From: a virus
IMG/VR virus record: IMGVR_UViG_3300030104_005963
Direction: 5' to 3' (one strand)
DNA length: 64,000 nt
The notes beneath the pieces were generated by a model. That model was not told the DNA's origin. It made no database searches and worked only from the letters and a program-made list of their open reading frames with translations. The position numbers were made by a program, and so were the translations under genes. Positions within the stretch are counted from its first letter, which is position 1; the number at the start of each line of letters is the position of its first letter. This document shows, piece by piece, positions 1-64,000 of the stretch.

Positions 1-2
1 AA

Positions 3-3000
3 GATGTAATCTTTTTAAAAGATGTTAAAATTGACGGGGCAATAACTTTTGGTGGTCCTATACGTTTTGATGTTCCAGTAACATTTGGAGAAGATGTTAC
101 TTTTGAGAAAAGTATATTTGTTGGTGAAAATGCGACTATTGATAATAATTTGAGTGTTGGTGGTATCAGCACATTCACCGGTTTTGTAGATGTAAACAAT
201 AGTATGGACGTTGCGAGCATACTAACTGTTCGTACAAGATTGGATGTTGGTGTTGCTGGAACAGCATTAAATGTTGATACAAGAACAAATAATATTGGAA
301 TATTTACATCCGATTCAACTGATGGATCTAGACTTTCTTTTGGATTTAATGAAGAAGGATTAATTATTGATACAAGAACAAACAATATTGGAATATTTAC
401 AGCAAATCCGGTACAATCGTTTCAATTCAATTCTGGTATAAGTTCAACCTTTGTAATTACAGATGAGGGAAGAGTTGGAATTGGTAAAACAAATCCAGAA
501 AATGGGATAGTTGGTCTTGATACATCGGCACAAGGTGAATTAAAACTTGATATTGATGGAACTATTTCTATTTCAAGAAATATCTATGACTCTGCTGGTT
601 CTCCCGGTGTAAATGGTGCATTTTTAAATCGAGATGCCAATGGAATACGTTGGGTAACATTTGAACCTGCATTCTCTGAGGGTATTTTTATTCAAGATGA
701 AGGAACTTTTATTCCTATAGTTGGTGCGGCACAATCATTTACAGTTTTAAATTTTGTTCAACTCAATAGTCAAGGTACAGGCACTGATACTCTCATTCCT
801 ATTCCTGACCCAGCTAACCCTACTGAAATTGCAAAAATACAGACGCAAGATTTGTGGGGATTTACTGGTAATGACATTTATAGATTGTCTAAGGTTGGTA
901 TTAATAATAATAGTCCAAGTGCTCAATTAGATATAGATGGAACTGTTCATGCTACCGGTGATGTTGACTTTGATTCAAAATTAAATGTAGATGGTGATAC
1001 CACTCTCGAAAAAACCACCACCGATGGTCTTCTTGATATAAATGATGGTGGTCAGGCAAATACCTTCAAGGTAGAAGATCTAACAAATGATAGAGTTGTT
1101 ATTGCCGGTACTGGTGGTGAAATTGAAGATGATGAAAATTTAACATTTGATGGATCTAAACTTTTTGTTGGTGTTAATTTAGAGGTAGATGGATTAGTTA
1201 CATTTGATGATACAACAGATGCAACTAGTACTACTGATGGAGCTGTTGAAATTGCCGGTGGTGTTGGAATTGTTAAAAAATTATTTGTTGGTGATGATAC
1301 AAAAATAGAAGGCACTACACAATCAATTTCAAATACTACGGGAGCACTAATTGTTAGCGGTGGTGTTGGTATTGCTAAAACTGTTAATGTTGGAGGTTCT
1401 CTTGGTGTAGGTGGAACAGGAAAATTTGGTGAGTTATTGGAATTGGATGGTCCATTAAAAGATTTTAATGATAGTGTTGCTACTGGAAAAACCGATTATC
1501 GTTTATCATCAATTTATCATGATTCTGGAACTGGAATTGGTGTATCATGGAGACCACCGGGTGTTCAAACTAAAAAAACAGTTTGGGTTTCTAAAAATGG
1601 TAGTGATTTAAATAGTGGATTACTTGAAGGTGATGCAAAGGCAAGTCTTGGAGGTGCCGCTGCAGTAGCACAAGAAGGAGATACAATTAAGATAAGACCC
1701 GGAAAGTATCTTGAAAATAATCCTGTTGGATTAAGAACAGATGTATCAGTTACTGGTGAAGATTTGAGACTCGTAACCATAGTTCCAGAAAATAAAAATG
1801 ATGATGTCATTCATGTTCGTCGTGGTTGCTTAGTCGAGAACTTAAGTTTTGCCGGTGGTGTTGTTGGTAGTGGTGTAGAAATAGGTTGTGATCGTGCAGG
1901 TGCAGTCGCATTTCCACCGACACAAACTGATATTACTGCCGGTATATCTGTTCGTGCAAGAAGTGGATTTACTGGTTTAGGACCAGCAGATGAAGGTTCG
2001 TCAGGAAGATGGAGATCACCATATATAAGAAATTGTACTAACTTCATGACAGGAAGTATTGGTATGAAAATTAATGGTGATCATGCCACGGCAGCTGATG
2101 AAGATTCTGGTGCAGATTTAAAATCTATGGTATGTGATTCATTTACTCAGTATAATGAAGCTGGTATCGGTGTATCTCTTTCTAATGATGCATATGCACA
2201 GTTAGTTTCTATCTTTACAATTAACTGCGATATTGCAATATATGCCGAAACAGGAGGACAATGTGACCTGACAAACTCCAACTCTTCCTTTGGTAATTTT
2301 GGATTAGTTGCGGTTGGACTCGGTGCAACTCAATATACAGGATTTGCCTCTAATACAAATAGTGCCAAAGAAATTATTATCGAAAATGAACCTGGAACTG
2401 ATACTATTGTCGCATATGGTGTGACAGATACTGGAAATGATGATCAAAGACCATTTGATGGTCAGGCATTATATTTTAAAATTAATAATGTTGGAAGACA
2501 AAATTATCCGACAGTTCCGGCATTTGATAGACTTACGGCACCAATGAAGGAATTGGATGCTATTAATATTATTCCTGGAGCAGATTTAACCGGATATAGT
2601 GCATTAAATCCACCATCAGTGACTATTTTAGATGCAGATATTGTAGGAAATCCTGGTCGTGGACCCTTGGGACCAGAAGGAATTATTGCAGAAGGTTCTG
2701 CGACAGTTGATCAAACTGGAACTATCACAGAATTTAATGTAATTGCAAGTGGAAGAAATTATCTGCCAACACAAAATCTTGTTGTGGATGTAGATGGTGA
2801 TACTGAAATTGCAACTGCTGTTATGGAACCAATTTATTATACTGTTTTTGAGGCAACCGAAAATACTGGATATCAAGCACCAGGTCAACCTGACCCAGGT
2901 CCTGGTATTACAACAATTACTTTTAATGAATTCATACCATATGCAGTATTTCCAGATGATCCTTTTACTCTTCAAAGAATCAGTCGTATTCTGACCAGTT

Positions 3001-3257
3001 CGCACTCATTTGAATACGTTGGTACAGGCACCGACATAAATAGATCGACACCTCTTGTTGGTGGTGTCACTATTAAAGCGAACGAAATTGTCGCTTCTAA
3101 AGGAGCACAAATTCCTTTTACATCTACTGATCAAAAAGGCAATTTTGATATTGGTGAAGGTCTCCAAATTGATCAAACTACATCTACAATTCGTGGTCGA
3201 GATTTTAGTAGAGCAATTCAAGTAGAAGTTACACCCTTAATATTGGCACTGAGATAA
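3..3257 (+). CDS. Virion structural / tailspike-like protein with parallel beta-helix region (5' truncated)
   Basis: Frame 3 is open from base 3, so the TTG at 150 is not the real start. VWVSKNGSD..SG...GDTIKIRPGKY is a typical beta-helix cap motif; Gly/Thr/Val-rich fibre repeats lie upstream. Confidence 0.75.
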   Translation, partial: DVIFLKDVKIDGAITFGGPIRFDVPVTFGEDVTFEKSIFVGENATIDNNLSVGGISTFTGFVDVNNSMDVASILTVRTRLDVGVAGTALNVDTRTNNIGIFTSDSTDGSRLSFGFNEEGLIIDTRTNNIGIFTANPVQSFQFNSGISSTFVITDEGRVGIGKTNPENGIVGLDTSAQGELKLDIDGTISISRNIYDSAGSPGVNGAFLNRDANGIRWVTFEPAFSEGIFIQDEGTFIPIVGAAQSFTVLNFVQLNSQGTGTDTLIPIPDPANPTEIAKIQTQDLWGFTGNDIYRLSKVGINNNSPSAQLDIDGTVHATGDVDFDSKLNVDGDTTLEKTTTDGLLDINDGGQANTFKVEDLTNDRVVIAGTGGEIEDDENLTFDGSKLFVGVNLEVDGLVTFDDTTDATSTTDGAVEIAGGVGIVKKLFVGDDTKIEGTTQSISNTTGALIVSGGVGIAKTVNVGGSLGVGGTGKFGELLELDGPLKDFNDSVATGKTDYRLSSIYHDSGTGIGVSWRPPGVQTKKTVWVSKNGSDLNSGLLEGDAKASLGGAAAVAQEGDTIKIRPGKYLENNPVGLRTDVSVTGEDLRLVTIVPENKNDDVIHVRRGCLVENLSFAGGVVGSGVEIGCDRAGAVAFPPTQTDITAGISVRARSGFTGLGPADEGSSGRWRSPYIRNCTNFMTGSIGMKINGDHATAADEDSGADLKSMVCDSFTQYNEAGIGVSLSNDAYAQLVSIFTINCDIAIYAETGGQCDLTNSNSSFGNFGLVAVGLGATQYTGFASNTNSAKEIIIENEPGTDTIVAYGVTDTGNDDQRPFDGQALYFKINNVGRQNYPTVPAFDRLTAPMKELDAINIIPGADLTGYSALNPPSVTILDADIVGNPGRGPLGPEGIIAEGSATVDQTGTITEFNVIASGRNYLPTQNLVVDVDGDTEIATAVMEPIYYTVFEATENTGYQAPGQPDPGPGITTITFNEFIPYAVFPDDPFTLQRISRILTSSHSFEYVGTGTDINRSTPLVGGVTIKANEIVASKGAQIPFTSTDQKGNFDIGEGLQIDQTTSTIRGRDFSRAIQVEVTPLILALR
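274..401 (+). repeat. Internal 35-bp duplication (DTRTNNIGIFT twice)
   Basis: ttgatacaagaacaaa(t/c)aatattggaatatttaca at 274-308 and 367-401. Confidence 0.85.
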
Positions 3258-3258
3258 T

Positions 3259-4260
3259 ATGGCAATCGCACCACTTAATAAATTTATTACGAAGGCAGTT
3301 CCGGTTACACCAAGTGAGCAAGTAGTTTATGAGGCGCCACAAGGATCAAATTCTATTGTACTTTATGTTGCCGTAGCAAATGTTGGTATAGGAAATACTT
3401 ATCCATTAGTTACTTTTACACATAGAAGAGAAAGTACGGCAACTAGAACTTCAGGAAATATTAGAAATATAAGATTACTCAAAGATATTGAAGTTCCACC
3501 ACAAGATGCCGTCATTATTATTGATGGTAGATTAGTTTTAGAAAGAAATGCAAATATAAGAGATTCTGTTATAATTAGAGGATATCAATCTGGTGTTGGA
3601 ACTGTCTATGATGCACAATATGATCATGTGACAGGATTAACTACTATAACCACCTATGATGATCATGGATTGAGTGTAGATGATGATATTGTACTTGATG
3701 GATTAGCATTTGATTGTGCATCTACGGCAGGAATTACTGGTCCTATTTTTCCTGCACCACAAACAACTTTTAAGGTAGAAACTGTAGGAACAACTACAAC
3801 TTTTACGACAAACACGGGAACTGTGGTTAGTTTGCCTCACACTTTTAGACCATCTCTTCATCGGTTTGTTCGTGCTAATCCAGATCCCATTACTATTGTT
3901 TCAGGTGCAGTTCCTGCAGCAGGAACAAAAATACAAGTAATAAAAGGAACCACATATGATTCCGTAACCGGAATACTTTCAGTCACGGCATCTGCACAAC
4001 ATAATCTAACAACAGGTGATACTATTCGATTTACTAATGAATCTTTAGTTTTTAAGTGTTCGCAGGATAATTTTACTGATGAAAAAAAATATCCTCGTGC
4101 GAGTGATCCTGCCAATAATTTAAATGCACTTGGTGTTACAACTTTTGTGGGAATCGCAAACACTTTTACTGTAAATGTCGGAGTTCAAACTGGTGGTGGA
4201 ACTGTATCACCAGCACAAATGGAACTTATTATGAGTGTTCTAGAAACTAGCACAGTATAA
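3259..4260 (+). CDS. Virion structural protein with two YDxxTGxxxxT..H(G/N)L beta-domains
   Basis: 333-aa ORF abutting fibre genes; its domain pair recurs in gp7 (56782-57400). Confidence 0.7.
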   Translation: MAIAPLNKFITKAVPVTPSEQVVYEAPQGSNSIVLYVAVANVGIGNTYPLVTFTHRRESTATRTSGNIRNIRLLKDIEVPPQDAVIIIDGRLVLERNANIRDSVIIRGYQSGVGTVYDAQYDHVTGLTTITTYDDHGLSVDDDIVLDGLAFDCASTAGITGPIFPAPQTTFKVETVGTTTTFTTNTGTVVSLPHTFRPSLHRFVRANPDPITIVSGAVPAAGTKIQVIKGTTYDSVTGILSVTASAQHNLTTGDTIRFTNESLVFKCSQDNFTDEKKYPRASDPANNLNALGVTTFVGIANTFTVNVGVQTGGGTVSPAQMELIMSVLETSTV

Positions 4261-4266
4261 TAAATT

Positions 4267-7200
4267 ATGGCAAAGTATTTTAGTGGTGGTAAAGCCAGAA
4301 AACGTGAAAGGGAAAGAATAGATCCTGAAAGATATAGATATCTTAATTTAGCAAATGCCGAACCAGATCTTGGTGATCCTCTAGTTGGACCATCATCTGA
4401 AGGTGTAAACCCCATAGTTTCCGGCGACCAATATATGATTGTTGCCGTTGAAGGGTATCCTGGACAAAGATTTTGGATCCCAAATCAAGGTGGATTAATA
4501 CCAGGATCTATTAGTGTTTTTGATGAAACTGTCTTAGTTGGATCATTAAGTAGTATTACACAATTAGATTTTCGTGGTCAGGGTATTAAAGCCACCACTG
4601 CAACTGTAAAAACATCCACGATTACTTTAAATGGAAATGCTACTTTTAGTAAAAGCCAGTTAGTAACACAATCTGGTAATTCAGGAGTTAGTGGTATCGT
4701 AAAATTTGGAACCACAAATGCCGGTATTGTAACTCTTACAAATGTTAGTGGATCTTTTGACTTTTCTGGAACTGCTGGTGCATTATTGCAAAATGGCAGT
4801 AGTACTGGAAGAACTCCAACATCAGTTTCAATTTTTAATGATCCCAGTATTAGAGCAGAGATAGAAGTAACACCAGAGTTTTTCTCTGAAAATAGACAAT
4901 TTATTTTTAATGATAATGATGAGTTTAATGGAGCATTAAATCTAACATATAATCAATTAAATGATTATGTCGGTGTTGGTACTACTGCTGCAACACAGAT
5001 GCTTCATGTTCAAGGTAATCTCAGATTAACCGGAACATTGTATGATGTTAATAATACACCTGGCACTGCTGGACAACTTTTACAAAAAGTAAGTTCTAGT
5101 GGAGATGGTGGAATACAATGGGTTGATGAAGGAAGTATAGAACCAGATGCCGGTGGAATTCGTGGTAGTGTGCAATATCACAATGCCGCCGGAAAAATAG
5201 GTGGAGCACCTAATTTTGTCTTTAATGATATAAATGGTGTCAATAATGTGGGTATTGGAAGTACTTTACCAAAAGTTGATTTGGATGTTGTTGGTGTTGC
5301 ATCAATAACTGGAAATTTAAAAGTAGGAACACTCAATGTTCAGGGCATTTCCACATATAGTGGTGATTTGGATATTAATGCAAGTGTCGATATTTTAAAT
5401 AATTTAAATGTAAATGGTAATTTAGATGTAGATGGAACCTCTACATTTAATGATCCGGTAGATATAACTGATGATACTGAATCTAATAATGCAACCACAG
5501 GTGCCTTAAAAGTTACTGGTGGTGTTGGTATTGCAAAAACTATTCACATTGGAGAATCATTAAATCTTTTAGATAATAAAAAAATAAATCTTGGTATTGC
5601 TAGTGATTTGCAAATATATCATAATGGAACAGATTCATATATTGATAATAACACCGGTCATTTATACATTAGAAACAATGTAGATGACGATGATGATGGA
5701 AATATCTACATTCAAGCAAAGTCTGGTGAAGATGGAATTGTTATTAATGATGATGGAAAGGTAGAACTTTATCTTAATGGAGTTAAAAAGTTAGAAACCA
5801 ATACTAGTGGAATTGAAGTATTTAATACTATAACGGCACAAACTTTTAATGTAGTTGATAGTGAAGTAACAGATATTATAGTTACTGGACTTGCCGATAT
5901 ATTCAGAGCAGATATTGAACAATTAACTGTCGTCAATGGTGTTGGTATAGCAACGATTAAAGAAATAGATGCCACTCATACCGATACCGATACTTTAAAT
6001 GTAGGAATTGCGGCGACCACTGCAAGATTGGTGGTTGATAATGTTGTTATTGATGGAAATGATATTTCTGCATCAACTGGTAATTTAGTATTAACTACAG
6101 CCGGTGTTAATAATGTTGTTGACATTAACAGACCTACTAGAATTTCAGATATCACCGAATTTTTGGGACCCGATGCGGCACTAATTGTTTCTGGTGGTGT
6201 TGATATCAATAAAAAATTGAATGTTGATGGGGACGTTGGTTTTACAACAAATACAGAATCTGTTAACACTTCTTCTGGAGCACTAGTTGTTAGTGGTGGT
6301 ATTGGAGTAAGTAAGAGTGTCAATATTGGACTTGGATTAACCGTATTTGGAGATGGAGTTGGTATCGATGTAAATCTTGCATCTAATGGAGGCATTACAA
6401 CAACTGGTGGTGATTTATATGTCGGTGGTGATTTATATGTTTTAGATGATATTTTTTATGATGAACTTAGTGGTAGAGATATGGTTATTACCGGTATCGC
6501 CACTATAAATCAATTAGAAGTTGGACAACCAAGTAATGATTTAGTTGGTATTACTGATATTCTTGATGAAGATGATATGGCATCAAACAGTGCAGTAGCA
6601 CTGGTTACACAACAGTCTATTAAAACATATGTTGATAATCAAGTAACTGCACAAGATTTAGATTTTCAAGGTGATACTGGAAGTGGTTCAGTTGATTTAG
6701 ATTCTCAAATATTTGATATTGAAGGAACTACAAATGAAATTGTAACTGTTGCATCAAATCAGAAGATTAAAATTGGTCTTCCAGATAATGTAACTATATC
6801 CGGCAATTTAAATGTAAACGGGAATACCATTCTTGGTGACGGCAATGCAACTACTGATGCTGTAACATTTAATTCTACAGTTAATAGTCATATTCTTCCT
6901 AGTGCTACTGAAACATATGATCTTGGTTCACCTAGTTTAAAATGGGATAACGTATATGCAAAAACTTTTTTAGGTCAATTTATTGGTAATGCTGATACTG
7001 CATCGAAATTAGAAACACCTATAACAATTACCTTAGGGGAACTTCCTGATTCCTATAGTGCAGGAGTCACTGATGATATTATCTCTATTGGAAAAACATT
7101 TGATGGACAACAAAATGTAGGATTTGCACTCTCACTGACAAATACTGGTGTTTCTTCTGACATTTATGGTGATAGTTTATCTGTCGCACAATTTAGAGTT

Positions 7201-9243
7201 GATGCCAGAGGAAGAATAAGTGAGGCATCTACTATTGCAATTAATCAGGCAGGACTTACTGCCGGACAGGCGGATAAAATAAAAGTAAATCAAGAGGATA
7301 CTGATACAACATGTTTTATAACATTTGTTGGAGAAGATCCAAGTGGAACGTATCAAACTCTCCTTGGTGATGATGCATTAAAATATAATTCTAGTGCAGA
7401 TTTAGTGACCATGGGTAACCTTTCTGTTACCACAAATGTAACTATTGGTGGAACACTAAATGCAAATGGTAATGTAAATCTTGGAAATGCCGCTACTGAT
7501 GAATTAAGTATTAATGCTGATATTATTACTCATGTTCTACCAAAGCATGATTCTACCGGCATTACTGATACTAGTGGAAAAGATATTGGAGCAGCAGGTT
7601 CTAGATGGAGGAAAATGTATGCTAATGAATTTGTAGGTGCTGTTTCAGGCACTGCAGATTCTGCAAATACAATTTTGGTAGGATCAAGAGATACAAATGG
7701 ATCTCATTATCTGACATTTGTTGACTCTAATAATTCAACTGCAGGTTTTGAGAGTCTTTATACTGATGCTGGAATATATTATAATCCATCTACAAATGCA
7801 CTTAATATTTCTGGACCAACAACCATTGGAGGTTTATTAAATGTAAACGGGAATACTATTCTTGGAGATGTCGATGCACCTATTGATGATACTGTAACAT
7901 TTAATTCCACAGTTAATAGTCATATTATTCCTAATGCTGATAGTACATATGACCTTGGTACAACTAATATTAGATGGTCAACAGTATTTGCAGATACATT
8001 TAATGGACAATTTGCTGGTACTGCTGATCGTGCAACACTTGCTGTTAATCTTGTTGGTGGCGGTGCAGGAAGTATACCATATCAATCAGCAACAGATACA
8101 ACAACATTTGTAGTTGATCCCAATACAGCTGATAAATTCCTCACGTATAATAATGATGATGATGAACCTCAATGGGCTACTGTTCAGGCAGATCAAATTT
8201 CTGGTCTAACAGATGCTATTCAAGATACTAATCTTGTAGGTGCTCAAGGTTCAGTAGGTGCTCAAGGTGCTCAAGGTTCTCAAGGTTTTCAAGGTCAAAC
8301 TGGTAATCCAGGTGCTCAAGGTTCAGTAGGTGCTCAAGGTTTTCAAGGTCAAACTGGTAATCCAGGTGCTCAAGGTTCGAGAGGATTCCAAGGTGATAAA
8401 GGAGATGTTGGTGCTCAAGGTTCAGTAGGTTCTCAAGGTTCAGTAGGTGCTCAAGGTTCAGTAGGTTCTCAAGGTTCAGTAGGTGCTCAAGGTTCAGTAG
8501 GTGCTCAAGGTTCGAGAGGATTCCAAGGATTCCAAGGTGATAAAGGAGATGTTGGTGCTCAAGGTTCTCAAGGTTCTCAAGGTTTTCAAGGTCAAACTGG
8601 TGATCCAGGTAATCCAGGTGTTCAAGGTTCTCAAGGTTTTCAAGGTCAAACAGGAGATCCGACAGGAGCTGTTACATTAGGGACCGCTCCATATTTTAGT
8701 TATATTGAATTAAGAAGAGATGGTGGTGATAATTATGGTGGATTTATTGATTTTGTGAAAGACAGTAGTCCAGCTAATAATAATGTCAATTCTCCAAATT
8801 ATCATGCAAGAATGGTTTTATATACTACCAATAATTCTCAAACTGTTGGTGCAGCTGCTGGTAATGCAAACACTAACGAAGTTCAACTATGGAATTCTAA
8901 ATTTGCTGTTCATGGTAATATTACTGCATTTACCTCCGATATTAGACTGAAGAAAGATATCGAACCAATTAAAAATGCTCTTGAAAAAGTTCAATCAATT
9001 CGTGGATTTACATATTCTCATAATGAAATTGCCAAACAATTAGGATTTGGAGAGGAGAGAAGATGGTCTGGTGTATCCGCACAGGAAATTGAAAAGGTAT
9101 TACCAGAGGCAGTGTTCCCGGCTCCTGTCGATGATAAGTATCTGACGGTACAATATGAAAAAATTGTTCCTCTTCTCATTGAGGCAGTTAAAGAACTCAA
9201 GGAAGAGGTCAATGACCTGAGGTCTCAGATCCAAGGGGGTTGA
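4267..9243 (+). CDS. Long tail fibre with collagen-like segment and C-terminal intramolecular chaperone (peptidase S74-like)
   Basis: 1658 aa; fibre repeats, 47 Gly-X-Y triplets, C-terminal SDIRLKKDI..IKNALEKV...GVSAQEIEKVLPEAV...YEKIVPLLIEAVKEL coiled coil. Confidence 0.9.
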   Translation: MAKYFSGGKARKRERERIDPERYRYLNLANAEPDLGDPLVGPSSEGVNPIVSGDQYMIVAVEGYPGQRFWIPNQGGLIPGSISVFDETVLVGSLSSITQLDFRGQGIKATTATVKTSTITLNGNATFSKSQLVTQSGNSGVSGIVKFGTTNAGIVTLTNVSGSFDFSGTAGALLQNGSSTGRTPTSVSIFNDPSIRAEIEVTPEFFSENRQFIFNDNDEFNGALNLTYNQLNDYVGVGTTAATQMLHVQGNLRLTGTLYDVNNTPGTAGQLLQKVSSSGDGGIQWVDEGSIEPDAGGIRGSVQYHNAAGKIGGAPNFVFNDINGVNNVGIGSTLPKVDLDVVGVASITGNLKVGTLNVQGISTYSGDLDINASVDILNNLNVNGNLDVDGTSTFNDPVDITDDTESNNATTGALKVTGGVGIAKTIHIGESLNLLDNKKINLGIASDLQIYHNGTDSYIDNNTGHLYIRNNVDDDDDGNIYIQAKSGEDGIVINDDGKVELYLNGVKKLETNTSGIEVFNTITAQTFNVVDSEVTDIIVTGLADIFRADIEQLTVVNGVGIATIKEIDATHTDTDTLNVGIAATTARLVVDNVVIDGNDISASTGNLVLTTAGVNNVVDINRPTRISDITEFLGPDAALIVSGGVDINKKLNVDGDVGFTTNTESVNTSSGALVVSGGIGVSKSVNIGLGLTVFGDGVGIDVNLASNGGITTTGGDLYVGGDLYVLDDIFYDELSGRDMVITGIATINQLEVGQPSNDLVGITDILDEDDMASNSAVALVTQQSIKTYVDNQVTAQDLDFQGDTGSGSVDLDSQIFDIEGTTNEIVTVASNQKIKIGLPDNVTISGNLNVNGNTILGDGNATTDAVTFNSTVNSHILPSATETYDLGSPSLKWDNVYAKTFLGQFIGNADTASKLETPITITLGELPDSYSAGVTDDIISIGKTFDGQQNVGFALSLTNTGVSSDIYGDSLSVAQFRVDARGRISEASTIAINQAGLTAGQADKIKVNQEDTDTTCFITFVGEDPSGTYQTLLGDDALKYNSSADLVTMGNLSVTTNVTIGGTLNANGNVNLGNAATDELSINADIITHVLPKHDSTGITDTSGKDIGAAGSRWRKMYANEFVGAVSGTADSANTILVGSRDTNGSHYLTFVDSNNSTAGFESLYTDAGIYYNPSTNALNISGPTTIGGLLNVNGNTILGDVDAPIDDTVTFNSTVNSHIIPNADSTYDLGTTNIRWSTVFADTFNGQFAGTADRATLAVNLVGGGAGSIPYQSATDTTTFVVDPNTADKFLTYNNDDDEPQWATVQADQISGLTDAIQDTNLVGAQGSVGAQGAQGSQGFQGQTGNPGAQGSVGAQGFQGQTGNPGAQGSRGFQGDKGDVGAQGSVGSQGSVGAQGSVGSQGSVGAQGSVGAQGSRGFQGFQGDKGDVGAQGSQGSQGFQGQTGDPGNPGVQGSQGFQGQTGDPTGAVTLGTAPYFSYIELRRDGGDNYGGFIDFVKDSSPANNNVNSPNYHARMVLYTTNNSQTVGAAAGNANTNEVQLWNSKFAVHGNITAFTSDIRLKKDIEPIKNALEKVQSIRGFTYSHNEIAKQLGFGEERRWSGVSAQEIEKVLPEAVFPAPVDDKYLTVQYEKIVPLLIEAVKELKEEVNDLRSQIQGG
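8239..8661 (+). repeat. Collagen-like (Gly-X-Y)47 repeat with 9-nt periodicity
   Basis: GAQ/GSV/GSQ/GFQ/GQT/GNP/GDK/GDV triplets built from ggtgctcaa/ggttcagta/ggttctcaa units. Confidence 0.97.
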
Positions 9244-9268
9244 CAACCATGCCCAGATGCCCTATAAT
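9240..9268 (+). promoter_or_regulatory. Sigma70-type promoter TTGACA-17-TATAAT driving the tRNA island
   Basis: ttgaca 9240-9245, tataat 9263-9268; shares atgccctataatac and tcaaggga with the early promoters. Confidence 0.9.
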
Positions 9269-9297
9269 ACGTGGGTAGTCAAGGGAACACCCCTCAC

Positions 9298-9498
9298 ATG
9301 AACAGCACCGAAGAGTATCTGGAAAAGGTCGTCATCGACATCTGCACCAAGACCTTCACCCTCTATAGTGATGGAGGCAACACTCGCACTATTGATTGTG
9401 AAAACTCCGATCAATTCATGAGTATTTTTCTCCTTATCAGAGACAAACTAGAAGAAGAACAAATCGAATATAATGGTGTTTCAGTTTGTGAGGAGTAA
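9298..9498 (+). CDS. Hypothetical protein
   Basis: ATG 9298 downstream of the promoter; 66 aa. Confidence 0.7.
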   Translation: MNSTEEYLEKVVIDICTKTFTLYSDGGNTRTIDCENSDQFMSIFLLIRDKLEEEQIEYNGVSVCEE

Positions 9499-9501
9499 TT
9501 T

Positions 9502-9699
9502 ATGGAACAACTAAATAATCCAACTATTAAATTTTATTCCGTGGATTATTGGGAAAAAAATTGGGAAGACTTGATAGAAAAAGTTGAAAATGGAGAACAC
9601 ATAGGAATAGAGAACGAGAATGGAAATAAAGCAATAATGATACCTGCAGATGATGAACTTATACGAATATACACGGAGTTAAACAACGACGCACAGTAG
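9502..9699 (+). CDS. Phd/YefM antitoxin-like small protein
   Basis: YSVDYWEKNWEDLIEKVENGEHIGIENENGNKAIMIP fits the Phd/YefM beta-alpha-beta-beta pattern by eye. Confidence 0.5.
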   Translation: MEQLNNPTIKFYSVDYWEKNWEDLIEKVENGEHIGIENENGNKAIMIPADDELIRIYTELNNDAQ

Positions 9700-9709
9700 T
9701 TCATCATCA

Positions 9710-9797
9710 GCTCGTGAGACTTGGTAGTCAGAGAGGTTTTATAAACCTTTTCCGCCAGATTAGCGGCTTTGAGGTGGTTCGAATCCACCCACGAGTA
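9710..9797 (+). tRNA. tRNA with TAT anticodon (nominally Ile, reads AUA) and long variable arm
   Basis: Acceptor GCTCGTG/CACGAGT, anticodon stem GAGGT/ACCTT with loop TTTATAA (TAT 9740-9742), variable hairpin CCGC..GCGG, T arm GGTGG-TTCGAAT-CCACC; no encoded CCA. Confidence 0.8.
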
Positions 9798-9800
9798 TTT

Positions 9801-9873
9801 GCTTCCTTAGCAATCTGGTGAATGCAGCAAACTCATAATTTGCCTAAGGAGAGTTCGATCCTCTCAGGAAGCA
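9801..9873 (+). tRNA. tRNA-CAT (elongator Met or lysidine Ile2)
   Basis: Acceptor GCTTCCT/AGGAAGC, loop CTCATAA (CAT 9834-9836), T arm GAGAG-TTCGATC-CTCTC. Confidence 0.92.
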
Positions 9874-9879
9874 CCTAAC

Positions 9880-9964
9880 GGGACGGTGGCGGAATTGGTA
9901 GACGCACCAGACTTAAAATCTGTTGATCATTAAGATCGTGAGGGTTCAATTCCCTCTCGTCCTA
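9880..9964 (+). tRNA. tRNA-Leu(TAA)
   Basis: GGGACGG acceptor, D loop GGAATTGGTAGAC, loop CTTAAAA (TAA 9914-9916), long variable arm, T arm GAGGG-TTCAATT-CCCTC. Confidence 0.95.
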
Positions 9965-9975
9965 CTTTAAACCTA

Positions 9976-9983
9976 ACTAAATA
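9976..9983 (+). promoter_or_regulatory. Probable late promoter variant ACTAAATA
   Basis: Resembles T4 TATAAATA; about 30 bp upstream of the ATG at 10016. Confidence 0.55.
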
Positions 9984-10015
9984 AAATATAGAAATAGTAT
10001 AGAAGCAGTAATACA

Positions 10016-13000
10016 ATGCCTCTGAATAAATTAGAGAACTTTCTGAAGAATGTAGAAGGTCGTATTCTATATGTTAGTCCGGCAGATCTTGACTCTACTG
10101 ACAGCATATTAAATCAAGGTAATTCTCAAACCAAACCATTTAAAACTCTGCAGAGAGCATTAATTGAAGCTGCGAGATTCTCTTATAATGTAGGAAGAAA
10201 TAACGATAGTACAGAAAAGACCACCATTCTTCTCATGCCAGGTGAGCATGAAGTTGATAATCGTCCAGGACACACAATAAGAGATGCTGGTAGTGAAGGA
10301 CTTCAATTAAAAAAATCTGATGGAACTACTGTATCAAATGAAAGTATAAGTCTTAAATTAGAAACAAATTTTGATATAAATCAGGAAGATAATATTCTTT
10401 ATAAGTTCAATAGTGTACATGGTGGAGTCATTGTACCTAGAGGAACTTCTATTGTTGGTCTTGATTTAAGAAAAACAAAGATAAGACCAAAATATGTTCC
10501 AAACCCAACTGATGATACCGTACCATACTCTGCCGTTTTTAGAGTAACCGGTGCATGTTATTTTTGGCAGTTCAGTATTTTTGATGGAAATGAATTAGGA
10601 AAAGTATATACAGATCATAAAGTTTTTAATAATACATTAAATCAAGTACAACCAACTTTTTCTCACCATAAACTTACTTGTTTTGAATATGCTGATGGTG
10701 TAAATGATGTGCAAGATACTGGTCTTACAGACCTTGATATGTACTATTATAAACTATCTCGTGCATATAATACTGCATCTAATAGAAATATTGAAGAGAA
10801 GTTTTTGGTTGATGGTAGTGGAACAGGACTAGATGGTTTTGCAAAACAAAGACCAGAATGGGAGATTGTTGGTGCATTTGCAAATGATCCTGTTACAGTT
10901 ACAAAAATACAGTCTGGTTCTCTTCCAGGTGTTCCTACAAATCAGATAACAGTTACCACACAGGGAGCACATAATTTTTCTGTAGGAACTCCAATTAAAA
11001 TTAAAGGAGTAAGTAGACCTGAATATAATATTTCAACAAAGGTAGCAACAACTGATCCAGTTTTTGATAATAAATTTACATATACACTACCAGATTTTCC
11101 TATAGATCTTGACCCTGAACCTGAAGTTGATGGTGCCCTTATAACTATTGAGACCGATACAGTATCTGGTGCATCACCATATATCTTCAATATCTCTCTA
11201 CGTTCCGTATGGGGTATGAATGGGATGTGTGCGGATGGTTCCAAAGCATCAGGTTTCCGTTCAATGGTTGTGGCTCAATTTACTGGAGTGAGTCTGCAGA
11301 AAGATGATAGAGCATTTGTAAAATATGATCCTAGTAGCAGAGTATATCGAGGTCTTACCATTGACCCAGTAAAAGGAACTAAACTTGCTTTAGAATCTTC
11401 ATCTATTAGTGGCGCCACAGTTTATCATTTAGACTCTGAGGCAATTTATAGAAAAGATTGGCAGACAACTCATGTTAAGATAACAAATGATGCAGTCTTA
11501 CAGATTGTTTCTGTATTTGCCATTGGTTATGCGAAACATTTTGAGGCACAAAGTGGTGGTGATGCATCAATCACCAACTCAAACTCTAACTTTGGTCAAC
11601 TAGCTCTCGTTGCCGATGGATTTAAAAAAGATGCATTTAAGAAAGATGATAATGCATTTATAACACATGTTATCACACCAAAAGCAATTGTTTCTAAAGA
11701 AGAAGATATTGAATGGGTACAAATTAGTGCAAAAATTATTACAGGTGAAACTGATAGATTATATCTATTCGGATATTCTGAAAATGCAAGTGATACTAAT
11801 GATAAACCACACTCTAAAGATATTAAACCACCTTTCCTTACACAAGGATTCCGAATTGGTGCGAGAGTAGGTGAAAAGTTATATGCAAATATTGAGGGAT
11901 ATCCTGGTAGTGGACCTGATGGTACGTCTGTAGCAGACATTTTAATGCATGAACAGGGATCATCAATTGCGACTACTAGTGCCAGAAGAACTGTTTATAT
12001 AAATGCCGCTCTGGGATCTGAGGGTACATTTAGAACTTCAAATGCCCAGGGAACGACGATACCACATGATTTTGCTACAGGAGAAAAAATTATTGTTATT
12101 GCTGAAGATGGTGATTTACCAGAAAATATTCTGGAACATAAAGTTTATTTTGCTATAACTCAAAGTGCCGATGGCAATTTAACAAATTCAAGACTACGGT
12201 TAGCATTATCATTTTCCGATGCCGAAAATAATGTTGCAATAAAAAATACTTTTATTAATATTCCCGATACAAATAACCCAAGACTTAAAATAACAACCAG
12301 AGTAACCGACAAGGAAGCAGGAGATGTAGGACATCCAATTCAGTATGATACAACTGAAGGATGGTATATTACCACTAATCGTAATTCAGAAATTAGACAA
12401 AAAATTATTGAACAACTACAGGCTGCTGCTCTCGATCCTGATTTAGAACCACTTAAAAGAACTGATATATCTTTCTTCTTTAGAATTCCCGATACTAGAA
12501 GTCTAGATGATAAAATATTTAAAACAAGAGTATCAATTCCAAAAGAAGTACAAAATGGAAAAAATATTCAAAATGGATTTGTTCTTCAAGAATCTTCTTC
12601 AACTAATGTAAGAACAGTAAATGATTTAAAACTTAGTGGTAATTTGACAGCATCTGATTTTGCATATCAAAGAAACCAGAGATTTATTAGTAGTTGTCAA
12701 TTTACTGCTGGATCAGGTTCAACTCCAGGCACAGTTACGGTAGAAACAGAACGCCCACATAATCTTCAAAATGGTGATTTAGTTAAAATTGATGGAATTA
12801 GAAATAGTGATAATACTGATGGTGTTTCTGGAAGAGGATATAATATAGAGACAAAGGTTGATGTTGTTGACAACATGACATTCAAATATGATGCACCAAT
12901 TACTTTAAGCACTCAACCGACAACCAATTTCCGTATTGATAAATCTCCAGAAATAGGAGGAGTTAGTATTGCATCTTCCTTACCAAGATTCACTAGAAAA

Positions 13001-16000
13001 GATTTACAATCAAATTTATATTTTTATAGAAATGATGTTGTAACAGAATATGATGAGGGAGTAGAGACCGGTGTATATCATGGATATCAATTATTTGCCG
13101 ATTTAAAAGTTCCAACTGAATTTGATGAAAATGAATATGGACAGACAGTTGTTGATTTATATCCACAATTAGATCGTGATAATCATAATGATACACCTCG
13201 TGCCGCAAAATCATTTGCCCTTAGAGCTCCTCTCGGAAAGGTTGTCACTAATGATCTTCTGAATAGTATTACTAGAGAATCAATTGATAAATTACTTGTT
13301 AAATTTGGATCTGGAATGGATATATCATCATTCGTAGATAGTAGTAATACTGGTCTCATTCAATTAGAAAGAGATCATAATATTCGTGGTATTGCCTCAG
13401 CAGTATTAGAGAATGGTAGTAATTCTGGAATGACCGATGGTACATATGAAAATGTAAAAATATTTAATGGTTCAGTTGCTGGAGGTAATTGGAGCGGAGC
13501 TTTAGGAAAGGTCACTATCAATGGTGGAGCAATACAAGCTGGATATGAAATTACAAATCCAGGTTCAGGATTTTCTCCATCTGGAACCGAATTTGGACAC
13601 TGGGATAATACTGTTATTGGTGGTTCTGATGGTGCTGCCAGATTAGGTAGTGCTAGTGGTGTAGCACTTAAAAATGATAATTTAACATCTTCACACGAAA
13701 ATCTTGTCATACAAATTACAGGTTCTGGTATTAGAGAGGATGCATATTTTAGAACCAAATCTATTCCAACATCAAATAGAATTGAAATATACAAAACTAC
13801 AAATGATCCTATTATTAGTTCTGATCAATATGTCTTTATTGTCGGGAGTGCTTCCAATATAAGCACAATTAGTGATTCAAATGGAACAGTAACTGTCACC
13901 ACTACAAGACCTCATGGTCTAGAAAAAGGAAATAGATTCCAATTAAATGATAGTAATAACAATAATTTAGGAGCATTTATTGTATTTGATAAAAAAAATC
14001 CAACTGAGTTTGTATTTAATAGAGGTGATACAAATATCAGTGCAACTTCTGGTTGGATTTTAAAACATGGATTGTCCGCAAATGATGGATTCACCGGAAA
14101 AGGTGGAGAAAATCTAAGTGTAAGAGGAACTCCACTTTATGGTCTTGAAGATGGGATACTTACTGGTGGTATGAGTGCCGAAGGAACTACAATATCATTT
14201 GATCTTTTTGATATACCTAATATAGGTATTCAGAAGGGTGCCGGAGTAAGATTCCCACAAGGCAGTTACATTCAAATTGATGATGAAATTTTAAGAATTG
14301 CATCATTTACGGATAGTAGAACAGATGGTTCATTACCTGGTACTACTGTTATTCGTGGTGTATTTGGAACTCGGGCGTCAGCACATGTCAGTGGTTCTTT
14401 AGTGATAAAATTGAGTCCTATTCCATTGGAACTGCACAGATATTCAATTCTTCGTGCCTCTGGACATACATTTGAATATCTTGGATATGGTCCTGGTAAT
14501 TATTCTACCGCACTTCCACAAGTTCAAGTCAAAACACTTACAGAAAAAGAAGAATTCTTATCACAGGCACAAGAAAAAGCAGCAGGATCTGTTGTTTATA
14601 CCGGTATGAATGATAAGGGTGATTTCTTTATTGGCAATTCAAAAAAATCTGCACTGACTGGTGAAGAAATCACATTTGATAATCCTGTTCCGACTGTTGC
14701 CGGTGAAGATCCTTCGAGATTAAGTGTGGTATTTGATGAGGTTACAATTAAAGAACGACTTGTCGTCGAAGGTGGTAGAAACAATAATATTCTTTCACAG
14801 TTTGATGGACCAACCAACTTTAATGAAAATGTTAGATTTGGTAGAGATTCAAAAGTAACCATAAAGAATGATACATTAGCAGCTGACGGTGGAGCACTTT
14901 CTGTTGATGGTGGTGTTGTTGTCGATGAAGATTTAGATATTGGTGGAAACATCAAAACTAATGATCTTACCGTAACTGGTAACACCAAGCTTGGTAATTC
15001 ATTACTTAATGATGAGATAGAATTAAAAGCAGCATTTACTTCATCATTAATTCCTAAAACTGAAAGTACTTATAATATTGGAACTAGTGATTATACATGG
15101 AATAATCTTTATGCTGGTGGAACTGGTTTTATTAATAAAATTCGTATTCTAGATTCTGAAGATAATACTCTTGGCGGTAAAAATAGTGGTTCTGCTCAAT
15201 TTGATGGTGGAGTAGGTATTGAAAAATCTCTCACTGCTGGTGGTCAAATTCAAGCAAATACAGGATTCAGACTTCCATATACTATGACTCTTGCATGGAA
15301 AGACGATAGTCTACAAATATATCATGAAAATGATGGTGAAAATGCAATCATTAAGTATGATGGAACGGCAGAGAATAAGGGAATGTTCCTTTTTGGTCAA
15401 AATACTGTTCTCACAAATAGAGATAATACTGAAGCATTTATTGAATGTTATGGTAATGTTTCTAATAATGTAAGTAATATATCTGAAACACATGTCAGAC
15501 TATGTGCAGGTGGGAATGTAAAACTGAATACAAAGAGTGCTGGTGTTGATATCAATGGACAACTTGATGTAACTGGAAATGCAAGTTTTGCTAACAATAC
15601 TGTAACAATTGGAAGTAATACAGTTACGGCAGAAACATTTGCAGGAACTGCCGCGGTGGCACAGAAAGTTAAAATGAGAGGTGCAATTCAAGATGCCAAT
15701 GGTGGAGATGATGGAAAATCTAGTGATATTTTTACAGTTTTATTAGGACCGACTTCAAGCACTAATACTGGCAAAGGTGAGCAACAGGTTTATAGAACAA
15801 GACATCTATATTTTAATATTGCTGAAAGTGACGGAGCTAACTCTGCTGATCGAGCACTTCTCGTAAATGGTGATATTATCGCATTTGCTGGCAAAAGTCT
15901 TTCTGCATCTGACGATAAATTAAAAACTGATAGATCTCCGATCAGTGATGCACTTAATAAAGTCAATTCTATAAACGGATTTACTTATAACTGGAATGAT

Positions 16001-16228
16001 AAGGCAAAAGACCTACTAGATTTAAAATCAGATAAACTTCAAATTGGTGTTTCTGCACAGGAAGTTCAATCAGTTGTTCCTGAAGTAGTTAAATCTACAC
16101 AAGTTCCTAATGGTGATGAAGAAATTCTAGTTGTTTCATATGAGAAACTTGTTCCTCTCTTAATTGAGGCAATCAAGGAACTCAGTGATAAGGTTGATAA
16201 CCTTGAACAAAAATTATCAGATAAATAA
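10016..16228 (+). CDS. Large tail fibre/tailspike protein with beta-helix region and C-terminal S74-like chaperone
   Basis: 2070 aa; N-terminal ILYVSP...GNSQTKPFKTLQRAL cap; C-terminal SDDKLKTD...ALNKV...GVSAQEVQSVVPEVV...YEKLVPLLIEAIKEL. Confidence 0.85.
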   Translation: MPLNKLENFLKNVEGRILYVSPADLDSTDSILNQGNSQTKPFKTLQRALIEAARFSYNVGRNNDSTEKTTILLMPGEHEVDNRPGHTIRDAGSEGLQLKKSDGTTVSNESISLKLETNFDINQEDNILYKFNSVHGGVIVPRGTSIVGLDLRKTKIRPKYVPNPTDDTVPYSAVFRVTGACYFWQFSIFDGNELGKVYTDHKVFNNTLNQVQPTFSHHKLTCFEYADGVNDVQDTGLTDLDMYYYKLSRAYNTASNRNIEEKFLVDGSGTGLDGFAKQRPEWEIVGAFANDPVTVTKIQSGSLPGVPTNQITVTTQGAHNFSVGTPIKIKGVSRPEYNISTKVATTDPVFDNKFTYTLPDFPIDLDPEPEVDGALITIETDTVSGASPYIFNISLRSVWGMNGMCADGSKASGFRSMVVAQFTGVSLQKDDRAFVKYDPSSRVYRGLTIDPVKGTKLALESSSISGATVYHLDSEAIYRKDWQTTHVKITNDAVLQIVSVFAIGYAKHFEAQSGGDASITNSNSNFGQLALVADGFKKDAFKKDDNAFITHVITPKAIVSKEEDIEWVQISAKIITGETDRLYLFGYSENASDTNDKPHSKDIKPPFLTQGFRIGARVGEKLYANIEGYPGSGPDGTSVADILMHEQGSSIATTSARRTVYINAALGSEGTFRTSNAQGTTIPHDFATGEKIIVIAEDGDLPENILEHKVYFAITQSADGNLTNSRLRLALSFSDAENNVAIKNTFINIPDTNNPRLKITTRVTDKEAGDVGHPIQYDTTEGWYITTNRNSEIRQKIIEQLQAAALDPDLEPLKRTDISFFFRIPDTRSLDDKIFKTRVSIPKEVQNGKNIQNGFVLQESSSTNVRTVNDLKLSGNLTASDFAYQRNQRFISSCQFTAGSGSTPGTVTVETERPHNLQNGDLVKIDGIRNSDNTDGVSGRGYNIETKVDVVDNMTFKYDAPITLSTQPTTNFRIDKSPEIGGVSIASSLPRFTRKDLQSNLYFYRNDVVTEYDEGVETGVYHGYQLFADLKVPTEFDENEYGQTVVDLYPQLDRDNHNDTPRAAKSFALRAPLGKVVTNDLLNSITRESIDKLLVKFGSGMDISSFVDSSNTGLIQLERDHNIRGIASAVLENGSNSGMTDGTYENVKIFNGSVAGGNWSGALGKVTINGGAIQAGYEITNPGSGFSPSGTEFGHWDNTVIGGSDGAARLGSASGVALKNDNLTSSHENLVIQITGSGIREDAYFRTKSIPTSNRIEIYKTTNDPIISSDQYVFIVGSASNISTISDSNGTVTVTTTRPHGLEKGNRFQLNDSNNNNLGAFIVFDKKNPTEFVFNRGDTNISATSGWILKHGLSANDGFTGKGGENLSVRGTPLYGLEDGILTGGMSAEGTTISFDLFDIPNIGIQKGAGVRFPQGSYIQIDDEILRIASFTDSRTDGSLPGTTVIRGVFGTRASAHVSGSLVIKLSPIPLELHRYSILRASGHTFEYLGYGPGNYSTALPQVQVKTLTEKEEFLSQAQEKAAGSVVYTGMNDKGDFFIGNSKKSALTGEEITFDNPVPTVAGEDPSRLSVVFDEVTIKERLVVEGGRNNNILSQFDGPTNFNENVRFGRDSKVTIKNDTLAADGGALSVDGGVVVDEDLDIGGNIKTNDLTVTGNTKLGNSLLNDEIELKAAFTSSLIPKTESTYNIGTSDYTWNNLYAGGTGFINKIRILDSEDNTLGGKNSGSAQFDGGVGIEKSLTAGGQIQANTGFRLPYTMTLAWKDDSLQIYHENDGENAIIKYDGTAENKGMFLFGQNTVLTNRDNTEAFIECYGNVSNNVSNISETHVRLCAGGNVKLNTKSAGVDINGQLDVTGNASFANNTVTIGSNTVTAETFAGTAAVAQKVKMRGAIQDANGGDDGKSSDIFTVLLGPTSSTNTGKGEQQVYRTRHLYFNIAESDGANSADRALLVNGDIIAFAGKSLSASDDKLKTDRSPISDALNKVNSINGFTYNWNDKAKDLLDLKSDKLQIGVSAQEVQSVVPEVVKSTQVPNGDEEILVVSYEKLVPLLIEAIKELSDKVDNLEQKLSDK
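16220..16227 (+). promoter_or_regulatory. Probable late promoter GATAAATA
   Basis: One mismatch to TATAAATA, just upstream of the ATG at 16242. Confidence 0.55.
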
Positions 16229-16241
16229 CTAAAAAGGCATA

Positions 16242-19241
16242 ATGGCAAATTATATAAAGTCATTTAATTTTAGGAATGGGGTGCAGGTTGACAATGATAA
16301 CTTCATTGTTAATGCTGCTGGTCGAGTTGGAATCGGAACTACCGTACCTGATAAAATTCTTGATGTAAGAGGAAATGCCAAAGTTGTAGGACATATTACC
16401 GCAACGGATGCAAGTGTAAGTGGAATTGTAACTGTAGGAAGTATTACCATAAATGGAAACACCGGAACAATAAGTGCCACTAATTTTTCTGGTGCTGGTG
16501 GAGATTTTGGTAATGCACCAGTTGTTGCTATATCAACCATCGGATTTATTGCTGGTCCAACTGGATTAACGACAACAAATAATTTAGGTATTGGAACAAA
16601 TAGTACTGGATTTCAACTACAAGTAGGAGGAAATCCATCATCTTCTATAGGATTTGGTGTTACTGATGGTAATGTAACAGCAAGTGGAAATTTAAAGGTG
16701 AGTGGAATTACCACACTTGGAATTACTACTACCACAACTTTATTTTCAAATAATTTAAGATCTGATAAAGTTACAACTAGAAAGGTCATAGTTGGTGCTA
16801 ATATTGTTGCAGAAGCAGGTATTGTTACATCACTTCTATTTGATGGCAATTTGACCGGTAATGTGACCGGCAATGTAACCGGTAATCTTAATTCTACCGG
16901 TGTATCTACAGTTGGTACACTTAAAGTTGGTACTGGTATTACCGCCTCAGGTGGAATTATAACTGCCACTACATTTGATGGTAATATAACCGGCAATGTA
17001 ACCGGTAATCTTAATTCTACCGGTGTATCTACAGTCGGAACACTTAAAGTTGGTACTGGTATTACCGCCTCAGGTGGAATTATTACCGCAACAACATTCG
17101 ATGGTAATGTAGCAACCGCAATATCATTTGCCAATGCCAGAAACTTTAGTGTTACTGGGGATTTGGAAGCAAGTTCTGTATCATTTGATGGAACTGCTAA
17201 TGTTTCATTAGCATCAACACTTTCAAATAGTTTTAGTGCTAATACTTCGGGTATTATTACTGCCGCAACCATAGTTGGTTCTGCAGGTTCATTTAGTTCC
17301 ATTGGTATTCATACATCGGCACCAACAACTGATTTACAGATTAGAAAGTCGTCTGGTGAAGCAATATTAGAAGTTATTTCAGATACTGGTAGTGCTTCTA
17401 TTAGTATTGGAAAAAATACAGGTGCCGGAACAAGTAGTGCATCATTTAATTATGGTTCTACAAGTGGATTTGGAAATTTCAGTACACCAAAATCACTTGA
17501 TATTATAAACAGAGATACTGGTAATATTAATTATTTCTTATCTAATACTGCGTTAACAGATTCTGGATTTATCTGGCACAGAGGATCGGCTAATCAGTTA
17601 ATGACATTGACTAAGGGAGGAAATCTGGGAATTGGCATTACAAATCCAACACATAAATTACATGTTCAGGGTATTTCTACATTTACTGGGCCCGCACATT
17701 TTGATGGAAATTTAACTGTTGATTCAAATCTATCTATTACTGGGTCTTTATCTGTTCGAGACATAACCAGTAGTATTGATATTAATGGTATTGTAACCGC
17801 AACTAAGTTTGTTGGAGATGGATCTGGACTTACTAATCTAATAGGTACTGGTTCTGGAGTTGAAATTCGAAATGATGGATCACCCGTAGGAACAGCTTCA
17901 ACAATAGACTTTATAGGAACTGATGTAACCGCAACAATTTCTGGTGGTGTTGCAAGTGTAGAAATTACTACTTCTGGTGGAGGATCTTCTGGTGTTACTG
18001 TAAAAAATAGTGGTTCGACAGTTGGTATTGCCACAAATATAGATTTTGGAAGTAATTTATCTGTATCTGCAGTTTCTGCCGGTATCGTAACAATTACTGC
18101 CTCTGGTGGAGGAACTTCTGATATAGCATCTTATGCACATAACGCAGGAGTATCTACAGTAGCAGGAATAGCAACTTATACATCAGAATGGACATTAGGA
18201 AATAATGGAACTAGTCATTATACATTTACTGGTCCAGGTCTGACTGGTGCCGAAGATGATCCAGAAATTTATTTGATTAGGGGACAACAATATAAGTTCA
18301 CTAATAATATGAATGCTCATCCCTTTAAGATTCAGAGCACTCCAAATGGATCAAATCCTGCTGATTCAGGAACTGTATATAATGATGGAATTACAAATAA
18401 TCTTGTATCTAATGGCACATTAACTTGGAATGTTCAGTTTGATACCCCTTCTATACTATATTATCAGTGTACTTCTCATACTAATATGGGAGGTATTATT
18501 CGTATTTTAGATGCGGTAACTACAGACTCCAGTGTTACTGATGTTATTACAATTTCATCTTCAACTGATGTTTTATCTGCCGTAGATCCCGGTGCAGATA
18601 GATTAGTATTTTGGGATGAATCTAATAATAAATTATCATACTTGACCGTTGGTGCTAATCTTACTCTTAATGATGACATCATTAGTGCTACTAGTGGTGA
18701 TGTTGTTGTTAATGATACAACACCACAACTTGGTGGTAATTTAGATCTTAATAGTAAAGACATAACCGGAACTGGTAATGTTAATATTACTGGTGTTATA
18801 ACGGCAACATCTTTTAGTGGAAACTTAACCGGTAATGTTAATTCTACTGGTGTATCTACAGTTGGTACACTTAAAGTTGGTACTGGTATTACTGCATCAG
18901 GTGGAATTATAACTGCCACTACATTTGATGGATCTTTAAAAGGTCTTCCTCAAAATGCTCAAACATCGGCATATGTATTAGTCGCATCTGATGCAGGAAA
19001 ACATGTCGCAATTAGTACCGGAGGAGTCACTCTTAATACTGGAATATTTGAAGTTGGGGATACAGTTACGGTGTTTAATGATTCGGCATATACTCAAATG
19101 ATCAATGCTGCTTCTGGGGTAACTGTGAGAAGAGTATCTATTGGTGATTTGGGAAGTAGAGGATTGAATCAATACGGTCTTGCAACAATTATGTGTATTA
19201 GAAATAATGAGTATGTAATTTCTGGAGCAGGATTAACATAA
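16242..19241 (+). CDS. Tail fibre-like protein with internal repeats and a cupredoxin-like domain
   Basis: 999 aa; GRVGIGT fibre motifs, three copies of a ~41-aa unit, and H693...C743-x2-H746-x2-M749. Confidence 0.8.
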   Translation: MANYIKSFNFRNGVQVDNDNFIVNAAGRVGIGTTVPDKILDVRGNAKVVGHITATDASVSGIVTVGSITINGNTGTISATNFSGAGGDFGNAPVVAISTIGFIAGPTGLTTTNNLGIGTNSTGFQLQVGGNPSSSIGFGVTDGNVTASGNLKVSGITTLGITTTTTLFSNNLRSDKVTTRKVIVGANIVAEAGIVTSLLFDGNLTGNVTGNVTGNLNSTGVSTVGTLKVGTGITASGGIITATTFDGNITGNVTGNLNSTGVSTVGTLKVGTGITASGGIITATTFDGNVATAISFANARNFSVTGDLEASSVSFDGTANVSLASTLSNSFSANTSGIITAATIVGSAGSFSSIGIHTSAPTTDLQIRKSSGEAILEVISDTGSASISIGKNTGAGTSSASFNYGSTSGFGNFSTPKSLDIINRDTGNINYFLSNTALTDSGFIWHRGSANQLMTLTKGGNLGIGITNPTHKLHVQGISTFTGPAHFDGNLTVDSNLSITGSLSVRDITSSIDINGIVTATKFVGDGSGLTNLIGTGSGVEIRNDGSPVGTASTIDFIGTDVTATISGGVASVEITTSGGGSSGVTVKNSGSTVGIATNIDFGSNLSVSAVSAGIVTITASGGGTSDIASYAHNAGVSTVAGIATYTSEWTLGNNGTSHYTFTGPGLTGAEDDPEIYLIRGQQYKFTNNMNAHPFKIQSTPNGSNPADSGTVYNDGITNNLVSNGTLTWNVQFDTPSILYYQCTSHTNMGGIIRILDAVTTDSSVTDVITISSSTDVLSAVDPGADRLVFWDESNNKLSYLTVGANLTLNDDIISATSGDVVVNDTTPQLGGNLDLNSKDITGTGNVNITGVITATSFSGNLTGNVNSTGVSTVGTLKVGTGITASGGIITATTFDGSLKGLPQNAQTSAYVLVASDAGKHVAISTGGVTLNTGIFEVGDTVTVFNDSAYTQMINAASGVTVRRVSIGDLGSRGLNQYGLATIMCIRNNEYVISGAGLT
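16866..17108 (+). repeat. 123-bp near-identical tandem duplication (third copy at 18828-18931)
   Basis: accggcaatgtaaccggtaatcttaattctaccggtgtatctacag...gatggtaat starts at 16866 and 16989. Confidence 0.95.
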
Positions 19242-20269
19242 TGACAGTATCCATAGTTTCGACAAATATAGGAAGTCAGGTTGGAATATCCTATAGTTTT
19301 ACCTCACATCTGGATAAAAACGATTTAACTAGACCTACTATATCTTTAAATATTCATCATTTGAATGAAGGTCCAAGTGCATCAAAACCTGTAATGGTTT
19401 CTATTCATGGTGGCGGATGGTATGCCGGTGATAAAAATAATTTTGATAGATATAAACCAAAATTTTTTAATGAATTGGGTATGATATATGTAAGTATCAA
19501 CTATAGATTGTGCAGACCATATAGTACAACAAATGATGGTGTATATGGTGATTGGGATGTTAATAGGGTAAAATTTCCGACAAATGTACAAGACTGTGCA
19601 AATTCCCTGAAATGGATTCGAGATAATATCTCTAATTATGGAGGAGATCCAAATAATATAAATTTATTAGGACATAGTGCAGGAGCACATCTTGCATTAT
19701 TGTTATCTACAAATACAGATTATATTAATGCTGTAGGAGTTCCTACAAGTTCTATTAAATCTTGCACTGCTATTGACACTACATTTTTAAATATATCAAG
19801 TTCAATTTCTGATAATGAATCAGTTGAAGGTAATGCAGCATTACTTTGTAGAAATGCATTTGGAGTTGAATATGATGCTAGTCGTTCTGGTGGATTTAAT
19901 GATTTTTCCGGTACTACGGAGCAAAATGCGGCATATACTGCGGGTTCTCCAGATCAACATGTATCAGCTGGAATAGTGACTAATTTCTTATTATGTATTC
20001 AAGGTAATACATCTAGAAGAAATAAAATGATTGCATTTAGAGATTCACTTCAAACTGCAGGAATTGGTAATTCATTATGTCTATACTTTGCTTCTGGGGG
20101 ATCAAATGCCACATATACACATGAAGAATTTCAAATATTTATTGGTGCCCCAACTGATAAACCCGATGGTGCTTATATTCCAACATCTACGGCCCTGGCT
20201 GGAGGACATGCAGATGTAGGCATAAGTACATTCATTTCTAGATACTTAACTCAAATAGGAATAATTTAA
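19241..20269 (+). CDS. Alpha/beta hydrolase (HSL-family esterase/deacetylase)
   Basis: HGGGW oxyanion motif (19406), YVSINYRL, GHSAG nucleophile elbow (Ser at 19676), C-terminal His (THEEF); start overlaps the upstream stop (TAATG). Confidence 0.9.
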   Translation: MTVSIVSTNIGSQVGISYSFTSHLDKNDLTRPTISLNIHHLNEGPSASKPVMVSIHGGGWYAGDKNNFDRYKPKFFNELGMIYVSINYRLCRPYSTTNDGVYGDWDVNRVKFPTNVQDCANSLKWIRDNISNYGGDPNNINLLGHSAGAHLALLLSTNTDYINAVGVPTSSIKSCTAIDTTFLNISSSISDNESVEGNAALLCRNAFGVEYDASRSGGFNDFSGTTEQNAAYTAGSPDQHVSAGIVTNFLLCIQGNTSRRNKMIAFRDSLQTAGIGNSLCLYFASGGSNATYTHEEFQIFIGAPTDKPDGAYIPTSTALAGGHADVGISTFISRYLTQIGII

Positions 20270-20284
20270 CAACAGAGGTATAAT

Positions 20285-22093
20285 ATGGCACTTCAAGATT
20301 CAGGACCACTTAGAATTACTCAGATATCTAATGAATTTGGCATAGGTGCAAAACGAAGTCTAGGAGATTATAGAGTTAGGCAAACTGTTGGTGATATGAC
20401 CCTATCACTTGATGAAGGTATTCCTATGAGAACTGAAGGGTCTGAACCTGATACCACTACCGAAATTAGATTTAGTCAATTTTATAATAAAAGATTAAAT
20501 GTAGTTGTTCTTTATGATGAGGACATCGTAGCAGATCCTAATAGTTCTAACGAAGATGAACGAATTAAAAGAGTTGATGGAGCTCATAATATATACAGTT
20601 CGAATAGAGAACTTAATAATGGTATTGTAAATACAATTAGTCCTGACCCATCCTTTACAGCTCCTGAAAACGGTTCAGGATCAAAAATTACGTTACATGT
20701 TACAAAAAAACTTGGTAGTAATAAAGATTCTAGAAAAAATTTTGACCCAGATAATACCGGTACACACCGTTCTGCTTTAAGAACTGGTAATCCTAGTTAT
20801 TGGAATAAATCTGATGTCACTCCAATAATGCATATAAACATTGGACCTAATGCTATTGTTTCTGGTGCAGGTGGTAATGGAGGAAAAGGTGGAAGAACAT
20901 TCGATGTTAATGACGGTAATGGTCAACCTGGTGAAGTTGGTTCAAGTGCTATTGGTATTGCATTTCCAGTTGAAAAAATAACAATTCAAGAAGGAGGAGT
21001 CGTTCAAGCCGGATGTGGAGGCGGTGGAGGAGGCGGTGCAGCTGCCGGGGAATTATCTGAAACTGATGAAAGAGTCGGTGGTGCCGGTGGTGGAGGTGGA
21101 GCAGGATTACCGGGAGGTATAGCAGGAAAAGCAGGTAGTGATGCAAACACTACTGATGGAACCTCGACTAATGAAGGATATAAGAATGTAGAACATCAAC
21201 CACAAGATGGTGGAAATGGATCTCAAACTAGTGGTGGAGGCGGTGGAAAAGGTGGTGCAAATAATGAACAAAATTCAGATAACACTCCCACGGCACAAAG
21301 TGGTGGAGGAGGTGGTGGAGGAGGTCAAACTGTTGGTGAAGGTGGTGGTTTTTTTAATTTAGGAGAATCTTCTAACGTCACCGGTTTTACTATACGATGG
21401 AGTGGAACATTTGTACAACCAGGTGACCCTCCCACAAGAGATCCGAATGGTAGTGAAGCAAGAAGTGGCACCGGTGCCGGACATTCGTTTGAATGGGCAC
21501 CAAATGCTTCTGCCAACACTGCTTTAAGAGATGCTACACTTGGTTGGGAGAGTACGAGTGATTCCCCAATTGTGCAAAATAATGTAGAAATGCTGAACCA
21601 CCCAAGTGGTTCAGGATCAAATTTTAAAGTTGATATTAAATATTCACCATATCAAAAAAATGAAGATGAGGGTACTAGTATTTTTCAAACTGCGATAGAA
21701 ATTACGAGAATTGCAAATCAAGGTAATGGGTATAGTGAAGGTGATGCCCTTACAACACAGTATTGGATTGACAATGCCTTATCACCTGATGGAGCAGAAG
21801 CCAATCGCAGAATTATTAATGTCTCTGAAGTTGAATCCGTAGCAATTTCAGGCAATGGTTCTGCCGGTAATGCATCTGTAAATTCATTCATTACTAATAT
21901 CAGTAACAATGATGGAAAAGGTGGAAATGGTGGAAATGGTGATGCAGAAGGATCGGGTCAAGATACAGGTAGTGGTGGTGCAGGTGGTCTTGGTGGTTAT
22001 GCAATAATTACTAAAGATGTTGATTTACCTGATATTATAGGAACAGGTATAATAGGGAGAATTGAAAAAGGTGATAGTGAAATTGTAATATAA
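20285..22093 (+). CDS. Gly-rich gp38-like receptor-binding adhesin, paralogue 1
   Basis: MALQDSGPL..QI..EFG N-terminus; GAGGNGGKGG...SSAIG...AGCGGGGGGG polyglycine runs as in T-even gp38. Confidence 0.65.
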   Translation: MALQDSGPLRITQISNEFGIGAKRSLGDYRVRQTVGDMTLSLDEGIPMRTEGSEPDTTTEIRFSQFYNKRLNVVVLYDEDIVADPNSSNEDERIKRVDGAHNIYSSNRELNNGIVNTISPDPSFTAPENGSGSKITLHVTKKLGSNKDSRKNFDPDNTGTHRSALRTGNPSYWNKSDVTPIMHINIGPNAIVSGAGGNGGKGGRTFDVNDGNGQPGEVGSSAIGIAFPVEKITIQEGGVVQAGCGGGGGGGAAAGELSETDERVGGAGGGGGAGLPGGIAGKAGSDANTTDGTSTNEGYKNVEHQPQDGGNGSQTSGGGGGKGGANNEQNSDNTPTAQSGGGGGGGGQTVGEGGGFFNLGESSNVTGFTIRWSGTFVQPGDPPTRDPNGSEARSGTGAGHSFEWAPNASANTALRDATLGWESTSDSPIVQNNVEMLNHPSGSGSNFKVDIKYSPYQKNEDEGTSIFQTAIEITRIANQGNGYSEGDALTTQYWIDNALSPDGAEANRRIINVSEVESVAISGNGSAGNASVNSFITNISNNDGKGGNGGNGDAEGSGQDTGSGGAGGLGGYAIITKDVDLPDIIGTGIIGRIEKGDSEIVI

Positions 22094-23331
22094 TGGCACT
22101 TCAATCATCAGGACCGATTAGTTTTCTAAATCTTATTGCTGAGTTTGGTAATCCTGGAGGAGGAAGTCACGATTTAGGTGCATATAGAGTATCACAAACA
22201 GTTGGTGAAATGAATAATTTGCCTCTTGATGAGGGAATTCCTCAAGGTAATAGTCAAATAAGTTTTGAAGATTTTTATGGTAAAAGATTAAATGTAATTG
22301 TTCACTATTCTGGTACTCAAGAACGTCCTGGTGGTGCAAGAGCAAAATATAATGGCAACAATGCCTCTGACGTACCTGTAATTGTTATTGGTGGAGGTAG
22401 AAATAGACCTGCAAATAGTTCAGGAAAGGACGTAACCATACATGTTTCAGGCACACTTCATGGAAGTGAATCACATAGTCAACTCGATTGCACATTAAAA
22501 ACTGGTGGTGGTTGGAACTCTGGAACAATATTAAACGTTAATGTTGGTGAAGAAGGAAAAATTTTTGGTGCCGGTGGTGATGGAGGAAAAGGTGGAAGAC
22601 CGGAAAGTGAAGAAGGTGATGGCCTCGATGGTGAAGATGGGTCTAGCGCACTAGGTCTCGGATATAATATCACTGAACTAAGAGTGCAAACTGGAGGAAT
22701 AATCTCTGCCGGAGGTGGAGGAGGAGGAGGTGGCGGTGGTGCCAGAGGTGAAGGGGGTGAATCTGACGAAAGAGTTGGTGGTGCCGGTGGTGGAGGTGGT
22801 GTAGGAATACCGCACGGTGTAGGTGGTTTTGGAGGTACTAATCCGGCCGATGCGTTAGGATCAGTTTATATTGCGGCATCAGAAGCAGAAGAAGCATATG
22901 GTAATGTAGAATATCAACCAGGAAATGGTGGAAATGGATCTGAAACTGATGGTGGAAATGGTGGTCACGGAGGTGCAAATAATGAACAAGATGATGATGA
23001 TTTTAGTAATGATGAAGAATCTTCGGCCCAAAGTGGTGGTGGTGGTGGAGGAGGAGCACCTCAATCTAACAATGAAGGTGGAGAAGGTGGTGGAGATTAT
23101 ACATCTTACGGACCAGGTAGTGGAAGAACAGCTGCTCAAGATGGAAGCACTGAAAAAGGTGGAGATGGGGGTCAGGCTGATGCAGAAGGAGGTGAACAAA
23201 TAGAGGGATCAGGTGGAGAAGGTGGTGAAAATGGTTATGCAATAATTACAAATTCTGGTGTATCTATTTCTAATACTGTCGGTAGTAGTAGAATTAAAGG
23301 TCGTACTTTGCCAAATACAAACTTTACTTAA
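22093..23331 (+). CDS. Gly-rich gp38-like receptor-binding adhesin, paralogue 2
   Basis: MALQSSGPISF..LIAEFG; shares DERVGGAGGGGG and NVEYQP..GGNGS..GGANNEQ motifs with paralogue 1. Confidence 0.65.
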   Translation: MALQSSGPISFLNLIAEFGNPGGGSHDLGAYRVSQTVGEMNNLPLDEGIPQGNSQISFEDFYGKRLNVIVHYSGTQERPGGARAKYNGNNASDVPVIVIGGGRNRPANSSGKDVTIHVSGTLHGSESHSQLDCTLKTGGGWNSGTILNVNVGEEGKIFGAGGDGGKGGRPESEEGDGLDGEDGSSALGLGYNITELRVQTGGIISAGGGGGGGGGGARGEGGESDERVGGAGGGGGVGIPHGVGGFGGTNPADALGSVYIAASEAEEAYGNVEYQPGNGGNGSETDGGNGGHGGANNEQDDDDFSNDEESSAQSGGGGGGGAPQSNNEGGEGGGDYTSYGPGSGRTAAQDGSTEKGGDGGQADAEGGEQIEGSGGEGGENGYAIITNSGVSISNTVGSSRIKGRTLPNTNFT

Positions 23332-23364
23332 ATAGAACATAATAAAATATAATAATTAAATATT

Positions 23365-24018
23365 ATGCAAAATACTGAAAAATTATCGGTAACTTTATTT
23401 AATGATCCCTTCCCACATATGATATGCGATGATTTTTATAATCCCGAAGAACTAAAACTTATATGGGAAGAACTTAATTTTTATACAAAACCAGGAAAAT
23501 TATTAGAGGCAAAAGATTATGGTGGTGTTGTCGGATATACGAATGCAAAAGCTTTAATGCTAGACTCTATCTATAGAGATTATGGTAAAAGTAATGGTAT
23601 AAATTATAGAAATCTATCAAATATATTAACGGTTAATAGAAAATTATTTACGAGTGGTGTCTTAGATGCATTTGCAGGTGTACATGATTGTTGTTGTATT
23701 GCAAATCAATCAAATAATGATACTACAAAAATAAGATATTATCATGATGGTGAAGGATATGATCCACATACCGATAAAGGATTTCAGTTTTTAGGATTTT
23801 CATATTTTTATAAAGAACCTAAAAAATTTACAGGTGGTCAGTTATATTTTCCAAAATATGATTATGAAGTTCCTTGTGATAATAATTCAATGATTGTTTT
23901 TCCTGGATGGGTAGAACATGGGGTAAAAGAAGTAAAGATAGAAGACTCTGATTATTTTGATGGTTGTGGAAGATATGCCATAACATCATTCTTCGGATTT
24001 AAACCAAGAGAAGTTTGA
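23365..24018 (+). CDS. 2OG-Fe(II) oxygenase (prolyl-4-hydroxylase-like)
   Basis: HxD (PHTD), GGQLYFP, distal His (WVEHGV), 2OG-binding Arg (GRYAIT). Confidence 0.9.
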   Translation: MQNTEKLSVTLFNDPFPHMICDDFYNPEELKLIWEELNFYTKPGKLLEAKDYGGVVGYTNAKALMLDSIYRDYGKSNGINYRNLSNILTVNRKLFTSGVLDAFAGVHDCCCIANQSNNDTTKIRYYHDGEGYDPHTDKGFQFLGFSYFYKEPKKFTGGQLYFPKYDYEVPCDNNSMIVFPGWVEHGVKEVKIEDSDYFDGCGRYAITSFFGFKPREV

Positions 24019-24043
24019 CAAAATATCAAATTACGAGTAGAAT
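24015..24043 (+). promoter_or_regulatory. Sigma70-type promoter TTGACA-17-TAGAAT
   Basis: ttgaca 24015-24020, tagaat 24038-24043. Confidence 0.75.
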
Positions 24044-24061
24044 ATCTTTGCTAAGGTTGAT

Positions 24062-24118
24062 GGGACACTTTAAGAACTGTCTACTAACTTTAGATACCGG
24101 TGCATTATGCCCTATAAT
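24062..24118 (+). promoter_or_regulatory. Early promoter copy 1 (palindrome + -10)
   Basis: GGGACACT-N6-ACTGTCTA 24062-24083; TATAAT 24113. Confidence 0.85.
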
Positions 24119-24144
24119 ACAGAGGTAATCAAGGGAGAACCCTC

Positions 24145-24285
24145 ATGGTCTGTGAAGTCAAACTCTATGTTGCTGGTGAAACTTTCTACGAGACTGTTCG
24201 TGCGGCAAATTATGATGATGCTAAAAAAGTAGCACTAGCAAGAAATCCTAATGCAAGAGTTATCAGTGTAAATGCCAAATTCTAA
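24145..24285 (+). CDS. Small hypothetical early protein (MVCEVKLYVAGETF...)
   Basis: 46 aa, ATG directly after the conserved leader; too short for the ORF track. Confidence 0.75.
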   Translation: MVCEVKLYVAGETFYETVRAANYDDAKKVALARNPNARVISVNAKF

Positions 24286-24523
24286 TAAGTTTTTAAAACC
24301 ACATATTCCACGACCAGGATTGCTTGAACCAAAACCAGGTAATCCTTTGGGATATGTGACAAAAGATGGTAAATGGGCTGCAGTTCCATTAGGTAATAGT
24401 AAAAAATTTATTATTATACATAATGGAAGTGTGGTTCATCAGACGCGCACTTATGATTCAGCACTGAACTTTATTAAAAAAGGTATCAAAAATGAAGGAT
24501 CAAAACGGAATCGAAGACAATGA
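24272..24523 (+). CDS. Hypothetical protein
   Basis: 83-aa ORF in an overlapping gene chain. Confidence 0.65.
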   Translation: MPNSNKFLKPHIPRPGLLEPKPGNPLGYVTKDGKWAAVPLGNSKKFIIIHNGSVVHQTRTYDSALNFIKKGIKNEGSKRNRRQ

Positions 24524-24710
24524 ATCTAGTGACATTAAATGGAATCGAGGACTGGATATTTTTATTGAGTCCGTTTATAAACCTGATTCTTCATTAAGAC
24601 AATGTGCTCACAATCAAAAATGTTATCATGAACTCATGTGGGTTCGTGAAAACGTGTTAAACTATCTTAAAACACTTAGAAAAGAAAATGCATATTCCAC
24701 GTATTCATGA
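24492..24710 (+). CDS. Hypothetical protein
   Basis: 72-aa ORF in an overlapping chain. Confidence 0.65.
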   Translation: MKDQNGIEDNESSDIKWNRGLDIFIESVYKPDSSLRQCAHNQKCYHELMWVRENVLNYLKTLRKENAYSTYS

Positions 24711-24912
24711 CGGAGATAAAGTAACCTATATTGGTTGCTGTAAAGAACAACTTAACTGGGGTAATAATGATAATCCCGATGATGTATTAGAACGAGGAAA
24801 AGAATATACAGTAAAAATGACTGAAATGCACACCTCACATACAAAGTTAATTATTGAAGGTTATGATGGTAAATTTAATTCTGTTTGTTTCTTGAAAGGA
24901 GAAGACCAATGA
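24688..24912 (+). CDS. Hypothetical protein
   Basis: 74-aa ORF in an overlapping chain. Confidence 0.65.
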   Translation: MHIPRIHDGDKVTYIGCCKEQLNWGNNDNPDDVLERGKEYTVKMTEMHTSHTKLIIEGYDGKFNSVCFLKGEDQ

Positions 24913-25127
24913 GTCAATTTGATCCGGCAGAAATAGTGTTACAAAGCACTGCCAAAATGTTTGAATATGAAAAGTTATCACGTCAAATTGAAGAATGTGA
25001 TGATATTGATACACTTAGAGACATGGCAAGGTGCTGGATTAAATTGTATATGAAACAGCAAGAAACCATGAGAACTATTGGACTTGAAAAACAACCACTT
25101 CCTAAAAGAAAGGATGATGAAGGTTAA
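24909..25127 (+). CDS. Small helical protein, possibly NblA-like
   Basis: IVLQSTAKMFEYEKLSRQIEEC...LRDMARCWIKLYMKQQET has an NblA-like helix-loop-helix residue pattern; ATGA overlap with the upstream gene. Confidence 0.4.
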   Translation: MSQFDPAEIVLQSTAKMFEYEKLSRQIEECDDIDTLRDMARCWIKLYMKQQETMRTIGLEKQPLPKRKDDEG

Positions 25128-25129
25128 TT

Positions 25130-25306
25130 ATGTACGAGGAATTAGATTGTTTTGAAAGAGCACTACAACATTTTGGTACGAGAGTAGAGATTATAACTGC
25201 CTTAGAAATGGGTAAAAAAATGAAACCTGAAGAAGCATATCAGATGATTAAAGAAGAGATTAAAGAACTAAAAAAGTGTCGTAAAAAGTTTAAAAAAGAT
25301 GCCTGA
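25130..25306 (+). CDS. Small helical protein resembling an uncharacterised cyanobacterial family
   Basis: MYEELDCFERALQHFGTRVEIITALEMGKK..PEEAYQMIKEEIKELKK, 58 aa. Confidence 0.65.
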   Translation: MYEELDCFERALQHFGTRVEIITALEMGKKMKPEEAYQMIKEEIKELKKCRKKFKKDA

Positions 25307-25460
25307 TGATTCTCTCAAAATTCATGAAAACGATGATGGTTCATTTAGTATGGAATGGGATCGAGAAGACCAGAAATGGAACTGGTTGAATGACTTGACA
25401 AGTGCCGAGATCGAGACTATGCTACAGGAAGCAATCAAAAACTATGGAGGAACTCAATGA
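25299..25460 (+). CDS. Hypothetical protein
   Basis: 53 aa, overlaps neighbours at both ends. Confidence 0.65.
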   Translation: MPDDSLKIHENDDGSFSMEWDREDQKWNWLNDLTSAEIETMLQEAIKNYGGTQ

Positions 25461-25771
25461 ACATGGATAAAATTGACTATAAAAATTATTCTCTTGAAAA
25501 ATTGAGTGAATTTATTTCAGACGCACTTCAAAGTGAGGCAACACCCACAGAAATTTACAGCACTATCACCACAACCCTAAAAAAAGAAGTTGAATATCAT
25601 GATGTTTGTAGAAGACAGGCACAGGATATTTTAGATCTGATGCAAGATAAAGGTGATAGTAATCTTGACTTAAATCAAGATTATGGACAAAGTTTTATCT
25701 CGGCGGCATTTAATGATACAATTTCATTAGAAAATGACGATAAAACTATCAAATTTCCTGCTCGATACTAA
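25457..25771 (+). CDS. Hypothetical protein
   Basis: 104-aa ORF with ATGA overlap. Confidence 0.65.
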   Translation: MNMDKIDYKNYSLEKLSEFISDALQSEATPTEIYSTITTTLKKEVEYHDVCRRQAQDILDLMQDKGDSNLDLNQDYGQSFISAAFNDTISLENDDKTIKFPARY

Positions 25772-25800
25772 TAAATATTACAACAAAAAAGTAAACTACA

Positions 25801-26028
25801 ATGGAAAGCGTAGAAAAGCATATTGAGGTTGATAAAAAGATCCTTGAAGATCCCACAACTTCACCACAACAACGTCGGCATATTGAAGGAGAACTTCATG
25901 AACTTGAAGTTTATGTAACTAATCACAAGAAAGAAATTGCGGATGGTGATCATCATGACCCCACTGCACTTGAACTATTTTGTGAAGTTATGCCAGAAGC
26001 AGATGAGTGTCGTATCTATGATGACTGA
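25801..26028 (+). CDS. cp12: CP12 Calvin-cycle inhibitor
   Basis: C-terminal LELFCEVMPEADECRIYDD (C-x8-C plus YDD end) is diagnostic of CP12; AATAAATA at 25770. Confidence 0.9.
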   Translation: MESVEKHIEVDKKILEDPTTSPQQRRHIEGELHELEVYVTNHKKEIADGDHHDPTALELFCEVMPEADECRIYDD

Positions 26029-26313
26029 ATGAATCTTCCAACATCATTCCCTCATGAACCTCCTACAGGTTATCATTACGAGGTTGAACAATTCAGACCT
26101 AATGTGGTTTCTATCTGGTTACGTCATCCCGATCATTTCAATTATACTAATGATCCTGTACGCACTATATGGGGTTTCTTTAATACAAAGAAAGGACTGT
26201 ATTATTCACCCATCAATCATAAAAAAGTCGGAGAAGAAGTTAATATCACTGATACCAGAAATTACACTTCAATGCAAATAAAATATCAAGGACTGGAAGG
26301 TTTCTTTGTGTGA
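26029..26313 (+). CDS. Hypothetical protein
   Basis: 94-aa ORF immediately after cp12. Confidence 0.7.
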   Translation: MNLPTSFPHEPPTGYHYEVEQFRPNVVSIWLRHPDHFNYTNDPVRTIWGFFNTKKGLYYSPINHKKVGEEVNITDTRNYTSMQIKYQGLEGFFV

Positions 26314-26367
26314 CGGTTATCGCACTGTCTACCACCTCTTGACGGGGTGGTTTTTTTATGCCATAAT
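26310..26367 (+). promoter_or_regulatory. Early promoter copy 2
   Basis: GTGACGGT-N6-ACTGTCTA; TTGACG-17-CATAAT; ACCACC/GGTGGT inverted repeat flanking the -35. Confidence 0.85.
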
Positions 26368-26390
26368 ATATTCATATTCATCAGGCATCT

Positions 26391-27581
26391 GTGACCATCA
26401 CTCTCCGTCCGCATCAGCAACGTGGTATTGATCGTATGAGTGAGTATAACAAAGGTCAACTTATCTTTCCTACTGGAGCAGGCAAAACTCTCACGGCTAT
26501 CATGGATGCCAAGAGAGTATTTGAGACTGCAACATCTCACAAAACCATTGTGATTGTTGCTCCTCGTATTCTGCTTGCAGAGCAACTTTGCAGTGAGTTT
26601 CTGGAAGTTATTCAACGCAATGATGTGCATGTGATGCACGTTCATAGTGGTGAAACTTCTTTCTTTGGCACCACTAAGGTTGAGAAGATTCGGATGCACG
26701 ATTCTATTTGCAAGACTGCCGGTGAGCATCAACTTATCTTCACTACTTACAACTCTTTGGGTCGTATCGTAGATGCAGATGTTGAGGTCGATACAATCTA
26801 CTTTGATGAGGCACATAACAGTGTCAAACGCAACTTTTTCCCTGCCACCGAGCACTACAGTCAGGAAGCTAATCGTTGCTATTTCTTCACTGCCACTCGT
26901 AAGACTTCGGTCACTATTATGAAACCTGGCATGAATGATCATGCTGTTTATGGTGATGTGATCTGTCGTGTTTCTGCACCTGAACTGGTGGAGGGTGGAT
27001 ATATTCTTCCTCCTAAAGTAAAGGTGATTGATATGGAAAAGGTTGACCGTCATTCTATCACTCCTAATCTTGAGAGTGGTAATATTCTCACCACGATTGA
27101 TGACATCAACATCAAAAAGATTTTGGTCTGTGCAAAAACCACAAAACAACTGACTAACATTTTCCTGACTGATTTTGCCTATCAGTTGGAGAAACGTGGT
27201 TATTCTTATTTGTATATTACTGCCAAAACTGGTGCTGTTATCGATGGTAAGAAAGTATCCCGTGAGAAGTTCTTTGAGACTCTGAACGCTTGGGGTAAAG
27301 ATTCTGACAAAAAGTTTGTGGTTCTTCATCGTTCGATCCTATCCGAAGGTATCAACGTCAGTCAACTGGAAGCTGTTATTTTCATGCGTAACATGGATGT
27401 AATTGAAATGACTCAAACTGTGGGTCGTGTGCTTCGTAAAGGGGGTTCAGATAAGACTTATGGGTTCTGTGTCGTTCCCGTATATTCCAAGGTTGGTGTG
27501 AGCACTCAGAGGGGATTGCAGACGGTAATTGATACCGTTTTTGAGAAGGGTGAGATGCTTGATTCTGTCGTTCGTCGTTAA
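26391..27581 (+). CDS. SF2 (DEAH, Res/Type ISP-like) helicase A
   Basis: LRPHQ, PTGAGKT, FDEAH, FTAT, LSEGINV, QTVGRVLR; GTG start. Confidence 0.9.
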   Translation: MTITLRPHQQRGIDRMSEYNKGQLIFPTGAGKTLTAIMDAKRVFETATSHKTIVIVAPRILLAEQLCSEFLEVIQRNDVHVMHVHSGETSFFGTTKVEKIRMHDSICKTAGEHQLIFTTYNSLGRIVDADVEVDTIYFDEAHNSVKRNFFPATEHYSQEANRCYFFTATRKTSVTIMKPGMNDHAVYGDVICRVSAPELVEGGYILPPKVKVIDMEKVDRHSITPNLESGNILTTIDDINIKKILVCAKTTKQLTNIFLTDFAYQLEKRGYSYLYITAKTGAVIDGKKVSREKFFETLNAWGKDSDKKFVVLHRSILSEGINVSQLEAVIFMRNMDVIEMTQTVGRVLRKGGSDKTYGFCVVPVYSKVGVSTQRGLQTVIDTVFEKGEMLDSVVRR

Positions 27582-27582
27582 T

Positions 27583-27639
27583 GGACCAGTCTATGAACTG
27601 TCCACCAACCGTTGAAAGGGCACCAGGATGCCCTATAAT
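27583..27639 (+). promoter_or_regulatory. Early promoter copy 3
   Basis: GGACCAGT-N6-ACTGTCCA; TATAAT 27634; 31 bp identical to copy 1. Confidence 0.85.
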
Positions 27640-27662
27640 ACAGAGGTAATCAAGGGAGGGAC

Positions 27663-27857
27663 ATGCGGACCACCACTGCCACATACAACATTCGTGTTGA
27701 AACTTGTGACTTCAAAGTGATAGAGTTCCAACGCACATTGCCCACCAAACCAACAACACAGAAAGGTATTAAAGCACAGAATAACAAACTAGAACAATGG
27801 GTAATGAAAGAGTTACCCTACTGGACTAAAATTGACATCACACCCCTGTTTTCTTGA
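27663..27857 (+). CDS. Hypothetical early protein
   Basis: 64 aa, GGAGG RBS. Confidence 0.7.
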   Translation: MRTTTATYNIRVETCDFKVIEFQRTLPTKPTTQKGIKAQNNKLEQWVMKELPYWTKIDITPLFS

Positions 27858-27862
27858 AACTA

Positions 27863-28030
27863 ATGATTACTTCAAAAGCACAAATGATCAGAGTAATGTC
27901 ACAATGTCAGGATGCTGATACTCTTACCCGTGAACAAAAGTTTCAAGTATTTGTTAGGGTATGCGACAATCTGCTTGAGGAAGGTAAAATTAGCAAAGTA
28001 AATCACAAACGTTGGACTGAAATCTGGTAA
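27863..28030 (+). CDS. Hypothetical early protein
   Basis: 55 aa (MITSKAQMIRVM...), not in the ORF track. Confidence 0.65.
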   Translation: MITSKAQMIRVMSQCQDADTLTREQKFQVFVRVCDNLLEEGKISKVNHKRWTEIW

Positions 28031-28071
28031 ATCACTAAAGTTCATTCTTCAACCCTTTTTCTTTCTTCATC

Positions 28072-28503
28072 ATGGCAACCCGAGCACGAATTGGTCTTCA
28101 AGTTGGAAACTCCATCGTTTCTGTTTATCATCACTGGGATGGTTATCCTCAGTGGTTGGGTCGTATTTTGAACACACATTACACCACAAAGAGTCAAGTT
28201 ATTGACCTAATTGATGGTGGTGATATGTCTACTTGTTGGACAAAAGAACGTTGGACTGATAAGGAACTTGCTCCTTATGTAAAAGAAATTAAAGAATCTG
28301 AAGAATATGGTCCACAATACTATGCACAACGTGGTGAAGATTGCCCTCCTCGTTTAGATGAATCTATCACCGAGTTCATCAATAACAATGAAGAATATGG
28401 ATATATTTTCAAAGATGGTGAATGGTTCTGTTATGATACTAAGTCCTGGAGTGATACTTTTGCCCAGATTATAGATATTCCAGAAGGAGCTTTAGCAGTA
28501 TGA
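28072..28503 (+). CDS. Hypothetical protein (MATRARIG...YHHWDGYP)
   Basis: 143-aa ORF. Confidence 0.75.
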   Translation: MATRARIGLQVGNSIVSVYHHWDGYPQWLGRILNTHYTTKSQVIDLIDGGDMSTCWTKERWTDKELAPYVKEIKESEEYGPQYYAQRGEDCPPRLDESITEFINNNEEYGYIFKDGEWFCYDTKSWSDTFAQIIDIPEGALAV

Positions 28504-28685
28504 ATGACTTAGAAAAACTTTCTCATGATGAAAAAGAGGCACTGGCAGAAGATTGTGAGGACTTTCTTCTGCACCGACATATTCCGTTACACTCACATAG
28601 CTATGATAACATCATCCTTCAGGCAATTAGGGAGGGTTATCAAATAGATAAGTTTGATCGTTTCATTAACAAACCAGCAGCATAA
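28500..28685 (+). CDS. Hypothetical protein
   Basis: 61 aa, ATGA overlap. Confidence 0.65.
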   Translation: MNDLEKLSHDEKEALAEDCEDFLLHRHIPLHSHSYDNIILQAIREGYQIDKFDRFINKPAA

Positions 28686-28789
28686 ACTGTATGTCCTATG
28701 GTCATTCATCCTGCTACAATTAACTTTTGTTGTTTTATTTTGATGACATTCATCATACTGAATGAACTTGGTAAAACACCACCACCAAC

Positions 28790-28847
28790 GTGACACTACA
28801 ATAAGTGTCACACCGCATCCTGAAACCCCACCAGGATGCCCTATAAT
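28790..28847 (+). promoter_or_regulatory. Early promoter copy 4 (perfect palindrome)
   Basis: GTGACACT-ACAATA-AGTGTCAC; TATAAT 28842. Confidence 0.9.
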
Positions 28848-28872
28848 ACATTTGTAATCAAGGGACGACCCC

Positions 28873-29325
28873 ATGACAACCACTTTCACAGACTACGTTG
28901 CTCAGCAGGATGCCCGGAATACTTTGCAACTTAAAGTGCGTGAGTATTGCCTGATGTTATGTGAGGCACTGGAGCAGGATTTTGTCAAAGATTCTCTCCG
29001 TCGTGCTGACTTTTTCCTGAGAACTGATCCTGAGTATCGTCAACAACGTATTGAAGATATTAAAGCAGGTAAAGATATGTACAAGTTCTACATTGAGACT
29101 GGTCGTAAATATTATAAAATAATCATGGAAACTGGTAATGGTTCACGTAGTGTTCATGCTTTCGTAAACATCAAGACTGGTGAATTACACAAGGCAGCAT
29201 CATTCAAGGCACCGGTAAAAGAACCACGTTTCGATATGCGTGTCATCAAAGAACGTGAATGGGTATTTGAAAACTGTGATTGGGCAGGTAGTTATCTCTA
29301 TAAGAACGCATACTATAATGGTTGA
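28873..29325 (+). CDS. Hypothetical early protein
   Basis: 150-aa ORF after promoter copy 4. Confidence 0.75.
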   Translation: MTTTFTDYVAQQDARNTLQLKVREYCLMLCEALEQDFVKDSLRRADFFLRTDPEYRQQRIEDIKAGKDMYKFYIETGRKYYKIIMETGNGSRSVHAFVNIKTGELHKAASFKAPVKEPRFDMRVIKEREWVFENCDWAGSYLYKNAYYNG

Positions 29326-29532
29326 GATATGATTGTAAATCTTACAAAAAATGAGATAAAGCATCTTGTCTACCTTCTAGGTAGGGGAGATGCTGATTAT
29401 CCTGAACTGAATGGTAATCTATTGAAAAAACTAGAACCATTGACTGACATCTGCACATGTAAAGAAAAGGAGAATTAACTCAAAAACATTCAAATTAGTG
29501 TTATAATTAGTTCAGTCAATTCAGAGGTTACT

Positions 29533-29694
29533 ATGAATGATCAACGTCACTATCACACCGAAAATGAACGTCGTCAACTTGATGGTGTTGTCACTGATTC
29601 GGATAAAAATGGATGGAACGTATCTAAACTGAATCGAATGAAAACACGAGTGAACAACTTACCTGATGACTCTTTGATCGTTGATGACAACTAA
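29533..29694 (+). CDS. Hypothetical protein
   Basis: 53 aa, GAGG RBS, TATAAT at 29502. Confidence 0.6.
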   Translation: MNDQRHYHTENERRQLDGVVTDSDKNGWNVSKLNRMKTRVNNLPDDSLIVDDN

Positions 29695-29745
29695 AGAAAA
29701 ACTTGTATTCATTTCATCATTCATTTGGTTTCTTCATTGGGGCAC

Positions 29746-30222
29746 ATGTCTAGCATCTACACTTCTGGATACGGTTATTCTAAGAAACTCTGTGAGGATA
29801 TTACCTCTTGGTTTATGAATAAGTTCTATCCACGTCATAAGATTGATGTAGAAATTGTTCATCGTGGATTGAAACGTGATCAGGTTGTAGGTTATTGTGA
29901 CGTGATCGGTCGATCATACCGGCCACGTCACTTCCTAATTGAACTTCAGTCTCATATGTCTGAGGAATTGTATACAAAAACTCTTTTTCATGAACTGACG
30001 CATCTGGGACAGTGGGTAGATGGTTCTCTGCGGTTCCGGCATGGAAAAATGAGATATTGTCAAGAACCGGTCGAAAACTACGATTATGAGGACCAACCAC
30101 ATGAAATTGAAGCACGCAATGAAGAGATAAGACTATATGAGATGTACTTAAATGCCAAACAAGGTAGTCCAGTCGAACAAGTGGCACAGCACGGGTTTCA
30201 AAACCGTCTCTGTGCTGTATAA
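29746..30222 (+). CDS. Zincin-like (SprT-type) metallopeptidase
   Basis: TLFHELTH (HExxH) and downstream PHEIEA third-ligand motif. Confidence 0.7.
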   Translation: MSSIYTSGYGYSKKLCEDITSWFMNKFYPRHKIDVEIVHRGLKRDQVVGYCDVIGRSYRPRHFLIELQSHMSEELYTKTLFHELTHLGQWVDGSLRFRHGKMRYCQEPVENYDYEDQPHEIEARNEEIRLYEMYLNAKQGSPVEQVAQHGFQNRLCAV

Positions 30223-30223
30223 T
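30166..30223 (+). promoter_or_regulatory. Early promoter copy 5
   Basis: AGTCCAGT-N6-AGTGGCAC; TATAAT 30218. Confidence 0.85.
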
Positions 30224-30245
30224 ATCTGTATTGATTCAAGAGGTT

Positions 30246-31649
30246 ATGGCATTTCAACTCCGTAGTTATCAGCAGACCATGCTCGATGCTATGCTGAGTA
30301 ATTCTAAGGGTTATTTGACCTGTGGTACAGGTGCTGGCAAGACTTTTACATTCATCAGTGATTGCCGTCGATTCTTGACACCTGGCAATGTGATTGTTGT
30401 TGTTGCTCCTCAGCATTTGCTGTCTAAACAACTCTTCAATGAGTTTGATTGTCATCTCTCAGATGTAGATTTTGTCTATCGTCAAGTTTCCTCTGATCCT
30501 GAGACTTGGAAGCGTAATCGTAAGAACCTCAAGTTTCGTGTAAAGGTACAACCACAGTCACCAACTACGTTTGTCGATGAGATTGAACAGACCTATTCTG
30601 TTGCACAGAAAGCACAGCAACCGCTGATTCTTTTCTCCACATACAAGAGTCTTCAGCGTGTTGTTTCTGCTAACATCCCTGTGACTGTTGTCTACTTCGA
30701 TGAGGCACATAATGCAGCAAATGTTGATAATTTCCCTCCTGTTGAGTCTATCGTCGAAGTAGCAGATCATTCTTATTTCTTTACTGCTACTCCTTGTTTT
30801 AGTGATTCACCAACTGGCAGAGGTTTCGGTAACACTGCCGTGTATGGTGAGCATATTGCTAATATCAAGTTTGGTGATCTTGTAGAGTATGGATCTATCG
30901 TTGAACCTGTGCTGCATCTTGCTCACAGCAACGCTGAGAAGAGGAATCTTGATGAGATTTCTGCTGACGTTGACACTCTGATGGAGATAGTTAACCACTA
31001 CGAAACAAAGTTTTGCGATACCGGAGCACATAAGATTCTGGTTTCATGTCGCGGCACTGCTAACATTCAGGGCATGCGCCTCGCTATGATTAAGTGGGCA
31101 AATAACAAGGGTTACGATCTTCTGTCTGTTGATAGTGTGAATGGTGGATATATGAATGAGATGCAGATCTCTACTCCTAATGCTAAAGGTAAGTTTCTTG
31201 GTAAACTTAATGAACTGGGCGAGGACTTGACTCAGAAGATGATTGTTCTCCACTACGATATGCTCGGTGAGGGTATCGATGTTAAGGCATTCACAGGTAC
31301 AATTTTCATCCGTAATATCATGTCTAGTATCAAAGCAGTGCAGGCAATGGGTCGTGTGATTCGTTCCTCTCCTGGCAAAAAGTATGGCATTGTAACAGTC
31401 GTTCAACATGGCGATGATAGTGACGATGCATGGCACTGTATGGCAGGAATCGTCAATCAATTGCTCACTCAAGGTGTGCCAGTTAGTGGTATCTTGACTG
31501 ACGTGACTGGTCGCGGTAAGGAAGAAGAAATTGTTGAAGATTTGAATGAAAATCTTCAACAACGTATCTTCGATTATAATATTGAATGGCAGCATTCTTT
31601 TATGATTAAGGAGCTCATGTCTACTGGAAATCCCCTGGACATTTTCTGA
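30246..31649 (+). CDS. SF2 (DEAH, Type ISP/Res-like) helicase B
   Basis: QLRSYQ, TCGTGAGKT, FDEAH, FTATP, LGEGIDV, QAMGRVIR; ATG 30246 with GAGG RBS. Confidence 0.9.
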   Translation: MAFQLRSYQQTMLDAMLSNSKGYLTCGTGAGKTFTFISDCRRFLTPGNVIVVVAPQHLLSKQLFNEFDCHLSDVDFVYRQVSSDPETWKRNRKNLKFRVKVQPQSPTTFVDEIEQTYSVAQKAQQPLILFSTYKSLQRVVSANIPVTVVYFDEAHNAANVDNFPPVESIVEVADHSYFFTATPCFSDSPTGRGFGNTAVYGEHIANIKFGDLVEYGSIVEPVLHLAHSNAEKRNLDEISADVDTLMEIVNHYETKFCDTGAHKILVSCRGTANIQGMRLAMIKWANNKGYDLLSVDSVNGGYMNEMQISTPNAKGKFLGKLNELGEDLTQKMIVLHYDMLGEGIDVKAFTGTIFIRNIMSSIKAVQAMGRVIRSSPGKKYGIVTVVQHGDDSDDAWHCMAGIVNQLLTQGVPVSGILTDVTGRGKEEEIVEDLNENLQQRIFDYNIEWQHSFMIKELMSTGNPLDIF

Positions 31650-31654
31650 CCACT

Positions 31655-31712
31655 GTGCCAATTAACAAGTGTCACACCATCTCCTTTTAGGGGTGGTATA
31701 CTATGCTATAAT
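31655..31712 (+). promoter_or_regulatory. Early promoter copy 6 (5-bp spacer variant)
   Basis: GTGCCAAT-N5-AGTGTCAC; TATAAT 31707. Confidence 0.75.
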
Positions 31713-31735
31713 TACAAAGTAATCAAGGAAAGCAA

Positions 31736-33028
31736 ATGACTGCAGCCCCAGTTGCCACCTATTTCCAAAAACGCGAGGCATTGCGTGAGTATTTCAATCA
31801 AGGTATGAGACCTGTTGATGGCAGGAAACCTATTCCCGAAGATATTGCACAGCAGATGGTGAGGGAACTTATCGATTTTGGTGTTTCGAGGGATGCAAAG
31901 ATTGGTGTCTATGATACTTTTTTGACACTGGTTCTCACACTTCAAGAGAACGGTTTCACTAACATTGTTGTATTGGAGAATAAGCATCATGATTTGACAT
32001 CTTTACAACAAGAGTATTATGATATTATTGAGAAAGCATGTGAGAAGATTGGTGTTACATACTATGTGCCCCCCATGAACAACTACAACAGGTGTGATAT
32101 GAAATTTAATGCAATTCTTGCCAATCCTCCTTATCAATCTTCTAATGGTGGTGGGTCACAACGTGGTTCTACTACTAATCCTCTCTGGTGGCAGATTACT
32201 AAAACAAGTCTCAACCTTCTTAAAAAAGATGGTATTCTAAGTTTCATCACTCCTACCAACATTGTAAACGGTGGTGATTGTTTCACCAAGATTTTCTTGG
32301 GTGGTGATCGTAAGTTTGATTTAAACAAAGTTGACTTCACTGCTGCTGATTCTTTCAAGGTTGGTATTCCTATCTGTCGTTGGGTTGCTAACAACAAACT
32401 CACTCCAGGTAACAATGTAATTGTTACCGATGGTCGCATTCTTGACACGTCTAACACTCTTAAAATCAGTTCAGATGTGATTGTTGATGGCATTATGAAC
32501 ACCATGTTTTCTTATGGTGATACACTCAACTTCAATCAATCCAACTCTGATGATCCGCGTCAAGTAAATAAATTTAATTTCAACACTGAAAAGCGATATG
32601 ACTTTCAAAATGTAGAAAAGCATTTGAAAAAGAATGCTCAACCAGAGGACTGGGCAAAGTTGGTTCTTACTCAGGATGAAACATTCAAGTATCCTGTCAA
32701 CGTAAATGGTAAGATTAAGTATTCTCGCGTAAAGTGGAAGAATACTGGAACCTGGAGAGTTTTCTATCCTCAGTTGCAGAATCCTACTCAGATTACTGTT
32801 GATGATGTTGCTGAAGCAGCACCCTCCACTTTTACCATGGTGGTTGATTCTGAGCAAGAAGGTAACAAGGTTAAGGCAATTCTTGATGACCCTTGCTATC
32901 AGTGGGTGATTGAACAGACCCGAGTTAGTGGTAGAGTAACTGCTGTAATCTCTAAACTTCCTAATGCTCCCATTGAAGAAGTTCTGACCTCTGATCAACT
33001 CTCATATATTCAATCTCAACTCTCCTGA
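31736..33028 (+). CDS. Amino-methyltransferase catalytic/TRD half (NPPY), lacking an intact motif I
   Basis: KFNAILANPPYQ, LKKDGILSFITP, long TRD-like C-terminus; no GxG loop (KIGVYDTFL). Confidence 0.75.
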   Translation: MTAAPVATYFQKREALREYFNQGMRPVDGRKPIPEDIAQQMVRELIDFGVSRDAKIGVYDTFLTLVLTLQENGFTNIVVLENKHHDLTSLQQEYYDIIEKACEKIGVTYYVPPMNNYNRCDMKFNAILANPPYQSSNGGGSQRGSTTNPLWWQITKTSLNLLKKDGILSFITPTNIVNGGDCFTKIFLGGDRKFDLNKVDFTAADSFKVGIPICRWVANNKLTPGNNVIVTDGRILDTSNTLKISSDVIVDGIMNTMFSYGDTLNFNQSNSDDPRQVNKFNFNTEKRYDFQNVEKHLKKNAQPEDWAKLVLTQDETFKYPVNVNGKIKYSRVKWKNTGTWRVFYPQLQNPTQITVDDVAEAAPSTFTMVVDSEQEGNKVKAILDDPCYQWVIEQTRVSGRVTAVISKLPNAPIEEVLTSDQLSYIQSQLS

Positions 33029-33030
33029 TC

Positions 33031-33594
33031 ATGAAACTGCAACACACATTTGGTTTTGATTGCGAAGAGATTGACTCTCTAATCTCTGACAATAAGTTAG
33101 ATTCATTCCTGAAAAAGTTGGTTGCCCTTGGTAAGAAACAAGATCCAGACTTCTATGACCCATTGAAGTTCATGGGAGATGGATTTGAATGGTTTGGTGA
33201 ATACTTCTTCAAATTTTTCAATGGCGACCATACACTCACATATACTGCAAACTATGAACCAAACTTCGATTATGATCGCGGTATTGATGGACGTGGACTC
33301 TCTACACTTGACGGACTGCCTAATGTCATTCAATTCAAATTTAAGGCAGATATTACAAAATATCTGACAAATGAGGATAATATTAGTAATGTTGCAGCAG
33401 ATGCAACTATGAACGAAGGTCTGCAATATAATGGAAAGAATGTTATAATAGTGACATCATGTAAGGGCGTACATCCTAAACATGCTATGGCAAATGCCCA
33501 TTGCATCGATAGAGAAAAAATGGCAAGACGTGTCGATAACAATGTCATTTTTTGGGACAATCTACGCAGCATCGTTAAGGAGCAATATGCCTAA
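33031..33594 (+). CDS. Mrr-like PD-(D/E)xK endonuclease
   Basis: GDGFEWFGE helix, DRGIDG (PD motif), IQFK (QxK). Confidence 0.65.
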   Translation: MKLQHTFGFDCEEIDSLISDNKLDSFLKKLVALGKKQDPDFYDPLKFMGDGFEWFGEYFFKFFNGDHTLTYTANYEPNFDYDRGIDGRGLSTLDGLPNVIQFKFKADITKYLTNEDNISNVAADATMNEGLQYNGKNVIIVTSCKGVHPKHAMANAHCIDREKMARRVDNNVIFWDNLRSIVKEQYA

Positions 33595-34060
33595 AAATAC
33601 ACACAATTCAACAGTAGGATCAGATATTGAAAGATCAGATGAAAGAATCGATCTGACTGGTGAGGTATTCACTCCTATGGAATTGTGTGCTGAGATGGTG
33701 TCTGAACTGCCTCAATCAATGCTGCAAGATGCAAAGAGCACTTTTTTAGATCCCGCAGCGGGGTCAGGGAACTTCCTATTGGCACTCCAGACAGAATTAT
33801 TGAAATATCATGAGTTATCATATATCAATGACAATATGCTCTATGCTGTAGAACTTATGGAGGATAATCATGCAGAACTATGTGAAAGACTGGGAGTATC
33901 GGTCGATCATCCACATTTTGTGTGTGCGGATGCCCTGGAATATGATTATGAGTTCGGTGAACCAGCGGCATTGGAGAATGAATTGGGTAAGATTGATGCA
34001 CCTAAAATATACAATCGACCAACTATAGACAAAAAAAGTCAGGCAGCACCACTGTTCTGA
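33587..34060 (+). CDS. Amino-methyltransferase SAM-binding half (motifs X, I, II, III), no NPPY
   Basis: TGEVFTP, FLDPAAGSGNF, LYAVE, CADAL; ATG 33587 overlaps the nuclease stop by 8 nt. Confidence 0.85.
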   Translation: MPKNTHNSTVGSDIERSDERIDLTGEVFTPMELCAEMVSELPQSMLQDAKSTFLDPAAGSGNFLLALQTELLKYHELSYINDNMLYAVELMEDNHAELCERLGVSVDHPHFVCADALEYDYEFGEPAALENELGKIDAPKIYNRPTIDKKSQAAPLF

Positions 34061-34115
34061 CCAGTTCATGAACTGGCACAGCAGGGGTTCCAAAACCGTC
34101 TGAGGGCTATATAAT
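34058..34115 (+). promoter_or_regulatory. Early promoter copy 7
   Basis: TGACCAGT-TCATGA-ACTGGCAC (contains 16-bp perfect palindrome CCAGTTCATGAACTGG); TATAAT 34110. Confidence 0.85.
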
Positions 34116-34142
34116 GACTATGTAATCAAGGGAGGACCACTG

Positions 34143-34301
34143 ATGACCCAATCGGAAGTTGAGAAGCATCTGGCAGACCCTTACAATCGGATTCGTTATG
34201 CTTATGAATTTTTAGATAGTGAGATTGGTGATTTTGCAAAATGTATGGATAGAATTTATTATTGGTTATCCAAAGACATAGATTGCGAGGTTCACTACTA
34301 A
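34143..34301 (+). CDS. Hypothetical early protein
   Basis: 52 aa, GGAGG RBS. Confidence 0.65.
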   Translation: MTQSEVEKHLADPYNRIRYAYEFLDSEIGDFAKCMDRIYYWLSKDIDCEVHY

Positions 34302-34480
34302 TGAATAACGTAGACAGTATCAATCGTCAAATTCTTGAATTAAATCACCGGAAGAAAAAACTTGAACTTGAAATAAATGGTATTGATTCGACGATTCAGT
34401 TTCTGAGAGAACAAAAGGAATTGCTGGAAGGTGTGAAGGGCACCAATCAAACTACTTACGACGATCTTCTTTCTGACTGA
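34301..34480 (+). CDS. Small coiled-coil protein
   Basis: 59 aa heptad pattern, TAATG overlap. Confidence 0.6.
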   Translation: MNNVDSINRQILELNHRKKKLELEINGIDSTIQFLREQKELLEGVKGTNQTTYDDLLSD

Positions 34481-34481
34481 C

Positions 34482-35396
34482 ATGCTGACTCACATTGAAC
34501 ACATTGAAGACTCCATTCTGACCGGTGATCTTCGTCCACTTGACATTTTTGATGAATGGCATCACCTTTCCGTCAAAATGGACGGTGCTCCTGCTATTGT
34601 CTGGGGCACACATCCTGAGACTGATAAGTTTTTTGTCGGCACCAAGAGTGTATTCAACAAGAAAAAGATCAAAATCAATTATACTCATGATGACATCAAC
34701 AACAATCATGAGGGTAATGTATCTCTGATTCTTCATGCCTGTCTGGCAAATCTGCCTAAGACTGATGGTATTATTCAGGGTGATTTTATTGGGTTTGGTG
34801 GTGATGACACCTACAAACCGAATACAGTAACCTATGTGTTCGATGATATTGTTCAAGAGACAATCATTGTCGCACCACATACCTGGCACGAACCAGATCA
34901 GTGGTACAATGGTGATGGTAATTGTCTGCGTGAGTGTATGCCACTGCCACTGAATCATGGTGAAATGGTGAGCACAGATGAATGTCTGTTTGTGCAACCC
35001 AAGACCTGGAGAATCATGGATGAGGACTTTAGTTCCAGTATTGCCTTTGCACGTCAGATGGCACAAATGGTGGAGTTTGTGGATGAGAAACAGGTGGTGA
35101 AACTGAAACAGGTTCTTAACTCTTTCATCCGTGAGGGTATTGAACTGAATGAGGAAGTGATTGCCTATAGTGCGGACTGTGATGTCAATCTGATTCGGTT
35201 GTGGAAACTGGTTCAATCAATGAAGCATGAGTATCTGTTTGCCTGCCGTAATAACGGACCAAAGGCATATCTGAACAAACGTAGATGCCACGGTGAGGGT
35301 TATGTCGTCTTCCATGATTATGGCACGTTCAAGTTTGTGAAACGTGAGAACTTTAGTCGATTGAACTTCACAATGCAGAAGGCATGGGACAGTTGA
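34482..35396 (+). CDS. ATP-dependent ligase-like nucleotidyltransferase (KxDG)
   Basis: SVKMDGAPAIVWG (motif I), IIQGD (III-like), GEGYV (IV), KFVKR (V-like). Confidence 0.6.
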   Translation: MLTHIEHIEDSILTGDLRPLDIFDEWHHLSVKMDGAPAIVWGTHPETDKFFVGTKSVFNKKKIKINYTHDDINNNHEGNVSLILHACLANLPKTDGIIQGDFIGFGGDDTYKPNTVTYVFDDIVQETIIVAPHTWHEPDQWYNGDGNCLRECMPLPLNHGEMVSTDECLFVQPKTWRIMDEDFSSSIAFARQMAQMVEFVDEKQVVKLKQVLNSFIREGIELNEEVIAYSADCDVNLIRLWKLVQSMKHEYLFACRNNGPKAYLNKRRCHGEGYVVFHDYGTFKFVKRENFSRLNFTMQKAWDS

Positions 35397-35458
35397 GGTG
35401 ATGGCACAGGGTGAGATGACTCTGCCTCGGTGTCTTTTATATGAGCAAAGACACCGAG
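35386..35458 (+). promoter_or_regulatory. Degenerate early-promoter copy 8 with 12-bp perfect inverted repeat
   Basis: GGGACAGT-N6-GATGGCAC; CTCGGTGTCTTT-9nt-AAAGACACCGAG 35426-35458. Confidence 0.65.
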
Positions 35459-35474
35459 TATTGTAGAGAAAAAT

Positions 35475-36194
35475 ATGAATTATAAAAAATGTGAAAAACC
35501 ATTTGATCATTGGGTTATAGATAATTTTTTTAAGAAAAAGGATGCGGACATTCTTTCTGATCAATTTTTAGAATTTGATGATGATCGGTGGTTTACTTAT
35601 AGCAATTCAATTGAAAATAAAAAAACACTTCAAAATTGGGGTTCTTTCCCTCCAAAAATATATCAAACTTTACAAGGTTTTTGTTCTCAAAAATTTATCA
35701 GTCGTATTAAAATTATTACAAACATTGATAAATTATACCCAGACTATGGTCTTCATGGTGGAGGACTTCATATACATGGGAGAGGTGGAAATTTAAACAT
35801 CCATAAAGATTATTCAATTCATCCAAAGTTAAAACTTCAAAGAAAACTCAATTTGATTATATACTTATCTAAAAATTGGGATGTTTCTTGGGGAGGTGGA
35901 CTTGAATTGTGGTCTCATGATCATAAAAATAATAAACCAAAAGAACTTGTAAAAACAATAGAACCAAAATTTAATAGGGCAATATTATTTGATACCACTC
36001 AAAATTCTTGGCATGGACTTCCTCAACCACTTACATGTCCTAAAGATGTATATCGAAAAAGTATTGCCGTTTATTATTTGACTAATGTTGATGACAATAC
36101 CGAGGAAAGATATAGAGCACTGTTTGTTCCGACAAAAAAACAAAGTAACAATAAGGATATTCTCAAATTAATTGAAAGTAGATCTAAATTATGA
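35475..36194 (+). CDS. 2OG-Fe(II) oxygenase (prolyl-4-hydroxylase-like), AT-rich
   Basis: LNIHKD (HxD), WGGGLELW, SWHGL, YRKSIA. Confidence 0.9.
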   Translation: MNYKKCEKPFDHWVIDNFFKKKDADILSDQFLEFDDDRWFTYSNSIENKKTLQNWGSFPPKIYQTLQGFCSQKFISRIKIITNIDKLYPDYGLHGGGLHIHGRGGNLNIHKDYSIHPKLKLQRKLNLIIYLSKNWDVSWGGGLELWSHDHKNNKPKELVKTIEPKFNRAILFDTTQNSWHGLPQPLTCPKDVYRKSIAVYYLTNVDDNTEERYRALFVPTKKQSNNKDILKLIESRSKL

Positions 36195-36230
36195 AAATAG
36201 CAATCATATGGGTTACTTAGTTGGTTGGTT

Positions 36231-36288
36231 GTGTCAGTAGATAAAGTGTCCACCCTGCTCCTGACTCTGGGTCATTCTGCCCTATAAT
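36231..36288 (+). promoter_or_regulatory. Early promoter copy 9
   Basis: GTGTCAGT-N6-AGTGTCCA; TATAAT 36283; leader agaggtaaacaagggaggga. Confidence 0.85.
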
Positions 36289-36312
36289 ACAGAGGTAAAC
36301 AAGGGAGGGACC

Positions 36313-36552
36313 ATGACCGACTTCATCTGTGCCTACTTTGGTTCTGACTGGACGATCACGGCACGGGGGTTCTCCAGTGCCCGTCAGGCGGAGAAGCACG
36401 GGCTCTACATGATGCCGACTGCCGGTGTCTTCGGGTTTGCCGTGATTCAGGAATCTGAGAACGGATGGGAGGTCTGTGATGACCGCAGCATCCTGTCACC
36501 AGTCAATAAAGTGACTCAAACTGATCTTAACACCTTCGACGTTTCTGTCTGA
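36313..36552 (+). CDS. Hypothetical early protein
   Basis: 79 aa, GGAGG RBS. Confidence 0.7.
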   Translation: MTDFICAYFGSDWTITARGFSSARQAEKHGLYMMPTAGVFGFAVIQESENGWEVCDDRSILSPVNKVTQTDLNTFDVSV

Positions 36553-36752
36553 TGAACATTTTTCCGATTGATGACCAACTGATTACAATCATCGACCGAT
36601 TGAACAATGCAATCAATGTTTGTTATGGTGCTCCCGACAATGATGACCAGGGTTATCCTTATGCGACAGGATATGCACAATCTGCAATGATTGAAGTCGC
36701 AGAAAGTTTAGACCTTATTGTCGCACAAATGAGGGAGGAGAAGGACAGTTAA
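36552..36752 (+). CDS. Hypothetical protein
   Basis: 66 aa, TGATG overlap. Confidence 0.65.
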   Translation: MNIFPIDDQLITIIDRLNNAINVCYGAPDNDDQGYPYATGYAQSAMIEVAESLDLIVAQMREEKDS

Positions 36753-36799
36753 GAAGGTGGCACACACCACCTTCACAGGGCACCCGGATGCCCTATAAT
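36742..36799 (+). promoter_or_regulatory. Early promoter copy 10
   Basis: AGGACAGT-N6-GGTGGCAC; TATAAT 36794. Confidence 0.85.
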
Positions 36800-36825
36800 A
36801 AGAACATCGACAAGGGACACACCCC

Positions 36826-37092
36826 ATGCAACTGACCAACTCTGCCACAATCGTTGATTTCTTCCCTGAGGCATTTATTGCCGAGGCAGATGAGAAGAAA
36901 GGAATGAAGGTTGTGATCAAACGTTTCCACAAAAGAGTCACATTCCGTGCCAATGGTATGAAGTCCTACAGCACGGTTACGATGACCGATGCAAAAAATG
37001 AGTGGATGTCACGTATTGCCAAAGGTGCAGAAGTGACCAACTATAATACCGAAAAAATGCCTGCCGGTGAGTATCAACCTTTGTACTGCTGA
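36826..37092 (+). CDS. Hypothetical early protein
   Basis: 88 aa. Confidence 0.7.
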   Translation: MQLTNSATIVDFFPEAFIAEADEKKGMKVVIKRFHKRVTFRANGMKSYSTVTMTDAKNEWMSRIAKGAEVTNYNTEKMPAGEYQPLYC

Positions 37093-37349
37093 TGTTTTCT
37101 GATACTAATCGTCAACTTCGCAAACTTTCCATCTACAAACCAATGAACTTTCGTATTGTTGAGATTGATTTTGACTTTGATGATTCATGTGCCGATGAGA
37201 ACATTACCGATGAGTATAGGAATGATATAATTGATGAGGTACTTGCGACGACATGGGAGGCGTCTGATGGTGATGATTTAGTGGAGGAGATTACCACCGC
37301 CACCGGATGGTGTGTTAATTCGATTGATTATTGCCATGTTCTTTCTTAA
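37092..37349 (+). CDS. Hypothetical acidic protein
   Basis: 85 aa, TGATG overlap. Confidence 0.65.
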   Translation: MFSDTNRQLRKLSIYKPMNFRIVEIDFDFDDSCADENITDEYRNDIIDEVLATTWEASDGDDLVEEITTATGWCVNSIDYCHVLS

Positions 37350-37388
37350 TTTGTGATATAATTAGAAGTAAGAGTATTCATCAAACTC

Positions 37389-37553
37389 ATGATCAAAACT
37401 TACAAAATCGAAGAAGAAGGAACCAATGGATGGGCACTTGTAGATGAAAGTTATCAGGGACTTACAAAAGAAAGGTGTTCTGAACTATTAGAAAATCTTC
37501 TGTCCAAAGGTGTCAATCCTAATTATCTTCGTGTGGTAAGAGATGATGTATAG
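37389..37553 (+). CDS. Hypothetical protein
   Basis: 54 aa, TATAAT upstream near 37356. Confidence 0.6.
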   Translation: MIKTYKIEEEGTNGWALVDESYQGLTKERCSELLENLLSKGVNPNYLRVVRDDV

Positions 37554-37788
37554 TCCACAGGTTGATGACTATGTGAAATGGACTACCACACTTGGTAATG
37601 TTCATGAAGGATGGGTTTATTTTGCCGATAGGGAGTATATTACGATTGAACTATCTGTCAAAGATAAGAGTGAACAATCATATAAAGATTCACCAATACA
37701 TCGAAAGATTCATTCATTACTTCTCTGTCAGCACTATTATTGGGATCAGTTAGAGTATGTCAAACATCGAAGAAAAGAAGATGCTTAA
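37543..37788 (+). CDS. Hypothetical protein
   Basis: 81 aa. Confidence 0.65.
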   Translation: MMYSPQVDDYVKWTTTLGNVHEGWVYFADREYITIELSVKDKSEQSYKDSPIHRKIHSLLLCQHYYWDQLEYVKHRRKEDA

Positions 37789-38482
37789 TGAAGTAATCGT
37801 CAAAGGTAAGGTCAAGAGTGTAATTCAGGGTATGAATGATGATGAGGTACTGATTCATTATCATGATACCGTGACTGCCGGTAATGGTAAAAAGAAAGGT
37901 TATCCTAAGGGTAAGGGTGAAATCAATGCAAAAATATCATCTCTTATATTTGAACAATTAGAGAAGAAAGGTATTCAGACACACTTCATACAATCTTCTG
38001 GTCCCGGTATTATGCGGTGTAAGAAGGTTGCAATTATTCCGATTGAAGTTGTGGTAAGGAATATAGCTGATGGTTCTATTGTAAGAGAAACCAGGATACC
38101 GAAAGATACGGTATTCAGTCCACCATTGATTGAGTTCTATCTGAAGGATGATAATAAGAATGATCCTTTACTTACGGAGGATAGATTATCTGTAATGGGA
38201 TATAAAAACCTAAGTCTGATTAAACAGTATACAAGGGAGACTAATGTCATTGTATCTGATTTGTTTAATAGGATAGGTATTACACTGGTTGATTTTAAGT
38301 TGGAGTTTGGTAAGACTGTTGATGGAAAGATTGTTGTTGCGGATGAGATCAGTCCTGATGGTTGTAGGTTGAGAAATAAGGAAACTAATATGAGTATGGA
38401 TAAAGATTTGTTCCGTAAAGGAGAAGGTGATATTATTGGTGCCTATAGTGAAATTATGGAGAAATTGATTGAAATATGCTAA
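37781..38482 (+). CDS. purC: SAICAR synthetase
   Basis: KGKVK, HDTVTAGNG, GKGEIN, IPIEVVVRN, EFYLKDD..NDP, LVDFKLEFG, ADEISPDGCRL, DKDLFR. Confidence 0.95.
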   Translation: MLNEVIVKGKVKSVIQGMNDDEVLIHYHDTVTAGNGKKKGYPKGKGEINAKISSLIFEQLEKKGIQTHFIQSSGPGIMRCKKVAIIPIEVVVRNIADGSIVRETRIPKDTVFSPPLIEFYLKDDNKNDPLLTEDRLSVMGYKNLSLIKQYTRETNVIVSDLFNRIGITLVDFKLEFGKTVDGKIVVADEISPDGCRLRNKETNMSMDKDLFRKGEGDIIGAYSEIMEKLIEIC

Positions 38483-38632
38483 AAAAGAGTTAAAAAACAA
38501 TTAAAAAGGTATTATTAAATATAAAACAGTTGTTTATCTTTAATGAGAATCATTAGCAATAAGGGTGTCAGTAACCCCGTGGATACTGTGTAGTAACCCC
38601 ATAATAACCTTAGAGTAACTCTCAGAAACCCT
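38481..38632. repeat. Phased A-tracts and AGTAACCCY-like direct repeats
   Basis: A-runs at 38481, 38492, 38503; repeats at 38570, 38592, 38603, 38614, 38624. Confidence 0.7.
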
Positions 38633-38657
38633 CTGTCCTTATGTGAGTTTAGTCCGC

Positions 38658-38686
38658 ACGCTATCACACTCGGAGCATTTTGTCAA
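38658..38686 (-). promoter_or_regulatory. Leftward sigma70-type promoter TTGACA-17-TAGCGT with extended TG
   Basis: tgtcaa 38681-38686 and acgcta 38658-38663 on the + strand. Confidence 0.55.
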
Positions 38687-38736
38687 CAGGGGACGCAATA
38701 ATACTCTGAGACCCACACATTTTCTCGACGAGGTTG

Positions 38737-38744
38737 TATAAATA
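38737..38744 (+). promoter_or_regulatory. T4-type late promoter TATAAATA
   Basis: Perfect match between palindrome copies 1 and 2. Confidence 0.7.
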
Positions 38745-38773
38745 GAACTTATGAATCTCGTCGAGACATACAC

Positions 38774-38802
38774 TTGACATCTCGACGATATCATAGTATC
38801 AT
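38774..38802 (+). promoter_or_regulatory. Sigma70-type promoter TTGACA-17-TATCAT
   Basis: ttgaca 38774-38779, tatcat 38797-38802; a TCTCGACGA copy fills the spacer. Confidence 0.75.
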
Positions 38803-38831
38803 AATCACAGTCATCAATCTCGACGAGAACC

Positions 38832-39038
38832 ATGTACGACGATTACGATCTCGACTATACATTAAGCAATGATTATGCATCATCATATGATCTCGACGAG
38901 ATGCGCGAAGGACATGTATCATCACATAACATGATACAAGATAGCGCATCATATAATGACGAGATGTCCGCATATGATGATGACGAACATCGTGATGAGC
39001 AAGATTATCAAGCGCTTGCATATATGCACTACGCATGA
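38832..39038 (+). CDS. Acidic Tyr/Asp-rich low-complexity protein
   Basis: 68 aa MYDDYDLDY...; downstream of two promoters. Confidence 0.55.
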   Translation: MYDDYDLDYTLSNDYASSYDLDEMREGHVSSHNMIQDSASYNDEMSAYDDDEHRDEQDYQALAYMHYA

Positions 39039-39067
39039 TAGAATAGTCCGAGAATCACCTAACCACA

Positions 39068-39220
39068 ATGATTGCACAGAAACGCACAGTCCGTGTTATT
39101 CTAGACATCGAATGTTACGATGATTTAGATTTCAATCTGCAAGATTGGCGTGAAATCTTGCAGCTCGAAGGTGATGAAGATGTTCATGCTACCATCGAAG
39201 ATCTGCAAGATATCTTCTAG
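39068..39220 (+). CDS. Hypothetical acidic protein
   Basis: 50 aa (MIAQKRTVRVILDIECYDD...). Confidence 0.65.
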   Translation: MIAQKRTVRVILDIECYDDLDFNLQDWREILQLEGDEDVHATIEDLQDIF

Positions 39221-39221
39221 T

Positions 39222-39243
39222 GTGACACTTCGTGAATTGGTTT
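39222..39243. promoter_or_regulatory. Early-type palindrome without a clear -10 box (copy 11)
   Basis: GTGACACT-N6-ATTGGTTT, followed by three AT-rich palindromes. Confidence 0.5.
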
Positions 39244-39288
39244 CTTATTCTCAATAAGATCTCATTAATGAGAATAGAATATTCTAAA

Positions 39289-39347
39289 AAACCAGTCGTG
39301 GAACTGTCACAGACCCCCTTGCGGATTCGTCCGTGAGGGGTTATGTT
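39289..39347 (+). promoter_or_regulatory. Early promoter copy 12 with UUCG-loop hairpin
   Basis: AAACCAGT-N6-ACTGTCAC; TTGCGG-17-TATGTT; CCCCTTGCGGA-TTCG-TCCGTGAGGGG. Confidence 0.8.
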
Positions 39348-39369
39348 GTGTTCAGTTCAAACAAATCCC

Positions 39370-39621
39370 ATGGAAAAACTCACTAGCATGATTCCCGAGA
39401 GAACAGACTACAACGGGTGGACGAATTACGAAACCTGGAATGTTGCTTTGTGGTTGCAAAATGATGAGGGAATGTATAACTTAGTGAAAGGAAATACTTC
39501 GTATGATTTTTGCATCCCGGCACTGGAAATCGTGTTCGGTAAAATGACACCGGACGGCGTACGTTGGATGGATGGTAAGATTAACACCGATGAAATTGAT
39601 GAAATGTTAAAAGACCTGTGA
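39370..39621 (+). CDS. Hypothetical phage protein (YNGWTNYETWNVALW motif)
   Basis: 83 aa from ATG 39370. Confidence 0.75.
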   Translation: MEKLTSMIPERTDYNGWTNYETWNVALWLQNDEGMYNLVKGNTSYDFCIPALEIVFGKMTPDGVRWMDGKINTDEIDEMLKDL

Positions 39622-39674
39622 CAGTTGTAGAGGTGTCCACTAAATCCCCACAGGGCACCAAAATCGTGTATTGT
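39618..39674 (+). promoter_or_regulatory. Early promoter copy 13
   Basis: GTGACAGT-N6-GGTGTCCA; TATTGT 39669. Confidence 0.8.
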
Positions 39675-39702
39675 ATTCTCAAGTTCAAAAACTTCTTCCA
39701 AA

Positions 39703-39951
39703 ATGATTAAAAAAGGTGGCAATCCGTCTCCAGTTCAGGTTAATCTTGGAAAGTATGATTATAATGTTTGGGTGTATTCGTCGAGTTCGATGGGAAACGA
39801 TGGAGTAATTCGTCATCACTATAAAACATTTCGTCAAAGATATGTTCGTTATTGTGATGCTATAAATGCTGGATGGAAATATATCGATTCCCGACAAACT
39901 ATGCAAGCATGGAGAGGATCAATTCGTTCATTCGATACTGCTACAGCATAA
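39703..39951 (+). CDS. Hypothetical early protein
   Basis: 82 aa. Confidence 0.65.
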   Translation: MIKKGGNPSPVQVNLGKYDYNVWVYSSSSMGNDGVIRHHYKTFRQRYVRYCDAINAGWKYIDSRQTMQAWRGSIRSFDTATA

Positions 39952-39958
39952 TGAAATT

Positions 39959-40015
39959 GTGCCACATGTTTTAGTGGCACAGTAAATGAGCACAGTGCTC
40001 AAAATCGTGTATTGT
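39959..40015 (+). promoter_or_regulatory. Early promoter copy 14
   Basis: GTGCCACA-N6-AGTGGCAC; TATTGT 40010; 37 bp identical to copy 13. Confidence 0.8.
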
Positions 40016-40038
40016 ATTCTCAAGTTCAAAAACTTCCA

Positions 40039-40173
40039 ATGAACGACACCCTTTTCGACGAATTGAACGACATGCCCGGTGAGATTTTTGACGTGATAGA
40101 TTACAAAGAAGAATGGGAGAAAGAAGAAAAATTTGACGTAGAAAAATTCATCAACGGCAACACAGACTACTGA
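40039..40173 (+). CDS. Small acidic hypothetical protein
   Basis: 44 aa. Confidence 0.6.
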   Translation: MNDTLFDELNDMPGEIFDVIDYKEEWEKEEKFDVEKFINGNTDY

Positions 40174-40346
40174 TGCAAACTATGGACAATCTTCAAATGT
40201 TGACCCAACGTGAACAACTTATGGAGGACATTGATTCAATTTGTGATGAGTTCTTTTGTCAAAACTTTCCTAATTCTAAGGAACAGTTTGATGAACTGAC
40301 CCGCATCCTGTGTGATGCAGTTTGCAAAAACTTTCCCATTAATTAA
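40173..40346 (+). CDS. Hypothetical protein
   Basis: 57 aa, TGATG overlap. Confidence 0.6.
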   Translation: MQTMDNLQMLTQREQLMEDIDSICDEFFCQNFPNSKEQFDELTRILCDAVCKNFPIN

Positions 40347-40579
40347 TGTCTTTCGTGTCCATCTTCGATCACACAAACTCCATGTCTGACAACATCATCG
40401 ACCGTGACAATCTGCAGAATGCTTATATTGAAAGCATTATCGATGGTATGGATCATAAGACAATGTATCAGTACGTTTATGATAACTTAGCAGACCATCT
40501 TGACAAGTATTCTGTACAGGAACTTATCACTGAGGTTGAAGATTACTATCCCGAACTTCTGGAGGAAAGTAACACTTAA
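40346..40579 (+). CDS. Hypothetical acidic protein
   Basis: 77 aa, TAATG overlap. Confidence 0.65.
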   Translation: MSFVSIFDHTNSMSDNIIDRDNLQNAYIESIIDGMDHKTMYQYVYDNLADHLDKYSVQELITEVEDYYPELLEESNT

Positions 40580-40593
40580 GGATTCGGCCGCCA

Positions 40594-40653
40594 AAACCAG
40601 TTGGCAAGGTGGCACAAACCCCCCTTGCAAAATCTCTCAAAGTATGGGATTCT
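40594..40653 (+). promoter_or_regulatory. Early promoter copy 15 (-10 uncertain)
   Basis: AAACCAGT-N6-GGTGGCAC; TTGCAA at 40625. Confidence 0.65.
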
Positions 40654-40677
40654 ATAAGAGTCAAAGGAACGCAACTC

Positions 40678-40917
40678 ATGGCAACTCCAATCTTCTCACT
40701 CTCACCCGAAATGCAGGCAACCTGGGATGACATCATGGGGCAAATGTTTCAGTTCGTTTGTGACACTAATGCCGACGTAGATATGGCATATGATTGGGTA
40801 TGTGATCAGTTGGAAATTGACGGGTTCGTTGAGAATAAGAAGGCATGGGATTCTTTCTATGATGCATGGGAATCTGCCGCAAATGTGAATGAAATTGCGG
40901 ACTTAGTTTTCAGTTAA
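40678..40917 (+). CDS. Hypothetical early protein
   Basis: 79 aa from ATG 40678. Confidence 0.65.
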   Translation: MATPIFSLSPEMQATWDDIMGQMFQFVCDTNADVDMAYDWVCDQLEIDGFVENKKAWDSFYDAWESAANVNEIADLVFS

Positions 40918-41083
40918 GTATCACAAACCTCTTTGTCCTTAAGTAACACTTTCTCATGCGTATCTTTCTCTTCGTTCTGATCACTATCCTAGGTGCCAAT
41001 CTATTCATCGATCTTATGGATTCCAACCTGGTCGATGTCATGGAAGAACGGTGGGAAACTATAGAGAAACAAATGGAAAGACT

Positions 41084-41140
41084 GTGACGGTCGGCAAACC
41101 GTCCACCATTCTCCCCACGGACCCCGTTTCCGTGTATATT
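41084..41140 (+). promoter_or_regulatory. Early promoter copy 16
   Basis: GTGACGGT-N6-ACCGTCCA; TATATT 41135. Confidence 0.8.
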
Positions 41141-41199
41141 AAAGAAGTGGAGGGGAGACGACCCCACCACGACCCCAGTCCTTTCAACCCCCCCCTCTC

Positions 41200-41541
41200 A
41201 TGCGTAAGATCGAACAGCAGATGATCACCGCAATCAAAGGTAACAAGAATTGGAGTTCAGGAAACACTCAAGTAGTCACCAATATGGGGGTGTCTACCGT
41301 ATATCTCCACGGCAACAAAATTGCTATGGTTGATGACACTTCCATGACAATCTTTGACGGTGGATATCAGTCCAATACCACAAAATCACGACTCAACGCA
41401 CTTTGTGATGAATTCTGCATCGTCGGTGAGGGCGTCTTTCAAAAAGATTTCCTCTGGTATGTGAGAAAGTTCGTCGGTGCGATTAACGGAAAAAATGTCT
41501 ATCAGACAGAAGATTTCAAATCAGGTTACATCTTTGCCTGA
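41200..41541 (+). CDS. Hypothetical protein (MRKIEQQMITAI...)
   Basis: 113 aa. Confidence 0.75.
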   Translation: MRKIEQQMITAIKGNKNWSSGNTQVVTNMGVSTVYLHGNKIAMVDDTSMTIFDGGYQSNTTKSRLNALCDEFCIVGEGVFQKDFLWYVRKFVGAINGKNVYQTEDFKSGYIFA

Positions 41542-41909
41542 GGGGTTCATCCCCCTCCCTTCGTTCTTTTCTCACTAACTAACATGTTTCGCATCGCATC
41601 TTCGTTAACAACCGGTCGCACACTTTGGGTTTCCAGTGATAACGTGGCACTGCCGGCATATCTTCATGCCGGTGCAAATTCTTCTTATAAGGGAAGTCTT
41701 AACCCTTATAAGTATCGGTGCAATCCTGAGGCACCCAACACTTCCTGCCCTATCTGATACATTATGAAAATCGTTCGTCGCACTGATTTCGGAAAGTTTC
41801 ACACTATTTGTGTTCACACAGACAAAAAATGGATCAAAGTAATTGATGACGGTGTTGTAAAGTTGGTTCGTAACCCTTACACAGTGCCGTGCGTTCGTTA
41901 ACAGCAGTT

Positions 41910-41931
41910 AGGGGGTATTATGCCCCCTTAT
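41910..41931 (+). terminator. GC hairpin, possible terminator at the end of the early cluster
   Basis: AGGGGG-TATTATG-CCCCCT followed by TATT; short U-tract. Confidence 0.45.
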
Positions 41932-42038
41932 TGCCGCGGTGCGTGGCTAAAAACACCCTACTTCCCTAAGCTATAAACGACCCAAATCGACCTTTCAATT
42001 TCTCTCTCTTAAAAAAATTCCGAGCATATATAAAATCA

Positions 42039-42227
42039 ATGGCAAAGTTCAAAGAAATGCAAAAAAATCCCGCAGAAAATTTTACGACCATAGAGATCGA
42101 TCCAGTCACCGGAGAGCATCTATTGACAATTCCGGAATGGATATGTGACGAGAACAAATGGTATGAGGGGACAGAAATAAACATCGAGCTCGATGGAGAT
42201 TCAATTATAATCAGAAGTATTGACTAA
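42039..42227 (+). CDS. AbrB/MazE-like swapped-hairpin small protein
   Basis: TIEIDPVTGEHLLTIPEWIC...WYEGTEINIELDGDSIIIR matches the AbrB pattern. Confidence 0.6.
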   Translation: MAKFKEMQKNPAENFTTIEIDPVTGEHLLTIPEWICDENKWYEGTEINIELDGDSIIIRSID

Positions 42228-42241
42228 GGGTTCGGAGTCTA

Positions 42242-42270
42242 TTGACTTCGTATAGATAGAGTGTTATGAT
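42242..42270 (+). promoter_or_regulatory. Sigma70-type promoter TTGACT-17-TATGAT
   Basis: ttgact 42242-42247, tatgat 42265-42270. Confidence 0.8.
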
Positions 42271-42292
42271 ACTGAAGTAGTTTTATTCTATT

Positions 42293-43051
42293 ATGGCTAA
42301 AGGATTTACTGTAAAAGCAAAGACACCGAAACCATCAGAGTCTGGACCTGAATGGGATTATGATAAGGCAAAGGAGATGGTCAAAGGAAAGACAATTGTT
42401 TTTTGTCTTCCCGGAAGAGGAGTTTCATATGTATATCTGAAAAACTTTGTACAACTTTGTTTCGACCTGGTACAGGCAGGAGCAAGCATCCAGATTTCGC
42501 AGGACTATTCATCGATGGTGAATTTTGCAAGATGCAAGTGTCTTGGTGCGAACGTACTGCGAGGACCGGATCAAATTCCCTGGGACGGTAAGTTGAAATA
42601 TGATTATCAGTTATGGATTGATAGTGATATTGTATTCAACAGTGAGAAGTTCTGGCAATTAGTTTTAATGGACAAGGACCTTGCGGCAGGATGGTACTGT
42701 ACAGAGGACGGTCGCACCACATCAGTCGCTCATTGGTTGGAGGAGGATGACTTCCGAAACAATGGAGGTGTGATGAACCACGAAACTCTAGAGAGTATCT
42801 CCAAACGCAAAAAACCGTTCACCGTGGACTATACAGGTTTTGGATGGTTACTTATCAAGCACGGAGTCTTTGAGAACGAAGGTATCAAGTATCCATGGTT
42901 TGCCCCGAAGATGCAAGTATTTGAATCAGGAGAAGTGCAGGACATGTGTGGAGAAGATGTCTCTTTCTGTCTCGATGCAATTGAAAGTGGATTTGAGATT
43001 TGGTGTGATCCCCGAGTACGTGTAGGACATGAAAAAACAAGAGTCATCTGA
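42293..43051 (+). CDS. GT-A fold glycosyltransferase-like protein
   Basis: WIDSDIVF (DxD), TGFGWLLI, GEDVSFC, VGHEK. Confidence 0.75.
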   Translation: MAKGFTVKAKTPKPSESGPEWDYDKAKEMVKGKTIVFCLPGRGVSYVYLKNFVQLCFDLVQAGASIQISQDYSSMVNFARCKCLGANVLRGPDQIPWDGKLKYDYQLWIDSDIVFNSEKFWQLVLMDKDLAAGWYCTEDGRTTSVAHWLEEDDFRNNGGVMNHETLESISKRKKPFTVDYTGFGWLLIKHGVFENEGIKYPWFAPKMQVFESGEVQDMCGEDVSFCLDAIESGFEIWCDPRVRVGHEKTRVI

Positions 43052-43238
43052 TCGATATACCATCCTTCGTAAGAATAAGAGATTATTCACCAATCTTACC
43101 GAGGATGAATATCTGGAGATCATGCAAGATCTGGCAATTGAATTCTATGCCACCGGGTCACCAAAACCGGAGCATTTAAAAACTATTATTACTAATGAAT
43201 ACGGAGCATCTAAATGGCTAAATCAAAAACAGGAGTGA
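43029..43238 (+). CDS. Hypothetical protein
   Basis: 69 aa. Confidence 0.6.
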   Translation: MKKQESSDRYTILRKNKRLFTNLTEDEYLEIMQDLAIEFYATGSPKPEHLKTIITNEYGASKWLNQKQE

Positions 43239-43363
43239 ACAAGGACTCATATTCACTCGGAACACCGAAGAAGACTCGTCAAGGTTCTGGTAAAGGGACC
43301 AAGAGTGCCGCGACTTCTCGTAACAACGCAAAGAAGGCATATAGGGGTCAAGGAAGGGGTTGA
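43214..43363 (+). CDS. Small basic protein
   Basis: 49 aa MAKSKTG...PKKTRQGSGK...KKAYRGQGRG. Confidence 0.7.
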   Translation: MAKSKTGVNKDSYSLGTPKKTRQGSGKGTKSAATSRNNAKKAYRGQGRG

Positions 43364-43390
43364 ATACATAATGTAGATATGTAAATTACC

Positions 43391-44080
43391 ATGGCATGTT
43401 TGATAACTAATCTTCCATCACAGGAAGTATGGGTTCGTAAAGAATACCTGACAGATCATCAAAGTGGGCATGGGGAGTTTGTAAAGGGCGTCTGGGTATC
43501 GGCAAAGTCGATTCCTGGACGTGCTTTTTATTTTGAGACATATTTGCCCGAATATGCGGCAATGTACGATAAACTCCCTATCAGTGCCTTTCTGAGTGAA
43601 CCTAAAACACCAGATCCGGACATGACCCTACACAATCTACAGTTCTGGAACTGTATGGACTATGGTGTAGTGGCAGTACAGAAGCAATTTATTGGTTCTA
43701 TGCACTATGAGGTCTATACAAGAGACTACGGACCTCAGACGGGCACCTATGTGTGTACTCTAGACAACTATCATCAGGATCCTGACACAGTTGATTACTC
43801 CACAAGTGAAAATCCTTCCGAACATAAGTCACATAACCTCATTGAACTTGATAATGGGCAGTTTTGTCTCTATCCAAACAACAGAACTCGCATTTATGAC
43901 AATAGTTTAACTCCGGAAGAACCAAAAATACCGGATTTTAAGGTTTCGACAGTGTACTATCAGGTCGAAAACGGTCATGACCGTGATGGACTTGGAAATG
44001 ATGAGAATTATTTCTGGAAAACGGCAAAAGAACGTCAAAATAGTGAAGAAAATGTTGAAAATGACGGTATAAATAAATAA
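43391..44080 (+). CDS. Hypothetical protein
   Basis: 229-aa ORF preceding gp25. Confidence 0.8.
   Translation: MACLITNLPSQEVWVRKEYLTDHQSGHGEFVKGVWVSAKSIPGRAFYFETYLPEYAAMYDKLPISAFLSEPKTPDPDMTLHNLQFWNCMDYGVVAVQKQFIGSMHYEVYTRDYGPQTGTYVCTLDNYHQDPDTVDYSTSENPSEHKSHNLIELDNGQFCLYPNNRTRIYDNSLTPEEPKIPDFKVSTVYYQVENGHDRDGLGNDENYFWKTAKERQNSEENVENDGINK
44068..44075 (+). promoter_or_regulatory. T4-type late promoter TATAAATA
   Basis: Perfect match 17 bp upstream of gp25. Confidence 0.85.
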
Positions 44081-44092
44081 AAACTCTGTCTG

Positions 44093-44494
44093 ATGGCGGT
44101 AACACGGATATCCAGAGCATTCAAGGACATTAGTTTGTCCTTTGAACCTCATCCAATCACTAATGATCTACCAATTTTAAAGAATGAGTCGGCAATTCGT
44201 CGTTCTGTGAGAAATATTGTTCAGACAATACCGACTGAAAAGTTTTTTAATCCGGTTTTTGGGTCTGATGTCTATGGTAGTCTATTTGGATTTATAGATT
44301 TTGGTACAGCCTCAATCATTAAAGATCAAATTCTTACCTGTATTAAAAATTTTGAACCTAGAGTCAATAATGTAAAAGTAAAAGTTGAACCATTACCTGA
44401 TGATAACTCATTTGATGTAACAATATTTTTCGATATCATTGGACAAGAGTTCCCAACACAAGAATATTCATTCATATTAGAGGCAACGAGATAA
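44093..44494 (+). CDS. gp25: Baseplate wedge subunit gp25
   Basis: FKDISLSF, AIRRSVRNIV.T.P.EK.F.P.FGS, IKNFEPRV. Confidence 0.92.
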   Translation: MAVTRISRAFKDISLSFEPHPITNDLPILKNESAIRRSVRNIVQTIPTEKFFNPVFGSDVYGSLFGFIDFGTASIIKDQILTCIKNFEPRVNNVKVKVEPLPDDNSFDVTIFFDIIGQEFPTQEYSFILEATR

Positions 44495-44498
44495 TAAA

Positions 44499-46463
44499 AT
44501 GCCTTTCACTAAGTTTACAAACCTAGATTTCGATCAAATTAAGACATCCATTAAGGATTATCTTCGTGCAAACTCTGATTTTACAGATTTTGACTTTGAA
44601 GGATCTAATTTTTCGGCACTAATTGATACATTAGCATATAACACCTATATTACATCATTTAATTCAAATATGATTGTTAATGAATCCTTTTTGGATTCTG
44701 CGACAATCAGACAAAATGTAGTTTCTCTTGCCGGAAATATTGGTTATGTTCCAAGATCAAAAACTGCATCAAAAACAACAGTATCTCTTAGAGTTATTTT
44801 AGGATCTAACGATGACGTTAATGATGTTTCCACGATATCATTAAATGCCGGAATTTTTTCAACCGGAAGTTCTAATGATACGACATTTGTATTTTCTACA
44901 ATAGAAGATATACAAGGAAAAATTGAAATTGAAGATAATAATAAAGTTGCATATTTTGATAATATTGAAATATATCAAGGAACATTACTTAAAAAAAGTT
45001 TTATATATGATGGATCTTTAGATCAAAAATTTACTTTAAATAATTCAAATGTAGATGCGACAACAATATCAGTTTATATTAGTGATTTTGAATCTCAAAA
45101 AGGATTTAAATATAGTCCTGTAGAAAATATTTCAAATATTACTAAAGATTCAAGAATATATTTTATAAGAGAAATTCAGGATGAAAAATATGAGTTAAGA
45201 TTTGGTGATGGTATTTTTGGAAAAAAACTTGGTGATAGTGCCGGTGCCGATGGTAAGTATATTAATGTTGATTATTTGATTACTGATGGTAGAGAAGGAA
45301 ATGGAGTACAAAGATTTACCTATGCAGGATCACTTAAAAATCAGAATGGTAGTATTGTTGTACCTGCCAGTGTTGATCTTATAAAAGGTGAAAAAGTTAG
45401 TGATGGAGTTTACAATCCTATTGCCAAATCACAAAATGGAAATAATATTGAACCCATAGACTCTATTCGTTATTTTGCTCCTCTTGCATATTCAGCACAA
45501 AATCGTGCCGTCACTCCAAGAGATTATGAGGCAATTATCAAAAGAATATATCCAGATGCAGAATCAATTTCAATTGTTGGAGGAGAAGAGTTAGATCCTC
45601 CAGAATTTGGAAATGTAATTGTTAGTATAAAACCAAGAGGTGGAACATTTGTAAGTGATTTTAACAAAAAACAAATATTATCAAAACTTAGACAATATTC
45701 TGTTTCTGGTATTAATCAAAGAATTATTGATCTTAAAATACTTTATGTCGAACTTGATACATCCGTTTACTTTAATGAATCTTTTGTTTCAACCATATCA
45801 TCGTTACAGTCTGAAGTTTTAAATCAACTCACTGAATATTCCGAATCTACTAATTTTAATAAATTTGGAGGTAGATTTAAATATAGTAAATTACAAAATG
45901 TTATTGATGAAGTTGATCGAAATGCCATTACATCAAATATAACTAAAATTAAAATTAGAAGAGATTTAAAGGCAGCTATTAATCAATTAGCACAATATGA
46001 ATTATGTTTTGGAAATGAGTTTCACGTTAAAAGTGAAGGTCTCAATATAAAATCTACAGGATTTAAAGTTTTTGGCGAATCCTCAACTGTATACTTTACA
46101 GATATTCCAAATGAAGATGAAAAAACAGGAATACTTCAAATTGTTAAGTTGACAGGAAATAATCAAACAAAAATTGTAAATTCTTCTGCTGGTAAAATTG
46201 ATTATATTAAAGGTGAAATTATAGTTGATACTGTAAATATTATATCTACAGAAAAAACAAATAATATTATTGAAATTGAAGCAGTTCCAGAATCTAATGA
46301 TGTTGTAGGTTTGAAAGATTTATTCTTATCTCTTGATGTTTCTAAAAGTAGAATAAATATGTTGAGAGATTTAATTTCTTCTGGTGATGAGATATCTGGA
46401 GTGAAATTTATCGAAGATGCATTTACCTCAAGCTATTCAAACGGAAGTATAATAAGAAACTAA
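44499..46463 (+). CDS. gp6: Baseplate wedge subunit gp6
   Basis: LDFDQIK...DFDFEGSNFSALIDTLAY...ESFLDSA, QNRAVTPRDY. Confidence 0.93.
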   Translation: MPFTKFTNLDFDQIKTSIKDYLRANSDFTDFDFEGSNFSALIDTLAYNTYITSFNSNMIVNESFLDSATIRQNVVSLAGNIGYVPRSKTASKTTVSLRVILGSNDDVNDVSTISLNAGIFSTGSSNDTTFVFSTIEDIQGKIEIEDNNKVAYFDNIEIYQGTLLKKSFIYDGSLDQKFTLNNSNVDATTISVYISDFESQKGFKYSPVENISNITKDSRIYFIREIQDEKYELRFGDGIFGKKLGDSAGADGKYINVDYLITDGREGNGVQRFTYAGSLKNQNGSIVVPASVDLIKGEKVSDGVYNPIAKSQNGNNIEPIDSIRYFAPLAYSAQNRAVTPRDYEAIIKRIYPDAESISIVGGEELDPPEFGNVIVSIKPRGGTFVSDFNKKQILSKLRQYSVSGINQRIIDLKILYVELDTSVYFNESFVSTISSLQSEVLNQLTEYSESTNFNKFGGRFKYSKLQNVIDEVDRNAITSNITKIKIRRDLKAAINQLAQYELCFGNEFHVKSEGLNIKSTGFKVFGESSTVYFTDIPNEDEKTGILQIVKLTGNNQTKIVNSSAGKIDYIKGEIIVDTVNIISTEKTNNIIEIEAVPESNDVVGLKDLFLSLDVSKSRINMLRDLISSGDEISGVKFIEDAFTSSYSNGSIIRN

Positions 46464-46464
46464 T

Positions 46465-49400
46465 ATGATACAAACAGGATTTGAAACCCGCATACAGGTA
46501 CAAGATATTGTATCAAATCAACTTCCAAATTTCATTGTAGATGAAAGTCCGAAGACAATAGATTTTCTGAAACAATATTATATTTCTCAGGAATATCAAG
46601 GTGGTCCTACAGATTTATCGACAAATTTAGATCAATATTTAAATTTAGATAATCTTACCCCAGAAATTATAGTAGATAGTACAATCACTACTAGTTCTAC
46701 AACTAATAGTGATTCAACAATTAATGTATCCAGTACAAAAGGGTTTCCTAAAGAGTATGGGTTACTAAAAATTAATAATGAAATTATTTCTTATACAGGG
46801 ATAACAACAAACTCCTTTACAGGTTGTATTCGTGGATTTAGTGGAGTTACTTCTTATGGATCAAATTTTGATAAAGAAGAACTAATTTTTTCAGAATCAT
46901 CTTCAGAATCTCATAATTTAAATTCTTCTGTTAGAAATTTAAGTAGTTTATTTTTAAAAGAATTTTATAAAAAATTTAAAACAACATTTGCTCCAGGACT
47001 AGAAAATAATAATTTCGTATCGTCATTGAATGTTGGTACTTTTCTTAAGGAAATAAAATCTTTTTACCAAAGTAAAGGTACAAATGAATCTTTTAGAATA
47101 CTATTTGAAATTTTATATGGAGAAAATCCAACTGTTATAAATTTAGAAGAAAAATTAATTAAACCATCTTTTGCAGAATATAGAAGAAGAGAAGTTGCTG
47201 TAGCAAAAGTTATTTCCGGAGAAGGATCTTTCCTTAAAGGTCAAGGTTTATTTAAAGATAATTCAAATATTGTCGCATCAATTTCAGAAATATCTCCTTT
47301 TAATGTTAATGATGAAATTTTTTATAAATTATCTCTTTTTGTTGGATATGATGAAGACTCTGATATTCAGGGAAGATTTTTACCAACACCAAATTCTAAA
47401 TGTACAGAAGATGTTTTGATTAACGGATCTGTTGTAAACGTTGATTCTACAATTGGATTTAATAAAAGTGGAAAATTTAGGGCAGGATCTAACATAGTTT
47501 CATATACAGATAAAACTGTTAATCAATTTTTAAACTGTACTGGTATCAGTAGTCCAATATCTCAGGGAGATTTGATTTATGATAATGAAATTTATTATGG
47601 ATATGAAAATGGAGATATTAATAAAAAAGTTGAATTAGTATTTTTTACCACTCTTAGTAATTTTATACAGAAAGGTGTTGTAAATGTTAATGAAAGTGAT
47701 CCAATTGGAGTAAAAAATCTTGGTGATAAAGTAATTAATCCTACACAAAATAAATCTTCAAAACAAATATTAGCAAATTCTTGGATTTATAATACCAATT
47801 CCTCATATTTCATTGATAATTATGATTCCGGTTTTCTTGAACTTTTTTCTCCTATTGATAAATCTAGTTTAAAATTAGGTGACTCTGTTGAAATTGTTGA
47901 AAGAAATACTGGAGTAGTAATATTTCCTAATGAAAATAATAAACCTTTTGTATCAATTGACGGAATTGCTGAGGGTAATGAACAAAAAATACAAGGAAGA
48001 AAAAATGTAATAATAAATGATATTGACTACACCAAATTAGGTATTGGGACAGATTATAATTTAAGAAAAAAACTCAATAAAGCTAAGATTGGGGATAATA
48101 GTAACGTAACGTTTAAATATGGAAATGAGAGTTTAATATCAGACGTTCAAAATGTTTATTTTGATGATGAATTTGCTTATGTTGCATCAAATTCTTTACC
48201 TTCTACAAAAACAAGAGGAGGTATTAAAAATGACAGTAGAGATGAGTTTCCTCTTTCAGAAGATATTGATGTCAAAATTAAAAAATTAGTAATTGATCTT
48301 GATACTGGTACTGGAGGTATTTTAACATCATTTAATGAGTTAACTAAAGATTTTAATGGTATAAAAGTATTAGATGATGGTGGAAATACTCCATTCAAAA
48401 CCGGTGAAAAAATATTTTACAAACCAGAAACAAATTCTATAGTTGGATTAGAGACAGGAAATTATTTTGTTGAAGTAATTGAAGGTAATGGTGATAGTGA
48501 TGTAATTAAATTATATGGATCAAATTATCTTATAGGAACTAATAACAACATAAAGTTGTCTAATATAGGGGGAACACATACGTTTGTATTAGAGTCTCAA
48601 AAATCTGGAACAATTGGACCACAAAAGTTATTGAAAAAATTCTCAATCAATCAGAAATTGGTAGATGGGAAAAATGAAAAAACTATTCCTGGAGGAGTAG
48701 GTTTATTAATAAATGGTGTTGAAATAACAAATTATAAATCTACAGATAAAATATATTATGGACCACTAAAAAAAATTAACGTCTTAAATGGGGGGGAAAA
48801 TTTTGATGTCATAAATCCACCAAAAATTGTTGTAGAGTCTGGATTAGGAAATACTGCTCTAGCTCAACCAGTTATTACTGGATCTATAAAAGATGTTTTA
48901 ATAGATTTTGACACATATAATTTTAATATTTCTAATATCATATCTATAGGTGTAACAGGTGGAAATGGAACTGGTTGCGCTCTTGAACCGTCCGTCTCAA
49001 ATACTTCTTTCAGAGAAATTAAATTTGATGGTAGACCGCAAACTTCAGGTGGTGGAATTAATACAATAACAAATCAAATACTTTTTGATACACCTCATGG
49101 ATTTACCAGTGGACAAGAAGTTATCTATGACTCTAATTTTGGTAGTTTAGTTGGAATTGGTCTTTCGAGTAACAGTAATAGTACAACTCTTGTAAATAAA
49201 TCAACCTATGTTGTTGAAGTACCAAACGTTCGTACTGTAAAACTTTACAGAAACAGAGACGACTATGATGCAAGAATCAATGCAATTAGTTTTAATGGAA
49301 CACAAGGGTCTGGAAATCAAAAATTAAAAGTAGGACCATTAGGAGTATTAAAGGATATTATTGTAATTGATGGTGGAAAGGGGTATACTAATAAAAAATT

Positions 49401-52400
49401 AATTGTTAAATCATCGGATGTATCTACAAACTATAATTGGATAGAATTTAAAAATCATGGTTTTAATAATGGAGAATTAATTGATTATTCTATTGCATCC
49501 GGTAATGGAGTATCATCACCAACAGTCATATCAGGATTATCTACCGATAAAAAATATCAAATTCTTAAACTTGATGATAATAAATTTAGAGTCTGTGATG
49601 CTGGAATTGGAGGAACTATTGTTTCCAATTTTGAAAGAAAAAATTATGTTAAATTTGAATCTTCTGGAACAGGATATCAACAATTCAGTTATCCTAAAAT
49701 TTCTGTAGATTTTAGAGTTATTACCGCAGGTATTGGAGAAACAACAATAACAATAACTCCTGTAGTAAAAGGATCTATAACTTCTGTAGATTTGTATGAG
49801 AATGGCACTGGATATGGATCTTCTATTATAAATTATGAAAATAGTCCAAAAGTTTTAATTAAAAATGGAAAAAATGCTAGAGTTGTACCCATAATATCAA
49901 ATGGTAGAATAAATTCTATAAATGTTGAATATGGTGGAGAAGAATATTATTCAACACCAGATGTTATTGTTACGGATACATCTAAGTCCGGTTCTGGTGC
50001 TGTTTTAAGAGCTATAATAAAAAATAATAAATTAGATTCTGTAAAAGTAATAAAATCAGGTATTGGTTATTCAGCATCAGATACATCTGTATCCGTAATT
50101 TCTTCGGGATTTAATCATTTCTTAGAATCTAAAGTAAGAGATTTAACAATTGTAACTAATGAAATTTTCAATTCAAATAAACTTTTAGTTGATAATGATA
50201 ATGATGAATTAAAATATTCTGTTTGTGGATATGATGTAAATTTATTCTCAGATAATGGTAGTTCTATATCTGGTATTATTGGATGGGCATATGATGGAAA
50301 TCCAATTTATGGACCATTTGGATCTACCGATCCAAATAGTTTTATATTCAAATCTAAATTAAAATCCGGATATGTACTCGATACATCAAATGTAACAGAT
50401 AGACCGATTGGATTTTCTAATGGATTTTTTGTGGAAGATTATCAATATAATGGAATAGGTGCAGATTTAGATGAGCATAATGGTAGATATGAAAAAAATA
50501 AAGATTTTCCAAATGGAGTTTATGCATATCACGCAGTAGTTGGACAAAATAATGTCCCAATATTCCCATTTTTTGTAGGGGATACTTATAGATCCAAAAA
50601 AATAAAAGAAAATTTTGAATTTGATTTTAATCAATCATACGATTTTATTAATTCTACTTTACAAAGAAATACATTTCCATATAATGTTGGTGAAAAATAT
50701 GCTGACAACTATTTCATAAAAATAAAAAAAGATCAAAAAATAGTTGCAGATAAAATAACATCTGGTAATGTAGAAAATACATCTATAGTTAACGAAGGAA
50801 CAGATTTTAAAGTAAATGATATTATAAAATTTGATAGTAGTGAGACTGGAGGAAGTGGTCTGAATATAAAAGTCTCTTCTGTTACAGGTAAAAAAATAGA
50901 GAGTGTAGACACGGTAAAAGAAGAATATAATAATTCTATTTTAACTTGGGGAGGAAATACTGTACAAGTTACCCTTGAAACTGAACACGAATTTGAAACA
51001 GGTGATTACGTATCATTTTCTGGAATATCGACAGATTCCTTAAAAAGTTTAGAAAAATATCATAGAATAGTAGTTGAAAGTGATTCAACATCTAGACTTA
51101 TATCGTCTATTTCTGCTGGTGCAGCCACAACTGAAATATATCCATCATTTATCCCAAATTATGTTTCTGCGGGATCTACAATTGGTATTGGAAACGAATC
51201 ATTAACAGTATTGAATGTATTTGAAGATTCAAATATTTTAAGAGTAATAAGAGGTAATTCGGGTATTTCTCATACAGAATCTTCACTAGTAAATTATAAA
51301 ACAAAGAGTTTTACTTTTGATAATCAAGTTCCATATTTTAATTCTAATAATAATCGTAAGATTTATTTTAATGCTGCAGAATCTGTAGGAATTGGAACTA
51401 TATTTGGAATAGGATTTTCCACATCATTTATTTTTGGAGATTCCACTATTTCTAGAGAAATTCCTGTGAGAGGAATATATTTAAAAAATCATCCATTTAA
51501 AACAAATCAATTAATAAAATTAACAAATCCCACAGATACAAAACGCATTACATATTCTATAGAACCTAATGGTACGATAATACAACTTGAAAATGGAAAT
51601 TATTATGCTGTAAACAAATCTAAAAATGTAATAGGAATTAAAACCGGAATAGGTGATAATTTTAATGAAATATATTTTAGAGGGTTTGCAGGATCTGGTA
51701 GTAACACCGAAAACACTGATACATATCTTTTCGAAGAAACATTTGATCAGATAACTGCCACTGCAAAATCAATAAAAACAACTGTTTCTGTATCTACTTT
51801 CCATGATCTTGGAAGAAATGATTTAGTTAAATTGAATATTGTTCCTAATCTTTCTGTTGGAATTGGAACATCATCATCATCTGTGGTTGTTAAAATAGAT
51901 AATTCTACAAATCAAATTCTTGTAAATCCTGTAGGATTTAGTTCCTTGGGTATTAATACTATAACAAATCAAATATCTTTAACTAATCATCCATTTAAAA
52001 CAGGTGATAAGGTAAAATATACTTATTCTGATAAGGTAGCATCTGGGTTGGATACTGGAGGATATTATATTTTTAAAGTTGATGAGGACACAATTAAACT
52101 TGGAGAAACTTTTTCTGATGTAGTATCAAATAATCCGAGAATTGTTAGTATCGCAGGAACTGGAGGAGAGTCTCATACATTATCGTTAATTAATCCCGAA
52201 ATAAAAGTTACAAAAAATAATAATCTTACTTTTGACTTATCAGATGGTTCTTTAGGTGGATATGAATTTAAAATTTACCATGATGGTGATTTTAAAAATG
52301 AATTTGTATCTACAGGAAATACATCGACATTTAATATTGTAGGATTCGGAACAGTTGGATTAGCAGGAGCAGGTTTAACTGTTTATTCTGATAACAATTC

Positions 52401-55400
52401 CCCAATTTCATTATTCTATAATGTGGAAAAATCTGGATATATTAGCACTTCCGATAAAGATGTTAAAAATTATTCCAATATCAATTTTAACTCTAGTAAT
52501 TATAATAGAGAATTTAAAATTCTTAATGGAGTTGGATCAACTACATTTAGTGTATATCTAGAAAATGATCCTGAAAGATTTTCATATTCACCATCAGACT
52601 GTGATGTGCTCGAATATTCAACTACATCAGAAAATGCAAAGGGAGGTATAAATTCTTTAAATATTGTATCTTCAGGAAGTAATTATAAAAAACTTCCTAA
52701 AGTTGTTGGATCTTCTTCAACTATATCTGAAAACGCCATAATTACCGTTTCTTCTCAAAGTATTGGAAATATTAGAGATATTGATATTATCACTGATGAA
52801 TTTAAATATTATACTGATACTACTTTAAGACCCACAACTTTACTCCCCAGTATTATTGAATTGAAAAATTCAAATACAATAGATTCTGTTAAAGTAGAAA
52901 ATCCAGGATTAAATTATTTTTCTGCACCTAGTTTAGTAATAGTTGATAAAGTAACCGGTAAAAAACTTGATACTGGATTTTTAGAACCAATATTTAATAC
53001 AAGTATAACAGGTGTAAAAATTGCATCAACACCATTTGGACTTCCTGATACTGGAGTTTTGATTAGAACAATATTAAATGATAATGGATTTACCATTGAT
53101 AAAATTGACTCTGCTGAGGGAACCGAATTTACATGTACTTTAATTACTCCAACTGCTGGATTTAGTACATCTCCATTCGTAATTGGTGATGAAGTATATG
53201 TTGAAGGTATACAAAAGATTAATTCTGATGGAACTGGACACAATTCTGAAGATTATGGATATCAATTTTTAAAAGTAGTATCTATTCCAGATCCTTTTGG
53301 AAATCCAAATCCAAATCCTTTTAGAGTTAAATTTGATGTGGTCGGATTAACAACAAATACTGGAATAGCAGTTACTGAATCAAACGGATTGGGAAGATTA
53401 ATACCTAGTAGTCAATATCCAACTTTTAAAACATCTTTAATTTCATCACCATTTTTACTTGGAGAAAAACTTAATGTTAATGAATTAGAAAAAGATTTGG
53501 AAGTTGTCAGAAAAAATGATGGTGAACTTGTTGTGTTTGGAAGTGATTCGGAAACCCTAAAAATAGGGGATCAAATTTTAGGAAGAAATTCTTTAACAAT
53601 AGGAAAAATTAACAAAATATCTAATAATGAAGGAACTTTCAATATAGATTTTTCATATAAAACTGATATTGGATGGGAAAACTCAACCGGAAAATTAAAC
53701 AATGATCATCAAGTTATTCCAGATAATGATTATTATCAAAATTTATCATATTCTGTAAAAAGTAATCAAACTTGGAAAGAAATAAAATCTCCTGTTGGTA
53801 GACTTGTTCACACTTCAGGGTTAAAAAATTTCTCTGATACTCAGATTCCATCAGAAACAAAAACTAGTATCGGAAGCACAAATCAAACACTTGTAATTAG
53901 TGATACATTTGATGAGTCTAGGGTTGATATCCTTAGAGGAATAGATTTAGTTAGAGATGATGAGTCTGATGGAGAAGTTTCAAATTTCCTACAATTTAAT
54001 AAAACTAGATTTGTTAATTTTATTGATTGTAGAACAAATAATGTTCTTTCTATTGATAATATAAATCAACAATTCTCCAATTTGGAATCTAATCCTGATA
54101 GATTTTTAAATCTTGATATTCTTGAGAATATAGAAAGATATGATAATTATTTGGTTAGAATTGAAAGTTTTAATCATTCTGTAAAACAAATACAACTTTC
54201 GGAATTTGTAGTATTATCTAATGGAAGAAGAAATCACACAATATTCAGCAAATCGGAATTAACTAATTCTGGAGAAAATTTTACAACTTTTGCTGAAGAT
54301 AGATTTGGAAATTATGTTATAGAAACAAATTCTGAAGAAAAAATTACTTATCTTAGATTTTCTCCAGATAATCCAAATGATATTGATTATGATCTTAAAT
54401 TTATTAAGACAAGTATAAATCCTTTGATGCGTGGTGTTGGAATTCATTCAATGGGATTTATTGATTTGATAGCATCAAATAAACCTATCTTGGCAGGTGC
54501 GACAGGGGTATTATTATCTAAAAATATAGAAGATATTGAATCTGCACATATTAGTACTAGAGTTATTAATGCGAGAACAAAAGAAATAAATTTTGTAGAA
54601 ACATATATTACACATGATGGAACAGACACTTATATTTCAGAATACTATGTTGATGCTGGAGGTGAAAGTCTTGATAATAGAATAGGAATTTCATCCGTTT
54701 CTATTGAAAGTGGTAATTTAATATTTTCATATGTAAATGATACTACCAATAATTTAAGAGTTAATTCTAAAATAATTGGATTTGGGACAGCATCTCGTGG
54801 AAATGGAGAATATCGATATTTGGTTGATGGTCAAAATTCTGGAGAAGAAAAAACTGCATTATATCAATCATCTTTTACATCTAGAGTTGGAATAACTACA
54901 TTATTCTCTGGAAATCCACTTACATTTGATGCTATTAAATGTACTGTTGAAGTAAGTGCAGGTTCTTCAAAGGCTTTACATCAAATAACTGCAATACATG
55001 ATGGAAATAATGCTTATTTACAACAATCCCAATTCCTAGCAAATAATTATGATTCTATAATAGGACTAGGAACTTTTAGTGCTACACATGCTTCTAATGA
55101 GTTTATTGTTAAATTCCATCCAGAAGATACTACTGGAATTACAAGTATTAAAACTTTTAATCAAGTATTTTATAAAGGTATAGACGATGATAATATTCCC
55201 AATGAATTAAAATATAAAAATATTACAGAAAGTGCAGAATTTAAATTTTATAATGCAATTAATGGAGATAGAATTAATAGAAAACAGTTTGATTTAAAAC
55301 ATAAAAATGTTGATATATTCAAAAAATCATTCAATCCAGCATCTACCATTGTTGCAGCAGTTAATACTGGAATTGGATATAGTGCATTTAGTGTTAAAGA

Positions 55401-58400
55401 TCATTTCTTTAGAACTGGTGAAGAATTAATTTACACTCCTAAATCTACATTTGTTGGAGTTGGTTCAACTCCAATGCAATATACTATTGATGGATCTACA
55501 GTTGGTGTATTAACATCTAGAGTTTTTGCAATAAGACATACTGACGATGAATTTGGAATTGCAACAACTAAGGCACATGCAGATAGTGGAATAGGAATTA
55601 CTGTTACTTCTTTTGGAGAAGGAAATGCACATACACTTGAAATGGTTAAGTCTAATGAAAAAGCATTAATGGCTATTGATGGTATTGTTCAAACTCCAAT
55701 ATCTAATACACGTATTACACATACCATAGCTAATAATGCTGCACCTGGAATAACAACTGATCAAACTATTTTTGCTCTCAGTGGAATTTCATCTGTAAGT
55801 ATTATAAACATCCTTAAAGTTGAAGATGAATATATGAGGGTTGATAATGTTGGAGTCGGAACATTAGCAATAGGACCCATAACTCCCGGAGAAGGAAATT
55901 TCAAACTAGTAAGTGTTGAAAGAGGATCGGTTGGTAGTTCTGCTACTGCTCATGCAAATGGAACACTTGTAGAACTTTATAAAGGAAACTACAATATAGT
56001 TGATAGTAAGGTTAATTTTATTGAAGCACCTAGAGGTAATCCTCAAGGTCAGGATAGAAATGGATTACCGTTCTCAAGATCTATATTTAATGGTAGAGTT
56101 TATTTTAGAAACAATTATGCATCTAATTTCATATATGATGATATTTCTCCACAATTCACAGGAATAAAATCAGACTTTACTTTGACTATTAATGGTGAAG
56201 AAGTTGAGGGTATTGGACCGGAAGGTGGCCAAGGTGTTCTATTCATTAATGGAATATTCCAAACACCGATTACTGATAATAATCCCAATCAAAATTATCA
56301 AATTTTAGAATCATCTAACAGAGCAGTAACATTATCTTCTAATTACACATTAACTGCTGGAATGGGAATAACACAGTTTAATAACCCAAATTTATCTGCT
56401 ACTGTTGTAAGTGGAACTAGTTCTGGAATAGCTACTTTCTCTATAACAAATGGATCTTTAAATGTTGGAATAGGAAGCACATTATTTGCAAACGGTACTG
56501 ATACTAATGTGTATCCGACAAATGTTTCATTTGTTACTGGTATATCAACAGTCAAATTTACCGGAACATATCCTGATGATATTGAAAAAGATTTTATTAG
56601 TGAATCTGATGTAAACTCAAATCAAATACCTAGAGGTGGATTACCTATATCCGTAGGATCTACTGCAGGACTTGGATATGCTCCACTAATAGGTGCTAAA
56701 CTTCGTCCTGTAGTAGTAGGAGGTTCCATAGTAGATGTTGTTGGTGTAGCCACTACAGGGGCATCTCTTGGCATTCAAACCGCACTGTATAATAATGTGA
56801 CCGGTATCCTATCTGTAACTACAACAACGGACCACGGACTTGATTTTGGTGATCAAAGTAAAGATCAGATAAGGTTGGTTGGTCTATCGTTCACATGCAA
56901 TTCTGGTTCTGGAACTGTCATTTACCCTACTGGTGGAGAAAAAGGATATTCATTAATAAGTACACCGAGTTCTACGGTATTTGAGGTTAATGCAGGAATT
57001 AGTACATTAATTCATTACTATAATGGAGGGGGAACTGTTATTCCATTCTTCCCACAGTTAAGTTTTGGATCTGGATATAATGGAATTGTTTCCGTATCTG
57101 TTGCAGTTACAGAAACTGGACATACTGGAAATGCTGCGGTTATAACTGGAACACCTGTAACATTTAATACACACCAATTTATTAGTGCTACTGCAGGAAT
57201 TCAAAAATCAGGAAGTCCTGCAATTCAACCAGAATCTGGAACTACATATAATCCTTCAACTGGAATCTTATCAATTACTGCAGCATCTCATGGATTATCT
57301 ACTAATGATCTTGTAACAATTCAAGATGGATCTTTGGTATTTTCTTGTGCTCAAGATAGTTTCCAAACTTTACATCCATATCCAAGAAGCACTGATTATG
57401 TATCAGGTATTTCTACTGCGATTACCAAAATAAATGACGATGTATTTACAGTATTTGTTGGAACATCTCCCGCACATGGTGGAGGAGCACTTACATTTAA
57501 TATTTCCAACGGTGGAACTGGTTATACCAATCCAACAATATTTGTTTCAGAACCATCTTATGAAAATCTTTCTATAGTTGGTATTTCTAGAAGGGCAGAT
57601 GGACCGACTACTGATACTGGAGTAGGATTAAAAATTGATGCGAAAACAACTCCAAGTGCCGATTATACGGGAATAGGATCAGAATTATTTGAAATATCAG
57701 AATTTGAAATTAGCACTCCTGGATATGGATTTTTCCCCGGAGATAAATTTAAGGCAGTTGGATTAGTCACTTCTAGATTTATAGAATCACTAATTAAAGA
57801 ATTTGAAATGGAGGTAACAGAAACATTTACCGACCAATTTGCATTATGGCAGTTTGGTGAATTTGATTATATCGATTCTATTGCACCATTACAAAATGGT
57901 AGAAGAACTAGATTCCCATTAAGATATGAAAATGAATTAATTAGTGTCGAGGCAAATGATGCTTTTAATGTTGAATTAAATCCAATTCTTCTTATCTTTA
58001 GAAATAGAGTTATACAAGAACCTGGAAAAACATATGAATTTATTGGAGGAACATCTGTTAACTTTAAAGTTGCACCAAGATCTGAAGATGATATACAAAT
58101 TTTCTTCTATAAAGGAACTGATGGTGAAGACTCTTCCATTGTAGAAGCTCCACCATCACCAATTGAAATTGGTGATGAAGTACAAGTTATGGGAAAACCA
58201 AATCAAGATAATAGATTAATTCATGAATTTACGCAAGCAGATACTATAAGAACAAATTCATATAGAGGACTTGGAATAACAGATGACTTTGAACCAGTTG
58301 AAGTTACAAGACAAAAATATGATTTATTCATTGATGGTAACGTTATTGATAAATCAAGAATTCTTTTAGAACCAAGAATTAATCCAGCAGCAAAAATAAT

Positions 58401-59421
58401 TTCAAATATTACTTCTACCGACACAAAAGTTTTTATAGACAGTGTTGGACAATTATTTGGATATGAAAATGATAATAGTCCATTTAGTGTAAGAATTACT
58501 CCTAAATCTATTAATCAAGTTAATGCAGAAATAACAGCAACAGTGTCTGCTGAAGGAACGATTTCAAATTTAACAATTGTTAATGGTGGAAGTGGTTATG
58601 TAAACGCTCCAATTCTAAAAATAGGAAATCCAGATAATAGTTTTATTTCCAATCCTGAAAAATTATCGGGTATTGAAATAAGTGAAGGAACTAATGCTAC
58701 AGCAACAGTTACAATTTCATCTTCCGGTTCAGTTAATGGATTTACAATTACAAATCCTGGTCTTGGATATTCTCAATCTAATCCACCACAAGTAATTGTA
58801 TCAGCACCTGAGATAATAACAGATGTAGTTACTGGTATTACATCCATTAGAGGGGTTTCAGGAATTGTTACTGGAGTAGAATCTACTACAATAGGTGCTG
58901 ATAAAGCTATTAAATTTACTTTAACACTTGATCCAGATATTTCAGGATCTAATGCTGCTTTGTTTCCTGTAGAGAGAAGAGGATTTAATACTAGTGATTT
59001 ATTCGTAACAGGTAATCCAGTTTTTATTAATGATACTAAAGTTGGAACTGGTGTAATTTCTATAAATGGAAATGACTCAGAAATAGTTGGCATTGGAACC
59101 ACTTGTTTAGATAATATCTACATCATTCAACAATTTAGTTTTATAGGAGAACATCCCAATCCTGTTGTAGGTATTATGACATGTAGAGTTATTTCTACAA
59201 CTAATATGAGTAATATTCCAACAACAGTTGGATATTCGACAGATCCTATTGGAAAGTTCTCTGTAGGAATTTTGACCGGTGCAAATATTTCAAGATCTGC
59301 TTCACCTATATCTATTGGTGTTACAGGATTTACAATTAATTCTGGATTATCATCTTTCCCAACGGTTCAAAGAATTGGTGGAGATGCAACTTTCTTCAAT
59401 ACTGGAGCAATTACCAAATAG
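46465..59421 (+). CDS. gp7: Baseplate wedge initiator gp7 (giant, 4318 aa)
   Basis: Between gp6 and gp8; FYQSKGT..SFRILF, YYQNLSYSVKS...VHTSG motifs; YHYH-like GWAYDGNPIYGP segment; many NGGSGY and HGL/HPF repeats. Confidence 0.85.
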   Translation: MIQTGFETRIQVQDIVSNQLPNFIVDESPKTIDFLKQYYISQEYQGGPTDLSTNLDQYLNLDNLTPEIIVDSTITTSSTTNSDSTINVSSTKGFPKEYGLLKINNEIISYTGITTNSFTGCIRGFSGVTSYGSNFDKEELIFSESSSESHNLNSSVRNLSSLFLKEFYKKFKTTFAPGLENNNFVSSLNVGTFLKEIKSFYQSKGTNESFRILFEILYGENPTVINLEEKLIKPSFAEYRRREVAVAKVISGEGSFLKGQGLFKDNSNIVASISEISPFNVNDEIFYKLSLFVGYDEDSDIQGRFLPTPNSKCTEDVLINGSVVNVDSTIGFNKSGKFRAGSNIVSYTDKTVNQFLNCTGISSPISQGDLIYDNEIYYGYENGDINKKVELVFFTTLSNFIQKGVVNVNESDPIGVKNLGDKVINPTQNKSSKQILANSWIYNTNSSYFIDNYDSGFLELFSPIDKSSLKLGDSVEIVERNTGVVIFPNENNKPFVSIDGIAEGNEQKIQGRKNVIINDIDYTKLGIGTDYNLRKKLNKAKIGDNSNVTFKYGNESLISDVQNVYFDDEFAYVASNSLPSTKTRGGIKNDSRDEFPLSEDIDVKIKKLVIDLDTGTGGILTSFNELTKDFNGIKVLDDGGNTPFKTGEKIFYKPETNSIVGLETGNYFVEVIEGNGDSDVIKLYGSNYLIGTNNNIKLSNIGGTHTFVLESQKSGTIGPQKLLKKFSINQKLVDGKNEKTIPGGVGLLINGVEITNYKSTDKIYYGPLKKINVLNGGENFDVINPPKIVVESGLGNTALAQPVITGSIKDVLIDFDTYNFNISNIISIGVTGGNGTGCALEPSVSNTSFREIKFDGRPQTSGGGINTITNQILFDTPHGFTSGQEVIYDSNFGSLVGIGLSSNSNSTTLVNKSTYVVEVPNVRTVKLYRNRDDYDARINAISFNGTQGSGNQKLKVGPLGVLKDIIVIDGGKGYTNKKLIVKSSDVSTNYNWIEFKNHGFNNGELIDYSIASGNGVSSPTVISGLSTDKKYQILKLDDNKFRVCDAGIGGTIVSNFERKNYVKFESSGTGYQQFSYPKISVDFRVITAGIGETTITITPVVKGSITSVDLYENGTGYGSSIINYENSPKVLIKNGKNARVVPIISNGRINSINVEYGGEEYYSTPDVIVTDTSKSGSGAVLRAIIKNNKLDSVKVIKSGIGYSASDTSVSVISSGFNHFLESKVRDLTIVTNEIFNSNKLLVDNDNDELKYSVCGYDVNLFSDNGSSISGIIGWAYDGNPIYGPFGSTDPNSFIFKSKLKSGYVLDTSNVTDRPIGFSNGFFVEDYQYNGIGADLDEHNGRYEKNKDFPNGVYAYHAVVGQNNVPIFPFFVGDTYRSKKIKENFEFDFNQSYDFINSTLQRNTFPYNVGEKYADNYFIKIKKDQKIVADKITSGNVENTSIVNEGTDFKVNDIIKFDSSETGGSGLNIKVSSVTGKKIESVDTVKEEYNNSILTWGGNTVQVTLETEHEFETGDYVSFSGISTDSLKSLEKYHRIVVESDSTSRLISSISAGAATTEIYPSFIPNYVSAGSTIGIGNESLTVLNVFEDSNILRVIRGNSGISHTESSLVNYKTKSFTFDNQVPYFNSNNNRKIYFNAAESVGIGTIFGIGFSTSFIFGDSTISREIPVRGIYLKNHPFKTNQLIKLTNPTDTKRITYSIEPNGTIIQLENGNYYAVNKSKNVIGIKTGIGDNFNEIYFRGFAGSGSNTENTDTYLFEETFDQITATAKSIKTTVSVSTFHDLGRNDLVKLNIVPNLSVGIGTSSSSVVVKIDNSTNQILVNPVGFSSLGINTITNQISLTNHPFKTGDKVKYTYSDKVASGLDTGGYYIFKVDEDTIKLGETFSDVVSNNPRIVSIAGTGGESHTLSLINPEIKVTKNNNLTFDLSDGSLGGYEFKIYHDGDFKNEFVSTGNTSTFNIVGFGTVGLAGAGLTVYSDNNSPISLFYNVEKSGYISTSDKDVKNYSNINFNSSNYNREFKILNGVGSTTFSVYLENDPERFSYSPSDCDVLEYSTTSENAKGGINSLNIVSSGSNYKKLPKVVGSSSTISENAIITVSSQSIGNIRDIDIITDEFKYYTDTTLRPTTLLPSIIELKNSNTIDSVKVENPGLNYFSAPSLVIVDKVTGKKLDTGFLEPIFNTSITGVKIASTPFGLPDTGVLIRTILNDNGFTIDKIDSAEGTEFTCTLITPTAGFSTSPFVIGDEVYVEGIQKINSDGTGHNSEDYGYQFLKVVSIPDPFGNPNPNPFRVKFDVVGLTTNTGIAVTESNGLGRLIPSSQYPTFKTSLISSPFLLGEKLNVNELEKDLEVVRKNDGELVVFGSDSETLKIGDQILGRNSLTIGKINKISNNEGTFNIDFSYKTDIGWENSTGKLNNDHQVIPDNDYYQNLSYSVKSNQTWKEIKSPVGRLVHTSGLKNFSDTQIPSETKTSIGSTNQTLVISDTFDESRVDILRGIDLVRDDESDGEVSNFLQFNKTRFVNFIDCRTNNVLSIDNINQQFSNLESNPDRFLNLDILENIERYDNYLVRIESFNHSVKQIQLSEFVVLSNGRRNHTIFSKSELTNSGENFTTFAEDRFGNYVIETNSEEKITYLRFSPDNPNDIDYDLKFIKTSINPLMRGVGIHSMGFIDLIASNKPILAGATGVLLSKNIEDIESAHISTRVINARTKEINFVETYITHDGTDTYISEYYVDAGGESLDNRIGISSVSIESGNLIFSYVNDTTNNLRVNSKIIGFGTASRGNGEYRYLVDGQNSGEEKTALYQSSFTSRVGITTLFSGNPLTFDAIKCTVEVSAGSSKALHQITAIHDGNNAYLQQSQFLANNYDSIIGLGTFSATHASNEFIVKFHPEDTTGITSIKTFNQVFYKGIDDDNIPNELKYKNITESAEFKFYNAINGDRINRKQFDLKHKNVDIFKKSFNPASTIVAAVNTGIGYSAFSVKDHFFRTGEELIYTPKSTFVGVGSTPMQYTIDGSTVGVLTSRVFAIRHTDDEFGIATTKAHADSGIGITVTSFGEGNAHTLEMVKSNEKALMAIDGIVQTPISNTRITHTIANNAAPGITTDQTIFALSGISSVSIINILKVEDEYMRVDNVGVGTLAIGPITPGEGNFKLVSVERGSVGSSATAHANGTLVELYKGNYNIVDSKVNFIEAPRGNPQGQDRNGLPFSRSIFNGRVYFRNNYASNFIYDDISPQFTGIKSDFTLTINGEEVEGIGPEGGQGVLFINGIFQTPITDNNPNQNYQILESSNRAVTLSSNYTLTAGMGITQFNNPNLSATVVSGTSSGIATFSITNGSLNVGIGSTLFANGTDTNVYPTNVSFVTGISTVKFTGTYPDDIEKDFISESDVNSNQIPRGGLPISVGSTAGLGYAPLIGAKLRPVVVGGSIVDVVGVATTGASLGIQTALYNNVTGILSVTTTTDHGLDFGDQSKDQIRLVGLSFTCNSGSGTVIYPTGGEKGYSLISTPSSTVFEVNAGISTLIHYYNGGGTVIPFFPQLSFGSGYNGIVSVSVAVTETGHTGNAAVITGTPVTFNTHQFISATAGIQKSGSPAIQPESGTTYNPSTGILSITAASHGLSTNDLVTIQDGSLVFSCAQDSFQTLHPYPRSTDYVSGISTAITKINDDVFTVFVGTSPAHGGGALTFNISNGGTGYTNPTIFVSEPSYENLSIVGISRRADGPTTDTGVGLKIDAKTTPSADYTGIGSELFEISEFEISTPGYGFFPGDKFKAVGLVTSRFIESLIKEFEMEVTETFTDQFALWQFGEFDYIDSIAPLQNGRRTRFPLRYENELISVEANDAFNVELNPILLIFRNRVIQEPGKTYEFIGGTSVNFKVAPRSEDDIQIFFYKGTDGEDSSIVEAPPSPIEIGDEVQVMGKPNQDNRLIHEFTQADTIRTNSYRGLGITDDFEPVEVTRQKYDLFIDGNVIDKSRILLEPRINPAAKIISNITSTDTKVFIDSVGQLFGYENDNSPFSVRITPKSINQVNAEITATVSAEGTISNLTIVNGGSGYVNAPILKIGNPDNSFISNPEKLSGIEISEGTNATATVTISSSGSVNGFTITNPGLGYSQSNPPQVIVSAPEIITDVVTGITSIRGVSGIVTGVESTTIGADKAIKFTLTLDPDISGSNAALFPVERRGFNTSDLFVTGNPVFINDTKVGTGVISINGNDSEIVGIGTTCLDNIYIIQQFSFIGEHPNPVVGIMTCRVISTTNMSNIPTTVGYSTDPIGKFSVGILTGANISRSASPISIGVTGFTINSGLSSFPTVQRIGGDATFFNTGAITK

Positions 59422-59425
59422 TCCT

Positions 59426-59433
59426 TATAAATA
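59426..59433 (+). promoter_or_regulatory. T4-type late promoter TATAAATA
   Basis: Perfect match between gp7 and gp8. Confidence 0.85.
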
Positions 59434-59450
59434 TCTAAAAAACTATCGAT

Positions 59451-61052
59451 ATGTCCGCCGTAGTAACAGATCAGTTTAGAATTGCAAATACCACTAGTTT
59501 TATAGAATCGGTTTTAAACGATAATAATTCTTATTATGTATTTTTGGGATTACCAAATCCCACTGTGGCAGGATTTGGTAGAACTGATGTATCTGGTAAT
59601 TGGCCTTTAGCACCCGTTGATAATTTGGAATATCAAACACATTATAGAGATTCTATGTTGTTTGGTAAAAAAATAAATGCTGCAAATATTAGAAGAGTTG
59701 TAAAAAAATTTCCTTGGATTAGTAATAATCGATATGATATGTATCGACATGATTATAGTGCTACTAATTTAGCACCTAATTCAAAGACTACAAATTTATA
59801 TCGATCAAATTTTTATGTCATAAATAGTGAGTTACAAGTTTATATATGTCTTGATAATGGATCAAGTGGAACTTCTACAAGTTCTTCTGCAAAAGGTAAT
59901 AGATCTATAATAGAACCTAATTTTACTGATGTAGAACCAATAACTCAATCTGACGGATATACTTGGAAATATCTATTTACTATTGCTCCTAATGATGTTA
60001 TAAAATTTGATTCAACTGAATATATTGTATTACCAAACGATTGGAGTACTACTACAGACTCTCAAATAAAAACTGTTAGAGAATCTGGAAATTCCGAAGT
60101 CAATAAAAATCAAATAAAAAAAGTATATATAGAAAATCCGGGAGGATCGGGGAGTTATGTATCTAGTGGTGATGATCCTCATATAGTAGATATTTTAGGA
60201 GATGGAACTGGAGGAAAAGTTAGTGTAACAGTTGAATCTACTGGCATAATATCATCTGTAAAAGTGGTATCTGGAGGATCTGGATATACATATGGTATTA
60301 TTGATTTGGGTCCGATACAGTCATCTGATGAAGTTGGTACAAAATTAGGAAAATTAATTCCTATAATACCACCATCAAAAGGGCATGGATTTGATATTTA
60401 CAAAGAACTTGGAGCTGATAAAGTTTTAATTTATGCCAGATTTGATGATTCTACAAAAGATTTTCCTGTAGACACATCTTTTGGTCAGGTTGGTATTATA
60501 AAAAATCCAGAAAAAAGTACTTCAACAGATATTTACAAAGCAAATGAATTTTCATCTCTACCTTCATTTAAGATTAGTGAATCATTATCAGAAAACATAA
60601 ACGATTATACCGGTGTTAAAATTACACAGACAGTTACTGGAGGAACAGCTAGAGGATATATTGCATCTTATGATACAGATACAAAAATAGTAAAATATTT
60701 TCAAGATAGATCATTATTTTTTGCTTCTGCAACAGATTCTGCTGGAGGTGGTTACGATCATCTTGATACAATTGATGTATCTGCACGAGCAAAAGTACTT
60801 AAATTTGAAGGAACTGGTAATATAAAATTTAATACTAATCCTCCACAGGAAAAACTTATTGATCCTGGTCTTTCTGGAATTACAACAATCTCCAATAATA
60901 GAATAATCGATCTTGGAGTTGAATATAATAATGGGTTTTCTGAATCAGAGATAAATAAAAAGACGGGAGATGTAATTTACATTACGAATCGATCTGTTGT
61001 TCAGAGAGATTTGAGACAAAAAGAAGACATCAAAATTGTCCTGGAATTCTAA
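59451..61052 (+). CDS. gp8: Baseplate wedge subunit gp8
   Basis: RRVV...W....YDMYRHDY, YVINSELQVYICLDNG, DGYTWKYLFTI. Confidence 0.92.
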   Translation: MSAVVTDQFRIANTTSFIESVLNDNNSYYVFLGLPNPTVAGFGRTDVSGNWPLAPVDNLEYQTHYRDSMLFGKKINAANIRRVVKKFPWISNNRYDMYRHDYSATNLAPNSKTTNLYRSNFYVINSELQVYICLDNGSSGTSTSSSAKGNRSIIEPNFTDVEPITQSDGYTWKYLFTIAPNDVIKFDSTEYIVLPNDWSTTTDSQIKTVRESGNSEVNKNQIKKVYIENPGGSGSYVSSGDDPHIVDILGDGTGGKVSVTVESTGIISSVKVVSGGSGYTYGIIDLGPIQSSDEVGTKLGKLIPIIPPSKGHGFDIYKELGADKVLIYARFDDSTKDFPVDTSFGQVGIIKNPEKSTSTDIYKANEFSSLPSFKISESLSENINDYTGVKITQTVTGGTARGYIASYDTDTKIVKYFQDRSLFFASATDSAGGGYDHLDTIDVSARAKVLKFEGTGNIKFNTNPPQEKLIDPGLSGITTISNNRIIDLGVEYNNGFSESEINKKTGDVIYITNRSVVQRDLRQKEDIKIVLEF

Positions 61053-61061
61053 TAAAAAAAG

Positions 61062-64000
61062 ATGGCACAAAAAACTAATTTAAATATAAATCCATATTAT
61101 GACGATTTTGATTCTGAAAAGAATTTTCAAAAAGTTTTATTTAAACCAGGATTTCCTGTACAGGCAAGAGAATTAACAACTTCTCAATCTATTTTACAGA
61201 ATCAATTAGAAACATTTGGAACTAATATATTCAAAGATGGGTCAGTTGTTGTTCCTGGATCTATAGCATATGAAAATAATTATACTTCAGTAAAATTAAA
61301 ATCTTCTAATTTTGGTGTAGACATATCTCTTTATATCAAAAATTTTATAGGTAAAAAAATAATAGGACAAATTTCTGGTGTAGAAGCAAATATAAAATTT
61401 GTACTTTTACCTGAAGAAGATAGTAGAGTTGATGATGTAACGATATATGTAAGTTACACTACTAGTGGTAATGATTTCAGTCAAAATTTCTTCACTAATG
61501 GAGAAGAATTAGTTTGTGATGAAAATGTAGAGTTTGGTCTTTCTACTATTAATGCAGGAGAAGTTTTTGCGACTTTAACTACAATTAATGCAACTTCAAT
61601 TGGTAGCGCTGCAATTATAACAAAGGGTGTTTATTTTGTAAGAGGATATTTCGTTAATGTTGATGAACAAAAAATAGTATTAGATCCTTACACAAATAAC
61701 TCATCTTACAGGGTCGGACTACAGGTTGATGAAAAAATTATTACAGCAAAAGACGATTCAAGTTTATTTGATAACGCAAAAGGATTCAGTAACTTTGCCG
61801 CGCCAGGTGCTGATAGATTTCAGATAAAATTAACGTTAATTAAAAAAGATCTCACTGATAATGATGATACGAACTTTATTGAATTAATGCGTATCGATAA
61901 AGGTCAGATTAAAATAATTGAAACAAAAAGTGAATATAATGTAATTAGAGATTATATAGCAGATAGAACTTTTGATGAGTCTGGAAATTATTCTGTAAGT
62001 CCATTCGACGTTTCCGTATTTAATTCATTAAATAACGGGTTAGGTAATAATGGATTATACTATCCACAAGAACTTACAGAACAGCAAAATAGTCCAGATG
62101 ATGATTTAATGTGTATTAAAATATCATCTGGTAGAGCATATGTTGCCGGATATGATGTAGATAAGATTGGAACTACTGTTTTAGATGTTGAAAAACCAAG
62201 AGAAGTTGGTATTCGTAGTGATATTTCTATTGGATATGAGTTGGGCAATTTGTTAAAAGTAAATACTGTATCTGGATTACCTAATTCGGGAAGTGTTATT
62301 AACATATACAATAATTTAAATGGAACTGGTGATATTATTGGAAGTGCAAGAGTTTATAGTTTTAATCTTGAAGATGCAAATTATGAAAATGATTCTACTG
62401 TATGGGATCTAAGACTATTTGATCTTCAAACTTATACTGCAATTACTTTAAATCAATCCGTTAGTAATTCTGGAATAAGAACAGGATCTTATATTAAAGG
62501 TAGAAATAGTGGAGCAAGTGGATATTCTGTAGGTGCGGGTTCTAATACATTAGTCAATGTAATTCAGACATCAGGAACTTTCCATAGAGGAGAACAGATT
62601 GAAATTGATGGTTCTAGTGATGTCCCTAGAACTATTGGTGTCGTAACGGCATATAATACACAAAGTATCAAATCTATTAAGATAGGAACTACATTTAGTG
62701 CAAATAGTGTTTTAGAAAGATTTCCAATTCCAAATGGAATTGAAGAAGTATCTTTTGACAGTAGTGACAATACCATCCGTGTTCCCGGAAATAGCACTTT
62801 TACAGGTTTAAGAGTTGGATCTATTGTTAGGTATCAAAGAGCAGGAATTAATACTGAAACATATAATCGTGTTGCTGATATATCTTCTGGTGGATCGATT
62901 CTGACTCTGGAAGCTATTCCTCTGGATAGACCTGATGTATATGATGGTAATCTGCCCGATGCTGATACAACACTATTAATGTCTGTCGGTGCTCCTATTG
63001 TAAGAGGTTCTGGTGAGTTATTTGTTCCGCTTGCAAACAAAAATGTATCTCAAATTAATTTAACTAATTCTGAGTTTAAGATATCTAGAACTATTACTAA
63101 AACTCCTGCTAATAATGGAAGAATCACTATTTCAACTGGTGATATTTCAGATCTTACTAATTTTAGTTTCGAACCTTTTGATGCAGAAAAATATGCTGTA
63201 TCTAATACTACCCTTGGAATTTCAACCATTACTTCTAATAATAGAAATGCAGATGGTACTCAAATAATTATAGGTATTTCTACATTTGTTTCCGGTCAAG
63301 CAGATACAATAAATGTATCACTAAGTAAAAAAGGTCTTATTAGTAAAGAAAAGACATATGATCGTAGTAGAAAAGTTACTGTAAATACATCAAGAAACCA
63401 AGCTTCTGGTACTAATGATGATGGAAATAGTTCACTTGTTAATGGACTAACATATGATACTAATCATAGATATGGAACTAGAGTAGAAGATGAAGAAATA
63501 TGTTTGAATTATCCAGATGTTGCTAAAATTATAGCAATTTATGAATCTGTAAATACATCTGCGCCGACCTTTGATACATTAACATTTGATAGTGTATTAA
63601 ATGTTAATAGTAATGCTATAATTGGTGAAAATATAAAATCATCAGATGGAAAAATTGTAGCTAGAATTGTTGGAAAATCCTCAGATACCGTAGAAATAGT
63701 TTATCTTTCATCGAATAAATTTGATGATTTGGATGAAGTAGAATTTGAAGAATCAAACATAAAAGGTAAAGTTAAAACTCAATCTGAAGGCAAATATAAA
63801 GATTTAACAAATTCTTTTACTTTAGATAAAGGTCAGAGAAATCAGTATTATGATTATTCTAGAATTATTAGAAATGCAGGATCATCAACTCCATCTGCTC
63901 AGTTAATAATTGTTTTTGATCATTATACAGTTCCTGCAGGAGATACTGGAGATGCTTTTACAGTACTAAGTTATGATGAAGAGAGATTTAGAACTGATGT
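61062..64000 (+). CDS. Large virion structural protein (DUF4815/VrlC-like), 3' truncated
   Basis: MAQKTNLNINPYYDDF...VLFKPGFPVQARELT..QSILQNQ, NFAAPGADR, RTFDESGNY; same frame at the window end; missing from the ORF track because it has no stop. Confidence 0.85.
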   Translation, partial: MAQKTNLNINPYYDDFDSEKNFQKVLFKPGFPVQARELTTSQSILQNQLETFGTNIFKDGSVVVPGSIAYENNYTSVKLKSSNFGVDISLYIKNFIGKKIIGQISGVEANIKFVLLPEEDSRVDDVTIYVSYTTSGNDFSQNFFTNGEELVCDENVEFGLSTINAGEVFATLTTINATSIGSAAIITKGVYFVRGYFVNVDEQKIVLDPYTNNSSYRVGLQVDEKIITAKDDSSLFDNAKGFSNFAAPGADRFQIKLTLIKKDLTDNDDTNFIELMRIDKGQIKIIETKSEYNVIRDYIADRTFDESGNYSVSPFDVSVFNSLNNGLGNNGLYYPQELTEQQNSPDDDLMCIKISSGRAYVAGYDVDKIGTTVLDVEKPREVGIRSDISIGYELGNLLKVNTVSGLPNSGSVINIYNNLNGTGDIIGSARVYSFNLEDANYENDSTVWDLRLFDLQTYTAITLNQSVSNSGIRTGSYIKGRNSGASGYSVGAGSNTLVNVIQTSGTFHRGEQIEIDGSSDVPRTIGVVTAYNTQSIKSIKIGTTFSANSVLERFPIPNGIEEVSFDSSDNTIRVPGNSTFTGLRVGSIVRYQRAGINTETYNRVADISSGGSILTLEAIPLDRPDVYDGNLPDADTTLLMSVGAPIVRGSGELFVPLANKNVSQINLTNSEFKISRTITKTPANNGRITISTGDISDLTNFSFEPFDAEKYAVSNTTLGISTITSNNRNADGTQIIIGISTFVSGQADTINVSLSKKGLISKEKTYDRSRKVTVNTSRNQASGTNDDGNSSLVNGLTYDTNHRYGTRVEDEEICLNYPDVAKIIAIYESVNTSAPTFDTLTFDSVLNVNSNAIIGENIKSSDGKIVARIVGKSSDTVEIVYLSSNKFDDLDEVEFEESNIKGKVKTQSEGKYKDLTNSFTLDKGQRNQYYDYSRIIRNAGSSTPSAQLIIVFDHYTVPAGDTGDAFTVLSYDEERFRTD

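Follow-up and report, generated by a model that had tools for sequence, protein, structure and literature searches.

Four co-oriented genes on the + strand make up a helicase/methyltransferase/nuclease cassette at positions 30246-34060 of the window, the 64,000-nucleotide stretch of viral DNA analysed here. The genome that carries it is a relative of Synechococcus phage Bellamy, a marine cyanophage. An earlier note on this DNA had proposed four open reading frames at this place together with a series of sequence motifs; all four exist on the + strand with their own starts and stops, and every motif quoted is found in their translations. The genes and the elements around them are as follows:

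30183..30223, + strand: promoter-like element predicted from sequence, directly 5' of hel2 (GGCACAGCA-GGGTT-CAAAACCGTCT ... TATAAT at 30218-30223)
30246..31649, + strand: hel2, 467 aa, SF2 helicase-like ATPase, Type ISP motor type
31707..31712, + strand: TATAAT box inside the hel2-mtC gap, as read from the letters
31736..33028, + strand: mtC, 430 aa, gamma-class (Eco57I/M.TaqI-type) N6-adenine methyltransferase (MTase) catalytic domain with a C-terminal TRD
33031..33594, + strand: p187, 187 aa, stand-alone Mrr-family PD-(D/E)xK nuclease domain
33587..34060, + strand: samN, 157 aa, free-standing SAM-binding half-methyltransferase
34075..34115, + strand: second promoter-like copy (TATAAT at 34110-34115), immediately 3' of the samN stop

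The two promoter-like copies thus flank the cassette on both sides. The hel2-mtC gap measures 86 nt, and the TATAAT box within it is a possible internal promoter for mtC-p187-samN. Further downstream, 2 nt separate the TGA stop of mtC from the ATG of p187, and the p187 stop and the samN ATG overlap by 8 nt (ATGCCTAA). The cassette is not a product of chance: every one of the four genes has a PHROG family (E 5e-37 to 4e-111), and the same genes are found together again in Bellamy, ACG-2014f and about 20 IMG/VR contigs.

The nuclease assignment of p187 was resolved by structure search only. Sequence searches against Pfam, PADLOC, NCBIfam and the PDB (with the single sequence and with the family profile) returned nothing meaningful, with no Pfam match at E <= 0.1, Mrr_cat and Mrr_cat_2 (PF04471 and PF13156) included. 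When the AlphaFold2 model (pLDDT 94.9) was compared with 48,161 PDB representatives, the best fold was residues 12-169 of LlaBIII (Z 9.1, rmsd 3.3, 129 aligned), the runners-up in this all-PDB search being AF1548, MspJI and AspBHI; nearly all Foldseek matches were restriction endonucleases. The translation carries DRGIDG...QFK, and the signature formed by E53, D82-x-G84-I-D86 and Q101-x-K103 is invariant in 41 aligned family members. Their counterparts in LlaGI are E38/D74/D78/Q92/K94, with D74, D78 and K94 shown to be essential there (PMC2790908). At the corresponding place in their operons, the proteins of L039 (30.7 and 24.3 bits) and L058 (27.1 bits) do pass the Mrr_cat/Mrr_cat_2 cut-offs. 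The invariant signature and the LlaBIII nuclease domain as best fold agree with the Mrr-like nuclease that had been read at 33031-33594 and with a predicted PD-(D/E)xK fold.

The motor carries CGTGAGKT, DEAH, TATP, GEGIDV and QAMGRVIR; motifs I, II, III, V and VI are intact, and its catalytic residues are invariant in 19 aligned hel2 sequences. It matches ResIII (52 bits) and DEAD (35 bits) in Pfam and phrog_16 (E 5e-37). LlaGI and LlaBIII are the best PDB matches of the single sequence, and the hel2 family profile (A5) finds them at E 3.4e-27 across both RecA lobes with the next match at 3.4e-9, 18 orders of magnitude ahead of other solved helicases. This bears out the homology of the proposed SF2 helicase to the Type ISP motor. 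At the same time, hel1, a core helicase of cyanophages, is a paralogue of hel2 (~30% identity) and has the same LlaGI/LlaBIII best match in the PDB; the ISP-like helicase signal is therefore not specific to the cassette. The hel1 gene (26391-27581) was considered as a fifth component and rejected: 435 cyanophage records have it as a core gene, and samN is missing from most of these.

The mtC product scores 38.9 bits with Eco57I in Pfam (PF07669, cut-off 25.3), matches phrog_3689 (E 4e-111) and has its NPPY motif at residues 130-133. M.TaqI superposes on the AlphaFold2 model (pLDDT 87) end to end (Z 18.5, residues 31-412 of the model against 21-407 of the chain), HsdM structures match the catalytic domain at Z 15-17, and Foldseek with the model returns M.BseCI, CamA, M.TaqI, DrdV and BrxX at E 1e-8 to 1e-12. 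The single sequence searched against the PDB gave spurious ribosomal-protein matches only. When the N-terminal half is aligned with samN, a 6-residue gap falls exactly over PAAGSG, so mtC has no motif I glycine loop, as the earlier note had observed alongside the NPPY motif and the TRD-like tail. The TRD part differs among relatives and is swapped between them, with p187 and samN remaining ~80% identical, the pattern to be expected of a specificity subunit accompanied by constant subunits.

Motifs X, I, II and III (GEVFTP, DPAAGSG) are found on samN and motif IV is not, in agreement with the original description of a protein with these four motifs but no NPPY that overlaps the nuclease stop. 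The only intact motif I of the cassette is on samN, and neither mtC nor samN alone has a complete set of SAM-binding and catalytic motifs. The Pfam match of samN covers only positions 25-87 of the 311 of N6_Mtase, and its PHROG is phrog_4376 (E 5e-68). An exhaustive search found 913 relatives, many of which are stand-alone proteins of 110-200 aa. No covering model for samN or p187 exists in PADLOC or NCBIfam, and we found no paper and no Pfam family for the samN family. Likewise, the literature searched, with incomplete coverage, yielded no description of the four-gene cassette or of a split N6-adenine MTase.

The MTase had been proposed to be split into complementary SAM-binding and catalytic halves, and this is only partly right. 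That samN is a detached SAM-binding half is supported by two sets of relatives. In clean splits, the NPPY protein begins at beta4 and samN adjoins it (P-SSM2 036/037, L051, L052, L062, L068 and L078). In single-chain relatives, the samN sequence sits exactly at the normal MTase motif X-III position, whether the order is X-I-III followed by NPPF (P0233) or the opposite, NPPY or NPPF followed by X-I-III (P0231, P0318). However, mtC is not a bare catalytic half: in the AlphaFold model it forms a complete M.TaqI-like Rossmann fold, with a degenerate beta1-beta3 of its own beside beta4. There is therefore no obvious place for samN to dock, and a simple strand complementation between samN and mtC may be sterically difficult. 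The acidic positions of motifs I and II (D60 and E81) are nearly invariant in mtC, so that it could still bind SAM alone.

These features leave room for a different role of samN, namely that of a regulator, a SAM sensor or buffer tuning a switch between methylation and cleavage, with mtC as an MTase that needs no partner and has an unusual motif I, or as a methylation reader. The complete modelled fold and the retention of D60 and E81 agree with this, as does locus L039, where the MTase has an intact cis motif I and samN is still kept, so that samN may do something other than complete a broken site. Further to that, samN-like domains are seen by themselves or attached to unrelated ones with no NPPY (P0228, P0334, P0235, P0238), and for about a dozen samN genes of bacteria no NPPY gene is evident next to them. 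On the other hand, partners that start at beta4 cannot make a SAM site without an N-terminal half supplied in trans, and in single-chain relatives the samN sequence stands precisely where motifs X-III of an ordinary MTase lie. We regard the regulatory role as distinctly improbable.

The two MTase genes are closely linked: of 38 phage loci examined, 36 have an xPPx protein no more than 800 nt from samN (the exceptions are a truncated contig and an NYPY variant). The earlier note had asked whether the four genes co-occur in other genomes, and they do: the order hel2-mtC-p187-samN is seen in about 20 loci and is reversed in ACG-2014f, and the four-gene set is also present in a Fischerella genome (L058), L112 and L039, the first two being cellular genomes. 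In S-CAM7, L014 and L025, a T5orf172-helicase takes the place of hel2 and p187. Helicase and MTase are naturally fused into one chain in MA01 (1074 aa) and L037 (1138 aa), each followed by samN, and in Lactobacillaceae a samN-like gene comes after helicase-Eco57I single chains of ~1350-1490 aa. For the 1138-aa protein of L037 and the 705-aa protein of L025, a p187-like N-terminus was also considered and rejected (hhalign probability about 0.1%); by eye these N-termini look T5orf172/GIY-YIG-like, with a Pfam T5orf172 match in L014 only.

Orphan MTases are common in phages, and the cassette could be read as modification only, with mtC and samN forming a two-piece orphan MTase directed against host restriction and with hel2 and p187 engaged in other phage DNA transactions (host-genome breakdown, recombination, repair) that involve no reading of methylation. 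P-SSM2 and S-SKS1 have the MTase pair with no adjacent hel2 or p187, which indicates that the pair can work without motor and nuclease, and the paralogue of hel2 is a core helicase with no MTase partner. However, in most loci the MTase pair has a nuclease and helicase module beside it, of which there are three versions not homologous to one another; MA01, L037 and the Lactobacillaceae chains have this module fused to the MTase, and the Lactobacillaceae chains match a REBASE-derived restriction-enzyme model; and the same set is found in the cellular genomes L058 and L112. Modification alone is thus an unlikely account of the cassette, though one to be kept in mind.

Loss of the motif I loop in mtC and the break-up of the system over four genes could also be taken for damage, which would make the cassette what is left of an RM system captured from bacteria, now without function and in decay. 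This reading is disfavoured, and we find it scarcely credible: all ORFs are intact, the catalytic residues of p187 and hel2 do not vary in the alignments described above, 87 clusters of p187 and >200 of mtC are found in metagenomes, samN identity among the compared cyanophage cassettes is 59-90%, and unrelated bacteria show the same split.

We suggest that the four genes probably encode the subunits of one helicase-coupled RM-type machine, in which the domains of a Type ISP enzyme are carried on separate chains. LlaGI and LlaBIII consist of the same domains as the cassette (domain set as in PMC4666363): their nuclease is of the Mrr family and shows D-x-G-h-D...Q-x-K, no solved structure is closer to hel2 than their SF2 helicase-like motor, and their N6-adenine MTase is of the gamma class and comes with a TRD. 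The fold of p187, the PDB match of hel2 and the MTase and TRD of mtC accordingly agree with the earlier identification of the four parts as Type ISP domains, and the description of the cassette as a Type ISP enzyme in pieces is largely supported. The differences lie in organisation. Type ISP enzymes hold all activities in a single polypeptide with the Mrr nuclease N-terminal, whereas the cassette has four polypeptides in the order helicase-MTase-nuclease-SAM half; their SAM site is intact in cis, whereas mtC has lost motif I in cis and the cassette has a SAM-binding protein apart from it; and they are encoded on a plasmid or chromosome, whereas the cassette is carried by a lytic cyanophage. 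Single-chain relatives of the cassette occur in L086, MA01 and L037 but not in the window. No coupler domain of the kind that lies between motor and MTase in Type ISP enzymes was recognised, and the last ~80 residues of hel2 and the first ~30 of mtC carry no domain assignment.

Similarities to other systems are more partial. PADLOC model PDLC03626, a REBASE-derived 'Type IIG' class of helicase-containing RM systems, also has an Eco57I-type MTase with a TRD joined to or adjoining an SF2 helicase, and its cellular members L086, L064 and L087 have a samN-like gene alongside. In that class the helicase bears an N-terminal nuclease-like domain, unlike the cassette with its separate Mrr-type nuclease protein and different helicase family (hel2). 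By Pfam matches and pairwise BLAST, the T5orf172-helicase layouts of S-CAM7, MA01 and L037 are comparable to it; the PDLC03626 model itself has no match in L037. Classical Type I RM (HsdR/HsdM/HsdS) is likewise built from several subunits and combines an SF2 motor that depends on ATP with a PD-(D/E)xK nuclease and an adenine MTase of the gamma class. In the cassette, however, nuclease and motor are on different chains, the SAM-binding half is a protein of its own, and the TRD is on the M.TaqI-like MTase instead of on HsdS. To our knowledge, the only natural split DNA MTases that can be cited are the C5 enzymes M.AquI and M.EcoHK31I. In these, one methyltransferase fold is likewise made from two genes, whose products must associate (PMC3404938); they are cut in or near the variable region, and the small subunit comprises motifs IX and X, whereas the amino-MTase of the cassette is cut between motifs III and IV and its small subunit is the whole SAM-binding half. 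In the CglI/NgoAVII type, the R and H subunits are a separate nuclease and helicase-like ATPase that jointly carry out NTP-dependent cleavage (PMC5737866). The separation of these two proteins is shared with the cassette, but the nuclease is of another family and the MTase is separate, conventional and unsplit.

In the machine proposed here, the TRD of mtC would read the DNA target and its NPPY pocket would provide catalysis, with samN supplying in trans the intact SAM-binding motifs (X, I-III) lost from mtC, so that the two together would act as an N6-adenine methyltransferase and self/non-self reader. Type ISP enzymes move along DNA from an unmethylated site, driven by ATP, and cleave on collision; in the cassette, hel2 would translocate from unmethylated sites at the expense of ATP and p187 would make the cut. 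Methylation would shield the DNA of the phage itself, and the substrate may be host DNA or that of a co-infecting phage. The further idea that the cassette acts as a decoy of host RM finds no support.

A broader proposal, which we put forward tentatively and hold to be somewhat short of probable, is that samN represents a widespread class of free-standing SAM-binding 'constant' subunits, which complete in trans interchangeable NPPY/TRD 'variable' subunits cut between motifs III and IV, and which in cyanophages have joined an Mrr nuclease on its own chain and a motor of the Type ISP type in a lytic-phage four-subunit restriction machine that acts on host or rival-phage DNA, the phage's own genome being marked. 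The samN family would then provide a case in nature of an amino-methyltransferase whose SAM-binding half is split off. Its members recur in hundreds of phage and bacterial loci, and annotation pipelines therefore now miss a recurrent RM component. If the four proteins do assemble, the Type ISP architecture would not be bound to a single chain, and the cassette would offer a naturally modular system in which to dissect communication between nuclease, motor and MTase. A phage-borne system that cuts non-self DNA could also matter for how host DNA is degraded and how phages compete. The cassette or its variants are carried by abundant marine cyanophages (Bellamy, ACG-2014f, S-CAM7 and MA01), and the MTase pair by P-SSM2 and S-SKS1.

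The window derives from a T4-like cyanophage, and positions 30246-34060 are occupied by four co-oriented ORFs (the cassette), in which we found every motif that the earlier note had quoted. Packing is tight, with a gap of 2 nt between mtC and p187 and an overlap of 8 nt between p187 and samN.

Genes of the cassette and promoter-like elements around it (the latter as read from the sequence)
30183-30223: promoter-like element upstream of hel2, GGCACAGCA-GGGTT-CAAAACCGTCT ... TATAAT
30246-31649, + strand: hel2, SF2 helicase-like motor, 467 aa
31736-33028, + strand: mtC, predicted NPPY methyltransferase with TRD, 430 aa
33031-33594, + strand: p187, predicted nuclease, 187 aa
33587-34060, + strand: samN, predicted SAM-binding half-methyltransferase, 157 aa
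34075-34115: near-identical promoter-like element after samN, same pattern with TATAAT

The cassette is thus bracketed by two promoter-like elements (30183-30223 and 34075-34115), and a further TATAAT lies upstream of mtC. The bracketing elements recall regulatory cassettes thought to drive gene shuffling in T4-type phages. The region shares 76% DNA identity with Synechococcus phage Bellamy (Kyanoviridae), in which gene content and order agree and the annotations go no further than helicase, DNA methyltransferase, hypothetical and hypothetical.

We suggest that the cassette most likely serves restriction-modification in four steps, as in Type ISP enzymes such as LlaGI and LlaBIII, and hold this to be probable rather than firm. 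The four proteins would assemble, with samN completing mtC in trans to give an active adenine methyltransferase and target reader; self DNA would be marked by its methylated sites; translocation by hel2 would start at unmethylated sites; and p187 would then cut in the Type ISP manner, possibly attacking host DNA or rival phages. Although predicted to work like a Type ISP enzyme, the cassette falls outside the definition of that type, being made of several polypeptides and having no intact SAM site in cis. It also resembles a helicase-containing class filed under Type IIG in REBASE (PADLOC PDLC03626), and shares with CglI-type enzymes the placement of nuclease and helicase on separate proteins.

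At phage samN loci, an NPPY or NYPY protein is found alongside in 38 of 38 cases (an automated check for an adjoining protein returned 36; of the other two, one lies on a truncated contig and one is an NYPY variant). The order hel2-mtC-p187-samN occurs at ~20 loci, while ACG-2014f has samN-p187-mtC-hel2, and S-CAM7, L014-L016 and L025-type loci have a T5orf172-like plus helicase module followed by a short mtC and samN. In MA01 (1074 aa) and L037 (1138 aa), a nuclease-like domain, helicase and methyltransferase form one chain, with samN following. A modification-only mtC/samN pair, the helicase and nuclease having unrelated roles, would suit P-SSM2 and S-SKS1, which have the methyltransferase pair alone; we regard it as possible, if rather unlikely. 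Because three kinds of nuclease-like plus helicase module adjoin or are fused to the methyltransferase pair, the pattern is the one expected of parts that form one system. Mean identity to the window across 21 four-gene loci is ~80% for p187 and samN, 64% for hel2 and 50% for mtC, the TRD part of which is often unalignable among them. That the cassette is a decaying remnant is contradicted by its conservation and is most improbable.

Related arrangements occur in cellular genomes. A Fischerella genome (L058) carries helicase-Mrr-Eco57I-samN, with similar arrangements at L112 and L039, and Lactobacillaceae encode helicase-Eco57I single chains of ~1350-1490 aa; these match a model of restriction enzymes derived from REBASE, and a samN-like gene comes next. 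In six loci from Lactobacillaceae and other Firmicutes (L086, L079, L077, L088, L096 and L126), the chain of ~1350-1490 aa precedes a samN-like protein of 233-275 aa. The motif I region was atypical (LDINAKTGLYP) in all three chains inspected (L086, L079 and L077), and these helicase-Eco57I chains may also rely on a SAM-binding partner in trans. Bacteroidales and Clostridia (L087, L098, L106-L124) show a recurrent trio, in which a samN-like gene (222-285 aa) lies upstream of an apparently complete Eco57I methyltransferase (~500-545 aa), followed by a large protein (~960-1000 aa); the only large protein scanned, that of L087, is a T5orf172-helicase.

Since mtC exceeds the Pfam Eco57I cut-off and has NPPY, and its model (pLDDT 87) superposes on M.TaqI end to end (Z 18.5; residues 31-412 of the model against 21-407 of the chain), with further matches to M.BseCI, CamA, DrdV and BrxX, it is a catalytic domain of the gamma class joined to a TRD. 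An N-half belonging to mtC itself, beta-alpha-beta-alpha-beta, is part of the model. When this is aligned to samN, a 6-residue gap falls exactly on the motif I loop PAAGSG. Where motifs I and II have their acidic residues, mtC carries D60 and E81, both nearly invariant. samN is the converse: motifs X (GEVFTP), I (LDPAAGSGNFL), II and III are intact, and the chain stops before motif IV.

Comparative evidence points to samN as a detached half of one methyltransferase fold. Among its single-chain relatives, P0233 continues from samN sequence directly into FDVIVGNPPFQ, whereas P0231 and P0318 have NPPY or NPPF at residues 8-11 first and samN sequence last. P-SSM2 shows a clean two-gene split, PSSM2_036 opening with MKFTLAIGNPPY and being followed by the samN homologue PSSM2_037; the same layout is seen in L051, L052, L062, L068 (Curtobacterium ammoniigenes) and L078. 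The family is therefore best read as complementary SAM-binding and catalytic halves, which the earlier note had proposed for the proteins here. For the pair in the window the proposal is less clear-cut, because AlphaFold puts the degenerate N-half of mtC where samN would need to sit, and because samN is kept at L039 beside a methyltransferase with intact motif I. samN could instead be a SAM-dependent regulator, mtC being self-sufficient or a reader, which we consider a little less probable still than the modification-only pair. Two proteins flank the P-SSM2 pair (L044, 1957-7932), one of 1147 aa that matches nothing in Pfam and one of 462 aa whose only match, DpnI_C-like, is weak; both may be unrecognised partners of the pair.

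No sequence match to p187 was found in Pfam, PADLOC, NCBIfam or PDB. Its family comprises 87 clusters, called marine from TARA source labels and likeness to cyanophage loci. E53, E57, D82, G84, D86, Q101 and K103 are invariant in 41 aligned members and constitute the Mrr signature, with E as motif I, D-x-G-h-D as motif II and Q-x-K as motif III; the LlaGI counterparts are E38, D74, D78, Q92 and K94, of which D74, D78 and K94 are needed for cleavage (PMC2790908). In a fold search of the confident AlphaFold model (pLDDT 94.9) against 48,161 PDB representatives, independent of Foldseek, the top match was the N-terminal nuclease domain of LlaBIII (Z 9.1, rmsd 3.3 Å, 129 residues), followed by Mrr-like AF1548 (Z 8.5), then MspJI and AspBHI. 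Foldseek matches were nearly all restriction endonucleases, and the protein at the p187 position in the distant operons L039 and L058 exceeds Pfam Mrr_cat or Mrr_cat_2 cut-offs. On these grounds p187 is predicted to be an Mrr-type nuclease with its active-site signature intact.

hel2 matches ResIII, DEAD and Helicase_C in Pfam, and its family profile (19 members) finds LlaGI and LlaBIII at E 3.4e-27 across both RecA lobes; no other solved helicase scores better than E 3.4e-9. These two enzymes are also the top PDB matches of hel1 (26391-27581, + strand), a 396-aa SF2 helicase ~30% identical to hel2 and a core gene found in 435 cyanophage records. Cyanomyoviruses therefore appear to have a Type ISP-type motor among their core genes, and this kind of motor is native to these phages. 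It speaks for a role in restriction only when taken together with the rest of the cassette.

The most original element of the cassette is samN as a putative trans SAM-binding subunit. Neither samN nor p187 has a family model that we could find in Pfam, NCBIfam or PADLOC, and the PHROGs entry of each is of unknown function. We found no publication on the cassette or on a split N6-adenine methyltransferase in the literature, which was incompletely covered; the natural split DNA methyltransferases cited are C5 enzymes (PMC3404938).

Immediately 5' of hel2 lies a 165-aa HExxH protein (29725-30222, + strand; phrog_10499), with weak, below-cut-off matches to SprT-like/DUF6782. It occupies the same place in L004, L005, L006, L012, L020 and L021, is absent there in Bellamy, and is possibly a cassette accessory. 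A 304-aa DUF6267/phrog_455 protein (34482-35396, + strand) often neighbours the cassette and samN across many loci. G+C in the window falls from ~0.38-0.43 to ~0.27-0.31 near 44 kb and stays low through its end (44001-64000).
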